41,939 nucleotides of DNA from a virus: the IMG/VR virus record IMGVR_UViG_3300045988_014288, positions 1-41,939 of that record; one strand, 5' to 3'. The first letter of the stretch is position 1; every line of letters begins with the position of its first letter. A program made the translations under genes and the position numbers. The notes beneath the pieces are model-generated. The model made no database searches and had not been told where the DNA came from. It saw only the letters and a list, made by a program, of their open reading frames with translations. This document shows positions 1 through 41,939 of the stretch, piece by piece.

Positions 1-99
1 CGGACATGTAGCATTTTGGCGTTATTTGGTGAAATTTTATGGATATACCGAAGAGGAAGCAAAAAAAATTTCACAAGAAGCCAAAGAGGAAAAAAAAAC
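1..99. repeat. 99-bp exact direct terminal repeat, copy 1 (identical to 41841..41939); circular-assembly overlap or terminal redundancy
   Basis: Base-by-base comparison of the first and last 99 nt of the window shows they are identical (cggacatgtagcattttggcg...gaggaaaaaaaaac). Confidence 0.95.
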
Positions 100-124
100 G
101 AGAGGTTTTTTTGAAGAAGAGTAA
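1..124 (+). CDS. portal protein, C-terminal 40 codons (continuation of the ORF that runs off the window end)
   Basis: The frame of the 40477/40513 ORF enters the repeat at 41842, which equals position 2. It reads GHVAFWRYLVKFYGYTEEEAKKISQEAKEEKKTRGFFEEE and ends at TAA 122-124. Confidence 0.8.
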   Translation, partial: GHVAFWRYLVKFYGYTEEEAKKISQEAKEEKKTRGFFEEE

Positions 125-191
125 TGAGGTTAGAGCAATGGTTAAAGAAGCTCAGCCAGACGAGCCAAAACTATTCGGAGAGGAGTAAGTT

Positions 192-1853
192 ATGAGTTAT
201 ATACCAGAGCCAGTTACGAGAATAGATAAATACCTTGCTTATATTGCTGGAAACATGGACGTTGCTCTTCCAGATCATCCAATAACCAGAAAAGAGCATT
301 ATCTTGCGGCGTGGGCTGAGAAAAGTGGATTTGAGGATGTGGATGTTACGGGCAAACCGCCACTGACGCTCGAGAATGCTATCGGCGAGCCGTTGAAGGG
401 GCTGAAACTCTATGGCAAGAGTAAGCAGGTAACGACTACTGGAGCGCAGTTGTTGGATTATGATAACTTAATGCCAGATATGGCGTATGGTATAGATGGA
501 GCATTACAATCTAATAAGGGCTATGCAAGTTCTCAACTCATCAAAGTTACGGGTAATAGTCCATATACTATTAGTGGACTCAGTAATATTGCAGTCATTA
601 TATTGCAGTATTCCTCTGAAAAAGTATTGCTATCAAGAAAATCATCTAATACCAATGGTACGTATACAACGCTTGAGGATACTTGCTATATAGGGCTTAC
701 GTTTTATGCCAATGTTACAGTTGATATGCTTAAGAATGCCATGCTAAACGCCGGTTCCACCCCGTTGCCCTTGGAACCTTACACAGGCGGTCTTCCGAGC
801 CCATCACCCGATTATCCACAGGAGATTGAGAGTGCCGGCAGTTATGGGAAGATTGGCATAGAGGTGCAGGGGAAGAATCTTATTAACGCAGACGAATACT
901 ATTCTCAGTTTAAACAGTCCGATGGAACATATAAAGCGAAAACAGTTACTTTAAATAGTATCAAAATATCGTTGAGTGAGTTTGTAGGAAAAAAAATAAC
1001 GCTTAGTGTTAAATTAACAGTTGGAACAAATACTACTGCTGTATATTTAATTTATATTGGTTCAGAACGAAATAGGATTAATGGTTCAGCAGTAACTTCT
1101 GGACTTACAGGAAAAAGTACATTAACAGTAACACCTGTTTCAAATACAGATTATTTCGTTATTACATATAGTAATGGAAATGGTGATGTTGCGTTTTCGG
1201 AATTGCAATTAGAGCTGGGTTCAGTTACTACAAGTTACGAACCATACCACGAACCACAATCCATGTCCATCACGACACCAAACGGATTACCTGGTATTCC
1301 AGTATCCTCTGGCGGCAATTACACAGACACAGACGGCCAGAAGTGGGTCTGTGATGAGATTGATTTTGGTCGTGGGGTGTATGTGCAGAGAATTGCGAAA
1401 GAAGTATTGAATGGAACTGAACGTGTTAAATGGATTTCACAAATCAAAGATGTTGTGAGATTTTCGATAGAAACAAAGTACCATGTTTTTCGCAACTATG
1501 ACGCAGACATTTCACAAAAAGGGTTGAATGGTTTTTTCTCTCATGGAACATACTATACTAATTACTCTCTTAACGATATCCACGGATATGCGGACGGTGA
1601 TAACATGTATATCTTTCTGCCAATTATTGACGTACTTGGAAATGATGCTGATAGCATCGCAGCATATATAATGGAGCAACATGAAAATGGCAGTCCATTG
1701 ACCATGTACTATATCGTTGCTACTCCAATCGAAACCACTCTCACCGCCGACCAGCTAGCCGCATACAAGCAACTCCATACCTACAAAGGCACCACCATCA
1801 TAGATAATGATGCCGGGGCATATATGAGCGTAAGATATGAAAAAATGAAATAA
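192..1853 (+). CDS. fibre / carbohydrate-binding-like structural protein (553 aa), function unproven
   Basis: RBS GGAGAGGAG lies 6 nt upstream. Two modules end in G-S-x5-EPY motifs (NAGSTPLPLEPY, LELGSVTTSYEPY), as seen in Gram-positive phage fibre and receptor-binding proteins. The N-terminal motif is shared with the next gene. Confidence 0.55.
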   Translation: MSYIPEPVTRIDKYLAYIAGNMDVALPDHPITRKEHYLAAWAEKSGFEDVDVTGKPPLTLENAIGEPLKGLKLYGKSKQVTTTGAQLLDYDNLMPDMAYGIDGALQSNKGYASSQLIKVTGNSPYTISGLSNIAVIILQYSSEKVLLSRKSSNTNGTYTTLEDTCYIGLTFYANVTVDMLKNAMLNAGSTPLPLEPYTGGLPSPSPDYPQEIESAGSYGKIGIEVQGKNLINADEYYSQFKQSDGTYKAKTVTLNSIKISLSEFVGKKITLSVKLTVGTNTTAVYLIYIGSERNRINGSAVTSGLTGKSTLTVTPVSNTDYFVITYSNGNGDVAFSELQLELGSVTTSYEPYHEPQSMSITTPNGLPGIPVSSGGNYTDTDGQKWVCDEIDFGRGVYVQRIAKEVLNGTERVKWISQIKDVVRFSIETKYHVFRNYDADISQKGLNGFFSHGTYYTNYSLNDIHGYADGDNMYIFLPIIDVLGNDADSIAAYIMEQHENGSPLTMYYIVATPIETTLTADQLAAYKQLHTYKGTTIIDNDAGAYMSVRYEKMK

Positions 1854-1866
1854 AGGAGATGATAAT

Positions 1867-2130
1867 ATGGCATACTTACCGGATCCCGTAACGAGGGAAG
1901 AACAATACTTATATGCTATTGCTAAAAATGATGAAGAAATCCAGAAACAGGCACTTTTAACCCAGTATGTAGCCGCTATGGCTGATGTATATATTCCAGA
2001 GGAGGATGCAGATGTACAAAATATTACTACAGCTTCAGAAGTTTTATCCACCGGAAACGTGGAGGAAAATGGTGGAACAGGCGAAGGAACGGGGAAAACT
2101 TACGGAGGAAGAATATCATCAACTAATTAA
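1867..2130 (+). CDS. hypothetical protein (87 aa) sharing the N-terminal 21-aa motif of the preceding fibre-like protein
   Basis: RBS AAAGGAG. MAYLPDPVTREEQYLYAIAKN compared with MSYIPEPVTRIDKYLAYIAGN gives 12/21 identical. The C-terminus is acidic and Gly-rich. Confidence 0.6.
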   Translation: MAYLPDPVTREEQYLYAIAKNDEEIQKQALLTQYVAAMADVYIPEEDADVQNITTASEVLSTGNVEENGGTGEGTGKTYGGRISSTN

Positions 2131-2299
2131 CTAAAAGGGCTTTAGTTAACCAGTAAAAAACCAAAACACGCACCACGACATTTATTGAAAGAGGTGATAT
2201 GCTATACTTAGTCCAGAATATTTACGGCAAATTACAGAGGGCAGTGAACAGATAGCTGAAGAACTACATCAGTATATCATCTCTGAGATCGTATCGAGA

Positions 2300-3433
2300 A
2301 TGATGGCAAGAATCGGCAGGGGTGAAGATTATATTCTGACCAATGCTGATGCGTGGAGAATCAGAACACTACAGGAATCCGGCGAACTGCTAGAGGACAT
2401 TCTGGCAGAAATATCCAGATATACCAAACGTGAACAGCAGGAACTTCTTGAAGCGTTTGAAGATGCCGGAATCACTGCAATGAACTATGATGACAAGGTA
2501 TATAAGGCAGCAGGATTAAACCCTGTGCCGCTTGAGCAATCCCCAGCTATGATAAGGCTCATGGAACGAAATATGCTTGCAACCATGGGTGAGTGGAAGA
2601 ACTTCACGCGAACAACCGCAAGTGCCGCTCAAAGGCTTTATATTGAGCAATGCGACCTTGCATATAATCATGTGATGACTGGGGCAGTTGGATATACGCA
2701 AGCTATCAAAGAGGCAGTTAATAACGTTGTGAGTGATGGTGTGACAGTCACATATCCATCTGGTAAAAAAGACACGATTGAAACAGCAGTTGCACGTTCT
2801 GTCAGAACTGGCGTGGCTCAGGCTACGGGAGATATATCCTTAAAGCGCATGGAAGAAATGGACTGGGATTTAATTCTGGTCAGTGCACACATGGGAGCTA
2901 GAACAGGTGACGGCGGTCAGAATCCGGGCAATCACTCATGGTGGCAAGGTAAGATATACTCTCGTTCTGGCAAGAGTAAGAAATTTCCACCATTCTCATT
3001 GACCGGATATGGAACGGCAAGTGGACTGTCAGGAGTCAACTGTCGGCATAGTTTCGGAGCCAGTGACGGGGAATTTAATCCCTATGCAGAACTATCGGCA
3101 CAGGACAAAGCTGACAAAGGCAAGCAGTACGAAAAGGAACAGCGACAACGTACTTATGAACGAAGAATCCGAAAAACAAAGAGAGAAGTCCTTGGAATGC
3201 AATCGGCGGTTGATAACTGCAAGGATGAAAAGACAAGATTTGCGCTCCAACAAGACCTTGACCGGAAGTCTTATCTTTTGCGGAAACAAAATGCTGCATA
3301 CAAAGATTACTGCAAGCAGAACGACCTGAGGGAACTGCAAGACCGGCTCATGATCGCAAAATGGAACCGCCAGAATGCCGCGAAGGCCAGAGGAGCGGCA
3401 AAGAGATATAAAACAGCAAAGGGGATTGACTGA
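2300..3433 (+). CDS. minor capsid / head morphogenesis protein (Phage_min_cap2, SPP1 gp7-like)
   Basis: 377-aa ORF in the position after portal typical of A118/SPP1-type modules, with a basic KR-rich C-terminus. The frame stays open upstream to 2198 and encodes family-like N-terminal sequence (see finding). Confidence 0.75.
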   Translation: MMARIGRGEDYILTNADAWRIRTLQESGELLEDILAEISRYTKREQQELLEAFEDAGITAMNYDDKVYKAAGLNPVPLEQSPAMIRLMERNMLATMGEWKNFTRTTASAAQRLYIEQCDLAYNHVMTGAVGYTQAIKEAVNNVVSDGVTVTYPSGKKDTIETAVARSVRTGVAQATGDISLKRMEEMDWDLILVSAHMGARTGDGGQNPGNHSWWQGKIYSRSGKSKKFPPFSLTGYGTASGLSGVNCRHSFGASDGEFNPYAELSAQDKADKGKQYEKEQRQRTYERRIRKTKREVLGMQSAVDNCKDEKTRFALQQDLDRKSYLLRKQNAAYKDYCKQNDLRELQDRLMIAKWNRQNAAKARGAAKRYKTAKGID

Positions 3434-3819
3434 TGGATGATAGATGGGAATATTTCAATCCGAATCCTGTTAAGGATAAGAGAACAGGAGATTGTGTTGT
3501 CCGGGCAATATGCAAAGCAACTGGTTTTGACTGGGAAACAGTATTCACCGGATTAATGATACAGGCGTGCGCCCTGTCAGATATGCCAAGCGCAAATTAT
3601 GTCTGGGGAGCGTACCTTTATAAGCATGGGTACAGACGCAAACTGATTGAACAGTCAGAACGATATATCTATACAGTCAACGACTTTTGCGCGGACCATC
3701 CGACAGGCACATATATTCTCTGCATAGATGGTCATGTGGTGACAGTACAAGAGGGCAAATATTTCGATACATGGGATTCCGGTAATGAGATCCCGGTATA
3801 TTACTGGGAAAAGGAGTAA
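3433..3819 (+). CDS. conserved phage hypothetical protein, possible Cys/His (papain-like) fold
   Basis: 128 aa with TGATG overlap onto the upstream gene. Motifs GDCVVRAI, DGHVV and DTWDSG recall a recurrent Gram-positive phage family of unknown function. Confidence 0.5.
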   Translation: MDDRWEYFNPNPVKDKRTGDCVVRAICKATGFDWETVFTGLMIQACALSDMPSANYVWGAYLYKHGYRRKLIEQSERYIYTVNDFCADHPTGTYILCIDGHVVTVQEGKYFDTWDSGNEIPVYYWEKE

Positions 3820-3823
3820 CTAA

Positions 3824-4129
3824 ATGAGCATATCAGAATTTGTACAGATTTTCCTCTCTATCTGCGGAGGAGTATCCATTGTCGGAGGGGCGGCAGCCGT
3901 AATTTTTAAGTGGATTACCCCGGCATTCCGACTTAATAAACGGGTAGAGACACTGGAAGAACATGATAGACGAGATTATGAAAGTCTTCGGAGGATCGCA
4001 GAACGTGATTCATTGATTCTGGAAGTGTTATCAACCATGTTGGACAGTCAGATTAGTGGGAACAATGTCGAGGAATTAAAAAAAACAAAACAGAAGCTTA
4101 CAAATTATCTTGCACAGAATCAGCGTTAA
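3824..4129 (+). CDS. membrane-anchored coiled-coil protein (one N-terminal TM helix)
   Basis: RBS AAAAGGAG. Hydrophobic segment FVQIFLSICGGVSIVGGAAAVIF followed by a charged helical tail. The architecture resembles BhlA-like holins, but the family is not established. Confidence 0.6.
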   Translation: MSISEFVQIFLSICGGVSIVGGAAAVIFKWITPAFRLNKRVETLEEHDRRDYESLRRIAERDSLILEVLSTMLDSQISGNNVEELKKTKQKLTNYLAQNQR

Positions 4130-4149
4130 CATTAGTAAGGGGTATGCTC

Positions 4150-4350
4150 ATGAAATTATATGTGTTCACTAAGAAAGATATAGACAGATTCTTGATAGAG
4201 TGTAATTTTACACCGGACGAAGAAAGACTGTTCCGGCTGAGATGTAAGGAATATACGCTTGAATACTGTGCTGAACAGATGAATGTGAGTATCTCCACGG
4301 CGAAACGATTGAGTCGCCGGGTAAACAATAAAATAATTAAAGTATGCTGA
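4150..4350 (+). CDS. stand-alone sigma-70 region-4-like HTH protein (66 aa)
   Basis: FTPDEERLFRLRCKEYTLEYCAEQMNVSISTAKRLSRRVNNKI fits the region 4.2 pattern (E-R-x-x-F-x-LR ... IS-x-x-T-x-K-x-x-x-x-R). The second ATG was chosen because AAGGGG lies 7 nt upstream. Confidence 0.6.
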   Translation: MKLYVFTKKDIDRFLIECNFTPDEERLFRLRCKEYTLEYCAEQMNVSISTAKRLSRRVNNKIIKVC

Positions 4351-4370
4351 TACTTTTTAGACACTAATTA

Positions 4371-4404
4371 GAGCCAGAAACGAACTGTTTCCGGTTCTTT
4401 TTTT
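4371..4404 (+). terminator. intrinsic terminator
   Basis: Stem gagccagaaacg / tgtttccggttc with one mismatch and a 3-nt loop, followed by seven T (4398-4404). Confidence 0.7.
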
Positions 4405-4438
4405 ATGCAAAAATATAATCAGAAAGGTGGTGCATAAG

Positions 4439-4909
4439 ATGGCATTATATAACAATCCTTATCAATATAGTTTTGGCGTTCCGGGACAGATGAACCAATT
4501 TCAGCAACAGCCTGTCCAGATGCCAGCTCAACCAGTACAGCAACCCCAGCAAAATAGTAATGGTATCCTGTGGGTATCTGGCGAAGTAGGCGCAAAATCC
4601 TATCTGGTAGCACCCGGGACAAGTGTTTTACTGATGGACAGTGAAAGCGAAAAGTTCTACATAAAATCCACAGACGTTTCCGGTATGCCACAGCCATTAC
4701 GGACGTTTGAGTATCACGAAATAGGCTCTCAGATGCCACCTAAACAGCCTACTCAGAACATGGACAATAAATATGTCACGAGACAGGAATATGACGATTT
4801 AAAGGGCAAATACGAAGCTATCATAAACCGATTAAATTCTTTTTCTGAACCTGTTAGGGCTAATACCGCACAGGAATCAGCGGTCAAGGGAGGAAACGCA
4901 GATGAGTAA
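4439..4909 (+). CDS. hypothetical protein, Q/P-rich N-terminus plus beta-rich core (cassette gene A)
   Basis: RBS GAAAGGTGG 8 nt upstream of ATG 4439. N-terminal QQQPVQMPAQPVQQPQQ tract, then GILWVSGEVGAKSYLVAPGTSVLLMDSESEKFYIKS. Confidence 0.65.
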   Translation: MALYNNPYQYSFGVPGQMNQFQQQPVQMPAQPVQQPQQNSNGILWVSGEVGAKSYLVAPGTSVLLMDSESEKFYIKSTDVSGMPQPLRTFEYHEIGSQMPPKQPTQNMDNKYVTRQEYDDLKGKYEAIINRLNSFSEPVRANTAQESAVKGGNADE

Positions 4910-5123
4910 TCCATTATTTAACGCGCTCGGTGGTGGGATGTCGCAGGGAAACGGGCCAATGCAGATGATACAGCAGTTTATGCAGTTTAAACAGAATTTT
5001 AAGGGAGACCCGAAAGCAGAAGTTGAGAAGATGCTACAATCTGGAAAGATTTCTCAGCAACAACTTAATCAAGTTCAGCAGATGGCAGGGCAGTTTCAAC
5101 ACATGCTAAAAGGAATGAAATAG
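4902..5123 (+). CDS. hypothetical Gln-rich small protein (73 aa, cassette gene B)
   Basis: RBS GGGAGGA. 15 Gln in 73 aa (MQMIQQFMQFKQNF ... QQQLNQVQQMAGQFQ). Overlaps gene A by 8 nt. Confidence 0.6.
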   Translation: MSNPLFNALGGGMSQGNGPMQMIQQFMQFKQNFKGDPKAEVEKMLQSGKISQQQLNQVQQMAGQFQHMLKGMK

Positions 5124-5177
5124 TACATTACAATCTGGCCAGATTGATGTAAATACACAATAAAGGAGATTATAACT

Positions 5178-5957
5178 ATGGATGGAAATTACAGTTTGTC
5201 AGATATTGCCGCTGCTACTGGAAACGGTAGAAATAATGACGGCATGTTTGGTGGAGATGGTAGCTGGTGGATTATTGTTTTATTCATTTTTGCTTTCTTC
5301 GGATGGGGAAACAATGGCTGGGGCAATAATGGCAACGGTGGCGGATATGCAGCCACAGCAGCTACTCAGGCAGACATTCAGAGAGGATTCGATAACTCCG
5401 CAGTAATCAGCAAGCTTGACGGAATCAATAGTGGCCTGTGTGATGGATTCTATGCCATGAATAACGGTATGCTTACCGGTTTTAACGGAATCAACACAAA
5501 CATCATGCAGACCGGCTTTGGGATCCAGCAGGCAATTAATGCTGATACTGTAGCGAATATGCAGAATACCAATGCTTTACAGGCACAGCTTGCGAACTGC
5601 TGTTGCGAGACTCGGGAAGCTATCCAGGGCGTGAACTACAACATGGCACAGAACACCTGTGCATTGCAGAACACCATGAATAGCAACACAAGAGACATTA
5701 TTGACAGTCAGAATGCTGGAACAAGAGCCATTCTTGATTATCTTTGCAATGAAAAGATTTCTAACCTGCAGGCTGAAAACAATGACCTCAGACGTGCCGC
5801 TTCTCAGGATCGCCAGAGCGCACTGCTCACAACTGCAATGGCTTCTCAGACACAGCAGCTCATTAATGCGATTAATCCGGCACCGATTCCGGCATATCAG
5901 GTTCCTAACCCGAACACATTTTACGGATGCGGATGCAATACTGGATGCAATTGCTGA
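5178..5957 (+). CDS. hypothetical membrane protein, Gly/Asn-rich, 10 Cys including CCC and a C-terminal GCGCNTGCNC (cassette gene C)
   Basis: RBS AAAGGAG. TM segment WWIIVLFIFAFFGW flanked by GG/NG repeats, a long N/Q/T-rich region, and Cys clusters. Confidence 0.65.
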   Translation: MDGNYSLSDIAAATGNGRNNDGMFGGDGSWWIIVLFIFAFFGWGNNGWGNNGNGGGYAATAATQADIQRGFDNSAVISKLDGINSGLCDGFYAMNNGMLTGFNGINTNIMQTGFGIQQAINADTVANMQNTNALQAQLANCCCETREAIQGVNYNMAQNTCALQNTMNSNTRDIIDSQNAGTRAILDYLCNEKISNLQAENNDLRRAASQDRQSALLTTAMASQTQQLINAINPAPIPAYQVPNPNTFYGCGCNTGCNC

Positions 5958-6019
5958 TAACTTCATATCGAGAGTATCTTTCGATTGACTCGAATGTCGG
6001 CTTATGCCGTATTACACAG

Positions 6020-6048
6020 AGGGGCAGGCTGAGACCTGTCCTTTTGTG
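6020..6048 (+). terminator. intrinsic terminator inside the cassette
   Basis: Stem ggggcagg / cctgtcc(t) with a 6-nt loop ctgaga, followed by ttttgtg. Confidence 0.55.
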
Positions 6049-6068
6049 ATATGAAAGGAGTAAAAATT

Positions 6069-6491
6069 ATGGCAGAATTTACAAATGTAGCTGCTCAGAC
6101 TGTAGCAGCAAACGGAAACGTAGTATTTTCAAACACAGCAGTTAAAGGTTCTAACTGTATTCAGCACAGAGAGGGAAGTGGAATCATCACTCTGAGAGGA
6201 CTGACTAATCAGTGCAAAGCGAGATTCTTTGTGGATTTCTCCGGCAACATTGCGATTCCAACAGGCGGCACTGTCGGAACTATTTCTCTGGCTATTGCAA
6301 TTTCTGGCGAGCCGGTTCTTTCTTCACAGATGATCTCCACACCGGCAGCAGTAGATCAGTACAACAATGTGTCCACAGGCATCTATATTGATGTACCTCG
6401 CGGATGTTGCGTTAACATCGCAGTAGAGAACACAAGCGATCAGGATGTTTCTGTTGCGAACGCAAACATTGTTGTGACCAGAGAAGCGTAG
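6069..6491 (+). CDS. hypothetical protein with BclA-C-terminal/C1q-like (TNF jelly-roll) sequence pattern (cassette gene D)
   Basis: RBS AAAGGAG 8 nt upstream of ATG 6069. The pattern Q-x-V-x-x-x-GNVVF ... H-x-x-GS-x-I-x-L ... ISGEPV ... ENTS ... ANIVV resembles exosporium BclA C-terminal domains. Judged by eye only. Confidence 0.45.
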   Translation: MAEFTNVAAQTVAANGNVVFSNTAVKGSNCIQHREGSGIITLRGLTNQCKARFFVDFSGNIAIPTGGTVGTISLAIAISGEPVLSSQMISTPAAVDQYNNVSTGIYIDVPRGCCVNIAVENTSDQDVSVANANIVVTREA

Positions 6492-6502
6492 GAGGTGTGA
6501 TT

Positions 6503-7057
6503 ATGAGAGATATTAAAGACTTATGCGCAAGAATCGAAGATGAACTGTCCAAAATCGCTGACAATGGACTTACCACCGGAAATCTGGAAATGACATACAA
6601 ACTGATTGATATGTACAAAGATATCAAGAATACGCAGTACTGGGATAAGAAAGTAGAGTACTACAACACTGTCCTTGATGAGATGCGTAGCGGCTACAAT
6701 GACGATTACAGCGAACGTGGAAGAAAACGTGACAGTATGGGGAGATACAGCTCAAATGATGGCAGAATGATGCCAGATTACGACCGGGGCAGTTCCTATG
6801 CCAGACGTGGCGAACATTATGTCAGAGGGCATTACAGCCGCTCTGACGGACGAGATGCTTATGACGACTATATGACGCAGAAACAGAGCTATCGCTCCGG
6901 TAAATCTGAGGACTGCAAAAGAAAGATGCTTGCCGCTCTGGAAGAGCATCTGGACGAACTTACAACAGAAATGAGCGATATGTCCAAGGATGCAGAATGC
7001 CGGGAAGAACGTGATCTTGTAAAGAGATACGTAGAAAAACTCCGTGATATGCTCTAA
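6503..7057 (+). CDS. hypothetical protein, helical ends around an R/S/Y/D/G-rich low-complexity core (cassette gene E)
   Basis: RBS AGGAGG 7 nt upstream of ATG 6503. Central stretch SERGRKRDSMGRYSSNDGRMMPDYDRGSSYARRGEHYVRGHYSRSDGRDAYDDY. Confidence 0.65.
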   Translation: MRDIKDLCARIEDELSKIADNGLTTGNLEMTYKLIDMYKDIKNTQYWDKKVEYYNTVLDEMRSGYNDDYSERGRKRDSMGRYSSNDGRMMPDYDRGSSYARRGEHYVRGHYSRSDGRDAYDDYMTQKQSYRSGKSEDCKRKMLAALEEHLDELTTEMSDMSKDAECREERDLVKRYVEKLRDML

Positions 7058-7063
7058 AAACGC

Positions 7064-7103
7064 AAAAGTGGTAGAGAGGTAGTTAAAATAAATCTGTTAT
7101 AAT
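7064..7103 (+). promoter_or_regulatory. promoter, copy A: AAAAGTGGTAGAGAG - 16 nt - TGT TATAAT
   Basis: The 15-nt motif is identical to 38296-38310 and has identical 16-nt spacing to an extended -10 (TGnTATAAT). It lies upstream of the scaffold and capsid genes. Confidence 0.6.
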
Positions 7104-7189
7104 GTAATTGTGCAGCAGGAAGCACAAGTAAAACGGTTGTTTTTGACATTTTCGTTTTAATCCTCCTTTCTTTAATTTTTGTAGCTGGT

Positions 7190-7237
7190 GCGCACGCTTA
7201 ATGGAAAGTTAAGCAGGTTCGAGTCCTGCCGTGCGTA
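7190..7237 (+). ncRNA. tRNA-like module 1 (acceptor stem + single hairpin + canonical T-arm; no D-arm)
   Basis: GCGCACG (7190-96) pairs with CGTGCGT (7230-36). Hairpin CTTAA-TGGAAAG-TTAAG (7197-7213). T-arm GCAGG-TTCGAGT-CCTGC (7213-29). Discriminator-like A at 7237. Confidence 0.5.
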
Positions 7238-7384
7238 TTTGCCATCTGGCACGCAAGATGGCTCACCTCCTTGATTAAGGTTTTTGTTATTCATACTTTT
7301 CTTTAAAAAAGAAATAAATATCCGAAACAACTCGTGGCAGGCATGACACGTTAAACACCTTGCTAACCCGGGAATCTGGGTTAT

Positions 7385-7455
7385 GTGGAACCTATCGGCT
7401 ATAGAACGAATATCTATAGATACAAGTTTTCCAGTTCGACTCTGGAAGCTCCACT
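7385..7455 (+). ncRNA. tRNA-like module 2 (imperfect acceptor stem + 7-bp hairpin + canonical T-arm; no D-arm)
   Basis: GTGGAAC (7385-91) pairs with GCTCCAC (7448-54) at 6/7. Hairpin CTATAGA-ACGAATA-TCTATAG (7399-7419). T-arm TCCAG-TTCGACT-CTGGA (7430-46). Confidence 0.45.
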
Positions 7456-7530
7456 TACCTCGCCAGTGGTCTAACTGGCTTAATCCATACCTGCGGCGGC
7501 AGGTCAATAAAAACGGCCAGGAGGATATAT

Positions 7531-8163
7531 ATGCAGAAACTTATTGACACATTAAAATCATTTGGAATTGAAATCCCGGAGGATAAACAGGCAGATGTTA
7601 AGAAAGCACTCTCTGAACATTACAAAAATGCAAAGGAAGTAGCGAAAACTCTGTCAAAAGTTGAGGGAGAACGAGATGACTGGAAAGAACGTGCCGAGAC
7701 AGCAGAAGAAACCTTGAAAGGGTTTGACGGTATCGACCCGGCAAACATTCAGACAGAGCTTGCTGGATGGAAAAAAAAAGCGGAGAACGCAGAAAAAGAG
7801 TTTAATGCGAAAATCTATGACCGCGATTTCTCAGATGCGCTCAAAGCGGCACTCGACGATGTTAAGTTTTCTAGTGAAGCGGCAAAGAAGTCTGTTATGG
7901 CAGACATCAAAGAAGCAGGTCTTAAGCTGAAAGACGGTAAAATCCTTGGACTGAATGACCTGATTGAGCAGATGAAGCAGTCTGACGCATCCGCTTTTGT
8001 GGATGAATCTCAGCAGCAGGCTCAGCAGAATCAGGCAAGATTTACCACTCATGTTGGACAGCAGCAGACACCGGGAAACATGACAAAGAAAGATATCGAA
8101 GCAATCAAAGACCCGTCCGAGAGACAGGCTGCAATTGCTCAGAACATCCAGTTATTCCAGTAA
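7531..8163 (+). CDS. scaffolding protein (GP20-like minor structural protein)
   Basis: RBS AGGAGGA. 210 aa, highly charged and helical, K/E/A-rich with a Q-rich C-terminus. Sits immediately upstream of the major capsid gene. Confidence 0.8.
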   Translation: MQKLIDTLKSFGIEIPEDKQADVKKALSEHYKNAKEVAKTLSKVEGERDDWKERAETAEETLKGFDGIDPANIQTELAGWKKKAENAEKEFNAKIYDRDFSDALKAALDDVKFSSEAAKKSVMADIKEAGLKLKDGKILGLNDLIEQMKQSDASAFVDESQQQAQQNQARFTTHVGQQQTPGNMTKKDIEAIKDPSERQAAIAQNIQLFQ

Positions 8164-8238
8164 TTTTTACACCGACTATACGTCAGAGTATAGCCGCTAA
8201 CCCAATACCTTAACAATTATGGGTAGAAAGGATTTTTT

Positions 8239-9408
8239 ATGCCAGCAAAAACTAATCTTATTATGACTAGTGATATTCAGGTCACAGCACGTGAGATTGA
8301 TTTTGTTACCAGATTCGAAAGAAACTGGCAGCACTTACGTGACATTCTGGGTATCATGAGACCTATCAAAAAGCAGCCGGGTGCTGTACTCAAGTCTAAA
8401 TATGCAGAGGGTACTTTACAGAGCGGAAATGTTGGTGAGGGCGAGGAAATCCCTTACAGCAAGTTTACTGTAAAAGAAAAGACCTATGCAGAAATGACTA
8501 TCGAAAAGTACGCAAAGGCTGTATCTATCGAAGCAATTAAGGATCACGGTTATGAGAACGCTGTTCAGATGACCGATGATGAATTCCTTTTCCAGCTTCA
8601 GACTGATGTTACCAGCAGATTCTACGACTATCTGAAAACCGGTACACTTACTTCCACAGAAACAACATTTCAGATGGCTCTGGCAATGGCTAAAGGCCGT
8701 GTAGAAAACAAATTCAAACAGATGCACAGAAATGTGACTGGCGTTGTTGGGTTTGTCAACATTCTGGACGTATATGAATACCTCGGAGCAGCTGAGATCA
8801 CTATTCAGAACCAGTTCGGATTCCAGTACATGAAAGATTTCATGGGGTTCAATACAATCTTCCTGTTATCCGACAGTGAAATCCCGAGAGGACAGGTTAT
8901 CGCTACTCCCGTTGAGAACATCGTACTTTACTATGTTGATCCGAACGAATCTGACTTCGCAAGAGCAGGACTTGTATACACTGTATCTGGCGAGACAAAC
9001 CTGATCGGATTCCATACACAGGGCAACTACCACACAGCAGTGTCCGAAGCGTTCGCGGTTATGGGTCTTACTCTTTTTGCGGAGTACATTGACGCAATCG
9101 CAGTAATCACCATTGATGAGACACCGACCCTCGGTACTCTGACAGTAAATTCCGCGGCTGGAACAGCAAGTGGCGACACAAAAATCACTGTAAATCCGGC
9201 TAAGGAAAGTGCTGGCAATGTGTATAAATACAAAGTTGCGGCAGACGCAGTAACTGTTGGATATGGACAGAACCTCAGAAATTGGACTTCTTGGGACGGA
9301 AAAGCTGACATCAAGGCAGCAACCGGACAGAAGATCACAGTAGTTGAGTGTGATGGAACATACAAGGCACTGAATGCCGGAAGCGCAAGCGTAACAGCAA
9401 AATCATAA
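8239..9408 (+). CDS. major capsid protein (HK97-fold type) with C-terminal Ig-like extension
   Basis: 389 aa following the scaffold gene. The C-terminal ~95 aa (TLGTLTVNSAAGTASGDTKITVNP...ITVVECDGTYKA...) looks like a beta-sandwich Ig-like domain. Confidence 0.8.
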   Translation: MPAKTNLIMTSDIQVTAREIDFVTRFERNWQHLRDILGIMRPIKKQPGAVLKSKYAEGTLQSGNVGEGEEIPYSKFTVKEKTYAEMTIEKYAKAVSIEAIKDHGYENAVQMTDDEFLFQLQTDVTSRFYDYLKTGTLTSTETTFQMALAMAKGRVENKFKQMHRNVTGVVGFVNILDVYEYLGAAEITIQNQFGFQYMKDFMGFNTIFLLSDSEIPRGQVIATPVENIVLYYVDPNESDFARAGLVYTVSGETNLIGFHTQGNYHTAVSEAFAVMGLTLFAEYIDAIAVITIDETPTLGTLTVNSAAGTASGDTKITVNPAKESAGNVYKYKVAADAVTVGYGQNLRNWTSWDGKADIKAATGQKITVVECDGTYKALNAGSASVTAKS

Positions 9409-9426
9409 ATGTAGGAGGTAACTGGC

Positions 9427-9924
9427 ATGGCTTATGCAGATTATGAATTTTATAAAACTTCATATTTTGGTTCGGTCGTGCCAGGGACTGACTTCCCACG
9501 ACTGGCAGAAAGAGCCAGTGATTTTGTGGACACAATGACATTTGACAGACTGGTGGACGGACTGCCAACAAACGAACGCTCACAGAAGCGTATCAAAAAG
9601 GCGGTCTGTTCATTGGCTGAATTAATGTATCAGATTGAACTTGCTGAGAAGAATGCTACCAATGCCGCTGTGAGTGGTACATCAACCACAATCGGGTCCG
9701 GTGGTAGCACGACAGGCATTGTAACCTCTGTATCTTCTGGCAGTGAATCTATTTCTTATGCGACACCTCAGCAGATTGGGGCAAGCGCAAAGGAATGGAG
9801 TGCGGTGTATGCCGCCGCCGGAGATGTACAGAAAACGAACGACTTACTCTTAAAGGCAGCTTTGCCACTTCTGATGGGAGTAAGGACGGATGATGGAATA
9901 CCAATTTTATATGCAGGAGTGTAA
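9427..9924 (+). CDS. head-tail connector / adaptor (gp6-like)
   Basis: RBS TAGGAGG. The N-terminus MAYADYEFYKTSYFG...FPRLAERASDFVD is typical of head-tail connector proteins, and the gene follows MCP. Confidence 0.65.
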   Translation: MAYADYEFYKTSYFGSVVPGTDFPRLAERASDFVDTMTFDRLVDGLPTNERSQKRIKKAVCSLAELMYQIELAEKNATNAAVSGTSTTIGSGGSTTGIVTSVSSGSESISYATPQQIGASAKEWSAVYAAAGDVQKTNDLLLKAALPLLMGVRTDDGIPILYAGV

Positions 9925-9929
9925 TTGAT

Positions 9930-10445
9930 ATGAATTTTAAAGAAGCGTTTAAACTTATGAAACAGGGAGCAAAAGTAAAACTCCCGGGTTGGAATGGCTA
10001 CTGGTGTTGGGATGATGAAAAACATACGATTATGATTCATTGCAGACCAAAAGATTCTGATGAAGGTCAGGGAGAAGTTCTCGATATCCGTGAAACGCAG
10101 AGAGTGGAATACACTTTCATGCACACGCAGAGAGATGATTGGATGATTGCTGATGAGAATAACTGTGGTGTCCTTGGCGGTCAGTCAACATTTGGATTTG
10201 GTGATGCTATCCGTTATCTAAAAAGGGGACTTAAAGTGGCTCGTAAAGGTTGGAATGGAAAGAAACAGTACATTCAGCTTGCCACTGGTATTTCTTATAA
10301 GATAGCGGATGGAGAGATTGTGAACTGTGAGCATGATGCAATCGGAAACAATGCCATTGCTTTTGTCGGAACATCTGGTGTACAGATGGGATGGGTTGCA
10401 TCTCAGGCAGATATGTTAGCAGAGGATTGGATTTTCGCAGAATAG
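9930..10445 (+). CDS. tandem DUF2829 (Tad2-like, Thoeris anti-defence family) protein
   Basis: Two repeats of the DUF2829 signature: MNFKEAFKLMKQGAKVKLPGWNG...DDWMIAD and FGDAIRYLKRGLKVARKGWNGKKQYIQL...GWVASQADMLAEDWIFAE. Confidence 0.7.
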   Translation: MNFKEAFKLMKQGAKVKLPGWNGYWCWDDEKHTIMIHCRPKDSDEGQGEVLDIRETQRVEYTFMHTQRDDWMIADENNCGVLGGQSTFGFGDAIRYLKRGLKVARKGWNGKKQYIQLATGISYKIADGEIVNCEHDAIGNNAIAFVGTSGVQMGWVASQADMLAEDWIFAE

Positions 10446-10459
10446 GAGGCATCCAGATA

Positions 10460-10729
10460 ATGGATATTTCAACATTAGGCTCATGCATCGCAATCGTTAT
10501 GATTTGCTACATCGTAGGAATGGGATGTAAAGCATCAAAAAGAATCTCTGATGAATGGATTCCAGTAATCATGGCGGTTATTGGTGGAATTCTCGGAGCA
10601 GTCGGAATGGGAGTTATCCCAGATTTCCCGGCAACGGATTACATCACGGCAGTTGCAGTCGGTATGTTTAACGGATTGTCGGCAACTGGTGTGAATCAGG
10701 TTATTAAGCAGGCAGCGCAGAAAGAATAA
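10460..10729 (+). CDS. holin (Listeria A118 Hol118 / Phage_holin_5-like)
   Basis: RBS GGAGG 10 nt upstream of ATG 10460. 89 aa with 2-3 TM segments. The pattern K-x-x-x-I-x-x-x-WIPVIMAVIGGILGA...GLSATGVNQVIKQ matches the Hol118 family layout. Confidence 0.65.
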   Translation: MDISTLGSCIAIVMICYIVGMGCKASKRISDEWIPVIMAVIGGILGAVGMGVIPDFPATDYITAVAVGMFNGLSATGVNQVIKQAAQKE

Positions 10730-10745
10730 TTAAGGAGAGGGTATC

Positions 10746-11207
10746 ATGTATAGCAAAACTGTGACGATTTTTGATTATTATGAATCAGCCACGACAGGAG
10801 ATGCGTACTGGTATCCTCATGTGCTATCCGGCGTTGATCTTATTACGGACAAAGGAGCAATCCTCAAAAAGTACGGGCCAGACGCAACTGACAACGCACA
10901 GTTACACGTTCGATATACTGTCCAGAATGGCGATATAACCATTACGGATAAAGAAGGCAAGATTCTTCCATGGGTGCCGTCAAAAGAGTGGAAAAGGCAG
11001 ATTAACAACGCTCTGGAAGATACTATCACATTCTCAGATGAGTCGTTCTTCTGGGAAGGTGAGTGGACTGGTGGAACGGTATCTGATGGTGATTATCGGA
11101 ATGGATTCTACCAGTACATGAACGAGAACAAGGATAACGTGTTTAAGATTACCAGTGTTGGCGGTCCGTATACACTGATTCCGCATTTTGAAATTCTGGG
11201 TAAGTGA
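10746..11207 (+). CDS. head-tail joining (head closure-like) protein
   Basis: RBS AAGGAGAGGG. 153 aa in the connector-to-tail block, with a C-terminal IPHFEILGK motif seen in Gram-positive phage head-closure proteins. Confidence 0.55.
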   Translation: MYSKTVTIFDYYESATTGDAYWYPHVLSGVDLITDKGAILKKYGPDATDNAQLHVRYTVQNGDITITDKEGKILPWVPSKEWKRQINNALEDTITFSDESFFWEGEWTGGTVSDGDYRNGFYQYMNENKDNVFKITSVGGPYTLIPHFEILGK

Positions 11208-11208
11208 T

Positions 11209-11700
11209 ATGAGTAAGATTCATCATTTTAAAGGATTCTCCGTAGTTGATGGAGATATGAAAATAAAGCTGAATATGAGCAGATTTTCCAGACAGTACCA
11301 AGAAGCCCAGTACCTCCTTGACGGAATGGTTATGGACGGTATGATAGAGTTTATGCCAATGATTTCGGGAGATTTTATTGACCGAACAAGAGTCAAAAGT
11401 ACATCAATGCAAGGGACTGGATTTGTATGTGCGGCGGCAGAACCATATGGACGTTTCCTTTATTTTGGAAAAACCATGGTCGACCCCGCAACAGGTAGTA
11501 CATGGGCAAGACACGATGCAGAAAAGGTTCTTGTGAGCCAGTACTCCGGTAAAACGAATGCAAAAGAAAATCTTCAATATACAAAATCACCGCATACTCA
11601 GGCGCAAGCTGAATGGTTCGATGCCGCTAAACGACAATACGGTGACACATGGATTCGCAAAGTAAAAGCACAGGCAGGAGGTGGCAGACATGGCGGATAA
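11209..11700 (+). CDS. minor capsid / tail-completion protein (A118-type minor capsid family)
   Basis: ATG immediately after the upstream stop. The TTG at 11188 in the ORF track is less likely. Position and size fit a neck protein. Confidence 0.55.
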   Translation: MSKIHHFKGFSVVDGDMKIKLNMSRFSRQYQEAQYLLDGMVMDGMIEFMPMISGDFIDRTRVKSTSMQGTGFVCAAAEPYGRFLYFGKTMVDPATGSTWARHDAEKVLVSQYSGKTNAKENLQYTKSPHTQAQAEWFDAAKRQYGDTWIRKVKAQAGGGRHGG

Positions 11701-12190
11701 ACCTATCGGAAAAGATGCAACTGGATATGAGATTCTGACAGATGCCATGAAAGCACTTCTGAACCAGTATCCGGAACTATATGAAAATGAAACAATCAAG
11801 TTTGAAGAACTTAGCAAGGAATCTGGAATTGCGTTCTCAGCAGATAACGGTGCCTTGATTTATTCAGAAAAAGAAGATGTTTGTGGAACAATGCATCAGG
11901 TATGTCAGTACCCATTTTATGTGGTATACCGCACAGCATCCGACAAGGAAAGACAGAAGCTATCTGTTCAGAAGTTCCTCGACAACCTCGGTAAATGGAT
12001 ATGCCGAGAACCAGTTGTCATAAATGGCTCTGAGACACGTTTAAATGCGTTTCCTGAACTCTCACAGGGGCGAGTGATAAAACGTATCACCCGTGATAAC
12101 TCCTATGGTTTAGAACCGCAGGAGGGTGGCGTACAGGATTGGTTATTACCATTGTCGGTACGCTACGAAAACACTTACGAAGTAATATAA
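11690..12190 (+). CDS. tail terminator / minor capsid family protein
   Basis: RBS AGGAGGTG 6 nt upstream of ATG 11690. 166 aa immediately before the major tail gene. Confidence 0.5.
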   Translation: MADKPIGKDATGYEILTDAMKALLNQYPELYENETIKFEELSKESGIAFSADNGALIYSEKEDVCGTMHQVCQYPFYVVYRTASDKERQKLSVQKFLDNLGKWICREPVVINGSETRLNAFPELSQGRVIKRITRDNSYGLEPQEGGVQDWLLPLSVRYENTYEVI

Positions 12191-12271
12191 CAAGTAACAA
12201 CCGGCTATCAATTGGAGATAGTCGCTAACCTACACAGCCTTTTAAAAGTTATAGGCAGAAAGGACATTTCT

Positions 12272-12772
12272 ATGGCAGTTACAGGCAAGATTGACCGTAA
12301 ATACATGGCTCATTATATCGATGCAGGTTCCCTCTGTGGAGGGCTGACACCGAAATATGAGCGTCTTGGAAAAGACCTGGAAGAGTACAATGTAGAACTC
12401 AATCCAGATACTGAAACATCTAAAAACATTCTCGGAGAATCCACATTTAAACACAATGGCTATGAAGTTTCTTCTGACGCTGATCCGTTCTATGCAGACA
12501 CTACTTCTGATCTGTTCACAGCGTTACAGAAGATCGTAGATGGGCGTCTCAAAGACGATAACCTCAAAACAAAAGTAGTTGAGGTTCATCTCTGGACAGA
12601 AGCCACAGCAGGCAAGTATGAAGCATATCAGCAGGACTGCTACGTTGTGCCGACTTCCTACGGTGGTGATACATCTGGCTACCAGATTCCATTTACTGTC
12701 AACTATACCGGCGAGCGCGTAAAAGGAAAATTTGATATCAGCTCCGGAACATTTACAGCTGACAGCGAATAA
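12272..12772 (+). CDS. major tail protein
   Basis: 166 aa directly before the chaperone pair and tape measure. ATG 12272 with GAAAGGA upstream is preferred over TTG 12212. Confidence 0.7.
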   Translation: MAVTGKIDRKYMAHYIDAGSLCGGLTPKYERLGKDLEEYNVELNPDTETSKNILGESTFKHNGYEVSSDADPFYADTTSDLFTALQKIVDGRLKDDNLKTKVVEVHLWTEATAGKYEAYQQDCYVVPTSYGGDTSGYQIPFTVNYTGERVKGKFDISSGTFTADSE

Positions 12773-12792
12773 TTTTTAGGAGGGTATAGAAA

Positions 12793-13218
12793 ATGGCAAA
12801 AACAATTAACACAAACATTGATGATGGATTTCTTCTTTTCACATTCACGAACAAACAGGGTGAAGTGTTTTCTTCATTCAAGTTGAACCCTACCGACATT
12901 AACGTTGCAGCAAGAGCGGAAGAATTGGAAACTTTCTTTGAGCAGGCTCAGGAATCTGTTAAAAATGTTTCTTCCAGCAAAGAAATGGCAGAGATCAATA
13001 AGCAGATTGAGGACAAAATCAATTATATGCTCGGATACGAAGCATCTAAGGATTTATTTAAAGAACCAATTACCGCAACAACTGTTTTTGGAAATGGTCA
13101 GGTATTCGCTTATATCGTCCTTGACAAAATCAATGAAGCGCTTACTCCAGAGATTGAAAAGAGAAAGAAAAAAATGCAGGAAGTAGTCAGTAAGTACACG
13201 GAGAAGTATACAAAATGA
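12793..13218 (+). CDS. tail assembly chaperone
   Basis: RBS TAGGAGGG. 141 aa, acidic and helical, located between the major tail and Gp15-like genes. Confidence 0.6.
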   Translation: MAKTINTNIDDGFLLFTFTNKQGEVFSSFKLNPTDINVAARAEELETFFEQAQESVKNVSSSKEMAEINKQIEDKINYMLGYEASKDLFKEPITATTVFGNGQVFAYIVLDKINEALTPEIEKRKKKMQEVVSKYTEKYTK

Positions 13219-13787
13219 CCGCCTATGAGTTGCCCACCTCACTAAATATCAGTGGGGTGGATTTTTCTATCAGAACGGATTTTCGAGTAATTATTGATAT
13301 TCTGGTCGCCATGAATGACCCAGAACTGGACGAGCAGGCGAAAGCAGTTGTTATGTTACAGATTCTATTCGAGGATTGGCAAAGCATACCCCCAGAACAT
13401 CTTACGGAAGCTTGCCAGAAAGCTTGCGAGTTTATTGATTGTGGTCAAGTTGACGATAGTCCGAATAAGCCCAAACCCCGTCTGATGGACTGGGAACAGG
13501 ACGGAGATATGATCGTTCCAGCTGTGAACAAGGTTGCCGGTAAAGAAATCAGAGCAGTGCCTTATATGCACTGGTGGACGTTTTTTGGATATTTCATGGA
13601 ATCTGGCGAGTGTCTGTTCAACACGGTTGTTGGAATCCGGTCAAAAAAAACAAAGGGTGAAAAACTCGATAAATGGGAAAAGAAATTCTATCAGGAAAAC
13701 AAGAATATTATTGACATAAAAACACGTCTCAGCGACGAGGAGCAAGCGTATAAAGATGCGCTGAATGAGATGTTGAACCTCAAATAG
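13215..13787 (+). CDS. Gp15-family tail assembly protein (Listeria A118 Gp15-like)
   Basis: ATGA overlap. N-terminal pattern G-x-x-F-x-I-x-TDFR-x-I-x-x-IL and position just upstream of the tape measure gene. Confidence 0.6.
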   Translation: MTAYELPTSLNISGVDFSIRTDFRVIIDILVAMNDPELDEQAKAVVMLQILFEDWQSIPPEHLTEACQKACEFIDCGQVDDSPNKPKPRLMDWEQDGDMIVPAVNKVAGKEIRAVPYMHWWTFFGYFMESGECLFNTVVGIRSKKTKGEKLDKWEKKFYQENKNIIDIKTRLSDEEQAYKDALNEMLNLK

Positions 13788-13802
13788 CTAGGAGGTGGAC
13801 GC

Positions 13803-16655
13803 ATGGCTGCTGATGGCTCAGTCATTATTGATACCAGAATGGACACATCAGGTGTGCAAAACGGCGTATCAGCTATAAAACAGTCATTTAACGGCCTTGG
13901 AAGTGCTGTAAAAAAAATCGGTCTGCTGATTGGTGGAGCATTCGCAATTGGGAAACTGGCCCAGTTTGGGAAAGAGTGCGTAGAGCTTGGCTCTAATCTG
14001 GCAGAAGTGCAGAACGTGGTCGATGTTACATTTACAACCATGTCTGATAAGGTCAATGAATTTGCAAAGAATGCCATGACCACTGCTGGTCTGTCGGAAA
14101 CGATGGCGAAACAGTATGTCGGAACGTTCGGAGCAATGTCTAAGTCGTTCGGATTCTCAGAAGCACAAGCTTACGACATGTCAACAGCTCTGACGCAGCT
14201 GACTGGTGACGTAGCATCGTTCTATAACATCAGTCAGGACTTGGCTTATATCAAGCTGAAATCAGTGTTTACGGGCGAAACAGAAACACTCAAGGACCTC
14301 GGCGTGGTAATGACCCAGTCGGCACTTGACCAGTATGCACTAGCTAATGGCTATGGCAAAACCACATCCGCCATGAGCGAACAGGAGAAAGTTGCCCTCC
14401 GTCTGGCTTTTGTACAGAAGCAGTTATCAGCTGCATCTGGTGACTTTATCCGTACTTCTGATAGCTGGGCAAACCAGGTCAGGGTAATGCAGTTACAGCT
14501 ACAATCTCTCAAGGCAACAGTTGGACAGGGATTGATTAATATTTTTACACCTGTGCTGAAAGTTATTAATATCTTATTAGGTAAGCTGGCAACTCTGGCG
14601 AATGCCTTCAAGTCATTTACGGAGTTAATCACCGGGAAAAAATCTTCTGGTCAGACAGGTGCAAGCGGCGCAGGCCTTGCCGGGACAGATGCAATAGCTG
14701 ATACGGCAGATCAATATGGAAATGCTGCCGACAATGCCGAAAAGCTGGCAGATGCAACAAATGATACAGCGGACGCAACTAAAAAAGCTACTAAAGCGGC
14801 AAAAGGATATCTTAGTCCTCTTGACGAAATAAATAATTACTCAACGGATAAAAGCACAGATTCATCGTCAAAAGTACCGGGCGCAACCGGCGGACTTGCA
14901 GATCAGATGAAAGATGCTGTACAAAATGTTGATTATGGAAAATTGGCAGAGGGTGAGACAGCCCTTGACAAAATTAGCAAATCAGCTGAAAAGCTCGCGA
15001 AGCTCCTTAAAAAGCTCTGGAAGCCATTTCAGGACGCTTGGAAAAAAGAGGGTAAGAATACTATTGATGCGGCACAGATTGCTCTATCTGGAATTGCGAA
15101 GCTTGCTAAGAGTGTAGGCAGGAGTCTCATGGAAGTCTGGACAAACGGTACAGGTACGACAATGCTTACAACCATGCTAAGGATTGCTCAGAACGTGCTT
15201 AAAACTATTGGGAATATTGCATCCGGTTTTGCCGATGCGTGGAATAAGAACAATGTCGGAACGCAGATTATACAGAACATCGCAGATGCTCTTGTGGTGG
15301 TTATGCAGTTCATTGAGAGGATTGCCGCAGATACGGCAACATGGGCGGCGAACCTCAATTTCTATCCGCTACTGGAATCTATCAGTAATCTGACGGCAAC
15401 CTTTGCGCCGATTCTGGAGGCAATTGGAAACGTGCTGGAAGGAATTTACAATAATATCGTCCTTCCGATGCTTAAATGGGTGATTGAGACAGGACTTCCG
15501 ACAGTAATTAATTTGATTTCTGGTCTGCTTGATTTTTTTGCTCAGCATCAGGCTATCGTTGAAGCATTTGGTGCAGCATTAATCGGTGCGTTTGCAGCAG
15601 TCAAAATCGCAGGATTAGCAAAGAGCATTGTTGGAAGCATTACGATTATTGTGGATTTTGTGAAAGGGCTTATTGCTCTTATGACAGGTTCCGGAGGGAT
15701 TATTGGCGGAATTAAAGCCATCGCGGTAGCGATTGGCCCGGGAGGAATATTTGCTATCGCTATTGCAGCTGCTATAGCTGTTGGCGTATTGTTATACAGG
15801 AACTGGGACGAAATATGCGCGGCAGCAACAAAATTAAAAGACTGGGTTGTTGAAAAGACTCGTGAATTGTCAGAATCAGCAACACGTACATTAAGCAATT
15901 TGAAAGAAAAGATAGCTAATGTTTGGAATATTATTAAAACATCAACATCTACTACTTGGAACGCAATCAAAAAGACACTTTCTGGCCTTTGGAACTCTCT
16001 TAAATCCACAGCCAGCACAGTATTTAATGCAATTAAAACCAAAGTTACTGGCATTTGGGATAAAATAAAAGGCAAGACATCTCGAACATGGGAAAGTGTT
16101 ACTACTTTTATATCTACTAAGGTCGAAGCGATAAAAACCGCTATTACTGATAAGTTTAATGCTGCCAGAGATGCAGTCAGATCTGCATTTGAAGGTATTG
16201 TGGGTTTTATTAAAGCTCCGATTAATCAGGCAATCAGCATTGTTAATAATGCAGTTGGGATGATTAATAATGCAATTGGTGGAATTGAATCTGCATTTTC
16301 TTTTGGTCCATGGGATGTGCCTACGCCATTCGGAACAAAGAGAATCGGTTTTCATGCAACATTTCCACGTGTCGGAACTATCCCATATCTGGCCAGTGGC
16401 GCAGTTATTCCGCCAAGGTCAGAATTCCTTGCGGTATTAGGTGACCAGAAAAAAGGAAATAACCTGGAAACACCGGAAAGCCTGTTACGGCAGATTGTTC
16501 GGGAGGAGTCAGGGAAAGGACAGGAAGGTGGAAATACCTATAATGTTACAGTCAACGCATCTGGCAGAAAATTGTTAGATATTATCATTGATGAAGCAGA
16601 GCTTAGGAGACGCAGAAATGGCGGTCAGAATCCATTCTTGTTAGGAGGTGTGTAA
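13803..16655 (+). CDS. tape measure protein
   Basis: 950 aa, RBS TAGGAGGTGG. Ala/Gly-rich helical protein with a central hydrophobic block and W-x-x-IK repeats. Confidence 0.9.
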   Translation: MAADGSVIIDTRMDTSGVQNGVSAIKQSFNGLGSAVKKIGLLIGGAFAIGKLAQFGKECVELGSNLAEVQNVVDVTFTTMSDKVNEFAKNAMTTAGLSETMAKQYVGTFGAMSKSFGFSEAQAYDMSTALTQLTGDVASFYNISQDLAYIKLKSVFTGETETLKDLGVVMTQSALDQYALANGYGKTTSAMSEQEKVALRLAFVQKQLSAASGDFIRTSDSWANQVRVMQLQLQSLKATVGQGLINIFTPVLKVINILLGKLATLANAFKSFTELITGKKSSGQTGASGAGLAGTDAIADTADQYGNAADNAEKLADATNDTADATKKATKAAKGYLSPLDEINNYSTDKSTDSSSKVPGATGGLADQMKDAVQNVDYGKLAEGETALDKISKSAEKLAKLLKKLWKPFQDAWKKEGKNTIDAAQIALSGIAKLAKSVGRSLMEVWTNGTGTTMLTTMLRIAQNVLKTIGNIASGFADAWNKNNVGTQIIQNIADALVVVMQFIERIAADTATWAANLNFYPLLESISNLTATFAPILEAIGNVLEGIYNNIVLPMLKWVIETGLPTVINLISGLLDFFAQHQAIVEAFGAALIGAFAAVKIAGLAKSIVGSITIIVDFVKGLIALMTGSGGIIGGIKAIAVAIGPGGIFAIAIAAAIAVGVLLYRNWDEICAAATKLKDWVVEKTRELSESATRTLSNLKEKIANVWNIIKTSTSTTWNAIKKTLSGLWNSLKSTASTVFNAIKTKVTGIWDKIKGKTSRTWESVTTFISTKVEAIKTAITDKFNAARDAVRSAFEGIVGFIKAPINQAISIVNNAVGMINNAIGGIESAFSFGPWDVPTPFGTKRIGFHATFPRVGTIPYLASGAVIPPRSEFLAVLGDQKKGNNLETPESLLRQIVREESGKGQEGGNTYNVTVNASGRKLLDIIIDEAELRRRRNGGQNPFLLGGV

Positions 16656-17033
16656 ATGGCACAGGAGCAGTTTAAGATTGACGGGGTCATTATAAAGGCC
16701 CCTGACGCATACAAGCCGGTGTTCGCAACTACATCAACGGAAAGCTCTAAGAGAAGCCAGGACCTTGTTATGCATAACACGCCAATGGGAACTATTGCCG
16801 GATATGACATGGAATGGGGCGAGCTTAAATGGGGAGAGATTGCAACGATTCTCAACTCTATGATTAATAAAAGCCAGTTTACTTTTCATCATAAAGACCC
16901 TCGGACGCCCGGCAAATGGATTGACAAAACGTTCTATGCATCTAATTTCAACATGGCAGCGCAAACGCTCAAAGATAATGAGGAACGATGGACAGGATTA
17001 ACTATTAATGTAAGGAGCATTCGACCGGTATGA
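16656..17033 (+). CDS. putative short distal tail protein
   Basis: 125 aa immediately after the tape measure, RBS TAGGAGGTG. Assignment rests on position only. Confidence 0.45.
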   Translation: MAQEQFKIDGVIIKAPDAYKPVFATTSTESSKRSQDLVMHNTPMGTIAGYDMEWGELKWGEIATILNSMINKSQFTFHHKDPRTPGKWIDKTFYASNFNMAAQTLKDNEERWTGLTINVRSIRPV

Positions 17034-20000
17034 TTAATGTTACAAATCAGTTAAAAACAGAATCTCTCTCAAATAGTAACTATTATGTTACGGCGAATGC
17101 GGTGCTGCGTGATGGGACAACTTTAAGCCTGGAAAAAGAAGATTTTTACCTTGACGGAAACGGCATTGTAGATTCTTCTGATTCCGGGGACTTCCCGATA
17201 GGTGTAGCCATTGAAAAAACAGCAACATTGGCACTGGTCAATGATGATGATAGGTTCTCTGACTACAACTTTGCCGGAGCACAGTTTACTCTATTCTTAA
17301 ATTTGAAATTGTCTGATAGATTGGAAACCATTCGCCGTGGCACATTTATTGTGTCGAAAAAGCCCGCCACGTCCGATGAGATTAACCTTACTTTGTTGGA
17401 CTATATGAGTAAGGCGGAGGCGGACTACAAAACGAATCTTGTCTTCCCATGCTCTGCAGGAGAGGTTTTAGAAGATGCCTGTCAGCAGACCGGGATTGTA
17501 TTAGGTGACGCAACATTTAAAAACGCAGACTATCAGGTGCAGAATAAGCCGGAAAACACCACTTTTAGAGCAGTAATCGGTATGGTTGCGGCTCTGGCAG
17601 GCGGCAACGCTCGCATTGATGAGAATGATAATTTGCGAATCATCACTTTTAACGATGGTGCGGACACTATCACATTAGAAACAGTTCCATGGTATGACGT
17701 TAATGGAAGCACTATCCTTGACGTTGGAAGTAACGAGATTGAGACAGTTCTTGAGCGAAAAGGATTTAATCTAAATGCTATCAGGAATCTTACCTATGAT
17801 GTCGATGACGTGGTTGTTACTGGGGTCAAATATACAGATAATGAAACAGAATATAAGTACGGTACAGACGGATATGTCATCACGATTGACAACAAGCTTC
17901 TGAGTGGCAATGAACAGGCAGGCATTGACCTGATTGGAAAAGAACTTGTCGGTATGAGATTAAGACCGTTCTCTTGCGACAGCACAGCGATTGGATATGC
18001 CACATTTGGAGATAGAGTTACATTTTCCGACATTAAAGGCAATATTTACTATTCATATCTGACAGATGTAGACTTCGCATTCTCTGGCAGCACAAGTTTT
18101 TCTTGTAATGCAAAAAGCATGGAGGATATCAATGCTGACTATCCAGACAGCATGCAAGTCGAGGTTGACAACATAAAGAAAGATTCTGAGAAAAAGATTA
18201 CTGCCTATGATGCAAAATTAAAGCAGATGAACGAACTGGCAGCCAACACCCTTGGGTTTTACTATACAGAAGAAATCCAGTCAGATGGATCCACGATATC
18301 ATACCGGCACGACAAACCCACACTTGCTGATTCTAAAGTAATCTACAAGACGGGTGCTGATGGATTTTTCTTGTCAGTAGACGGAGGCCAGGCTTGGAAA
18401 GCCGGATTTGATAGTAACGGTGACGCTGTGTTGAATATCCTTTATGCGATTGGCATACAATCTGATTGGATCAACGCAAGAGGATTCACGGCAAAAGACA
18501 ATGACGGGAACATTACGTTCCGTATTGACGCAGAGACAGGGGCTGTCAATCTTAATGCCACAGAGCTTACAATTAAAGGGAAGACGCCTGAGAACGTGGC
18601 AAATGCCGAGGTTGAGAAGTTCATTACAGAGGTGTATTCTCCGCAGATTAAGGTTCTTCAGGAGCAGATTGACGGGCAGATAGAAGCATTCTTTGGAGAC
18701 TATGTTCCTGATAGTAACAATGAACCGGCATCCACTTGGACAGATGATACAACTAAAAAGAAACACTTAGGTGACCTGTTTTACATCGTAAACAACGAAG
18801 AATATGGCGGACAGGCTTACAGATATGCAAAGATCAATGGCGAATACAAGTGGGACTATGTAAAAGATACTGCAGTGGTTAAAGCTCTGGCAGATGCGGC
18901 AAAAGCTCAGGGCACAGCGAATGTAAAGAAAAGAATATTTGGAGCGGAACCAGTGCCCCCTTACGACATTGACGATTTATGGGTTCAGGGAAAGGTCGGG
19001 GACATCCTTAAATGTCAAAAGGCAAAGGCAGAAGGCGCAAGCTATGACGCCGATGACTGGGTGAGAGCATCTAAATATACAGATGATTCTACAATCACAG
19101 CATTTATCAAAGGCGTTTTTGCTGATACAATCGAAAGTCTTCAAGAGCAGCTTGATGGTAAGATTCAGACCTGGAGTCAGGATACAGACCCGGCACTTGA
19201 ATGGACAGAAACAGAAGAGATTCCGTGGGCAGATGCTGGCGGTAATTCTATTCTGGATGTAGACGGAAATGAGATTTTAATTGTCTGGGAAAAAGGCAAA
19301 TATATCCACAAAGGAGACCTTTGGCAGAACACCTCGGGTGGCAACACACGCTGGCGATGGGATGGCAGTGAATGGGTCGAGCAGAAAACACCGGATTATC
19401 TGTTTGATAAGATTGACGGTAAAGCGGCAGTCTATTTTGAACAGCCAAAGCCACCGTATAACATGGGGGATTTCTGGATCACATCAAAGGCAAATGGTGA
19501 AGCCTCTATCAAAACAGCAGTCAGAAGCCGAGTGGACGGTGCATTTACTGACACTGACTGGATTGATTTCAAATATGTGGACAAAACCGACATTGATAAT
19601 GCGGTCAAGGAGTATGATACAAGTCTTGGTCAGGACGAGGTATTTAATAAGCTGACAAACGGCGGTGAAGACCAGGGAATTTATATACAGGATGGGAAAC
19701 TGTATATTAATGCAAATTACATCCTTGCAGGACTTTTAGCGGGCAAATTTATCAATGCTAAAGGCATAAAGGTTATTGATAAGGACAACCAAACAACTTT
19801 ATACATTGATGATAGCGGGAAAGTTCATATTCTTGCCACCGAATTTTCTTTGCAGGGCAAGAGCGTATCCGATATTGCCACGGATGCGGCTACGGAAGAA
19901 GCGAAGAAGTACAAAACTCTGAATGTAATGTTATCGAATGAGTATCAGAGTATTCCAACAGACTCCGCAGGCAACTATACAACGTTCCCTGATTGCAAAA

Positions 20001-21370
20001 CGACAGTAACGGCATTATACGGTGATGAAAATGTCACAAGCAGTGCAACTATAACATTTACTGCCGGAAGTGGTGTTGCAGGTTCAAAAACAGGGGCAAC
20101 GTATACAGTAACTAAGCTTACGAGTGACATAGGAACTGTTGCGGTTAATGTTTTGTATAACGGTCTTTCTGTAGAAAAACAGTTTACTATTGCAAAGCAG
20201 AAGCAGGGAAGTACCGGAAACGGAATCTCCAAAATTACGCAATATTACCTTGCTTCTTCAAATTCATCGGACGTGACGACGTCCACATCAGGTTGGACGG
20301 AAACAGTGCAGACACCGACATCATCTGAAAGATACTTATGGAATTATCAGACGACCACATATACGGACAAAACAACTGTAAATACTACTCCACATGTAAT
20401 TGGTGTATATGGTGAAAGCGGTAAGGATGGGAAAGACGGCAAAGACGCATCAGATATGACTCAGTTGGATATCTTTAACAAATTAACCAACAACGGGGAA
20501 ACGCAGGGACTATATCTTTATGACAACAAGGTATATCTGAATGCCTCGTATATTGACACCGGGTTTCTGGCTGGATGGAAAGTTGGATATAAAAATCTTT
20601 CAGCAAGTGGCACGTATGGAGAGGTAACGCTAGACGCTTCAGCTGGAGAGATCTATTCAGAGACGAATACAGGGGTATATGTGCCGGGGTACGGGACATT
20701 GTATGGAACACGAATTAGAGGAATCGATCTTTATACAGGAACTGTACACGCAAACTCGGTCTCGGTTGACACCAGCGTTTCAGCGGACAGTGTTTCAGCA
20801 TCAAAAAAAATTAAAGCAGGTACACATGTAGAAGCCAGCGGACACTTTTACAGCATTGGCACAGGCACCGACCTTGCAGATTTAAGTGTGCGCGGAACAA
20901 AGAAGAGGATTTTTCCAACAAAAAACTATGGCACACAGGCGTTTTATTGCTACGAAATGGCGTCCCCCATGTTTGGAGATATCGGAGAAGCGTCCATATC
21001 AGAAGACGGCACATGCCTGATAGACATAGATGATATATTCCAAGAGTCTACGAATGTAGGTATTGAATATTATGTATTTTTGCAAAAAGAAGGGGATGGA
21101 GATTGTTGGATAGACCAAAAAGAGCAGACATATTTCACTGTAAAAGGTACTCCAGGGCTTAAATTTGCATTCGAAATTAAAGCACGACAAGCTGACTATG
21201 AACACATGCGATTTGCTGATGCGAGCGAAACGGCTTACGATAGGGCAATAGACACAGACATGCCAGAGCCAGACTACAGTGAAAGCCTTGAAGTATCAGA
21301 ACCAGATTATGAAAAAGAACTTTTTAGTGACAGGGAAAAAATTATTGACGAAATGGGGAGAATATCATGA
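17030..21370 (+). CDS. tail tip / tail-associated (Tal-like) protein fused to a fibre, putative receptor-binding protein
   Basis: 1446 aa. The N-terminal ~370 aa resemble prophage tail (gp27-like) domains. Also has internal duplicated FNKLTN-G-E-QG-Y...Y-NA-YI...G-LAG modules, GDLW/GDFW repeats and a GKDGKDGKD collagen-like stretch. Confidence 0.75.
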   Translation: MINVTNQLKTESLSNSNYYVTANAVLRDGTTLSLEKEDFYLDGNGIVDSSDSGDFPIGVAIEKTATLALVNDDDRFSDYNFAGAQFTLFLNLKLSDRLETIRRGTFIVSKKPATSDEINLTLLDYMSKAEADYKTNLVFPCSAGEVLEDACQQTGIVLGDATFKNADYQVQNKPENTTFRAVIGMVAALAGGNARIDENDNLRIITFNDGADTITLETVPWYDVNGSTILDVGSNEIETVLERKGFNLNAIRNLTYDVDDVVVTGVKYTDNETEYKYGTDGYVITIDNKLLSGNEQAGIDLIGKELVGMRLRPFSCDSTAIGYATFGDRVTFSDIKGNIYYSYLTDVDFAFSGSTSFSCNAKSMEDINADYPDSMQVEVDNIKKDSEKKITAYDAKLKQMNELAANTLGFYYTEEIQSDGSTISYRHDKPTLADSKVIYKTGADGFFLSVDGGQAWKAGFDSNGDAVLNILYAIGIQSDWINARGFTAKDNDGNITFRIDAETGAVNLNATELTIKGKTPENVANAEVEKFITEVYSPQIKVLQEQIDGQIEAFFGDYVPDSNNEPASTWTDDTTKKKHLGDLFYIVNNEEYGGQAYRYAKINGEYKWDYVKDTAVVKALADAAKAQGTANVKKRIFGAEPVPPYDIDDLWVQGKVGDILKCQKAKAEGASYDADDWVRASKYTDDSTITAFIKGVFADTIESLQEQLDGKIQTWSQDTDPALEWTETEEIPWADAGGNSILDVDGNEILIVWEKGKYIHKGDLWQNTSGGNTRWRWDGSEWVEQKTPDYLFDKIDGKAAVYFEQPKPPYNMGDFWITSKANGEASIKTAVRSRVDGAFTDTDWIDFKYVDKTDIDNAVKEYDTSLGQDEVFNKLTNGGEDQGIYIQDGKLYINANYILAGLLAGKFINAKGIKVIDKDNQTTLYIDDSGKVHILATEFSLQGKSVSDIATDAATEEAKKYKTLNVMLSNEYQSIPTDSAGNYTTFPDCKTTVTALYGDENVTSSATITFTAGSGVAGSKTGATYTVTKLTSDIGTVAVNVLYNGLSVEKQFTIAKQKQGSTGNGISKITQYYLASSNSSDVTTSTSGWTETVQTPTSSERYLWNYQTTTYTDKTTVNTTPHVIGVYGESGKDGKDGKDASDMTQLDIFNKLTNNGETQGLYLYDNKVYLNASYIDTGFLAGWKVGYKNLSASGTYGEVTLDASAGEIYSETNTGVYVPGYGTLYGTRIRGIDLYTGTVHANSVSVDTSVSADSVSASKKIKAGTHVEASGHFYSIGTGTDLADLSVRGTKKRIFPTKNYGTQAFYCYEMASPMFGDIGEASISEDGTCLIDIDDIFQESTNVGIEYYVFLQKEGDGDCWIDQKEQTYFTVKGTPGLKFAFEIKARQADYEHMRFADASETAYDRAIDTDMPEPDYSESLEVSEPDYEKELFSDREKIIDEMGRIS

Positions 21371-21567
21371 AAAAAATTCTTACAAGTTTTATGAATCTTA
21401 GCACTGGAGAGGGAAGCCGTATTGCTTATACCTATTCTGAGGTAAACGAGGAAACGGGGGAAGTTGTCAGCCAGAACAACAAAGGCAATTTTCTCGTACT
21501 GGATGATGATATACAGGCTCATCTTGATGCAGTTAAAAAATATATTCGAGACAAACATTTAGCATAA
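21367..21567 (+). CDS. hypothetical small protein (66 aa)
   Basis: ATGA overlap with the tail gene. Soluble, with no TM segment. Confidence 0.55.
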   Translation: MKKILTSFMNLSTGEGSRIAYTYSEVNEETGEVVSQNNKGNFLVLDDDIQAHLDAVKKYIRDKHLA

Positions 21568-21580
21568 GGAGGAAATAGTC

Positions 21581-22045
21581 ATGCCAAAATGGACAGATTA
21601 TACGACAAAAACAGACCCGGTGGACAAGGATGAAGTAATGATTCTTGATACAGCAGGCAAAGCAAACAAACGTCTTGGCCTGTCAGCACTTTCAGATTGG
21701 ATTTTGAACAAACTTACAGCTAAAGTTTTTCAGAAGCTTGAAACAAATAGCAAAACGGTCCTGGGGGCGATTAATGAATTAAATAGTAAAAGCCCGTTTC
21801 TGGTTACTGAAGGAATAGACACAACCACAGATTTGAATACGCTTATATATAGCGGATTACAACCGAAAATCTATGGAAAAGCGTGCCCTAACTCACCAGG
21901 GACTGGATGCTTTATACTAAATTTAAAAGCATCTGGAAATGGCACTTTAGGAATAACTCAGATTGCTATAGGATATATAAATAGCAGTTTATATCTACGT
22001 AACAGTGATTTAAGTCAGTGGTCACAATGGAGTAAGATCTTATAA
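21581..22045 (+). CDS. tail fibre tip-like protein (pyocin knob-like C-terminus)
   Basis: RBS TAAGGAGG. N-terminal W-x-D-x(n)-D-x-x-x-I-x-D motif and C-terminal LNTL...Y...N-P...Q...R...WS-W pattern, as in knob-domain proteins. Confidence 0.5.
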   Translation: MPKWTDYTTKTDPVDKDEVMILDTAGKANKRLGLSALSDWILNKLTAKVFQKLETNSKTVLGAINELNSKSPFLVTEGIDTTTDLNTLIYSGLQPKIYGKACPNSPGTGCFILNLKASGNGTLGITQIAIGYINSSLYLRNSDLSQWSQWSKIL

Positions 22046-22088
22046 CATAATCTATGAAGGTGTCGCAAAAATCATTAAAGGAGAAACT

Positions 22089-23507
22089 ATGGAAATTAAA
22101 GGTATTGACATATCATCTTATCAGGGCAAGCCAGACTGGGCGAATGTGGCTAAATCCGGCATTAAATTCGCCATTTTAAGAATCCATCAGAAAACAGGCG
22201 TTGATAGCTCATTTGAGTACAACTACAAAGGATGTAAGAGCAACGGAATCCTTATCGGTGGGTACAAATATTCTTACGCTCTGACACCGGCACAGGCTAT
22301 TGGCGAGGCGGAAGATGTGATTGCCGCACTGAACGGGCGTGGACTGGACTTCCCAATGTTCTACGACCTTGAGTGGTCTAATCAACGAAAACTCGGCAAA
22401 CAGGCGATTGAGAACATTGCAGTCGCATTTCTGACCAGGATGAAGAAAGCTGGTTATAAAGTCGGCATCTACTGCAATCTTGATTGGTACAATAACGTTC
22501 TGTCAGATACTCTGAAACAGTATGATTGTTGGATTGCTCGTTATCCGGCTAGTGATAATGGCTCTGTACAGGAAAGATTACGTCCGAATGTCGGTGTAGG
22601 CTGGCAGTATTCCAGTAGAGGAAAAGTATCTGGCATCAGTGGCAACGTTGACATGGATGTATTCTATAAGGATTACAAAGAGGAGGTTTCTGCAATGGAC
22701 AAAGCTATTGAAAAAGTGATTCTCATTGCAAAAAATGAGATTGGATACCTTGAAAAGAAGAGTAATAGCCAGCTCGACAGTAAGACTGCAAACTCCGGTT
22801 CGAACAACTATACGAAGTACTGGCGAGACATTAAGCCTTCATATCAAGGACAGCCTTGGTGCGCAGCATTCGTGAGTTGGTGCTTTATGGAAGCATTCGG
22901 ACAGGAAAAGGCAAAAAAACTGTTGAAGCACTGGCCTTATGTTTACTGCCCAACGCTCGGCAATCTGTTCACAAGGAATGCTAATCCAAAGATTGGCGAT
23001 ATTGTAATCTTTTATCGTAATGGAACTTTTGCCCATACTGGCATCGTAACGGCCGTGATCGGAGACAGATTCTATACCATTGAGGGAAATACTTCTGGTG
23101 CATCTGGAATTATTGCAAATGGTGGCGGTGTCTGCGCAAAGAGTTATCTTAACAGCCAGATGCCCGGAACTAAGTTCTGTACACCAGATTATAATATTGC
23201 ATCTGATGCATCTGTACCCGCAAAATCTGAAAATGCATTGCCTAATACCGCACAAACAGGAGAGAAATATATGTTTAATCCAGAAACAGTAAAAGCAGGA
23301 GATAAAAACACATCTGTGCTCCTCTTACAGGAAATTTTAAGAGCCAGAGGCTTTAAAGGCAAAAATGGCAAAGTCCTGAAACTTACATGGACAGCAGATT
23401 CAAACACGATTTATGCTCTGAAAGCTTATCAGGAATCCAGAAAAGAAGTTCTGGAAGTGGATGGTATTTGCGGATCTGCTACTTGGAAAGATTTGATTGC
23501 TATATAA
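22089..23507 (+). CDS. endolysin: GH25 muramidase + CHAP + PG_binding_1 domains
   Basis: N-terminus GIDISSYQG...DFPMFYDLEW (GH25). Middle EIGYLEKKSN...GQPWCAAFVSW...HTGIV (CHAP Cys/His). C-terminus VLLLQEIL...DGICGSATWKDL (peptidoglycan-binding). Confidence 0.9.
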   Translation: MEIKGIDISSYQGKPDWANVAKSGIKFAILRIHQKTGVDSSFEYNYKGCKSNGILIGGYKYSYALTPAQAIGEAEDVIAALNGRGLDFPMFYDLEWSNQRKLGKQAIENIAVAFLTRMKKAGYKVGIYCNLDWYNNVLSDTLKQYDCWIARYPASDNGSVQERLRPNVGVGWQYSSRGKVSGISGNVDMDVFYKDYKEEVSAMDKAIEKVILIAKNEIGYLEKKSNSQLDSKTANSGSNNYTKYWRDIKPSYQGQPWCAAFVSWCFMEAFGQEKAKKLLKHWPYVYCPTLGNLFTRNANPKIGDIVIFYRNGTFAHTGIVTAVIGDRFYTIEGNTSGASGIIANGGGVCAKSYLNSQMPGTKFCTPDYNIASDASVPAKSENALPNTAQTGEKYMFNPETVKAGDKNTSVLLLQEILRARGFKGKNGKVLKLTWTADSNTIYALKAYQESRKEVLEVDGICGSATWKDLIAI

Positions 23508-23511
23508 AATA

Positions 23512-23543
23512 TCCCGGGGTTAATTCCCCGGGAACTTTATTTA
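23512..23543 (+). terminator. intrinsic terminator after the late operon
   Basis: Perfect 8-bp GC stem tcccgggg / ccccggga with loop ttaatt, followed by a T-rich tract. Confidence 0.65.
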
Positions 23544-23585
23544 TAAACATATTTAGTATCATTTCGGACGTTTTGGACTGTTGTC

Positions 23586-23853
23586 GTTAGACACACGTTA
23601 GTCACAAATAAAAATATTGTTTCCTAATATAATAGTGGCAAAAACACTGTATTTACAGGCGTTTGCGCAATTTTCTAAATTCTATTTGTTAGTCACAAAC
23701 AATAAAATTAGAATAATGAAAATGAAATGTGGGAAATCCTTGCAAAATCGCTAAAAACGTTGATTTTAATAGGGTTTCCAGCATTTCAATAATGATAATT
23801 CGGTTGTTTTAGAAAGATTAAAATGGGTTCCGTTAGTCACAGTTAGTCACAAA
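23586..23853. repeat. attP-like region with four perfect plus one degenerate direct copies of GTTAGTCACA (putative integrase arm-type sites)
   Basis: Perfect copies at 23597, 23688, 23832 and 23842. Degenerate GTTAGACACA at 23586. The last two overlap the 3' end of int. Confidence 0.6.
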
Positions 23854-25011
23854 TGGAACTTTTATCTTTTCTATTTCTGTCCGAAGTTCTTCCAGTGTCC
23901 TGTGGCCGTACACAGCATTTGTAACATCTCCGCCAAAAGAGTGGCCAAGCATTCGCTTTCGATCATTCTCACGGACACCATATTTTTCGCACAATGCAGA
24001 AAAGGTGTGTCGACAATCGTGTGGCGTATGCTTCGGATCGCCGACTATTCCTAAACGCTCCAGTGTAGGATAGAACAATGCTTTTCTATGATGTTGCTGA
24101 GTATATACGCATAGTTTTCCATTTTGTGTCAGCACTTTCTGTTCAACAAAATGATATACGGCAGAATGTATCGGAACGATTCTGTTTTTACCGGCTTTTG
24201 TTTTGATTCCACCTTGAAAGTATTTCTCTTCCAGGTTGGTTGTAAGTTTTAACACTTCGCCAATTCGCCATCCAGAATAACACATAATAAGAATGAGTTG
24301 CACTTCCGGGTCGTCGGCATTATTCCACAACACCTGCATCTCCTGATCAGAAAATGGCGTTCCATGTTCGGTGTCATTATCAGCATTGACATGGACATAT
24401 AACGCCTTATTTTCCGTTACAATTTCTGAGTAGACTGCATATTTGTACATCTGCTTGAACAGAGTCAAAATAGCTATCTGGCTTTGTTTTTTCAGCTTAC
24501 AATCATCAATAACCTTTTGCATATCAGGAGCCTTTAAATCTTCGAATATGCGATTGTGCAGAACAGTACAGTTCGTATAAGCTGTCCGGTATGCTTCTTT
24601 CGAACTGTATGACAGCTTTGTACCCTCTGGGAACTTCCACGCATAAAACTGTTTATATACCTCTGAGAACGTCAATTTCTTGATTTCCGGGTGTTTATCC
24701 TCGACGCCCTTGATTGTATTGTAGTCGGCAATTAAGCGGTTCACAAGGGTGCCTATGTCCGTTGTAGGAGATACCTCAAGAGTCCGTTCCATGCCGGGTT
24801 GATACGTGCCAGCTTTGTAAGCTGTCAGGACAGTGAAGCCTTTTATCCAGTCATCTACATAGCAGATTGCCGGCGGACGGACAAGAGCACCAAAATCATC
24901 TTTAAATGCTGGTGGATGCACCGCAAAGCAGTTTCTCCGGTTCTTGCCAAGGTAACGGATGCTGCCGAAACTATTTGGAAGTTTCGGATATTTTTTTCTT
25001 TTCTTCGACAT
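23833..25011 (-). CDS. int: tyrosine recombinase / integrase
   Basis: C-terminal catalytic motifs HDCRHTF, LGH and the Tyr in VYGHRT. Internal ATG 25011 with AGAGGA RBS is preferred over 25104. Confidence 0.9.
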   Translation of the reverse strand: MSKKRKKYPKLPNSFGSIRYLGKNRRNCFAVHPPAFKDDFGALVRPPAICYVDDWIKGFTVLTAYKAGTYQPGMERTLEVSPTTDIGTLVNRLIADYNTIKGVEDKHPEIKKLTFSEVYKQFYAWKFPEGTKLSYSSKEAYRTAYTNCTVLHNRIFEDLKAPDMQKVIDDCKLKKQSQIAILTLFKQMYKYAVYSEIVTENKALYVHVNADNDTEHGTPFSDQEMQVLWNNADDPEVQLILIMCYSGWRIGEVLKLTTNLEEKYFQGGIKTKAGKNRIVPIHSAVYHFVEQKVLTQNGKLCVYTQQHHRKALFYPTLERLGIVGDPKHTPHDCRHTFSALCEKYGVRENDRKRMLGHSFGGDVTNAVYGHRTLEELRTEIEKIKVPFVTNCD

Positions 25012-25148
25012 TTTATTCCTCTTTTCTTTATAGCTGTTTTTAGGTATAAAAATAACAGCCGAACAAATTTTCTGTCTTGTTCGACTGCTCCGAAGATGAT
25101 ACAATATGTTTTGCCAGAATATAGCATCTCTCCGGAGATGTATAAACG

Positions 25149-25184
25149 CCGTTCCGGTACGCCAATGCCGGGGCGGTTTTTTTT
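25149..25184 (+). terminator. intrinsic terminator (T-run on + strand), between int and the next lysogeny gene
   Basis: Stem ccgttccgg / ccggggcgg (two G-U pairs) with a 10-nt loop, then eight T. It could block late read-through into the lysogeny module. Confidence 0.5.
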
Positions 25185-25188
25185 ATTT

Positions 25189-25668
25189 TTATTCTATTTC
25201 TTCAATGTCAAGAGAATATCCAAGAACTTCTCCAACGTCTGTGCATTTTCCTTTCAAAGTAACGGTGTCGCCCTTTGACATAGATGCTATTTTGGATTTT
25301 TGGTCGTCGTTTTTGATGTAACACTGGACTCCAATAATCTCAAAATCTCCATCAGCCATAAGGTCAATATATTTTCCGGCTGCATCAATATTGCTGAGTT
25401 TTCCGGTGATCTCAAGGTATTTGCCTTTGTATTTATCAGATGCGCCCATTGCATTACTGTCAAGCTGAGACATCATATCATTGACTGATACGGATGTGTA
25501 TTCAATTGGTGCAGGTGTATCAACTTCTTTTGCAGATTCCGTCTTTGCAGATGTGCTGGAAGAAGACGTGGTGTTTGAATCCGAATTTCCACCAATGGCA
25601 CCAATAACGCCAATGGCGACGACTGCTAAAAATACCCATTTGAGTTTTCCACCTTTTTTCTTACTCAT
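25189..25668 (-). CDS. membrane-anchored OB-fold-like protein (candidate superinfection-exclusion / lysogenic conversion protein)
   Basis: RBS AGGAGGAG 7 nt upstream of ATG 25668. N-terminal anchor KLKWVFLAVVAIGVIGAIGG, a Ser/Thr linker, and a beta-rich C-terminal domain. Sits between int and the repressor. Confidence 0.6.
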   Translation of the reverse strand: MSKKKGGKLKWVFLAVVAIGVIGAIGGNSDSNTTSSSSTSAKTESAKEVDTPAPIEYTSVSVNDMMSQLDSNAMGASDKYKGKYLEITGKLSNIDAAGKYIDLMADGDFEIIGVQCYIKNDDQKSKIASMSKGDTVTLKGKCTDVGEVLGYSLDIEEIE

Positions 25669-25817
25669 AGAATTACTCCTCCTAATAGCTTTATTCGCCA
25701 CGCTTCGCACTTTTTATGCGGATTATGTATTTTGTACCGCTGATTTTGCAATATTATGTAAAGTACGGTTATTCGTGGTATTTTTATTTTATCATTTTAA
25801 GAGCATATTGTAAAGAT

Positions 25818-26114
25818 TTAGAACGAAATAGAGTGATTTAGATGAAAAAGAAATGTTTTAAGTGCTTTGTACTTCTCTTGCTGATCTATAAGGTATTTAG
25901 TCTTGTACATACCCCACAAAAGATAATTTCCAACAATAATCAGAAAGATATGCAGATAGTTCATTCGTATATGGTGTATCAGGACCATTCTGTCCAGAAG
26001 TATCCGCATACAAACAACGGCGGTGGAAAAGTTTGCGATCTCGCATTTTTCTTCTGCGAAAGCATAATTTTCTTTGAGATTGTAAAGTTTGCCTATGAAA
26101 TAACAAAAGTCCAT
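25818..26114 (-). CDS. doubtful hypothetical protein (98 aa)
   Basis: AT-rich region with overlapping antisense ORFs and no RBS. The - frame looks slightly more protein-like (helical N-terminus, one TM-like segment). Confidence 0.3.
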   Translation of the reverse strand: MDFCYFIGKLYNLKENYAFAEEKCEIANFSTAVVCMRILLDRMVLIHHIRMNYLHIFLIIVGNYLLWGMYKTKYLIDQQEKYKALKTFLFHLNHSISF

Positions 26115-26129
26115 GTGTATATTTGGCAG

Positions 26130-26158
26130 TTGCCAAGGGTTGGAATAGGTGGTATAAT
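26130..26158 (+). promoter_or_regulatory. sigma-A-type promoter TTGCCA-17-TATAAT with TGG extended -10
   Basis: -35 at 26130-35, 17-nt spacer, -10 at 26153-58 preceded by TGG. Confidence 0.6.
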
Positions 26159-26246
26159 AGCAAAAACGAACTAATGTTCGGTTCTATTTCCCACAGCCGA
26201 ACATATACTGTAGCGTAGTTGGTAGTTGCGACAGGGAGGGTTGTTT

Positions 26247-26348
26247 ATGGATTATAAAAAAGAGATTATTGAGATGATAGAAAAAGCAGACCATGACCAA
26301 TTATATACAATATTTAGATTTATAATATCATTTCTAGGACTGAAATAA
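26247..26348 (+). CDS. micro-protein (33 aa) MDYKKEIIEMIEKADHDQLYTIFRFIISFLGLK
   Basis: RBS GGGAGGG 7 nt upstream. Own promoter upstream and a terminator immediately downstream. Too short to appear in the ORF track. Confidence 0.5.
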   Translation: MDYKKEIIEMIEKADHDQLYTIFRFIISFLGLK

Positions 26349-26350
26349 AG

Positions 26351-26389
26351 AAAAGGGGCAGGAGTTATTTCCTGTCCCCATCTTTTTAT
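26351..26389. terminator. bidirectional terminator between convergent genes
   Basis: Stem ggggcagg / cctgtcccc (one bulge), flanked by an A-run upstream and a T-run downstream. Confidence 0.65.
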
Positions 26390-26757
26390 TCCTCTTTCTT
26401 GTCCGCTAAAGCGTTCGCAAGTTTCTGAAGTGTTTCCCATTCTGATTCATTTAGATTAGCAAGTATTTCTACTAATCGTATCTTGAAGCTATCTGCTTCT
26501 CCATTCAGAACCGAACCAACGAAATCCGCAATCTCGGATTTTCTCTTATTCTGGATGAACATATCACCTGTTCCCTTAGTCAGCCATTCGTAGTTGACTT
26601 TGAATTCCCTACAGATATCCTTGACAGTTCGATCTGATGGAACTCTTTCTCCTTTTTCTATCATCCAAACAAAGTTCTTAGATACCCCGATTTTCTCGGC
26701 GAACTCATCCTGAGTCATCTTCGCAGTCTTTCTTATTTGTTGAATCCTGGTATTCAC
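26386..26757 (-). CDS. CI-like repressor (XRE-family HTH)
   Basis: HTH_3 motif IRKTAKMTQDEFAEKIGVSKNFVWMIEKG. The second GTG (26757) lies 8 nt after AGGAGG, whereas the first GTG overlaps the RBS. Confidence 0.85.
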   Translation of the reverse strand: MNTRIQQIRKTAKMTQDEFAEKIGVSKNFVWMIEKGERVPSDRTVKDICREFKVNYEWLTKGTGDMFIQNKRKSEIADFVGSVLNGEADSFKIRLVEILANLNESEWETLQKLANALADKKEE

Positions 26758-26789
26758 TCTTTTCACCTCCTATTCTTAACTGCAAGTAT

Positions 26790-26818
26790 ATAGTAGCACA
26801 AAAATCTAACTCTGTCAA
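26790..26818 (-). promoter_or_regulatory. repressor promoter TTGACA-17-TACTAT (TGC extended -10)
   Basis: Read on the - strand: -35 is 26818-26813 and -10 is 26795-26790. Confidence 0.6.
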
Positions 26819-26838
26819 ATTTTTTGTGAGATTTACGC

Positions 26839-26867
26839 TTGACAAATCTATCTGAGTGAGATATTAT
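26839..26867 (+). promoter_or_regulatory. early rightward promoter TTGACA-17-TATTAT
   Basis: -35 at 26839-44 and -10 at 26862-67. Back-to-back with the repressor promoter, 20 bp between the two -35 boxes. Confidence 0.65.
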
Positions 26868-27286
26868 AATAACACAAGGTAACACAAAGCCTTGAGCGTT
26901 TACCACAATCTGATAGAAACAAGGCTTCTATTAAATAAAAAGAAACTGCTAGGGGTCTCGTCCCTAACAGCTCTTTACCAAATTTGTTTACCCTATGTAC
27001 TTTGCAGGCTGACGCCACATCTGACGAGACCAAATGCTTCTTGAAGCACCTTGTCACTTTCGCAGTCTTGGTTCTGCAACATGCCTAATCGCTGACAAAA
27101 CAATCAGAGCCGTCTTTGACCTGTTTTAACTGTCGAGGTATCAGTACGGACGGATTAAGAGCAAAGGGAGCAGGCAAATTCAAAAGTTGGGTCATGATAA
27201 CCACTCCTTTCCTTTGCCAATAGGCATTAACTAGGATAACACAAATAAGTGGTAAACGCAACTAAAAATAAGTAGGGGGTGATTTT

Positions 27287-27466
27287 TTGGAACGTCTTTA
27301 CACTTGTGAAGAAATCGCTCAGAGATATAGTGTGAAAGTTCCTACCGTGTGGAGATGGATACGGAATAAACAGCTTCCGGCAATCAATCTAAACGGCTCT
27401 GGTTACAGAGTGTCAGAAAGTGACTTAGTTGCTTTTGAAGAATCAAAACGTGTAAGAAAGGAGTGA
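27287..27466 (+). CDS. excisionase-family / MerR-like HTH_17 DNA-binding protein (59 aa)
   Basis: TTG start 4 nt after GGGGGTGA. (M)ERLYTCEEIAQRYSVKVPTVWRWIRNKQLPA is the classic HTH_17 signature. Absent from the ORF track because it is under 60 aa. Confidence 0.65.
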   Translation: MERLYTCEEIAQRYSVKVPTVWRWIRNKQLPAINLNGSGYRVSESDLVAFEESKRVRKE

Positions 27467-27471
27467 ATATA

Positions 27472-27645
27472 TTGTCTGAGAAAGAAAAGAAGATTCTCGA
27501 ATCAATAGCCAAGGCAGTTCCCAATATGTCAGAGTTTGACAAGGGATATTTTCTTGGGGTTGGAGAAACAATCGCAAAATACAAGAATCCTGATAAAACA
27601 GATAGGTTTCTTGAACCGAAAATTCCAGAGCAGAAAGGAGTATAA
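27472..27645 (+). CDS. hypothetical small protein
   Basis: TTG 27472 lies 9 nt after AAGGAG. The GTG at 27463 abuts the RBS. Confidence 0.5.
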   Translation: MSEKEKKILESIAKAVPNMSEFDKGYFLGVGETIAKYKNPDKTDRFLEPKIPEQKGV

Positions 27646-28338
27646 ATGGACGCATTACAGATTTTTAATTCAGGAGAGTTCGGAGAAATTCGAACAATAG
27701 AAATTGACGGGAAACCGTATTTTGTTGGAGCTGACGTTGCGAAAGCACTTGGTTACAAGGACACGGTTAATGCACTTAAACAGCATTGCCGTGGGGTGGT
27801 AAAACACCACCTCACAGATTCTCTCGGCAGGAATCAGGAAGCAAGTTTCATAACAGAGGGAGATTTGTACCGCTTGATTATGAAATCGAAACTTCCATCA
27901 GCAGAGAAATTCGAATCATGGGTTATGGATGAAGTTCTTCCGACAATCAGAAAGACAGGCTCATACCGGAAACCACTGACGACAGTTGAACAGATACAGG
28001 TTATTGCGACAGGATTCTTAGATCACGAAGAACGGCTTAACAGACTTGAAAACACCATGACTATTGACTATGCACAGCAGGAAGCTATTAGGGACTTAGT
28101 GTCAAGTGTCGTAATTGCTCACCTTGGTGGGAAAGAATCAAATGCTTACAAGGAAATTGGCAAGAAAGTATTTGCTGAATGCAACAGGGATATAAAGACT
28201 TACTTCGCAGTAAATGCCCGTAATAACATTCCTAAGCTGAGATTTGAAGAATCTATGGAATATGTCAGAAATTGGCATCCATGCACAAATACAGTAATGT
28301 GTATCAGGGACTGCAATGCTCAGATGTGTATCGAGTAG
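27646..28338 (+). CDS. antirepressor (Bro-N domain + ORF6C-like C-terminal domain)
   Basis: N-terminus FGEIRTIEIDGKPYFVGADVAKALGY...DLYRLIMKSKLPSAEKFESWVMDEVLPTIRKTG is a textbook Bro-N. Confidence 0.85.
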   Translation: MDALQIFNSGEFGEIRTIEIDGKPYFVGADVAKALGYKDTVNALKQHCRGVVKHHLTDSLGRNQEASFITEGDLYRLIMKSKLPSAEKFESWVMDEVLPTIRKTGSYRKPLTTVEQIQVIATGFLDHEERLNRLENTMTIDYAQQEAIRDLVSSVVIAHLGGKESNAYKEIGKKVFAECNRDIKTYFAVNARNNIPKLRFEESMEYVRNWHPCTNTVMCIRDCNAQMCIE

Positions 28339-28351
28339 AAAGAGGCATAAA

Positions 28352-28441
28352 ATGGAGGCACATACAGAACGTAATAAACTTCATGAGAAATTGTTAAAAG
28401 AAAAGGGTATTACGGCTGATAAAATTGCAAAAAGGAATTAA
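28352..28441 (+). CDS. possible micro-protein (29 aa)
   Basis: AAAGAGG 6 nt upstream of the ATG. No other support. Confidence 0.3.
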   Translation: MEAHTERNKLHEKLLKEKGITADKIAKRN

Positions 28442-28494
28442 CAGATACGCAATACAGACTGTTAATAGATTTAATCGAACCAATTAGTTGCAAA

Positions 28495-28725
28495 ATGGAG
28501 CCGGAAACACATCATGATGGTTATGTAAATATTACGGTTATAACGTACATTATACCGTTTGATAATCGTTATTTTTCAATAACCAAAAAAGACGTCGAAA
28601 ATTTTTCTGATAACAGTCTTGAAGTTACACTTTTAGCTATTCATGAAGTAAAAAAGAAAACTTATTCTAAGACAATTACTGTAACTGAATTTGAGAAGTG
28701 TACAGGCATTAAGGTAGGTGAATAA
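28495..28725 (+). CDS. hypothetical protein
   Basis: 76-aa ORF with a weak RBS. Confidence 0.45.
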   Translation: MEPETHHDGYVNITVITYIIPFDNRYFSITKKDVENFSDNSLEVTLLAIHEVKKKTYSKTITVTEFEKCTGIKVGE

Positions 28726-28727
28726 TT

Positions 28728-29063
28728 ATGACTCAAGAAGAAGTAAGAACTTATGTTAAAGAAAGCGCAGAAGTTCATCAGTTCGCCGCAGAGGTTGCAA
28801 GAATCATATCAGGCATTCCACAGATACCGGAATTCTCATCAGAGAGTATGAGCGTATCCGATGCAAGTCAATTGATCGGACTTCCTGTAACAGCAATCCG
28901 GGCAGGGATTGTGTATGGGTGGTTGCCGATTGGTGTGGCTGTGCAGAATAACAAGCCAGCAAAAAACCTTTCCGGTGGCAGGATCACATACATCATAAGC
29001 CCTAGGAAAGTCTATGAAGTGACTGGACATGTCTGGAAAGGTAAGGCTGCTCTTAATAAGTGA
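28728..29063 (+). CDS. hypothetical protein
   Basis: 111-aa ORF with GGTAGGTGA upstream. Confidence 0.6.
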   Translation: MTQEEVRTYVKESAEVHQFAAEVARIISGIPQIPEFSSESMSVSDASQLIGLPVTAIRAGIVYGWLPIGVAVQNNKPAKNLSGGRITYIISPRKVYEVTGHVWKGKAALNK

Positions 29064-29198
29064 GTGCCCCGGAGGGAGATTGGGCCTCCGCCCCGGAGCT
29101 TTGCACCACTAAAACACCTTAGTGGATAGATACATTATAGTTCTCTATCTGCTAATTGTAAAGACAAATAAGAAAAAATAAGGAGAAATTAGCACGAT

Positions 29199-29375
29199 AT
29201 GAGTGAAATTAGAAACGAAAATCAGCCAACATGGACTGACATCGAAGTAGCACTTGCGACTGAAATTGTCGAAGAAAGTAAGAAAAAGTCAAAAAGATGG
29301 TTCACTGCATGGATTGTGACAGTCGTCGCGCTGGTGGCAAGCAATCTTGCGTGGATTCTGGGAGAAATAAAATGA
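29199..29375 (+). CDS. small membrane protein (58 aa)
   Basis: AAGGAG 13 nt upstream. C-terminal TM segment WFTAWIVTVVALVASNLAWIL. Not in the ORF track. Confidence 0.5.
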   Translation: MSEIRNENQPTWTDIEVALATEIVEESKKKSKRWFTAWIVTVVALVASNLAWILGEIK

Positions 29376-29503
29376 AAGAGCGTATGCTAATTGCTGTTTG
29401 TATGCTTGCCGGGAAATATGTGGATATACCTATCTGGTTAAACATCTTCTTCGGTATCTCGGCAGCGTGGGCGGTACGCCAGATGAAAACAGACTGGCAG
29501 TAG
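29372..29503 (+). CDS. small membrane protein (43 aa)
   Basis: ATGA overlap with the previous gene. Two hydrophobic segments. The longer 29297 start would overlap the preceding gene in another frame. Confidence 0.45.
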   Translation: MKERMLIAVCMLAGKYVDIPIWLNIFFGISAAWAVRQMKTDWQ

Positions 29504-29523
29504 GAAATAAGGAGGATAAGAAG

Positions 29524-29805
29524 ATGTTCGAGAGAGAGATTGATGAAATTTACGAACTCTGTAAAAGAGTTGTGAATGAAGTTCCGACAGCAAGTATCAC
29601 ATTCAGCTATTCAATTTATGGCATGAGTGTATGTGGACTCAAAAAGAAAGAAGATGTTAGTCTTCCCGAATGCGAATTCAAGTGGGATTTATACCAAAGC
29701 GTATCTTTTAACCCATTTTATGAGAAAGAAAGTCGTGAAAGTCTCAGAATAATCAAAGCATTCTTGTTGGAACTTCTGATAGATGGGAAGTGTCCAAATG
29801 AGTAA
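29524..29805 (+). CDS. hypothetical protein
   Basis: RBS AAGGAGGA 8 nt upstream of ATG 29524. Confidence 0.6.
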   Translation: MFEREIDEIYELCKRVVNEVPTASITFSYSIYGMSVCGLKKKEDVSLPECEFKWDLYQSVSFNPFYEKESRESLRIIKAFLLELLIDGKCPNE

Positions 29806-30022
29806 GCAAATAGCAATTATGAAACTTCTTCCCAGTCTGGAGATAGCAGGATGTATTAATGAACTGCTCAGAGAGCTTCAATCCAGAGGTGATTATATTC
29901 TGGATTATGAGAACTGCGACATGTCTCTGGACCATGTGGAGTATCACAAGGCTGAAGATATTGATGGAGAGAAGTTCGGAGATGCTTCAGACAACCTGTA
30001 CTGTTTTTTCAAGGCGGTGTGA
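29798..30022 (+). CDS. hypothetical protein
   Basis: ATG 29798 overlaps the upstream stop. 74 aa, acidic. Confidence 0.55.
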   Translation: MSKQIAIMKLLPSLEIAGCINELLRELQSRGDYILDYENCDMSLDHVEYHKAEDIDGEKFGDASDNLYCFFKAV

Positions 30023-30023
30023 C

Positions 30024-30194
30024 ATGGACGAGAGGATTAATGAAGTTCTGCGACTGATTGATATACAGCTTGCCACAGTCCCGGATAACCCCATTGAAGA
30101 ATCATACAAGGCGAGAACATTGGCGAGTTACGTACAGGCTCTGAACGGGCTTTTAACGGCTCAGAAATCGTATAAGGAGGAAAAGTATCAGTGA
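30024..30194 (+). CDS. hypothetical protein (56 aa)
   Basis: ATG one nt after the upstream stop. Helical. Confidence 0.5.
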   Translation: MDERINEVLRLIDIQLATVPDNPIEESYKARTLASYVQALNGLLTAQKSYKEEKYQ

Positions 30195-30391
30195 GTGAAT
30201 TTGAAATCCGTATTCCGGCAAGGAAGAAACAGCCTGCAACCGATAAGGATAACCCGGTTGTGAAAGTATCAACAGGTGCTTACAACGCACTGGTTGAAAT
30301 CTATAATGAATCAACCTTATCAATGAAGGATATCGCAAGTTTGTTGATTATCGAGGGCAGTAAACATGTGGTTTATGACAAGGAGGAATAA
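30191..30391 (+). CDS. hypothetical protein
   Basis: GTG start overlapping the upstream stop, preceded by AAGGAGGA. Confidence 0.55.
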   Translation: MSEFEIRIPARKKQPATDKDNPVVKVSTGAYNALVEIYNESTLSMKDIASLLIIEGSKHVVYDKEE

Positions 30392-30393
30392 TA

Positions 30394-31065
30394 TTGGAAA
30401 ATCTTGAATTATATAACCATGTTAGAGAAGTGCCGAAAGATGCTCAGAAGCCGATTATGGCAGGACGTTTAAAAGGTTTTACAGATATTAACCCTATGTG
30501 GCGAATTAAATGTCTGACAGAGCAGTTCGGGCCTTGTGGAATCGGATGGTATTACAAGACTGTTGATAAATGGACAGAAACCATAAATGATGAGACATGC
30601 GCTTTTGTGATGATCGAACTATATGTTTTTTACGAAAGCAAATGGTCGCAGCCGATTTCCGGAACCGGAGGAAGTAAACTAGCAACAAAAGAAAGAAGCG
30701 GAATTTACGTGTCTGACGAATGCTATAAGATGGCCACAACGGATGCGCTGTCAGTAGCTTGCAAGAATCTCGGCATTGGAGCAGATGTCTACTGGAAAGA
30801 AAGCAAGACTAAATATGATTGCTCGAGTAACAGTGAAAATTCGTCTGACAAAAAAGCGGAACCGGCAAAAGAAGTCGAGATGATTAGTTCCGAAACTACT
30901 ATGTCAATTAAAAATATCATTGATAAGTACCCGGAAGCTAAACTTTTAGAACAGATCAAGACTCGGTTTAAAGTAAATGACATTAAGTCACTTACTAAGG
31001 AGAAAGGACAGAAATGTCTAAAGATGTTGATTGATTATGATAAGCAGAAAGGAGTAGCGGTATGA
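30394..31065 (+). CDS. Rad52/Sak-like single-strand annealing protein
   Basis: TTG start 6 nt after AGGAGGA. Motifs GRLKGFTDINPMWRIKCLTEQFGPCGIGW and TDALSVACKNLGIGADVYW. Immediately upstream of ssb. Confidence 0.55.
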   Translation: MENLELYNHVREVPKDAQKPIMAGRLKGFTDINPMWRIKCLTEQFGPCGIGWYYKTVDKWTETINDETCAFVMIELYVFYESKWSQPISGTGGSKLATKERSGIYVSDECYKMATTDALSVACKNLGIGADVYWKESKTKYDCSSNSENSSDKKAEPAKEVEMISSETTMSIKNIIDKYPEAKLLEQIKTRFKVNDIKSLTKEKGQKCLKMLIDYDKQKGVAV

Positions 31066-31484
31066 ATAAAGTAATTCTTACAGGAAGATTTACACGTGAT
31101 CCAGAAATCAAGTACACCAATGATGAAACATCTATTGCAAGGTTTTCTATTGCGGTAAACAGAAGATTTGTGAAAGAGGGTTCTGATCAGAAAGCAGATT
31201 TTTTGAATTGTATCGCTTTCGGAAAGTCGGCAGAATTTATCGAGAAATATTTTTCTAAAGGAATGAAAGCGGATTTATCCGGGAGAATCCAGACCGGCAG
31301 TTACACCAATCGTGACGGACAGAAGGTGTACACAACGGACATTGTTGTGGAAGAAATTGAGTTTGGTGAAAGCAAAGGTTCTAATCAGAGTCAGCAGAAG
31401 TCAGAGACGCCACATCCAGAAACAGACCCAGACGGATTTATGAGCATTCCAGATGGAATTGACGAGGAGATGCCGTTCGCATGA
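31062..31484 (+). CDS. ssb: single-stranded DNA-binding protein
   Basis: MNKVILTGRFTRDPEIKYT...ADFLNCIAFGKSAEF OB-fold signature and an acidic tail ending DEEMPFA. Confidence 0.9.
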   Translation: MNKVILTGRFTRDPEIKYTNDETSIARFSIAVNRRFVKEGSDQKADFLNCIAFGKSAEFIEKYFSKGMKADLSGRIQTGSYTNRDGQKVYTTDIVVEEIEFGESKGSNQSQQKSETPHPETDPDGFMSIPDGIDEEMPFA

Positions 31485-31969
31485 TACAAATTGACAGTAG
31501 GGAACATCAGAAGGTTATTGATGGCATTAAAAAAGCATTTGATGCAGCAGGGGAAAAATGGTTTGTGTCGAAGCTCTATGTCGGGGATTACATGAATTAT
31601 GACAACCCTCGACTGGTTGTTGACCGAAAGCAAAATCTCTCTGAATTATGTGGCAATGTGTGCCAGCAGCATGAAAGATTCCGTGCTGAGATTATCCGGG
31701 CAAACGAAGCAGGGATAAAACTTGTGTTCCTGTGTGAGCACGGAAAAGGAATTGAGAAGCTGGATGATGTCCTCTGGTGGGAGAACCCACGGGCAAAGAA
31801 AAGAGTCAAAAAGAATGGTATCTGGGTAGATCAGGAGCAGAAAGTCATGCATGGAGATGTCTTATATAAGATTCTCTGCACGATGCAGTGCAAGTATGGT
31901 GTTGAATTTCTGTTTTGCGACAAGAAAGACACCGGCAAAAGAATTTTGGAGATTCTGTCAAATGGATAA
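31481..31969 (+). CDS. ERCC4-type (Mus81/XPF-like) nuclease, putative resolvase
   Basis: IDSRE ... GDY ... VVDRK-x-x-x-EL motif order typical of ERCC4-domain nucleases. Confidence 0.55.
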   Translation: MIQIDSREHQKVIDGIKKAFDAAGEKWFVSKLYVGDYMNYDNPRLVVDRKQNLSELCGNVCQQHERFRAEIIRANEAGIKLVFLCEHGKGIEKLDDVLWWENPRAKKRVKKNGIWVDQEQKVMHGDVLYKILCTMQCKYGVEFLFCDKKDTGKRILEILSNG

Positions 31970-32453
31970 AGAAACAATTAAACAGCAGAATAGCATGAGG
32001 GACGTTCTGAACAGATATGGCATGGTTCCAAACAGAGCAGGATTTATAAAGTGCCCTTTTCATAGTGGTGACCGTACTGCATCCATGAAAATCTACAAAG
32101 ACAGCTATTATTGCTTTGGTTGTGGTGCAACAGGCGACATATTTACATTCGTTCAGAACATGGATAATTGCGATTTTAAGACAGCTTTTACCATACTTGG
32201 AGGAACTTACCAGAAACCAGATTTCTCTTCCAGAATGGCAATATATCACCATCAGAAGCAGATGGAAATGCGACAGAAGGAAGAACAGAAGAAAAAGGTT
32301 GAGCTGCAAGAATGCTTGTCTGATATAGATTTCTACCGGGCTATCCTTGACAGGGTGAAACCGTTGTCTGACGGATGGTGCGAAGCATGGAATAGGTTAC
32401 AACTTGCGCTATATCACCATGGATTCATAACAGGACTGGAAGAAGGTGATTAA
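31962..32453 (+). CDS. CHC2 zinc-finger (DnaG primase-type) protein
   Basis: CPFHSGDRTASMKIY...YYCFGCGATGD. The ATG at 31962 overlaps the upstream stop. Confidence 0.75.
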   Translation: MDKETIKQQNSMRDVLNRYGMVPNRAGFIKCPFHSGDRTASMKIYKDSYYCFGCGATGDIFTFVQNMDNCDFKTAFTILGGTYQKPDFSSRMAIYHHQKQMEMRQKEEQKKKVELQECLSDIDFYRAILDRVKPLSDGWCEAWNRLQLALYHHGFITGLEEGD

Positions 32454-32455
32454 AA

Positions 32456-34357
32456 GTGGAAATGATAAACAAGCTCACGAAGGATTCTATTCTGGACGAA
32501 GAAGTATTTGACGAGATATTCAACCAGGAAGACGAGATATACAAGGCACGTCTTACACTGACTCTTCTGGACAGAGCCAAGGAGCTTGGCGTAAAGAAAA
32601 AATTTGAGGATTTGCTTAAAGCTTACACAAAAGTACAGAAGCAGATGATTGAGAAAGAGAAAAGCAATAGGACGTTGTCTATGCTGGACCAGTGGACTAA
32701 TTTCTCTGATTGTGAATATGACAGAATGAAATGTCTCAACTGGGTGGCGGATGATGATGGAATCAGAATATCAAATACAAATCCAGGATCGCCGGACATT
32801 ATAGCTTGCTATCACCCTATTCTTCCGATTGAACGAATGAAGAATCTGGAGACCGGAGAAGAACAGATAAAGCTAATCTATAAGAGAAATAATAAATGGT
32901 CCGAGGTTATTGTTCCGAAAACCATGGTTGCATCATCCACTAAAATCGTTGGCTTGTCTGCACTTGGGATTTCAGTGACATCTGAGAATGCGAAGTTTCT
33001 TGTACGGTATCTGTCAGATGTTGAGAATGCAAATGATGATTACATTAATATTCAGTATTCATCAAGCAAAATCGGGTGGATCAGGGATTATTTTCTTCCA
33101 TATGACAAGGATATTGTATTTGATGGAGATATAAGGTTCCGACAACTGTATGAAAGTATCAGTGTAGGTGGTAGCAGAACAGAATGGTATGAACACGTGA
33201 AGAAGGTTCGCGCTACTGGAAGAATAGAGCCAAAAATCATGTTGGCTGCAAGTTTCTCCAGCATTCTGATCAAACTGGTCGGTGCCCTTCCATTTTTTGT
33301 AGACCTCTGGGGAGAAACTGAGGGTGGCAAGACCGTGACGCTTATGTTAGGAGCTTCCGTCTGGGCGAATCCAGGCGAATCACGATATATAGGAGACTTC
33401 AAGACAACAGATGTGGCTCTGGAAGCAAAGTCTGATATGCTTAACAATCTTCCATTAATTCTGGATGATACTTCCAAGGTATCTGCCAAAATCAGAGATA
33501 ACTTCGAGGGCATAGTGTATGACCTGTGTTCCGGAAAAGGAAAAAGTCGTTCTAACAAAGAACTAGGCGTCAACCGTGAGAACCGCTGGCAGAACTGCAT
33601 TCTGACCAATGGTGAGCGTCCGCTTGCAGGATATGTCAGCCAAGGCGGAGCAATTAACCGAATTATTGAGGTTGAGTGTTCTGAAAAGATTTTTGATGAT
33701 CCGCAGTTTACCGCAGATACCCTTAAAAAGAACTACGGATATGCAGGAATCGACTTTGTGAACGCAGTAAAGGAAATGTCCATTGACGATATAAAAGCCC
33801 TGCAAAAGCACTATCAGGGGCTTATACAGGACGATGACAAGATGCAAAAGCAAAGTATATCTATGAGTATCATTCTGGCAGCAGATAAGATTGCAACAGA
33901 TCAGCTATTCCATGATGACCAGTACATTGACATTGAGACAGCAAAGAGTCTCCTGACGGAGAAAGAAATGGTGTCTGAAAATGAACGTGCTTACTGGTTC
34001 GTGGTTGACAAGATTGCTATGAACGGAATTAAATTCGATGATAACCCAGATATCAAAACAGAAAGATGGGGAATTATAGACAATGACCCGGTAGAGAAAA
34101 CGTCAACTGCAATAATCTATAGTGCAGCGTTTGATGATCTGTGCAAAATTGGAAGATTCTCCAGAAAGGCATTCTTGTCATGGGCTGTCAAGAAGGGACT
34201 TGTAGAAACCGACAGCAGAGGTTATCCGACCAAAGCGAAGAAACTGGACGGAATTGTCACTAAATGCGTGTTCTTGAAAATTGTAGACGAAATTCCAAAA
34301 GGATTCGCGAATTGCAATGATAATTTTGAAATTACGGACGATATTGTGTTTGATTGA
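32456..34357 (+). CDS. DUF927-type SF3 replicative helicase / primase-associated protein
   Basis: Walker A WGETEGGKTV and Walker B LILDD, followed by the SGKG...R sensor region. 633 aa. Confidence 0.75.
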   Translation: MEMINKLTKDSILDEEVFDEIFNQEDEIYKARLTLTLLDRAKELGVKKKFEDLLKAYTKVQKQMIEKEKSNRTLSMLDQWTNFSDCEYDRMKCLNWVADDDGIRISNTNPGSPDIIACYHPILPIERMKNLETGEEQIKLIYKRNNKWSEVIVPKTMVASSTKIVGLSALGISVTSENAKFLVRYLSDVENANDDYINIQYSSSKIGWIRDYFLPYDKDIVFDGDIRFRQLYESISVGGSRTEWYEHVKKVRATGRIEPKIMLAASFSSILIKLVGALPFFVDLWGETEGGKTVTLMLGASVWANPGESRYIGDFKTTDVALEAKSDMLNNLPLILDDTSKVSAKIRDNFEGIVYDLCSGKGKSRSNKELGVNRENRWQNCILTNGERPLAGYVSQGGAINRIIEVECSEKIFDDPQFTADTLKKNYGYAGIDFVNAVKEMSIDDIKALQKHYQGLIQDDDKMQKQSISMSIILAADKIATDQLFHDDQYIDIETAKSLLTEKEMVSENERAYWFVVDKIAMNGIKFDDNPDIKTERWGIIDNDPVEKTSTAIIYSAAFDDLCKIGRFSRKAFLSWAVKKGLVETDSRGYPTKAKKLDGIVTKCVFLKIVDEIPKGFANCNDNFEITDDIVFD

Positions 34358-34375
34358 TAAACAATTCGTCCAAAA

Positions 34376-34640
34376 GGTAACCGAGTAACCTAGGTAACCT
34401 TTGATTCTGCGTATATATATACGAGTATTTATATGTGCATATTGAGTATAAAAGTTTCCCTATATGAGAAAGTCAGGGTTACTCGGTTACTCGGTTACCT
34501 ACCTGTAAAATCAATGGTTTACACGAATTAGTACGGTTACATCTCGGTTACTGTGGGTTACTTATATTAAAATAATATAAATATATTATATTTATAAAAT
34601 AAAATTAAATAGAGCGTATACAGTATATTGTATACAATAT
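34376..34640. repeat. putative replication origin: inverted clusters of GGTTAC(T/C) iterons flanking AT-rich DNA
   Basis: GGTAACCGAGTAACCTAGGTAACC (34376-99) faces GGGTTACTCGGTTACTCGGTTACC (34476-99). Further CGGTTAC copies at 34534, 34545 and 34555. AT-rich palindromes at 34572-89 and 34616-35. Confidence 0.65.
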
Positions 34641-34700
34641 TCAAAGGAGACGATAAAAATAAAAGTAGAAGCAAAGGATATTCCGTATATTCAAAAATTC

Positions 34701-34922
34701 ATGACTGAATTCTGGAAAGCTATAAAAGATTTCTATTCAGTTGAACTTACAGACGAATATTCCAAGCAGGCCACTGATCGTCTGATAGAACTTAGAGAGT
34801 ATGCGGAAATGTGCCCTGATAATAATGATAAACAGTTTATTAAGAATTGTCTAGTTGCTTTTAATAAGTTATTAGATTCTAAGCAGAGGGAAGTGAGAAA
34901 GAATGTACAACACGAAAAATAG
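34701..34922 (+). CDS. hypothetical protein
   Basis: 73-aa ORF. A good RBS (AAAGGAGA, 34643-50) lies far upstream, so the start is uncertain. Confidence 0.5.
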   Translation: MTEFWKAIKDFYSVELTDEYSKQATDRLIELREYAEMCPDNNDKQFIKNCLVAFNKLLDSKQREVRKNVQHEK

Positions 34923-35169
34923 ATACGAACAGGGGCAGGCTCTCAGAAAAGAAATATATATGTATATCGTCAGCTATATCAAACTGGTTGGATATGCACC
35001 GTCAGTTACAGAAATTTCTGAAAGGGTGGATGCCGGGAGAGCTACAGTCTGGAAACATATCAATAATCTGGTTGATGATGGTTTGCTTAAGACGAACCAT
35101 CCCAGTACCGACAGGGCATATACTCCGGTTGGGTACGGAATAAGGAAGATAAGCAAGGAGACGAGATGA
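34903..35169 (+). CDS. winged-helix DNA-binding protein (LexA N-terminal-domain-like, no peptidase domain)
   Basis: IVSYIKLVGYAPSVTEISERVDAGRATVWKHINNLVDDGLL matches the LexA_DNA_bind pattern. Confidence 0.6.
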   Translation: MYNTKNRYEQGQALRKEIYMYIVSYIKLVGYAPSVTEISERVDAGRATVWKHINNLVDDGLLKTNHPSTDRAYTPVGYGIRKISKETR

Positions 35170-35423
35170 AACTTTATGACATTGTTACAGCAGATGGTAC
35201 ATTCGTCGACAGTATGAGCAGAATAGAGATTTTGGAACGGTTCGGGATTTCTAAAGGTGTATTTCAAAGATATCTGGATAATGGTGATCTATTAGAAGGG
35301 AAATATCAGATAAATGATTATGACTGTGACATAAAAGCAAAGAAATGTAAGGACAGGGAATTATTCTTACAGTTTGACATTCTGACCCAGAAGATAAGGA
35401 GAGCTGTTGGGTGGGAAAACTAA
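35166..35423 (+). CDS. hypothetical protein
   Basis: 85-aa ORF with AAGGAGA upstream and an ATGA overlap. Confidence 0.55.
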   Translation: MKLYDIVTADGTFVDSMSRIEILERFGISKGVFQRYLDNGDLLEGKYQINDYDCDIKAKKCKDRELFLQFDILTQKIRRAVGWEN

Positions 35424-35445
35424 AAAAGAGTGGAGGTCTAACACA

Positions 35446-35826
35446 ATGAATAAAATGCGTGAATATGAACGAGGCAGGGAAGACGGGCTTGACCTTGCCA
35501 GACGAATTGTCAAACAGGGCGGAATTGAAGCCCTCGAACAGGAATGCAAGTTCCGGGGTGCGACCGGGATACATACCTCTCTGGCAGTAAAAGACCTTGA
35601 TAAAGCGTCAGAAAAGATAAAAGAGGTTATAGCGGATTCGTTCGTAATATTGTCGATTGCCGTTCTGCATGACGATTTCGGTTTTGGCGAGAAGCGCTGT
35701 CAGAGATTCAGAAATGGACTTGACCGGGCTGCTGATTACATCAATGACGGTCTGGCAGAATGGATTGATTACGTAAACGCTATTAAAGAAGAACTAGGTA
35801 TTGTATTAAAGAATCCCGGAGAGTAG
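35446..35826 (+). CDS. hypothetical protein
   Basis: RBS GTGGAGG 9 nt upstream of ATG 35446. Confidence 0.6.
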   Translation: MNKMREYERGREDGLDLARRIVKQGGIEALEQECKFRGATGIHTSLAVKDLDKASEKIKEVIADSFVILSIAVLHDDFGFGEKRCQRFRNGLDRAADYINDGLAEWIDYVNAIKEELGIVLKNPGE

Positions 35827-35829
35827 AAA

Positions 35830-35871
35830 ATGAAAGATTTAATCATAGATTGCTTTGCCGGCGGTGGATGA
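35830..35871 (+). pseudogene. 13-codon relic of a C5 DNA methyltransferase N-terminus (motif I)
   Basis: Reads MKDLIIDCFAGGG then TGA. D-x-F-A-G-x-G is the SAM-binding motif I at its usual N-terminal position. Confidence 0.5.
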
Positions 35872-35912
35872 AAACCAGAAAGAAAGAGAGATAACAACAG
35901 GAGGAACAAAGA

Positions 35913-36386
35913 ATGAAGTTTCTGGACTTTTTCGCCGGAATAGGCGGATTTAGAAAAGGGATGGAAGCAGCGGGGCATGATTGTGTCGGATTTTGTGAAT
36001 TTGATAAATGGGCGGTAGCAAGTTACACGTCCATGCACCTGATAACAGAAGAACAACGACAATATTTGTCAACGCTGACACTGAAACAAAGACAAAAGGA
36101 GATCTTAAAAGATGAATACAGAAACGGTGAGTGGTACGCAAATGACATTAGGAGAATGTATGCCGGAGATATTCCAAAAGCCGACTGCTGGTGTTTCGGA
36201 TTCCCTTGCCAAGATATCTCAGTCGCAGGAAAGCAAGCCGGATTTCAAGGAAACCGTTCAAGCCTGTTTTTCAGAGTTATGTACCTTATCGGACAGCTCA
36301 AAGAAGAAGATAAACCCACTTACCTTTTCATTGAGAACGTTAAAAATCTGCTTAGTGTTAATGGAGGATGGGATTCTGATGATTAA
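35913..36386 (+). pseudogene. truncated C5 cytosine DNA methyltransferase (N-terminal half only)
   Basis: Motif I FAGIGG, motif IV FPCQDIS and motif VI ENVKNL are present. The ORF stops 11 codons after ENVKNL, with no QxRxR, target-recognition domain or motifs IX/X. Confidence 0.65.
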
Positions 36387-36741
36387 TTTAACAGGAAAAA
36401 GCGTGTTCGTAAAGACACAGGAAGAATATTTGAGCGTTCTGAAAATAGCAAGGCTTCAGGGATTCATATGGGCGAGAGAAAATCATTTAAATCCTATCGA
36501 AATTCCATTTCCAAACATATTAAATTTTTACAACGGTAAGGACGTTACTTACAGAGATGCTGAAAAGACATTATATGAAGCATCTGAAATTATCGAAGAT
36601 GAAGAAAAAATCAAGGATGCAGTAAAACTTGTCAGAACGTTCGCTAAATACCCAGACAGAACAACATTGACGGATACATTCATTGAATCGTTGAAGTTAC
36701 TTGCAGATACTGTAGAAAGTCAGATGGAAGAGGTGAAGTAG
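36379..36741 (+). CDS. hypothetical protein
   Basis: GGAGGA 10 nt upstream of ATG 36379. The longer ORF-track start (36112) merely overlaps the methyltransferase in another frame. Confidence 0.55.
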   Translation: MINLTGKSVFVKTQEEYLSVLKIARLQGFIWARENHLNPIEIPFPNILNFYNGKDVTYRDAEKTLYEASEIIEDEEKIKDAVKLVRTFAKYPDRTTLTDTFIESLKLLADTVESQMEEVK

Positions 36742-37347
36742 ATGAAAAAGATAACACTTGACGATATGATAAAGGCACTTAAATGCGTTGCCAGCAAGGA
36801 TGCTGCAGACGAATGCTATGCAGACCACGAAAACTTCATGTACATGGATGATGAGCATAAAAGCATTGTCTGTGGAACTGGCGAGGATTTAAGAGATCAT
36901 GTCAGCGGGAAGAAAGCGGTTGGTTGTCCGTATTATCAAGATACTTATGGATGTTGTTTTGAAGATGGAGAATCGTATTGGCTGAAAGATGTCGCAGAGC
37001 TGTTAGAAGAACTAAAATCTTATAAAGAAGCAGAAGAGCAGGGCTTGCTTGTGAGATTGCCGTGTAAGGTTGGAGATATGGTGTGGGAATTGTGTTTATG
37101 TGATGATGGGGATTATAAAATATTTCCAATGATCGTAAAGACAATAAGTGAATATGGGGCTCTTAGACAAGCGAAAAAAGACATAACCATCTGGAACATT
37201 TATGCAGAGAGTGATTATACGTACATGTATAAGAGCTTTGCGGATTTTGGAAGAACTGTATTTAGTACAAAGGAAGAAGCTGAGAAGAAATTGGAGGAAA
37301 TGAAGAATGAATGGCTTCAGAGAAAAAGTTGTCGCACTTTTAAATAA
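36742..37347 (+). CDS. hypothetical Cys-rich phage protein
   Basis: RBS GAGGTGA. 201 aa, with the LLVRLPCKVGDMVW motif common in Gram-positive phage early regions. Confidence 0.6.
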   Translation: MKKITLDDMIKALKCVASKDAADECYADHENFMYMDDEHKSIVCGTGEDLRDHVSGKKAVGCPYYQDTYGCCFEDGESYWLKDVAELLEELKSYKEAEEQGLLVRLPCKVGDMVWELCLCDDGDYKIFPMIVKTISEYGALRQAKKDITIWNIYAESDYTYMYKSFADFGRTVFSTKEEAEKKLEEMKNEWLQRKSCRTFK

Positions 37348-37795
37348 AAATAATATAACGCAAAGAGAACTTGCCAACAAAGTTGGCGTCACTGAAGTTT
37401 CCATGTCACGATATATCAGTGGAGATCGAACCCCTAAAGGACCGGTCATTTTAAATATTGCAAATGCGTTGCACACAACAACTGACTATCTTTTAGGATC
37501 AGAAGCAAAAGGAAATGAACCATACCGTATGGACCAGAACATTATCTTAAAAAGTATCGCCTATTACGGGAAAGAAATTCAGAGTACCGTCTGTATGGAA
37601 GAATGCGCGGAGCTGATACAGGCGATCAGCAAAGCAAAGCGAGGAAAGCTTGATGAAGACAATATGACGGAAGAAATCGCAGACGTACTGATCTGTATTG
37701 AGATGTTGAAACAGATTTACAATATTCCAGATTGCTCAATTAAAAATTGGATTGAGCGAAAACAGGAAAGAATGCTGAGAAGAATGGAGGTATAA
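37307..37795 (+). CDS. XRE-HTH fused to MazG-like nucleotide pyrophosphohydrolase domain
   Basis: N-terminus ITQRELANKVGVTEVSMSRYISGDRTP (HTH_3). C-terminus EECAELIQAISKAKRGK...EEIADVLICIEMLKQIY (MazG-like EExxE...EE-x-x-D helices). Confidence 0.65.
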   Translation: MNGFREKVVALLNKNNITQRELANKVGVTEVSMSRYISGDRTPKGPVILNIANALHTTTDYLLGSEAKGNEPYRMDQNIILKSIAYYGKEIQSTVCMEECAELIQAISKAKRGKLDEDNMTEEIADVLICIEMLKQIYNIPDCSIKNWIERKQERMLRRMEV

Positions 37796-37798
37796 AAA

Positions 37799-38008
37799 AT
37801 GTCAGATAAACCTACACCAGACATAACGCCAAACCTTGCTATATCAGCATACCACGTATTACAACAATATTGCACTGGACAGCCAGCGGATTGCAAAGGC
37901 TGCGGATTCTACGAACACTGTCCAGAATGTTTTCAAGGCATACCATGTGCCTGGAACTTGAATGAAGAAGGTGAAATAAATGAAGCTGAGAAAGGCAACA
38001 CTGATTGA
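37799..38008 (+). CDS. small Cys-rich (putative zinc-binding) protein
   Basis: RBS GGAGG. Contains CTGQPADCKGCGFYEHCPECFQGIPC. Confidence 0.55.
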   Translation: MSDKPTPDITPNLAISAYHVLQQYCTGQPADCKGCGFYEHCPECFQGIPCAWNLNEEGEINEAEKGNTD

Positions 38009-38276
38009 CTACGGAGTGCCGCCGGATGATATACCGACATTACAAAGCCACTTGCGGAATCTTAATGAAAGCGATAAATACAATCTGTTACAAGTATCTA
38101 TCAAATATGCACCCGGCATCGAATCACAAATCTATGATAGCATTGTCAATAGTATCGGCTATCGAACAATGGAGAAGATCAGGGCGGTTCCTGCAACAGA
38201 GAATGACTTCTACGGCTACAAACGCAAGGTCAGTGCGGAATATTATCATCTGGCCAAATTGATTGGCAGGCTTTAA
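37980..38276 (+). CDS. hypothetical protein, positional candidate for late-gene regulator
   Basis: RBS GAAGGTGA. This is the last gene before the promoter motif and terS, a position often held by late activators. No family recognised. Confidence 0.5.
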   Translation: MKLRKATLIDYGVPPDDIPTLQSHLRNLNESDKYNLLQVSIKYAPGIESQIYDSIVNSIGYRTMEKIRAVPATENDFYGYKRKVSAEYYHLAKLIGRL

Positions 38277-38295
38277 AAAAAACTTAAAAATTTAT

Positions 38296-38335
38296 AAAAG
38301 TGGTAGAGAGCTAAATCCCCAGTATGTGGTATTAT
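38296..38335 (+). promoter_or_regulatory. promoter, copy B: AAAAGTGGTAGAGAG - 16 nt - TGG TATTAT
   Basis: Same 15-mer and same spacing to an extended -10 as at 7064-7103. Located upstream of terS, terL and portal. Confidence 0.6.
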
Positions 38336-38369
38336 ATTTGTATATAACTGCTATACTGGGGATTTTTTT
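38313..38369 (+). terminator. intrinsic terminator of the early operon: 13-bp perfect stem with a 27-nt loop that contains the -10 of promoter copy B
   Basis: aaatccccagtat (38313-25) pairs perfectly with atactggggattt (38353-65), followed by a T7 run. Confidence 0.65.
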
Positions 38370-38385
38370 GAATTGAGGTGATAAT

Positions 38386-38643
38386 ATGGCGAACTTAAAA
38401 GCAGTTACAAGAAAACTTCAAAAAGCTATATTATCTACCGGATTAATCGTAAAAATCGGAACATCACAATTCTACAGCCATGAGCAGGAGCGATTGATAA
38501 CAGTAACAATTATATCAACACCAGTGTTCAGACTAACAAAACGTGGCGAATGGAAAGATTGTGATTATGAAATACTCCGAACTGCATCCCAGTATGATGT
38601 AGTCATGTGTCTAAAAGAAATATGGGAGGCAGTCAGAAAATGA
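38386..38643 (+). CDS. hypothetical protein
   Basis: RBS GAGGTGA 4 nt upstream. 85 aa. First gene of the late transcript. Confidence 0.6.
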   Translation: MANLKAVTRKLQKAILSTGLIVKIGTSQFYSHEQERLITVTIISTPVFRLTKRGEWKDCDYEILRTASQYDVVMCLKEIWEAVRK

Positions 38644-38663
38644 GGATAGACAGGGGTGATTAG

Positions 38664-39062
38664 ATGGACTTAACGCCTAAACAGAAAGCGTTTGCAGATG
38701 AATTTTTAAAATGTGGAAATGCCACAGAAGCGGCTAAGAGGGCTGGATACAGTGAGCAATCAGCAAGACAAATGGGAACTGAAAACCTGTCAAAACCGTC
38801 TATATCCTCATATATACAGGAGCGGCAAAAGCAAATTGACGATGAACGCATAGCGGATATTGCAGAGATTCAGCGATTCTATTCATCTGTTTTAAGGGGC
38901 GAAGTAAAGGATCAGTTCGGCCTTGATGCTTCACTTGAAACAAGGATAGCGGCAGGGCGGGAACTTATGAAGCGTTTTGAAAAGGCAGAATCATACAAGA
39001 ATGACTCCTGTGGAATCACAATCATAAACAATATTCCAAGACCGGAGAAACAGGATGGATAA
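38664..39062 (+). CDS. terS: terminase small subunit (Terminase_2 / P27 family)
   Basis: LTPKQKAFADEFLKCGNATEAAKRAGYSEQSARQMGTENLSKP is the family signature. Confidence 0.9.
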   Translation: MDLTPKQKAFADEFLKCGNATEAAKRAGYSEQSARQMGTENLSKPSISSYIQERQKQIDDERIADIAEIQRFYSSVLRGEVKDQFGLDASLETRIAAGRELMKRFEKAESYKNDSCGITIINNIPRPEKQDG

Positions 39063-40311
39063 TAATTCTATTAGTCTGAAAGATATAATAGCTCCTGCTT
39101 TCTACGAAGTCTTTTGGGACATTCTGGATGAGAAACACACATATTACGATTTGTACGGCGGGCGTGGATCCACGAAGTCATCTTTTGTAGGTGTAATGAT
39201 TCCTTTCCTAATGATGCAGGACGCAGAGAACGGCATAATGTCAAATGCTGTTATTTTCCGTAAAGTTGGAAACACGCTTCGAGAATCCGTTTATGAACAG
39301 ATAGCATGGGGAATTGACGCGCTCGGAGTCAATGAACTATGGGACACCAGTGTAAGCCCTATGCAGTACACTTATAAGCCTACTGGGCAGAAAATCATAT
39401 TCAGAGGACTGGACAAGGCAAAAAAGACTAAATCTATTAAAGCAAGCAAGGGATATTTCAAGTATCTCTGGTTCGAGGAACTTGACGAATTTTCGGGCAT
39501 TGAAGAAATTCGTACAGTGCAGCAGTCAGTCCTTCGAGGCGGCAGTAAGTTTGTTGTATTTAAGACATTCAATCCGCCAATCAGCCGGAGTAACTGGGCG
39601 AATGTGTATGTAGAAGAGCCACGAGACGACAGCTACAGGCATAAGAGTGACTACAGATCAGTTCCTGTTGAATGGCTTGGTCAACAATTCCTTGATGATG
39701 CGGAGCATCTTAAAAAGACAAATCCAAGAGCCTATCAGCATGAATATCTTGGATTGCCTGTCGGACTCGGTACAAATATCTTTGAGTTGTTGGAAATCCG
39801 AACGATTCCAGACGAAGAAATTCAGAAGTATCAAAGTGTCTATCAGGGACAAGACTGGGGATGGTATCCGGATCCCAAAGCGTTTATCCGTGTGGCTTAT
39901 GTACCTAATCAGGACAAAGTTATTCTGCTGGATGAGCTTGGCGGATGTAAAATTCGAAATACAGCAATGGCTAACCAGATAAAGAAAAAAGGATATGATG
40001 ATTATTCAATATCTTGCGGAGTTGATGAAGAAGAAAGTATTATTGACTTCCGAGATGCAGGGCTTCCAGCACGTAGGGCCATTGTTACACCGGGAAGCCG
40101 CAAATATACTTTTGAGTGGTTACAATGTCGAACACTGGTTATTGATCCGGCACGAACGCCGAGAGCATACAAGGAAATTATCAATTATGAACATGAAGTA
40201 GATAGCAATGGAGAAGTTATCGCAGATTATCCAGATGGTAACGATCACTGGATAGATTCTCTCAGGTATGCGACAAGTCCATTGTCCATGAGAAGGGGGC
40301 ACAGTGCATAA
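39055..40311 (+). CDS. terL: terminase large subunit (PBSX / Terminase_3 family)
   Basis: Walker A GGRGSTKS and Walker B YLWFEELDE. C-terminal nuclease region containing DHWIDSLRY. Confidence 0.9.
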   Translation: MDNNSISLKDIIAPAFYEVFWDILDEKHTYYDLYGGRGSTKSSFVGVMIPFLMMQDAENGIMSNAVIFRKVGNTLRESVYEQIAWGIDALGVNELWDTSVSPMQYTYKPTGQKIIFRGLDKAKKTKSIKASKGYFKYLWFEELDEFSGIEEIRTVQQSVLRGGSKFVVFKTFNPPISRSNWANVYVEEPRDDSYRHKSDYRSVPVEWLGQQFLDDAEHLKKTNPRAYQHEYLGLPVGLGTNIFELLEIRTIPDEEIQKYQSVYQGQDWGWYPDPKAFIRVAYVPNQDKVILLDELGGCKIRNTAMANQIKKKGYDDYSISCGVDEEESIIDFRDAGLPARRAIVTPGSRKYTFEWLQCRTLVIDPARTPRAYKEIINYEHEVDSNGEVIADYPDGNDHWIDSLRYATSPLSMRRGHSA

Positions 40312-40312
40312 A

Positions 40313-40471
40313 ATGTTAGATAGGTACTTTTCAGATAAAATAAATAAATTCTTAAGCATCGGTTTAAAAATATATGGATCATCTGACATTAACGAAATCT
40401 TAAAAGTTGTAGAATATGAAGACATTATTGTGCGAGATACTTCTGTAAGATGGATGGATTTTAAAAGGTAG
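40313..40471 (+). CDS. possible small protein (52 aa)
   Basis: ATG 2 nt after the terL stop. It fills the terL-portal gap, but the RBS is weak. Confidence 0.3.
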   Translation: MLDRYFSDKINKFLSIGLKIYGSSDINEILKVVEYEDIIVRDTSVRWMDFKR

Positions 40472-40476
40472 ATTAA

Positions 40477-41939
40477 ATGGGACTTATAACAACACTAAAA
40501 AGGTGGTTTAACATGATATTCAAAAAACAAGCCGAAGAGGATTTTAATATCCAGGCAGCAGAGTTTCCAGAGATGGAAGCACTGATTAATCGGTGTGCGA
40601 ACATATACAGGGGCGTACCGGAATGGTTAGATGACAAGAATAATATCAAGACAATTAATTTTGCAAAATCTGTCTGCTCAGAGACAGCTCGGCTCGCAAC
40701 ACTGGCAATCGGCATTCAGATTGACGGTTCCGCAAGGGCAACATGGCTTCAGGAGCAGATTGACAAGGTATATTTCCAGATCCGGCACTGGGTAGAATAT
40801 GCTTGCGCTTACGGAACGGTTTTCATCAAGCCGAACGGCGAGAGCCTTGACGTATTTACTCCGGCAGATGCGATGATTGTGGATTATGATAATCAGGAGA
40901 TTAAAGGGATTATATTCAAGGATTCTTATACTGTTGGTCGGAAATACTATACAAGGCTTGAATATCATAGATTTGTTGAGACTACAATAGATGGAGTGAC
41001 AACTTATCCATACTACGTTTCCAATAGAGCTTATGTATCAAAATCTCCTCAGAGCATCGGCGATAAGATTGACCTCAAACAGACCAAATGGGCTGACCTC
41101 ATGGCAGATACACCGCCGATTCTCAAAGCAAATGGCGAGAAGCTGGATGGCCCTCTATATGGAGTACTTCGGACACCACAAGCAAACAATGTGGATATTA
41201 GTACACCATTGGGACTTCCAATATTCGCAGAAGCTATCGAAGAATTAAAAGACCTCGACATTGCATACAGCCGTAATGCCGGAGAGATTTTTGATTCACA
41301 GAAAATTGCTCTGGTAGATGATAGACTGCTGATGCCAAGCGGTACACCTGTATCAGCCATGTCACCACAGGGCATGGAGAACAGACGGAAAGAAATGAAC
41401 TTACCGCACTTTGTCAAGAATGTGTTCGGGCAGGACGAGAAAGAGTTTTACCAAGAAATCAATCCGCAACTCAACACTGATACCCGTATAAGCGGCATAA
41501 ATGCTCTTTTAAGCCAGATAGGATATAAGATTGGATTCTCTAACGGATATTTTGTTTTTAACGAAAAAACCGGTATGGTGACGGCTACGCAGGTGGAAGC
41601 GGACGACCGCCGGACAATTCAGTTTATCAAGGACGTTCGGGATAAGCTAGAATGTTGTTTGAATGACACTATATACGCCTTAAATACATTTGCAGATTTG
41701 TACGGCATCGCACCAGATTCTAATTGGATTTACAACGAAAAGAAAAAGAAATATGTCCAGTATATAGTTAATTATGATTTTGGCGATTTTACATACAACA
41801 GAGAAGAAGACAGGATAGCGTGGTACAGTTATGTAAATTCCGGACATGTAGCATTTTGGCGTTATTTGGTGAAATTTTATGGATATACCGAAGAGGAAGC
41901 AAAAAAAATTTCACAAGAAGCCAAAGAGGAAAAAAAAAC
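40477..41939 (+). CDS. portal protein (SPP1 Gp6-like), N-terminal part; the ORF continues at 1..124
   Basis: Open frame with no stop to the window end, directly after terL. The alternative start ATG 40513 has a better RBS (AAAGGTGG). Confidence 0.8.
   Translation, partial: MGLITTLKRWFNMIFKKQAEEDFNIQAAEFPEMEALINRCANIYRGVPEWLDDKNNIKTINFAKSVCSETARLATLAIGIQIDGSARATWLQEQIDKVYFQIRHWVEYACAYGTVFIKPNGESLDVFTPADAMIVDYDNQEIKGIIFKDSYTVGRKYYTRLEYHRFVETTIDGVTTYPYYVSNRAYVSKSPQSIGDKIDLKQTKWADLMADTPPILKANGEKLDGPLYGVLRTPQANNVDISTPLGLPIFAEAIEELKDLDIAYSRNAGEIFDSQKIALVDDRLLMPSGTPVSAMSPQGMENRRKEMNLPHFVKNVFGQDEKEFYQEINPQLNTDTRISGINALLSQIGYKIGFSNGYFVFNEKTGMVTATQVEADDRRTIQFIKDVRDKLECCLNDTIYALNTFADLYGIAPDSNWIYNEKKKKYVQYIVNYDFGDFTYNREEDRIAWYSYVNSGHVAFWRYLVKFYGYTEEEAKKISQEAKEEKK
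41841..41939. repeat. 99-bp exact direct terminal repeat, copy 2
   Basis: Identical to 1..99. Confidence 0.95.

Follow-up and report, generated by a model that had tools for sequence, protein, structure and literature searches.

What do five co-oriented genes of odd protein composition, termed A to E, encode, and do they belong to the head operon in which they lie? The question is raised by the window, a stretch of viral DNA of 41,939 nucleotides (IMG/VR record IMGVR_UViG_3300045988_014288), where the five genes are lodged between the minor capsid and scaffold genes. A sequence-only reading described them as a self-contained, moron-like cassette, likened their products to spore-surface proteins of Bacillota and listed capsid decoration or cement among the alternatives. 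Comparison across 68 diverse loci indicates that A to E form the core of an accessory module that moves horizontally among gut phages. The module is very common in gut viruses and probably builds a membrane-anchored stalk-and-head protein complex.

Genes and proteins of the module

All five open reading frames are present on the plus strand as first described, and they are real genes under strong purifying selection. In about 60–75 close copies, synonymous and nonsynonymous codon differences number 1222:382 in A, 822:147 in B, 2187:151 in C, 1953:353 in D and 2220:159 in E, compared to 2021:449 in the major capsid gene, and no internal stop occurs in any of the five. The products match no recognised virion or enzyme family, as had been remarked, since searches of Pfam, NCBIfam, PADLOC and PDB sequences return no significant match for A to E; each is assigned to a PHROG family of unknown function. 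Residue counts reproduce the odd protein composition. The GC content of the cassette (0.44–0.46) falls within the range of the genome (0.35–0.46), so the oddity is confined to the proteins while the nucleotide composition is ordinary.

The order A-B-C-D-E is kept across the 68 loci. The original five-gene extent holds as the core of the module, but the conserved unit comprises five to seven genes and reaches upstream to a gene for a sigma-region-4-like helix-turn-helix (HTH) protein, sig68, and, usually, to a gene for a putative Cys-His-Asp peptidase, p128 (Table 1). The internal division of the cassette into A-B-C and D-E is backed by the terminator between them and by the C-D junction of other lineages, which holds inserted open reading frames.

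Table 1. Features of the module and its borders in the window.
Feature	Position	Strand	Description	Basis or family
p128	3433..3819	+	Putative papain-like (Cys-His-Asp) peptidase; outside the coordinates of the sequence-only reading	Invariant residues
sig68	4144..4350	+	68-aa sigma-70 region-4-like HTH protein	Weak Sigma70_r4 and TIGR02937 matches; phrog_1190 'sigma factor'
Intrinsic terminator	4382..4404 (hairpin 4382-4397)	+	Hairpin and T7 run	Scan; dG -12.7 kcal/mol, z -3.4
ATGCAAAAATATAAT box	4405..4419	+	T-run / TGC / A-run / TATAAT; candidate promoter -10 or operator for A-B-C	
A	4439..4909	+	Q/P/Y-rich N-terminal tail, small conserved beta-rich core, C-terminal coiled coil	phrog_21718
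B	4902..5123	+	73-aa Gln/Met-rich protein, helical by eye	phrog_22984
C	5178..5957	+	Hallmark protein, 259 aa	phrog_16490
Internal terminator	6015..6048	+	Between A-B-C and D-E; 14-bp stem, then UUUUGUG	dG -22.6 kcal/mol, z -5.7
D	6069..6491	+	Stand-alone TNF/C1q/BclA-C-terminal-like jelly roll, 140 aa	AlphaFold model and Foldseek
E	6497..7057	+	Helical ends (by eye), Arg/Tyr/Ser/Asp/Gly-rich low-complexity core	phrog_28802
Extended -10 box TGTTATAAT	7095..7103	+	Candidate promoter	Read directly from sequence

A is found in 52 of the 68 loci and in each lies immediately 5' of B and C. Its longest open reading frame begins at a GTG at 4427, while the ribosome binding site and public gene calls favour the ATG at 4439 (156 aa). 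B, present in 36 loci, has a glutamine content of 21% (15 of 73 residues), and the first 8 nt of its gene lie within the 3' end of A. E (11% Arg, 9% Tyr, 13% Asp) is found in 43 loci and always directly follows D. No signal peptide is visible in the sequences of A, B, D or E. The p128 gene adjoins the cassette in 32 of the 68 loci. Residues D20, C21, H101 and D112 of its product are invariant among 121 diverse homologues (47–62% identical to the window protein), and the invariant Cys, His and Asp stand in the catalytic order of papain-like cysteine peptidases. One public source calls the protein an 'endopeptidase', and no curated family matches it in Pfam, NCBIfam or PDB sequences. p128 is best regarded as a putative papain-like peptidase, with transglutaminase-type activity as an alternative.

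The hallmark of the module is C, whose family comprises 2149 clusters at 50% identity. The protein (15% Asn, 11% Gly, 4% Cys) consists of an acidic N-terminal tail, a Gly-flanked hydrophobic anchor at about residues 29–43, a hendecad helix of ~160 residues, a PxPxPAY motif and a Cys-rich C-terminus ending in GCGCNTGCNC. In the structural model, residues 73–232 form a single helix of roughly 24 nm, with pLDDT >88 for residues 130–240; its hydrophobic period of 3.65, with no power at 3.5, corresponds to an 11-residue periodicity. Conserved cysteines lie at positions 141–143, 161, 251 and 253, the first three forming an invariant CCC motif in core positions of the helix. Homologues of C occur in Crassvirales (crAss-like phages), in a Bacteroides uniformis phage and in viruses of Methanomassiliicoccales, which are methanogenic archaea. 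Across host phyla only C is demonstrably homologous, and in crAss-like phages the partners are similar to A, D and E only by position and composition. The sole PADLOC match of the cassette aligns C residues 76–232 with the tail of ZorA from the Zorya defence system (13 bits, E 0.007). Each of the two proteins is anchored in a membrane and has a very long helical tail, which in ZorA is a cytoplasmic coiled coil; however, the match is below any meaningful threshold and is accounted for by coiled-coil composition, and the cassette lacks a MotA-like channel domain, ZorB and effector genes. Assignment to a known anti-phage defence system was therefore rejected.

For D, public gene calls place the start at 6069, and the AlphaFold model reaches a pLDDT of 93.2. 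Foldseek against the PDB gives 125 matches at E<=1e-3, headed by the C-terminal domain of F-BclA (9h38; E 5e-8, TM 0.71–0.76) and including EDA-A1 (1rj7), BclA (1wck), BxpB (8d02) and ExsFA (7r1m). By predicted fold, it is confirmed that D belongs to the TNF/C1q/BclA-like jelly rolls, as its sequence pattern had suggested. The BclA_C, C1q and TNF sequence families show no Pfam or NCBIfam match to D at E<=1, and a profile search of PDB sequences found nothing significant. Cysteines 49, 113 and 114 are 98–100% conserved, the latter two as an invariant Cys-Cys pair. Many stand-alone gut-phage proteins in BFVD share the fold of D, and the D slot is filled in different lineages by three small beta-rich families which are unrelated by sequence.

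The jelly roll of D is the strongest likeness to Bacillus spore proteins. The TNF/C1q-like trimers of the BclA C-terminal domain and BxpB/ExsFA have the same fold (TM 0.70–0.76, Foldseek E 5e-8 to 1e-5), and BxpB and ExsFA are, like D, stand-alone proteins of about 140 aa. Sequence identity is nevertheless only 10–14%. In contrast to BclA, D is phage-encoded and has no collagen-like stalk, and sister cassettes carry unrelated small proteins in its place; a single 140-aa domain without a (GXX)n stalk was accordingly rejected as a BclA/C1q-type fibre protein. The sequence-only reading had noted a resemblance to spore-surface proteins and named a lysogenic-conversion surface module as an option; on that view the surface of the spore or cell would be altered by BclA-, YjcZ- and CotG-like proteins that join or mimic the Bacillota coat or exosporium. 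The best structural matches of D are exosporium proteins, and the Bacillota hosts are mostly Clostridia. Furthermore, a Cys-His-Asp enzyme encoded beside proteins rich in Cys, in Gln and in Tyr, Arg and Ser recalls cross-linked spore-coat assemblies. However, C homologues in phages of non-sporulating Bacteroidota and in viruses of methanogenic archaea argue against a spore-specific role, and a collection of 50,697 records yielded none from phages of aerobic spore-formers (Bacillus). C, 259 aa long with a 160-residue helix, has no NCBIfam or Pfam match to YjcZ, a very small Gly-rich membrane peptide, and E has no relevant match to any CotG-linking family. Moreover, neither secretion signals nor sporulation-type promoters were identified, and D is exchanged even in closely related cassettes. 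A function at the spore surface is thus highly improbable.

Regulatory elements

The sig68 gene lies directly upstream of the cassette in 38 of the 68 loci. Public sources name its product 'ECF sigma factor' or 'UPF0251 DNA-binding protein'. The first name was rejected, since the 68-aa protein matches region 4 only, below curated cut-offs, and lacks a match to region 2; 'region-4-like HTH protein' suits it better, and it is likely the regulator of the module. The terminator at 4382–4404 is predicted to close the sig68 transcript, and 29 of 31 diverse loci have a hairpin with a T-run after sig68, as opposed to 18.5% of control windows. Although the consensus terminator scan does not list the hairpin at 6015–6048, the folding energies of both elements (Table 1) are those of genuine hairpins, in keeping with the proposal that terminators bound and split the cassette.

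The box immediately downstream of the first terminator is a candidate −10 element or operator. Its motif, TTTT[AG]T*TG..AAAAT, recurs in 11 of 31 sig68-downstream spacers from diverged lineages compared to 0.3% of control windows, and no −35 element accompanies this −10-like box upstream of A. At the other end of the cassette, the promoter formerly proposed at 7064–7103 is upheld in part: the extended −10 box is present, while a −35 element is missing and the consensus scan made no call there. It is a plausible candidate for a promoter restarting the head operon, with the scaffold gene at 7531. Overall, the module appears to carry its own regulation.

Genomic position and distribution

Complete loci, defined as those with at least 2.5 kb on each side of C, number 38 out of 68. 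In these, C co-occurs with A in 35, sig68 in 27, E in 26, D in 24, B in 23 and p128 in 20 loci, while head genes are found nearby less often (scaffold 11, minor capsid 9, major capsid protein 3). The cassette lies between the minor capsid and scaffold genes in the window and in L001, L093–L099, L108, L110, L140 and L142, immediately 3' of the endolysin gene in L111, L114, L117, L122 and L127, after an HK97-type portal and major capsid gene in L103 and L129, after tail genes in L091 and beside an anti-repressor gene in L002 and L084. Early-region copies adjoin anti-repressor and recombination genes. The phages that bear the cassette also include a Clostridium perfringens phage, HMD-PC1, and Bacteroides phage C3_41T2LP. 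In Dulem virus 33 the major capsid protein is homologous, yet p128-A-B-C-D-E sits between endolysin and integrase. Conversely, the cassette is absent from Dorea phage DO134P1 (major capsid protein 53% identical), Flavonifractor phage Chenonceau (60%) and Streptococcus phage 315.5, and the module is missing from most Crassvirales. The closest cultured host is Lachnospira. As further context for an accessory module, the late operon of the window carries a second accessory insertion, a tandem Tad2-like anti-Thoeris gene.

The variable position and the absence from homologous-capsid phages point to a mobile accessory module rather than head machinery. Presence and absence among related phages and differing genomic positions were both found, whereas a distinct GC content was not. 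Together with the conserved terminator and −10-like box of the cassette itself, the patchy presence and changing position bear out its description as self-contained and moron-like. Ordinary head-assembly components of this head type, such as a scaffold accessory, decoration or cement protein, would suit the site that the cassette occupies in the window and in its relatives, between minor capsid and scaffold, which is the sole support for such a role. This location is not fixed, and phages with homologous heads do without the cassette; C carries a membrane-anchor segment, the cassette has its own terminators and regulator, and none of A to E matches a head-protein family. Comparative genomics has largely refuted head assembly, decoration and cement included, and its likelihood is next to negligible.

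The proximity to head genes in many lineages, where the module is co-oriented with late genes, could also indicate virion-associated cargo, namely internal or ejection proteins packaged in the particle, or else a fibre of the capsid or neck. On this view C would insert into membranes as an elongated pilot protein, E would be basic and associated with DNA, p128 would be the protease for maturation and D would form the knob of a fibre. Proteins that are disordered or form one long helix are well suited to travel through a tail channel, a peptidase accompanies the module, and the module of a Bacteroides phage ends in a protein annotated as a PolyVal-type metallopeptidase. TNF-like knobs are known from phage fibres and spikes (among the Foldseek matches, the cyanophage A-1(L) fibre and the phi812 spike), and the wide host range hints at a virus-intrinsic function. 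Nonetheless, the module also occupies early regions and the lysin-integrase slot, and its absence from homologous-capsid phages and most Crassvirales implies that no capsid depends on it. Capsids as different as crAss-like, SPP1-like, HK97-like and archaeal ones would demand generic targeting, and a dedicated HTH gene with a terminator is unusual for structural genes. A virion-borne function is therefore considered unlikely.

Loci near lysis genes suggest an accessory to lysis or egress, in which C would be a membrane protein akin to a spanin or a lysis regulator, with its partners adjusting or finishing the disruption of the envelope. The cassette is directly 3' of the endolysin in all five compact Bacillota loci tested, and in the crAss-like phages cr116_1, cr1_1, cr273_1 and cr52_1 it lies within 1–3 kb of holin or endolysin genes. 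The outline of C recalls an i-spanin: a membrane anchor at the N-terminus is followed by a long helix with conserved cysteines. A Pro-rich element close to the end that would interact adds to the likeness with the two-component spanin lambda Rz/Rz1. In contrast to Rz/Rz1, the helix of C is hendecad rather than heptad or hinged, no open reading frame for a lipoprotein partner is present, and the mostly monoderm hosts need no spanin; identification as an i-spanin was rejected. In the window some 15 kb separate the cassette from the endolysin gene (22089–23507). Morons in any case usually insert at the end of the late operon, and a single C family spans monoderm, diderm and archaeal hosts with differing envelopes. 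A role in lysis is accordingly improbable.

A proposed complex and its relation to known systems

The preferred reading, held at a probability of roughly 0.45, is that of a mobile, apparently self-regulated accessory module whose products form a membrane-anchored stalk-and-head complex acting on the infected or lysogenic cell. In full, it is a four-part unit: the sig68 gene closed by its terminator, often the peptidase gene, the translationally coupled A-B-C and, after the second terminator, D-E. C may oligomerise into a straight coiled-coil stalk of ~24 nm held by its Gly-flanked anchor in the cytoplasmic membrane. The acidic N-terminal tail (3.1 D/E vs 0.5 K/R) would face outward and the stalk the cytoplasm, the flanking charges giving a weak topology signal only. 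Having no signal peptides, A, B, D and E are placed in the cytoplasm. At the Pro/Cys-rich tip of C, thiols or a bound metal could mediate the docking of a small Cys-bearing beta-protein, which is D in the window and an unrelated small beta-rich protein in other lineages. A precedent is the PDB structure of ExsF with an anchor-protein peptide (9h3d), in which a small TNF-like trimer docks on the terminal peptide of its partner. A, B and E may serve as low-complexity assembly or linker factors, while p128 would mature a component and sig68 control expression. The likeliest role is a function at the membrane, for example in superinfection exclusion or in some other conflict between phages or between phage and host, a kind of cargo that is usual in the lysin-integrase slot. 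The contact between C and D, the oligomeric state, the topology in the membrane and the part in exclusion are all inferred. Known superinfection-exclusion systems usually consist of one or two proteins, as opposed to the five to seven of the module.

Among known systems, the Dar proteins of phage P1, internal head proteins which are packaged and injected, provide a precedent for virion cargo, being a multi-gene accessory set tied to the head module, dispensable for assembly and including processed proteins; podophage ejection proteins offer a second analogue. A to E have no sequence or fold relation to Dar, and the Dar proteins lack a membrane anchor, unlike C. The accessory module proposed here also resembles the morons of the lysin-attachment site, which carry toxin and exclusion genes in Streptococcus and Staphylococcus prophages: it is likewise flanked by terminators, has a −10-like box, is patchily distributed and often lies between endolysin and integrase. 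In contrast to these morons, it encodes no toxin, adhesin or known exclusion family, is far larger, with five to seven genes in fixed order, and is also found in virulent-type crAss-like phages and within head operons.

Constraint on the cassette genes and their surroundings

The window is the complete genome of a temperate siphophage, which also encodes an anti-repressor and a primase-helicase. Phages near-identical to it are abundant in human faecal viromes, its own 90%-identity clusters comprise 183 to 4,093 members each, and, among cultured bacteria, the closest to carry a related cassette is Lachnospira intestinalis.

Features of the window and their positions
Feature	Position	Strand	Remark
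553-aa protein	192-1853	+	
87-aa protein	1867-2130	+	
SPP1 gp7-like minor capsid protein	2300-3433		
p128	3433-3819		putative Cys-His-Asp peptidase
101-aa protein	3824-4129	+	
sig68	4144-4350		68-aa sigma-region-4-like HTH protein
First hairpin	4382-4397		candidate terminator
Conserved TTTTTTTATGCAAAAATATAAT box	4405-4419		just 5' of the ribosome-binding site of A
A	4439-4909	+	
B	4902-5123	+	
C	5178-5957	+	
Second hairpin	6015-6048		candidate terminator
D	6069-6491	+	
E	6497-7057	+	
Gap	7058-7530		between E and scaffold gene
Proposed promoter	7064-7103		extended -10 box TGTTATAAT
tRNA-like fragment	7190-7237		
Scaffold	7531-8163		
Major capsid protein (MCP)	8239-9408		
Tandem Tad2-like protein	9930-10445	+	171 aa
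Hol44-family holin	10391-10729	+	
Tape measure protein	13803-16655		
Tail protein	17030-21370		
Endolysin	22089-23507		
Integrase	23833-25104	-	
FuFi-1 sRNA	26940-27099	-	
Terminase	38664-40311		

The sequence-only reading had described five consecutive genes (A-E) with products of aberrant composition. All five open reading frames are present as described, with public gene calls and ribosome-binding sites favouring starts at 4439 for A and 6069 for D, and the compositional claims hold on recount: A combines a Q/P-rich tail and a coiled coil with a small conserved core that is beta-rich, B has 73 residues and is rich in Q and M, and in E helical ends flank an R/Y/S/D/G-rich core. The nucleotide composition of the cassette is unremarkable, which rules out foreign DNA composition. 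A scan of IMG/VR for C returned only near-identical copies, which were used for selection analysis and not for diversity. Across these ~60-75 close copies (~91% nucleotide identity), synonymous codon differences far exceed nonsynonymous ones in A-E (C 2187:151 and E 2220:159; MCP 2021:449) and none of the five genes contains an internal stop; A-E are therefore real, constrained genes. When searched together with their neighbours, A-E match nothing in Pfam, NCBIfam or PADLOC, and each falls into one PHROG of unknown function. Searches of PDB sequences returned nothing significant for A, C, D and E (single-sequence) or for p128, D and A (profile).

Several further features of this genome deserve mention. 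Between the portal and minor capsid genes, the 553-aa and 87-aa proteins have a common N-terminal motif (M-x-Y-[IL]-P-[ED]-P-V-T-R...YL) and no Pfam match, and may represent a fibre-like protein plus a truncated paralogue. The 101-aa protein encoded between p128 and sig68 has a membrane segment at its N-terminus as well as a coiled coil and is named DUF4083 in one source; because only 6 of 68 loci have it alongside the module, its gene probably represents a small insertion of its own. The 470-nt gap downstream of E lacks a convincing ORF, is poorly conserved in close relatives and has no Rfam match above threshold; within it, a fragment resembling a tRNA has a GGTTCGAGTCC T-arm (Rfam tRNA 18.5 bits, E 0.37; no ARAGORN hit). 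Among the late-operon genes for head-tail connectors, downstream of MCP, lie a gene for two Tad2-like domains (anti-Thoeris, PF11195, E 8e-26), which is a second accessory or anti-defence insertion within the structural operon, and a Hol44-family holin gene (PF16079, E 4e-23) that precedes the endolysin by ~11 kb; in Dulem virus 35, a 'holin' is encoded at the corresponding site (L001, 10612-10869). The lysogeny/early region contains a full-length FuFi-1 sRNA (Rfam RF02986, 136 bits vs a gathering score of 59.6).

Gene order, mobility and regulatory elements

An alignment of C homologues was scanned against one genome per species, yielding 64 diverse loci, and all ORFs of 68 loci were subjected to iterative profile searches. 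A conserved, co-oriented order of sig68, p128, A, B, C, D and E emerges. Of these loci, 38 extend at least 2.5 kb to either side of C; among them, A is found in 35, sig68 in 27, E in 26, D in 24, B in 23 and p128 in 20, as opposed to 11 for scaffold, 9 for minor capsid and 3 for MCP genes. According to PHROG annotation of the flanks, the module occupies the interval between minor capsid and scaffold genes (as in the window), the position immediately 3' of the endolysin (5 of 5 compact loci tested), positions 3' of HK97-type portal and MCP genes or 3' of tail genes, and early regions adjoining anti-repressor genes. A lysis accessory, a reading to which the endolysin-adjacent position is relevant, is considered unlikely. 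In Dulem virus 33, whose MCP is homologous to that of the window, p128-A-B-C-D-E nevertheless lie between endolysin and integrase. The cassette was not found in Dorea phage DO134P1, Flavonifractor phage Chenonceau or Streptococcus phage 315.5, whose MCPs are likewise homologous; in Chenonceau, other small genes occupy the minor capsid-scaffold slot. Since its position varies and phages with homologous MCPs lack it, the module is very probably a mobile accessory unit not involved in head assembly, and the same comparison identifies the minor capsid-scaffold gap as an insertion hot spot. The module is dispensable for this head type, and a role of A-E in head assembly is highly improbable.

The cassette had been likened to a self-contained moron outside the assembly operon, an interpretation supported by its variable position, its absence beside homologous MCPs, its own terminators and a conserved -10-like box. 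Both proposed terminators are good intrinsic-terminator candidates: the first hairpin, at the start of the cassette, is followed by a T7 run (dG -12.7 kcal/mol, z -3.4), and the second, a 14-bp hairpin, by UUUUGUG (dG -22.6 kcal/mol, z -5.7). The promoter suggested downstream of E retains its extended -10 box but lacks a -35 element and did not emerge from the scan. A hairpin with a T-run directly follows sig68 in 29 of 31 lineages vs 18.5% of control windows, and in 11 of the 31 the T-run continues into a conserved (A/G)TG..AAAAT(ATAAT) box (0.3% of controls). This non-coding conservation among cassettes whose C proteins are only 30-50% identical argues for a functional cis element, read here as a putative combined terminator and promoter or operator unit and as the probable sig68 target. 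The second terminator divides A-B-C from D-E, and extra ORFs in other lineages are inserted exactly at the C-D junction, as in L093, L095 and L108 (180-371 aa). In Dulem virus 33 (L158), a homing endonuclease gene lies between B and C on the opposite strand (4178-4729, -). Junctions within the module are insertion hot spots too.

Predicted structures of C, D and associated proteins

The model of C consists of a short hydrophobic helix with disordered Gly-rich flanks, a continuous helix spanning residues 73-232 (pLDDT >88 for residues 130-240) and a disordered Cys tail. Family-averaged hydrophobicity peaks at a period of 3.65, near 11/3, with no power at 3.5, which points to ~14 hendecads. Hendecads are typical of straight coiled coils. 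The CCC motif, 97% conserved in the family, falls in core positions, and Cys161, Cys251/253 and a PxPxPAY motif are conserved as well. As modelled, C is an anchored hendecad stalk. Foldseek returned no matches for this model because it is one long helix.

D was modelled with an alignment of 120 diverse sequences from profile-based protein searches (pLDDT 93.2), and the model shows a TNF-like protein. Its structure matches include the C-terminal domain of F-BclA (E 5e-8, TM 0.71-0.76), EDA-A1, BclA, BxpB/ExsFA, C1q heads and phage fibre knobs; many stand-alone gut-phage proteins of 130-142 aa in BFVD have the same fold. The jelly roll originally suggested for D therefore stands at fold level, but by sequence D falls outside the curated families, and it lacks a collagen stalk. 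The idea that the module is packaged or ejected cargo, or a fibre, is regarded as rather doubtful. Different lineages fill the D slot with three small beta-rich, Cys-bearing families unrelated by sequence, namely D itself, D2 (including the C. perfringens phage versions) and D3 (crAss-like and Bacteroides phages); profile-profile comparison of D2 with D3 gives only 23% probability. Apparently fused long homologues of C, D and p128 look like assembly or gene-calling chimeras.

In p128, which one source names an endopeptidase, D20-C21, H101 and D112 are invariant in 121 homologues. In the window copy, E76 and I79 replace the CxxC pair carried by ~95% of the family (consensus PDxCPDCYT); its Cys21/His101/Asp112 triad is intact. 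The match of sig68 is weak and confined to sigma region 4. An ECF sigma/anti-sigma/protease system formed by sig68, C and p128 was rejected, as region 2 is missing from sig68 and an anti-sigma domain from C.

Distribution and proposed function

The C family comprises 2,149 clusters at 50% identity (E<=1e-3) and crosses three host phyla, one of them archaeal, with homologues in many Crassvirales, in Bacteroides phage C3_41T2LP and in viruses of Methanomassiliicoccales. In C3_41T2LP, the module adjoins RecT and SSB genes, and its last gene is an annotated metallopeptidase. In-frame stops (code 11) interrupt the C-like and neighbouring ORFs of two crAss-like loci, L154 (cr52_1, 3483-5464) and L156 (cr273_1, 3501-6582), which fits stop-codon recoding, a phenomenon reportedly present in some Crassvirales. 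Cross-phylum conservation is claimed for C alone, since profile-profile comparisons of Bacillota A and D with the crAss proteins at the same positions are not significant. Among 50,697 phage records, C matches only gut-metagenome phages, C. perfringens phages, Bacteroides and crAss-like phages and Methanomassiliicoccales viruses; phages of Bacillus, Staphylococcus, Streptococcus and Lactococcus, which share the MCP family, are absent from the matching records. The likeness to spore-surface proteins noticed initially had suggested spore-surface conversion, in keeping with the BclA-like fold of D. The restriction of C to strict gut anaerobes together with its spread across phyla argues against any spore-specific role, and this explanation is very unlikely.

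The reading we favour, at a probability of about 0.45, is a cytoplasm-facing membrane stalk-and-head complex with a conflict role. C would oligomerise into a ~24 nm stalk on the cytoplasmic membrane, its Pro/Cys-rich tip docking a small Cys-bearing beta-protein, for which ExsF bound to its anchor peptide (9h3d) offers a structural precedent. A, B and E may help assembly, p128 may mature one component and sig68 may control expression. The stalk is placed in the cytoplasm on the grounds that none of A, B, D and E has a signal peptide and that C has an acidic N-tail (mean 3.1 D/E vs 0.5 K/R). The likeliest role would be a conflict function at the membrane, e.g., superinfection exclusion.

More tentatively, the module may constitute a new multi-protein membrane apparatus of the anaerobic gut virome whose function has no characterised counterpart. 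Here, C, common to viruses of Bacillota, Bacteroidota and methanogenic archaea, would form a coiled-coil stalk of hendecads that is Gly-anchored, buries a CCC layer and ends in a Cys-rich tip, bearing exchangeable heads made of small beta-proteins (TNF-like D, D2 or D3), perhaps attached by thiol or metal chemistry that works only in strict anaerobes. It might, for example, exclude incoming phage DNA, tether replication or assembly, or act as a redox-sensing switch.

The module is among the commonest uncharacterised gene sets of human-gut phages and cautions that genes between portal and capsid genes are not necessarily structural. Experimental handles include the CCC-motif stalk, a putative TNF-like partner for which the model is confident, a candidate protease whose presumed catalytic residues are known by position and a candidate regulator with a conserved cis element; relatives of the module occur in cultured phages, namely Clostridium perfringens phages and Bacteroides phage C3_41T2LP. 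The family and structure libraries searched do not describe the module, and the literature on its PHROGs, its cultured carriers and BclA/C1q in prophages yielded neither a module description nor virion proteomics. Its five to seven genes form a conserved and mobile unit that is seemingly self-regulating and resembles no known system, which implies a selectable function new to current phage biology. C recalls an i-spanin or the ZorA tail in outline only. Because its parts resemble known things only by fold (D) or outline (C), the module is provisionally classed outside the known kinds of system.

What the first reader, a model, noticed from the sequence alone, without database searches (positions are those of the whole stretch)
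7180..7504. Two D-armless tRNA-like modules in a ~420-nt non-coding leader upstream of the scaffold/capsid genes
There is no credible ORF here. The 111-codon antisense frame is TTG-initiated, lacks an RBS and translates a T-arm backwards (ARQDSNL). The + strand carries two canonical T-arms, GCAGG-TTCGAGT-CCTGC (7213-29) and TCCAG-TTCGACT-CTGGA (7430-46).
- Each T-arm is followed directly by a 7-nt strand that pairs with an upstream partner: GCGCACG/CGTGCGT (6 Watson-Crick plus 1 G-U), and GTGGAAC/GCTCCAC (6 of 7).
- Each module has only one further hairpin with a 7-nt loop: CTTAA-TGGAAAG-TTAAG and CTATAGA-ACGAATA-TCTATAG.
- Both loops are centred on GAA (the place of a Phe anticodon), but both lack U33, and neither module has a D-arm.
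- TGTAGCT (7180-86) can also pair 6/7 with AGCTCCA (7447-53), which would enclose the whole ~270-nt domain.
- Further stable hairpins lie at 7241-62, 7365-82, 7462-79 and 7489-7504.

Possible roles are RNase P/Z processing signals that liberate a stable capsid mRNA, tRNA mimicry (CCA-adding enzyme, synthetase or defence-nuclease decoys), or a new structured RNA class.
Basis: seen in the sequence. Interest (0 to 1): 0.7.

Follow-up and report, generated by a model that had tools for sequence, protein, structure and literature searches.

The report
Non-decoding tRNA-shaped RNAs before phage scaffold gene
The non-coding stretch before this gut phage's scaffold and capsid genes holds two tRNA-shaped RNAs that cannot decode: one is a worn-down version of a swappable tRNA gene, the other belongs to an uncatalogued, conserved mini-tRNA-like motif, and both probably act as structural or cutting signals for the late messenger RNA.

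Summary
The window is a temperate Lachnospiraceae phage. Bases 7058-7530 are a non-coding leader between a phrog_28802 gene and the PF06810 (ex-GP20) scaffold gene.

In hundreds of related phage contigs this leader is a modular non-coding RNA island. It carries 1-4 tRNA or tRNA-like units, plus RAGATH-21, ROOL or GP20-b RNAs in some relatives.

Module 2 (7385-7454) sits exactly in the slot where most relatives carry a callable tRNA, with at least 11 different anticodons. It is a recurrent non-decoding allele found in 52 contigs. It keeps the acceptor stem and T-arm only.

Module 1 (7187-7239) is not D-armless. It lacks the anticodon arm and keeps a D-like hairpin and a T-arm. It belongs to a motif supported by covariation (34 members; 9 of 10 P1 pairs covary). 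This motif is absent from Rfam 15, occupies the RAGATH-21 slot and shares its junction sequence.

Not conserved: the GAA "anticodons", the 270-nt closing helix and the antisense ORF.

Most likely function, by inference only: tRNA-shaped punctuation, cut by RNase P and RNase Z, that defines the scaffold/capsid mRNA 5' end. Module 1's 10-bp stem fits this less well.

Verdict: a new variant of a known kind, of moderate interest.

The parts
7095..7103 (+). Possible extended -10 promoter, TGTTATAAT, for the leader and late transcript
   Evidence: Read from the sequence. It is conserved in relatives with a module-1-type leader, and TGGTAAAAT sits at the same place in RAGATH-21-type leaders. The consensus scan, which needs both hexamers, did not call it. 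This is inference only.
7110..7125 (+). 5' hairpin GUGC-AGCAGGAA-GCAC
   Evidence: Present in the MFE fold. An analogous hairpin, GTGGTTACAGCCAC, occurs in RAGATH-21-type leaders.
7161..7170 (+). UCCUCCUUUC motif just upstream of module 1 (resembles an anti-Shine-Dalgarno sequence)
   Evidence: A similar ACCUCCU(U/A)U motif lies upstream of the mini tRNA-like element in L185 and L083. Its function is unknown.
7187..7239 (+). Module 1, a mini tRNA-like element lacking the anticodon arm. P1 is 7187-7196 paired with 7230-7239; its inner 7 bp (7190-7196 with 7230-7236) match a tRNA acceptor stem. The D-like hairpin is 7196-7209 and the T-arm is 7213-7229.
   Evidence: Rfam tRNA gives a partial match of 18.5 bits with the anticodon arm deleted. 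The covariance model R1 built here scores 76.9 bits at 7185-7241 and has no other hit in the window. Covariation: 94.8% of cells paired, 13 of 19 pairs with changes on both sides, and 0 of 500 shuffles as good.
7241..7262 (+). Hairpin GCCAUCU-GGCACGCA-AGAUGGC following module 1
   Evidence: Relatives show only changes on one side (A to G, C to U) that keep pairing. An equivalent hairpin follows RAGATH-21 in other relatives.
7265..7280 (+). CACCUCCUUG-AUU-AAGG motif, conserved after both module 1 and RAGATH-21
   Evidence: Its function is unknown.
7324..7383 (+). Conserved 'leader A' ending in the 8-bp hairpin UAACCCGG-GAAU-CUGGGUUA (7364-7383), one base before module 2
   Evidence: Found in 45 sequence variants across relatives. 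RNAalifold supports only the terminal hairpin and a small stem. There is no Rfam match.
7385..7454 (+). Module 2, a non-decoding tRNA-like cassette in the last tRNA slot. Acceptor: 7385-7391 with 7448-7454 (6 of 7 pairs). Vestigial 2-bp hairpin: 7391-7398. A 7-bp hairpin with a 7-nt loop: 7399-7419. T-arm: 7430-7446.
   Evidence: It occupies the same position as callable tRNAs in relatives, ending about 76-78 nt before the scaffold ATG. The same allele occurs in 52 contigs as 12 variants. ARAGORN calls it only at an 80% threshold. Fold.
7455..7530 (+). Highly conserved 5' UTR of the scaffold gene. It starts with UUACCUCG and contains hairpin 7462-7479 (loop UGGUCUAA), hairpin 7489-7504 and the Shine-Dalgarno sequence AGGAGG at 7519-7524.
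   Evidence: Nearly invariant across the 57 distinct upstream sequences aligned from the 80 related loci and the window. It is retained in L081 and L082, whose scaffold proteins are only 72% and 56% identical, with one compensatory change in hairpin 1, C-G to G-C. It occupies the position that GP20-b RNA holds in L083, L249 and L268.
7531..8163 (+). Scaffold protein gene (PF06810, formerly GP20), followed by the major capsid gene at 8239-9408
   Evidence: Pfam PF06810 at 80.2 bits. PHROGs: phrog_194 and phrog_544.

Best explanation
The 473-nt leader (7058-7530) is the local version of a modular non-coding RNA island that Lachnospiraceae phages carry between a phrog_28802 gene and their PF06810 scaffold gene.

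The island is built from tRNA-shaped units, and its content is shuffled by recombination. Related phages carry real tRNAs with many anticodons, several kinds of non-decoding tRNA-like RNA, RAGATH-21, ROOL or GP20-b at the same positions.

Module 2 is a non-decoding allele of the last tRNA cassette. It has lost the D-stem and a usable anticodon loop, but it keeps the acceptor/T-arm 'top half' and the conserved CCA-less junction with the 5' UTR.

Module 1 is a member of a conserved, uncatalogued mini tRNA-like motif. This motif has a long closing stem, a D-like hairpin and a T-arm, but no anticodon arm. It replaces RAGATH-21 and appears to be related to it.

Proposed mechanism (inferred, not shown): the host tRNA-processing enzymes recognise the acceptor/T-arm shape. 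RNase P would cut 5' of module 2, near 7385/7386. RNase Z would cut after its discriminator, near 7454/7455. These cuts would release the upstream ~150-nt spacer RNA, which ends in the 7364-7383 hairpin. They would also create a scaffold/capsid mRNA with a fixed 5' end, UUACCUCG..., followed by two conserved hairpins.

Module 1 would act either as a second punctuation mark or, given its 10-bp stem, as a compact tRNA-elbow-like fold near the 5' end of the leader transcript.
For: Shown here:
1. Slot homology. In 61 of 77 distinct last-slot cassettes (199 loci) ARAGORN calls a tRNA that ends at the same junction with the conserved UUACC flank. The anticodons include CAT, GTA, TAC, TAA, TTG, CTG, GTT, TGT, TAT, GCT and TTT. 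In the loci scanned with Rfam, the slot tRNAs score 35-74 bits.
2. Top half retained. All 77 cassettes keep a T-arm (at least 4 of 5 bp) and acceptor pairing of at least 6 of 7, while 16 of them lose a callable cloverleaf.
3. Selection on non-decoding forms. Several independent non-decoding forms persist and show compensatory changes:
   - the window-type allele;
   - the L049 type, whose anticodon stem is capped by a 5-nt loop, with CAGAG/CUCUG changing to CAGGG/CCCUG;
   - the mini tRNA-like family.
4. Position next to the UTR. A tRNA or tRNA-like unit always directly abuts the structured scaffold 5' UTR:
   - in L249 and L268, a tRNA, then 4 nt, then GP20-b;
   - in L083, the mini tRNA-like element, then 0 nt, then GP20-b;
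   - in L262, the mini element, then UUACCCC.
5. ROOL in L053 is flanked by tRNAs on both sides with no spacer. This fits excision of non-coding RNAs by tRNA processing.
6. None of the slot cassettes encodes CCA, and a U-rich trailer follows the discriminator.

From established knowledge:
- An embedded tRNA must be excised by RNase P and RNase Z.
- Acceptor/T-arm minihelices are minimal substrates of both enzymes.
- Firmicutes use RNase Z for tRNA precursors that lack an encoded CCA.
- ROOL and GOLLD RNAs are known to sit in phage tRNA arrays (PMC5737381, PMC12286853, PMC12990946).
Against: - There is no transcript or end-mapping data, so cleavage is not shown.
- The closing stem of module 1 and its family is 8-12 bp. 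It pairs the positions that would be -1 to -3 and 73 to 75. A canonical RNase P or RNase Z substrate has a 7-bp acceptor and a free discriminator.
- In module 2, an 8-bp hairpin ends one base before the predicted RNase P site, so there is almost no single-stranded 5' leader.
- In module 2, the T-stem plus acceptor stack is 13 bp if A7447 pairs.
- The window copy of module 2 has an A-C mismatch in the acceptor.
- Many relatives keep complete tRNAs with proper 7-nt anticodon loops. Decoding or anti-defence benefits therefore also act on this slot, and the degenerate alleles could simply be young pseudogenes.
- Variation within the window-type module 2 allele is too small to prove its helices by covariation.
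Confidence: 0.5

Rival explanations
1. The modules are functionless remains of tRNA genes. Cassette turnover by recombination leaves decaying pseudo-tRNAs, and only the real tRNAs in relatives matter.
For: - Module 2 fails ARAGORN and the Rfam gathering score.
- Its window copy carries an extra acceptor mismatch compared with the commonest allele.
- Many cassettes look chimeric. A 5' strand TGGAATG combined with a 3' strand CTTTCCG gives a U6-U67 mismatch.
- The A-C mismatch recurs with the shared GCTCC 3' strand.
- Variation within the module-2 allele is small, so purifying selection is not proven.
Against: - Module 1's family shows strong covariation over many different P1 sequences and is syntenic in phages with only 57-77% scaffold identity.
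- The L049-type non-decoding form has compensatory changes.
- All 77 cassettes keep the T-arm and acceptor pairing. Neutral decay should erode all arms equally.
- The module-2 allele is found in 52 contigs and in two different slots.
Confidence: 0.17
2. The modules are tRNA mimics acting as decoys or sponges. They would titrate a host factor that recognises the tRNA top half or elbow, such as a tRNA-targeting defence nuclease, RNase P, RNase Z, the CCA-adding enzyme or a modification enzyme. The variable real tRNAs in relatives would replace tRNAs destroyed by anticodon nucleases.
For: - The slot shows rapid turnover of anticodon identity among phages with 97-99% identical scaffold proteins.
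- Unusual anticodon loops, such as CGCAUAG with G33, occur on at least four different stems.
- Phage tRNAs with anticodon-loop changes are reported to evade tRNA-targeting defences (PMC10264068, PMC11555353, PMC11464382).
- Module 1 retains exactly the D-loop GG and the T-loop that make the tRNA elbow.
Against: - Forms without an anticodon loop cannot act as decoys for anticodon nucleases.
- No defence or target partner is identified.
- The strict position next to the scaffold 5' UTR is not explained by a role in trans.
- Nothing here tests binding.
Confidence: 0.15
3. The modules are uncleaved structural domains of a long scaffold 5' UTR or leader RNA. They would stabilise the transcript, as tRNA scaffolds do, or set up translational control of the scaffold gene, for example autoregulation by the scaffold protein together with the conserved hairpins and CCUCC motifs.
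For: - Module 1's family has an 8-12-bp closing stem that is poorly suited to RNase P or RNase Z.
- In some relatives the mini element directly abuts GP20-b, which Rfam lists as cis-regulatory.
- The 5' UTR is nearly invariant, and its first bases (CCUC, 7458-7461) can pair with the Shine-Dalgarno sequence in the MFE fold.
- CCUCC motifs flank module 1.
Against: - Real tRNAs in the same slot must be excised to function, so at least in those relatives the leader is cut there.
- The pairing between the CCUCC motifs and the Shine-Dalgarno sequence is not supported by covariation. RAGATH-21-type leaders have UCAUCCUUUC but the same Shine-Dalgarno sequence.
Confidence: 0.15
4. The region encodes a protein on the minus strand (the 111-codon ORF at 7172-7507), or it is a phage attachment site carrying a tRNA gene fragment.
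For: An ORF of 111 codons exists. Attachment sites of phages that integrate into tRNA genes carry tRNA 3' halves (general knowledge).
Against: - The ORF starts with TTG. In relatives it is replaced by ORFs of 42-151 aa with different sequences and frames, and cassette swaps break it.
- Both strands of each acceptor stem are present and covary.
- The integrase (PF00589) lies at 23833-25104, 16 kb away.
Confidence: 0.02

Closest known systems
Phage-encoded tRNA genes and tRNA arrays with associated large non-coding RNAs (ROOL, GOLLD)
   Same: The genomic slot is the same as that of bona fide tRNAs in relatives. The acceptor stem and canonical T-arm are present. No CCA is encoded. ROOL (RF03087, 371 bits) sits in the same island in L053, flanked by tRNAs, as the literature describes for ROOL and GOLLD (PMC5737381, PMC12286853).
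   Different: The window's two modules are not tRNAs. ARAGORN finds nothing, and Rfam tRNA scores 18.5 bits against a gathering score of 29. Module 1 has no anticodon arm. Module 2 has no D-stem and its loop lacks U33 and a purine at 37. The window has no ROOL.
RAGATH-21 RNA (Rfam RF03097; function unknown)
   Same: It occupies the same syntenic slot as module 1 and has the same flanks: TTGACAT...TCCTTTC upstream, and a hairpin plus CACCUCCUUG downstream. It has a ~10-bp closing stem and the junction CUUAAYRGAAA. Its last hairpin has a 7-nt loop directly before the 3' strand of P1. An intermediate form (L083 type) matches the RAGATH-21 model at 21.5 bits, with its T-arm aligned to P4.
   Different: Module 1 lacks P2 and P3 and has a canonical T-arm in place of P4. 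The RAGATH-21 model does not hit the window at an E-value of 10 or better. Homology is inferred from synteny and the intermediate form, and is not demonstrated.
tRNA-like domains that keep the elbow but not the anticodon loop: the tmRNA tRNA-like domain and the bacterial Y RNA YrlA
   Same: An acceptor-like stem, a T-arm and D-loop GG residues are combined without a decoding anticodon loop. The literature describes this as tRNA mimicry (10.1101/312249; general knowledge for tmRNA).
   Different: There is no tag reading frame and no tmRNA call. There is no Ro-binding stem, and the topology differs from YrlA, whose ends lie at the Ro-binding stem. There is no G3-U70 pair, and the closing stem is 10 bp. 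Neither is a family member.
tRNA punctuation and tRNA-like processing signals (mitochondrial polycistrons; MALAT1 mascRNA and MEN-beta)
   Same: This is a functional analogy only. A tRNA-shaped fold inside a longer transcript is recognised by RNase P and RNase Z to define the ends of neighbouring RNAs (PMC11693755 for mascRNA and menRNA; general knowledge).
   Different: Those systems are eukaryotic or organellar. Here cleavage is not shown, and the sequences are unrelated.
GP20-b RNA (Rfam RF03003), a candidate cis-regulatory motif upstream of GP20/PF06810 scaffold genes
   Same: It has the same position as the window's conserved 5' UTR (7455-7530): directly after a tRNA or mini tRNA-like unit and directly before the scaffold Shine-Dalgarno sequence.
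   Different: There is no sequence or model match in the window. The window's UTR has two different hairpins.

Membership tests
tRNA (RF00005) | Complete cloverleaf detected by standard tools (ARAGORN default settings; Rfam gathering score of 29 bits) | tested here: not met
   ARAGORN finds 0 genes in the window. Rfam tRNA scores 18.5 bits at 7190-7237 and has no hit on module 2. ARAGORN calls module 2 only at an 80% threshold, as an 84-nt 'Tyr(ata)'.
tRNA (RF00005) | A 7-bp acceptor stem contiguous with a 5-bp T-stem and a 7-nt T-loop (UUCRANY) | tested here: met
   Module 1 has 7 of 7 pairs (one G-U), directly after the T-arm. Module 2 has 6 of 7 pairs in the window and 7 of 7 in the commonest allele, with one extra A between the stems.
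tRNA (RF00005) | D-arm with G18 and G19 | tested here: inconclusive
   Module 1 has a D-like hairpin, GCUU-AAUGGA-AAGU, aligned to the D-arm by Infernal. An alternative 5-bp pairing overlaps it. Module 2 has only a 2-bp CC/GG hairpin.
tRNA (RF00005) | Anticodon arm: a 5-bp stem and a 7-nt loop with U33 and a purine at position 37 | tested here: not met
   Module 1 has no such arm. Module 2 has a 7-bp stem and loop ACGAAUA, with C33 and U37.
tRNA (RF00005) | Aminoacylation and use in translation | not testable with these tools
   This needs biochemistry.
RAGATH-21 (RF03097) | Match to the Rfam model at the gathering score (70.3 bits), with P1, P2, P3 and P4 | tested here: not met
   There is no hit in window 7000-7600 at an E-value of 10 or better. 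Relatives score 75-94 bits at the homologous place.
RAGATH-21 (RF03097) | A ~10-bp closing stem, the junction CCUUAAuAGAAA, and the same genomic slot and flanks | tested here: met
   P1 is 7187-7196 paired with 7230-7239. The junction is CUUAAUGGAAAG. The upstream and downstream flanks are shared.
Mini tRNA-like motif defined here (model R1) | P1 of at least 7 bp, a D-like hairpin with loop AAYGG, a short linker, then a T-arm directly before the 3' strand of P1 | tested here: met
   The window scores 76.9 bits at 7185-7241. It was part of the seed alignment, so this match is by construction. Independent members score 37-59 bits. Covariation.
tmRNA | A tRNA-like domain plus a tag reading frame detected by ARAGORN | tested here: not met
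   (ARAGORN -m mode) find none.
Canonical RNase P / RNase Z substrate | A 12-bp acceptor plus T-stem stack with an unpaired discriminator and single-stranded flanks | tested here: inconclusive
   Module 2 has roughly 12-13 bp with a free 3' trailer, UUACCUCG, but a hairpin ends 1 nt before its 5' end. In module 1 the stem continues for 3 more pairs (U-A, G-U, G-U), and family members have stems of 8-12 bp. Cleavage itself cannot be tested here.

The most novel reading that the evidence does not exclude
Module 1 represents a previously unrecognised class of 'elbow-only' tRNA mimics, built from a long closing stem, a D-like hairpin and a T-arm. These mimics are under purifying selection in Lachnospiraceae phages and in some environmental phages, and they form the evolutionary bridge between tRNAs and the orphan RAGATH-21 RNA. 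Together with the other non-decoding tRNA-like cassettes, they would show that these phages use the tRNA shape, not decoding, as a cis-acting device. This device would recruit host tRNA-recognising machinery to set the 5' end, stability or translation of the scaffold/capsid mRNA, and to excise ROOL-type RNAs.
Probability: 0.3. Interest if true: 0.75.

Novelty: new variant of a known kind. Interest (0 to 1): 0.55.

Why it matters
Phage tRNA islands, ROOL and the RAGATH motifs are known but have no assigned function. This locus places them in one modular, recombining leader just upstream of the genes that, in tailed phages generally, are among the most strongly expressed.

Three points stand out:
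- tRNA-shaped RNAs that cannot decode are kept by selection.
- RAGATH-21 may be derived from a tRNA.
- ROOL and the scaffold 5' UTR are bounded precisely by tRNA ends.

Together these give a concrete and cheap test of the idea that tRNA processing punctuates phage late transcripts and releases these orphan RNAs. The test needs only end mapping and RNase P/RNase Z assays on a lysogen or on in vitro transcripts.

The swappable tRNA slot, with many anticodons and unusual G33 loops among near-identical phages, is also a natural data set for the idea that phage tRNAs counter host tRNA-targeting defences.

Tried and rejected
- ARAGORN in standard, relaxed, mitochondrial, D-armless and tmRNA modes gave nothing at default thresholds. 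At low thresholds it gave only implausible calls.
- Rfam at gathering score finds nothing in the leader. At an E-value of 10 or better it finds only sub-threshold tRNA and chance hits.
- An exact-pattern scan of GTDB genomes for the 3' flank gave 0 hits. The protein-based scan then gave 5 Lachnospiraceae or Clostridium prophages.
- GenBank phages gave only 5 unannotated fecal contigs, covering module 2 and its flank.
- A literature search for RAGATH-21 gave no paper, and the supplement of Weinberg 2017 is not held.
- The long-range helix 7180-7186 with 7447-7453 is rejected as not conserved.
- The shared GAA 'anticodon' is rejected.
- The antisense 111-aa ORF and the 31-aa minus-strand ORF (7054-7149) are rejected. 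The first is not conserved. The second is broken by a 7-nt indel in L014.
- The attachment-site idea is rejected.
- Pairing of the upstream CCUCC motif with the scaffold Shine-Dalgarno sequence was considered and not supported. RAGATH-21-type leaders lack CCUCC at that place but keep the same Shine-Dalgarno sequence.
- For leader A, RNAalifold supports only the terminal hairpin. Three correlated columns may reflect haplotype linkage rather than pairing.
- Model R1 does not detect module 2 or RAGATH-21 above noise. The link between module 1 and RAGATH-21 therefore rests on synteny, shared flanks and the L083-type intermediate.
Full report
**1. What is at the coordinates**

The window is a temperate siphovirus-like phage. 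Its genes include:
- a minor capsid protein (PF06152);
- a scaffold protein (PF06810, formerly GP20) at 7531-8163;
- a major capsid protein at 8239-9408;
- an integrase (PF00589) at 23833-25104 on the minus strand.

Bases 7058-7530 lie between a phrog_28802 gene and the scaffold gene.

- the two T-arms at 7213-7229 and 7430-7446;
- the 7-nt strands that pair with upstream partners, GCGCACG 7190-7196 with CGTGCGT 7230-7236, and GTGGAAC 7385-7391 with GCTCCAC 7448-7454;
- four further hairpins.

Standard tools find no known RNA here. ARAGORN calls no tRNA or tmRNA. Rfam finds nothing in the leader at gathering score.

Each module folds on its own into the proposed shape. The energies are -19.4 and -19.3 kcal/mol, and the z-scores against shuffled sequences are -2.65 and -2.86.

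The T-loop word alone is not significant: 2 matches against 1.14 expected by chance.

**2. Corrections to the anatomy**

- With permissive thresholds, the Rfam tRNA model aligns 7190-7237 as acceptor, D-arm (GCUUAAUGG-AAAGU), T-arm and acceptor, with the whole anticodon arm deleted. The score is 18.5 bits against a gathering score of 29. Module 1 therefore lacks the anticodon arm, not the D-arm.
In relatives the 7213/7229 pair changes from G-C to A-U, which assigns it to the T-stem.
- In module 2, one extra base (A7447) separates the 5-bp T-stem from the 3' strand.
- The GAA in the two loops is a coincidence. The commonest allele of module 2 has loop ACAAAUA.
- The proposed 270-nt closing helix uses the variable 3' strand of module 2 and is not conserved.
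- The antisense ORF is not conserved. The longest ORFs in relatives are 42-151 aa, with different sequences.

**3. Relatives show a modular RNA island**

More than 500 IMG/VR contigs encode a relative of the scaffold protein, and the best 80, which were kept, are 97-99% identical. Their leaders are 470-1350 nt long and hold 1-4 units that carry a T-loop.

*The last slot.* In most relatives ARAGORN calls a tRNA that ends 76-78 nt before the scaffold ATG. This is exactly where module 2 ends.
- The anticodons differ widely: CAT, GTA, TAC, TAA, TTG, CTG, GTT, TGT, TAT, GCT and ACA, plus TTT in a prophage with 56% scaffold identity.
- The slot tRNAs in the loci scanned with Rfam score 35-74 bits.
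- The sequence after the slot, UUACCYYG followed by two hairpins and the Shine-Dalgarno sequence, is almost invariant.
- It is still recognisable in prophages with 56-72% scaffold identity, with one compensatory change in the first hairpin.

*Other RNAs in the island.*
- RAGATH-21 (75-94 bits) sits at the place of module 1 in 15 of the 20 loci scanned.
- ROOL (371 bits) occurs in L053, flanked by tRNAs on both sides without a spacer.
- GP20-b and skipping-rope RNAs occur in more distant prophages.

*Hosts.* The hosts are Lachnospiraceae.

The literature already notes that ROOL and GOLLD lie in phage tRNA arrays and may be co-transcribed with tRNAs (PMC5737381, PMC12286853, PMC12990946).

**4. 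Module 2**

The window-type cassette occurs in 52 contigs as 12 variants. It can also sit in an internal slot.
- The commonest allele has a perfect 7-bp acceptor (GTGGAAC with GTTCCGC or GTTCCAC). The window copy has an A-C mismatch.
- Variation is too small for a covariation test.

Across 77 distinct last-slot cassettes (199 loci), every one keeps a T-arm and acceptor pairing of at least 6 of 7. Only 61 are callable as tRNAs. The acceptor search was greedy, so 6 of 7 is a lenient criterion.

Other non-decoding forms exist in the island:
- A frequent tRNA-like form has its anticodon stem capped by a 5-nt loop. Its stem shows a compensatory change, CAGAG/CUCUG to CAGGG/CCCUG.
- Further reduced forms occur in L081 and L185.
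- Many cassettes are chimeras of a 5' half and a 3' half from different tRNAs. This points to recombination inside the conserved tRNA arms.

**5. Module 1**

Module 1 is conserved in many relatives.

A wider search found members with quite different closing stems but the same core. The core is C(C)UUAAYGGAAGG, a short linker and a T-arm. The closing stems are:
- GCACACG/CGTGTGT;
- GTACATGG/CCATGTAC;
- GTTGCGCACAG/CUGUGUGCAAU;
- AUGGCACACGG/CCGUGUGCCAU;
- GACACACAG/CUGUGUGUC;
- UUCCUUUG/CAAAGGAG;
- CUCCUCCCUCC/GGAGGGAGGAG.

Most members lie between the phrog_28802 homologue and a scaffold gene of 57-77% identity.

Covariation was counted on a model-based alignment of 34 members:

| Measure | Result |
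|---|---|
| Cells forming a standard pair | 94.8% |
| Pairs with changes on both sides | 13 of 19 |
| P1 pairs that covary | 9 of 10 |
| Shuffles reaching the observed values | 0 of 500 |
| Cells paired in slid-partner controls | 36-57% |

An earlier MAFFT alignment of 23 members gave 97% paired.

In the window the model hits only 7185-7241. No Rfam 15 family covers this motif.

*Relation to RAGATH-21 (inferred).* Module 1 shares with RAGATH-21:
- the genomic slot;
- both flanks;
- a ~10-bp closing stem;
- the junction CUUAAYRGAAA.

An intermediate form (L083 type) shares GGUUGAAAA with RAGATH-21. It is aligned by the RAGATH-21 model at 21.5 bits, with its T-arm on P4 and with P2 deleted. I read this as RAGATH-21 having a tRNA-like topology and being related to the mini tRNA-like motif. 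This reading is not demonstrated.

**6. How it most likely works**

*Shown:*
- the slot homology;
- retention of the tRNA top half;
- selection on non-decoding forms;
- tRNA or tRNA-like units directly abutting the structured scaffold 5' UTR. L249 and L268 have a tRNA, 4 nt, then GP20-b. L083 has the mini element directly followed by GP20-b. L262 has the mini element followed by UUACCCC.

*Inferred from established tRNA biology:*
- Where a real tRNA sits in the slot, RNase P and RNase Z must cut it out. The scaffold mRNA in those phages then begins at the conserved UUACC.
- Module 2 keeps what these enzymes minimally need, and so probably keeps this punctuation role after losing decoding.
- Cutting would also release the ~150-nt spacer RNA (7238-7384), which ends in the 7364-7383 hairpin.

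*Weak points:*
- No RNA data are available.
- A hairpin ends one base before module 2.
- The closing stem of module 1's family is 8-12 bp, which is not a canonical substrate. For module 1, a role as a compact elbow-type fold is about as likely as cleavage. Such a fold could serve stability, recognition by a tRNA-binding factor, or control in cis.

I give the overall processing model 0.5.

*Rivals:*
- neutral pseudogenes, 0.17;
- decoys for tRNA-recognising factors, 0.15;
- an uncleaved regulatory leader domain, 0.15;
- coding sequence or attachment site, about 0.02.

**7. Comparison with what is known, and novelty**

- The modules are not members of the tRNA family, because the cloverleaf and anticodon-loop features are not met.
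- They are not members of RAGATH-21 as modelled, nor of tmRNA.
- They work most like tRNA punctuation and tRNA-like processing signals such as mascRNA.
- In shape, they resemble the elbow-retaining mimics of tmRNA and YrlA.
- The island as a whole is a known kind of locus: a phage tRNA array with ROOL.

What is new:
- a mini tRNA-like motif supported by covariation;
- its link to RAGATH-21;
- the evidence that non-decoding tRNA shapes are maintained directly upstream of the scaffold 5' UTR.

Verdict: a new variant of a known kind, with an interest score of 0.55.

Noticed in passing
window 26940-27099 (-): A full-length FuFi-1 RNA (RF02986, 136 bits against a gathering score of 59.6) lies in the lysogeny region, near the integrase and upstream of the minus-strand ORF 26386-26766. 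It is an orphan structured RNA of unknown function.
   Followed up: no
L053 2218-2923 (leader of a relative): A ROOL RNA (RF03087, 371 bits, 2282-2843) is bounded without spacers by a Met(CAT) tRNA (2217-2290) and a Ser(GCT) tRNA (2839-2923). It lies in the same scaffold leader that is only 473 nt long in the window.
   Followed up: partly
Last tRNA slot of relatives, e.g. L005, L018, L077, L080 (about 2850-2925): Otherwise well-formed CAU tRNAs carry the anticodon loop CGCAUAG (G33 instead of the universal U33) on at least four different anticodon stems. Variants CACAUAG, CGUAUAG and UGCUGAA also occur. This looks like selection for an unusual loop and may relate to evasion of anticodon nucleases.
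   Followed up: partly
Last tRNA slot across L001-L080: Phages with 97-99% identical scaffold proteins carry tRNAs with at least 11 different anticodons in one slot. Some backbones differ only in the anticodon (loops cuuGUaa, cuuAUaa, cuuACaa). Many are 5'/3' chimeras with a U6-U67 mismatch.
   Followed up: partly
window 7455-7530: The scaffold 5' UTR, with hairpin loops UGGUCUAA and GGCG, is almost invariant among relatives whose scaffold proteins are 97-99% identical. It is still largely retained in prophages with only 56-72% scaffold protein identity. In the MFE fold its first bases, CCUC 7458-7461, pair with the Shine-Dalgarno GAGG. It is a candidate cis-regulatory element, analogous in position to GP20-b and not in Rfam.
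   Followed up: partly
window 7161-7170 and 7265-7274: Two + strand motifs resemble the 3' end of 16S rRNA (UCCUCCUUUC and CACCUCCUUG-AUU-AAGG). The second is conserved after both module 1 and RAGATH-21. No conserved minus-strand ORF explains them.
   Followed up: partly
window 7324-7383: A conserved 60-nt 'leader A' (GAAACAACUCGUGGCAGGCAUGACACGUUAAACACCUUGCUAA plus an 8-bp hairpin) precedes the tRNA slot in most relatives. Three of its columns are correlated (C/U, G/A, C/U). This could be a pseudoknot or just linked haplotypes. There is no Rfam match.
   Followed up: partly
L185 leader (reverse strand of the locus, about 1885-1920) and L204: An intrinsic-terminator-like hairpin with a run of five U residues lies immediately before the last tRNA of the scaffold leader. 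A still more reduced 'acceptor plus T-arm only' element lies upstream of it.
   Followed up: no
L260 11412-11471 and 12811-12872 (-); L180 6665-6722 (+): Members of the mini tRNA-like motif occur in environmental contigs with no detectable scaffold-gene context. L260 has two copies 1.4 kb apart. The motif is therefore not restricted to the scaffold leader.
   Followed up: no
window 8239-9408: The major capsid protein carries a C-terminal domain that matches the S-layer protein SbsC C-terminal domain (PF18316, 58.9 bits, residues 307-387). It is probably an Ig-like decoration domain.
   Followed up: no
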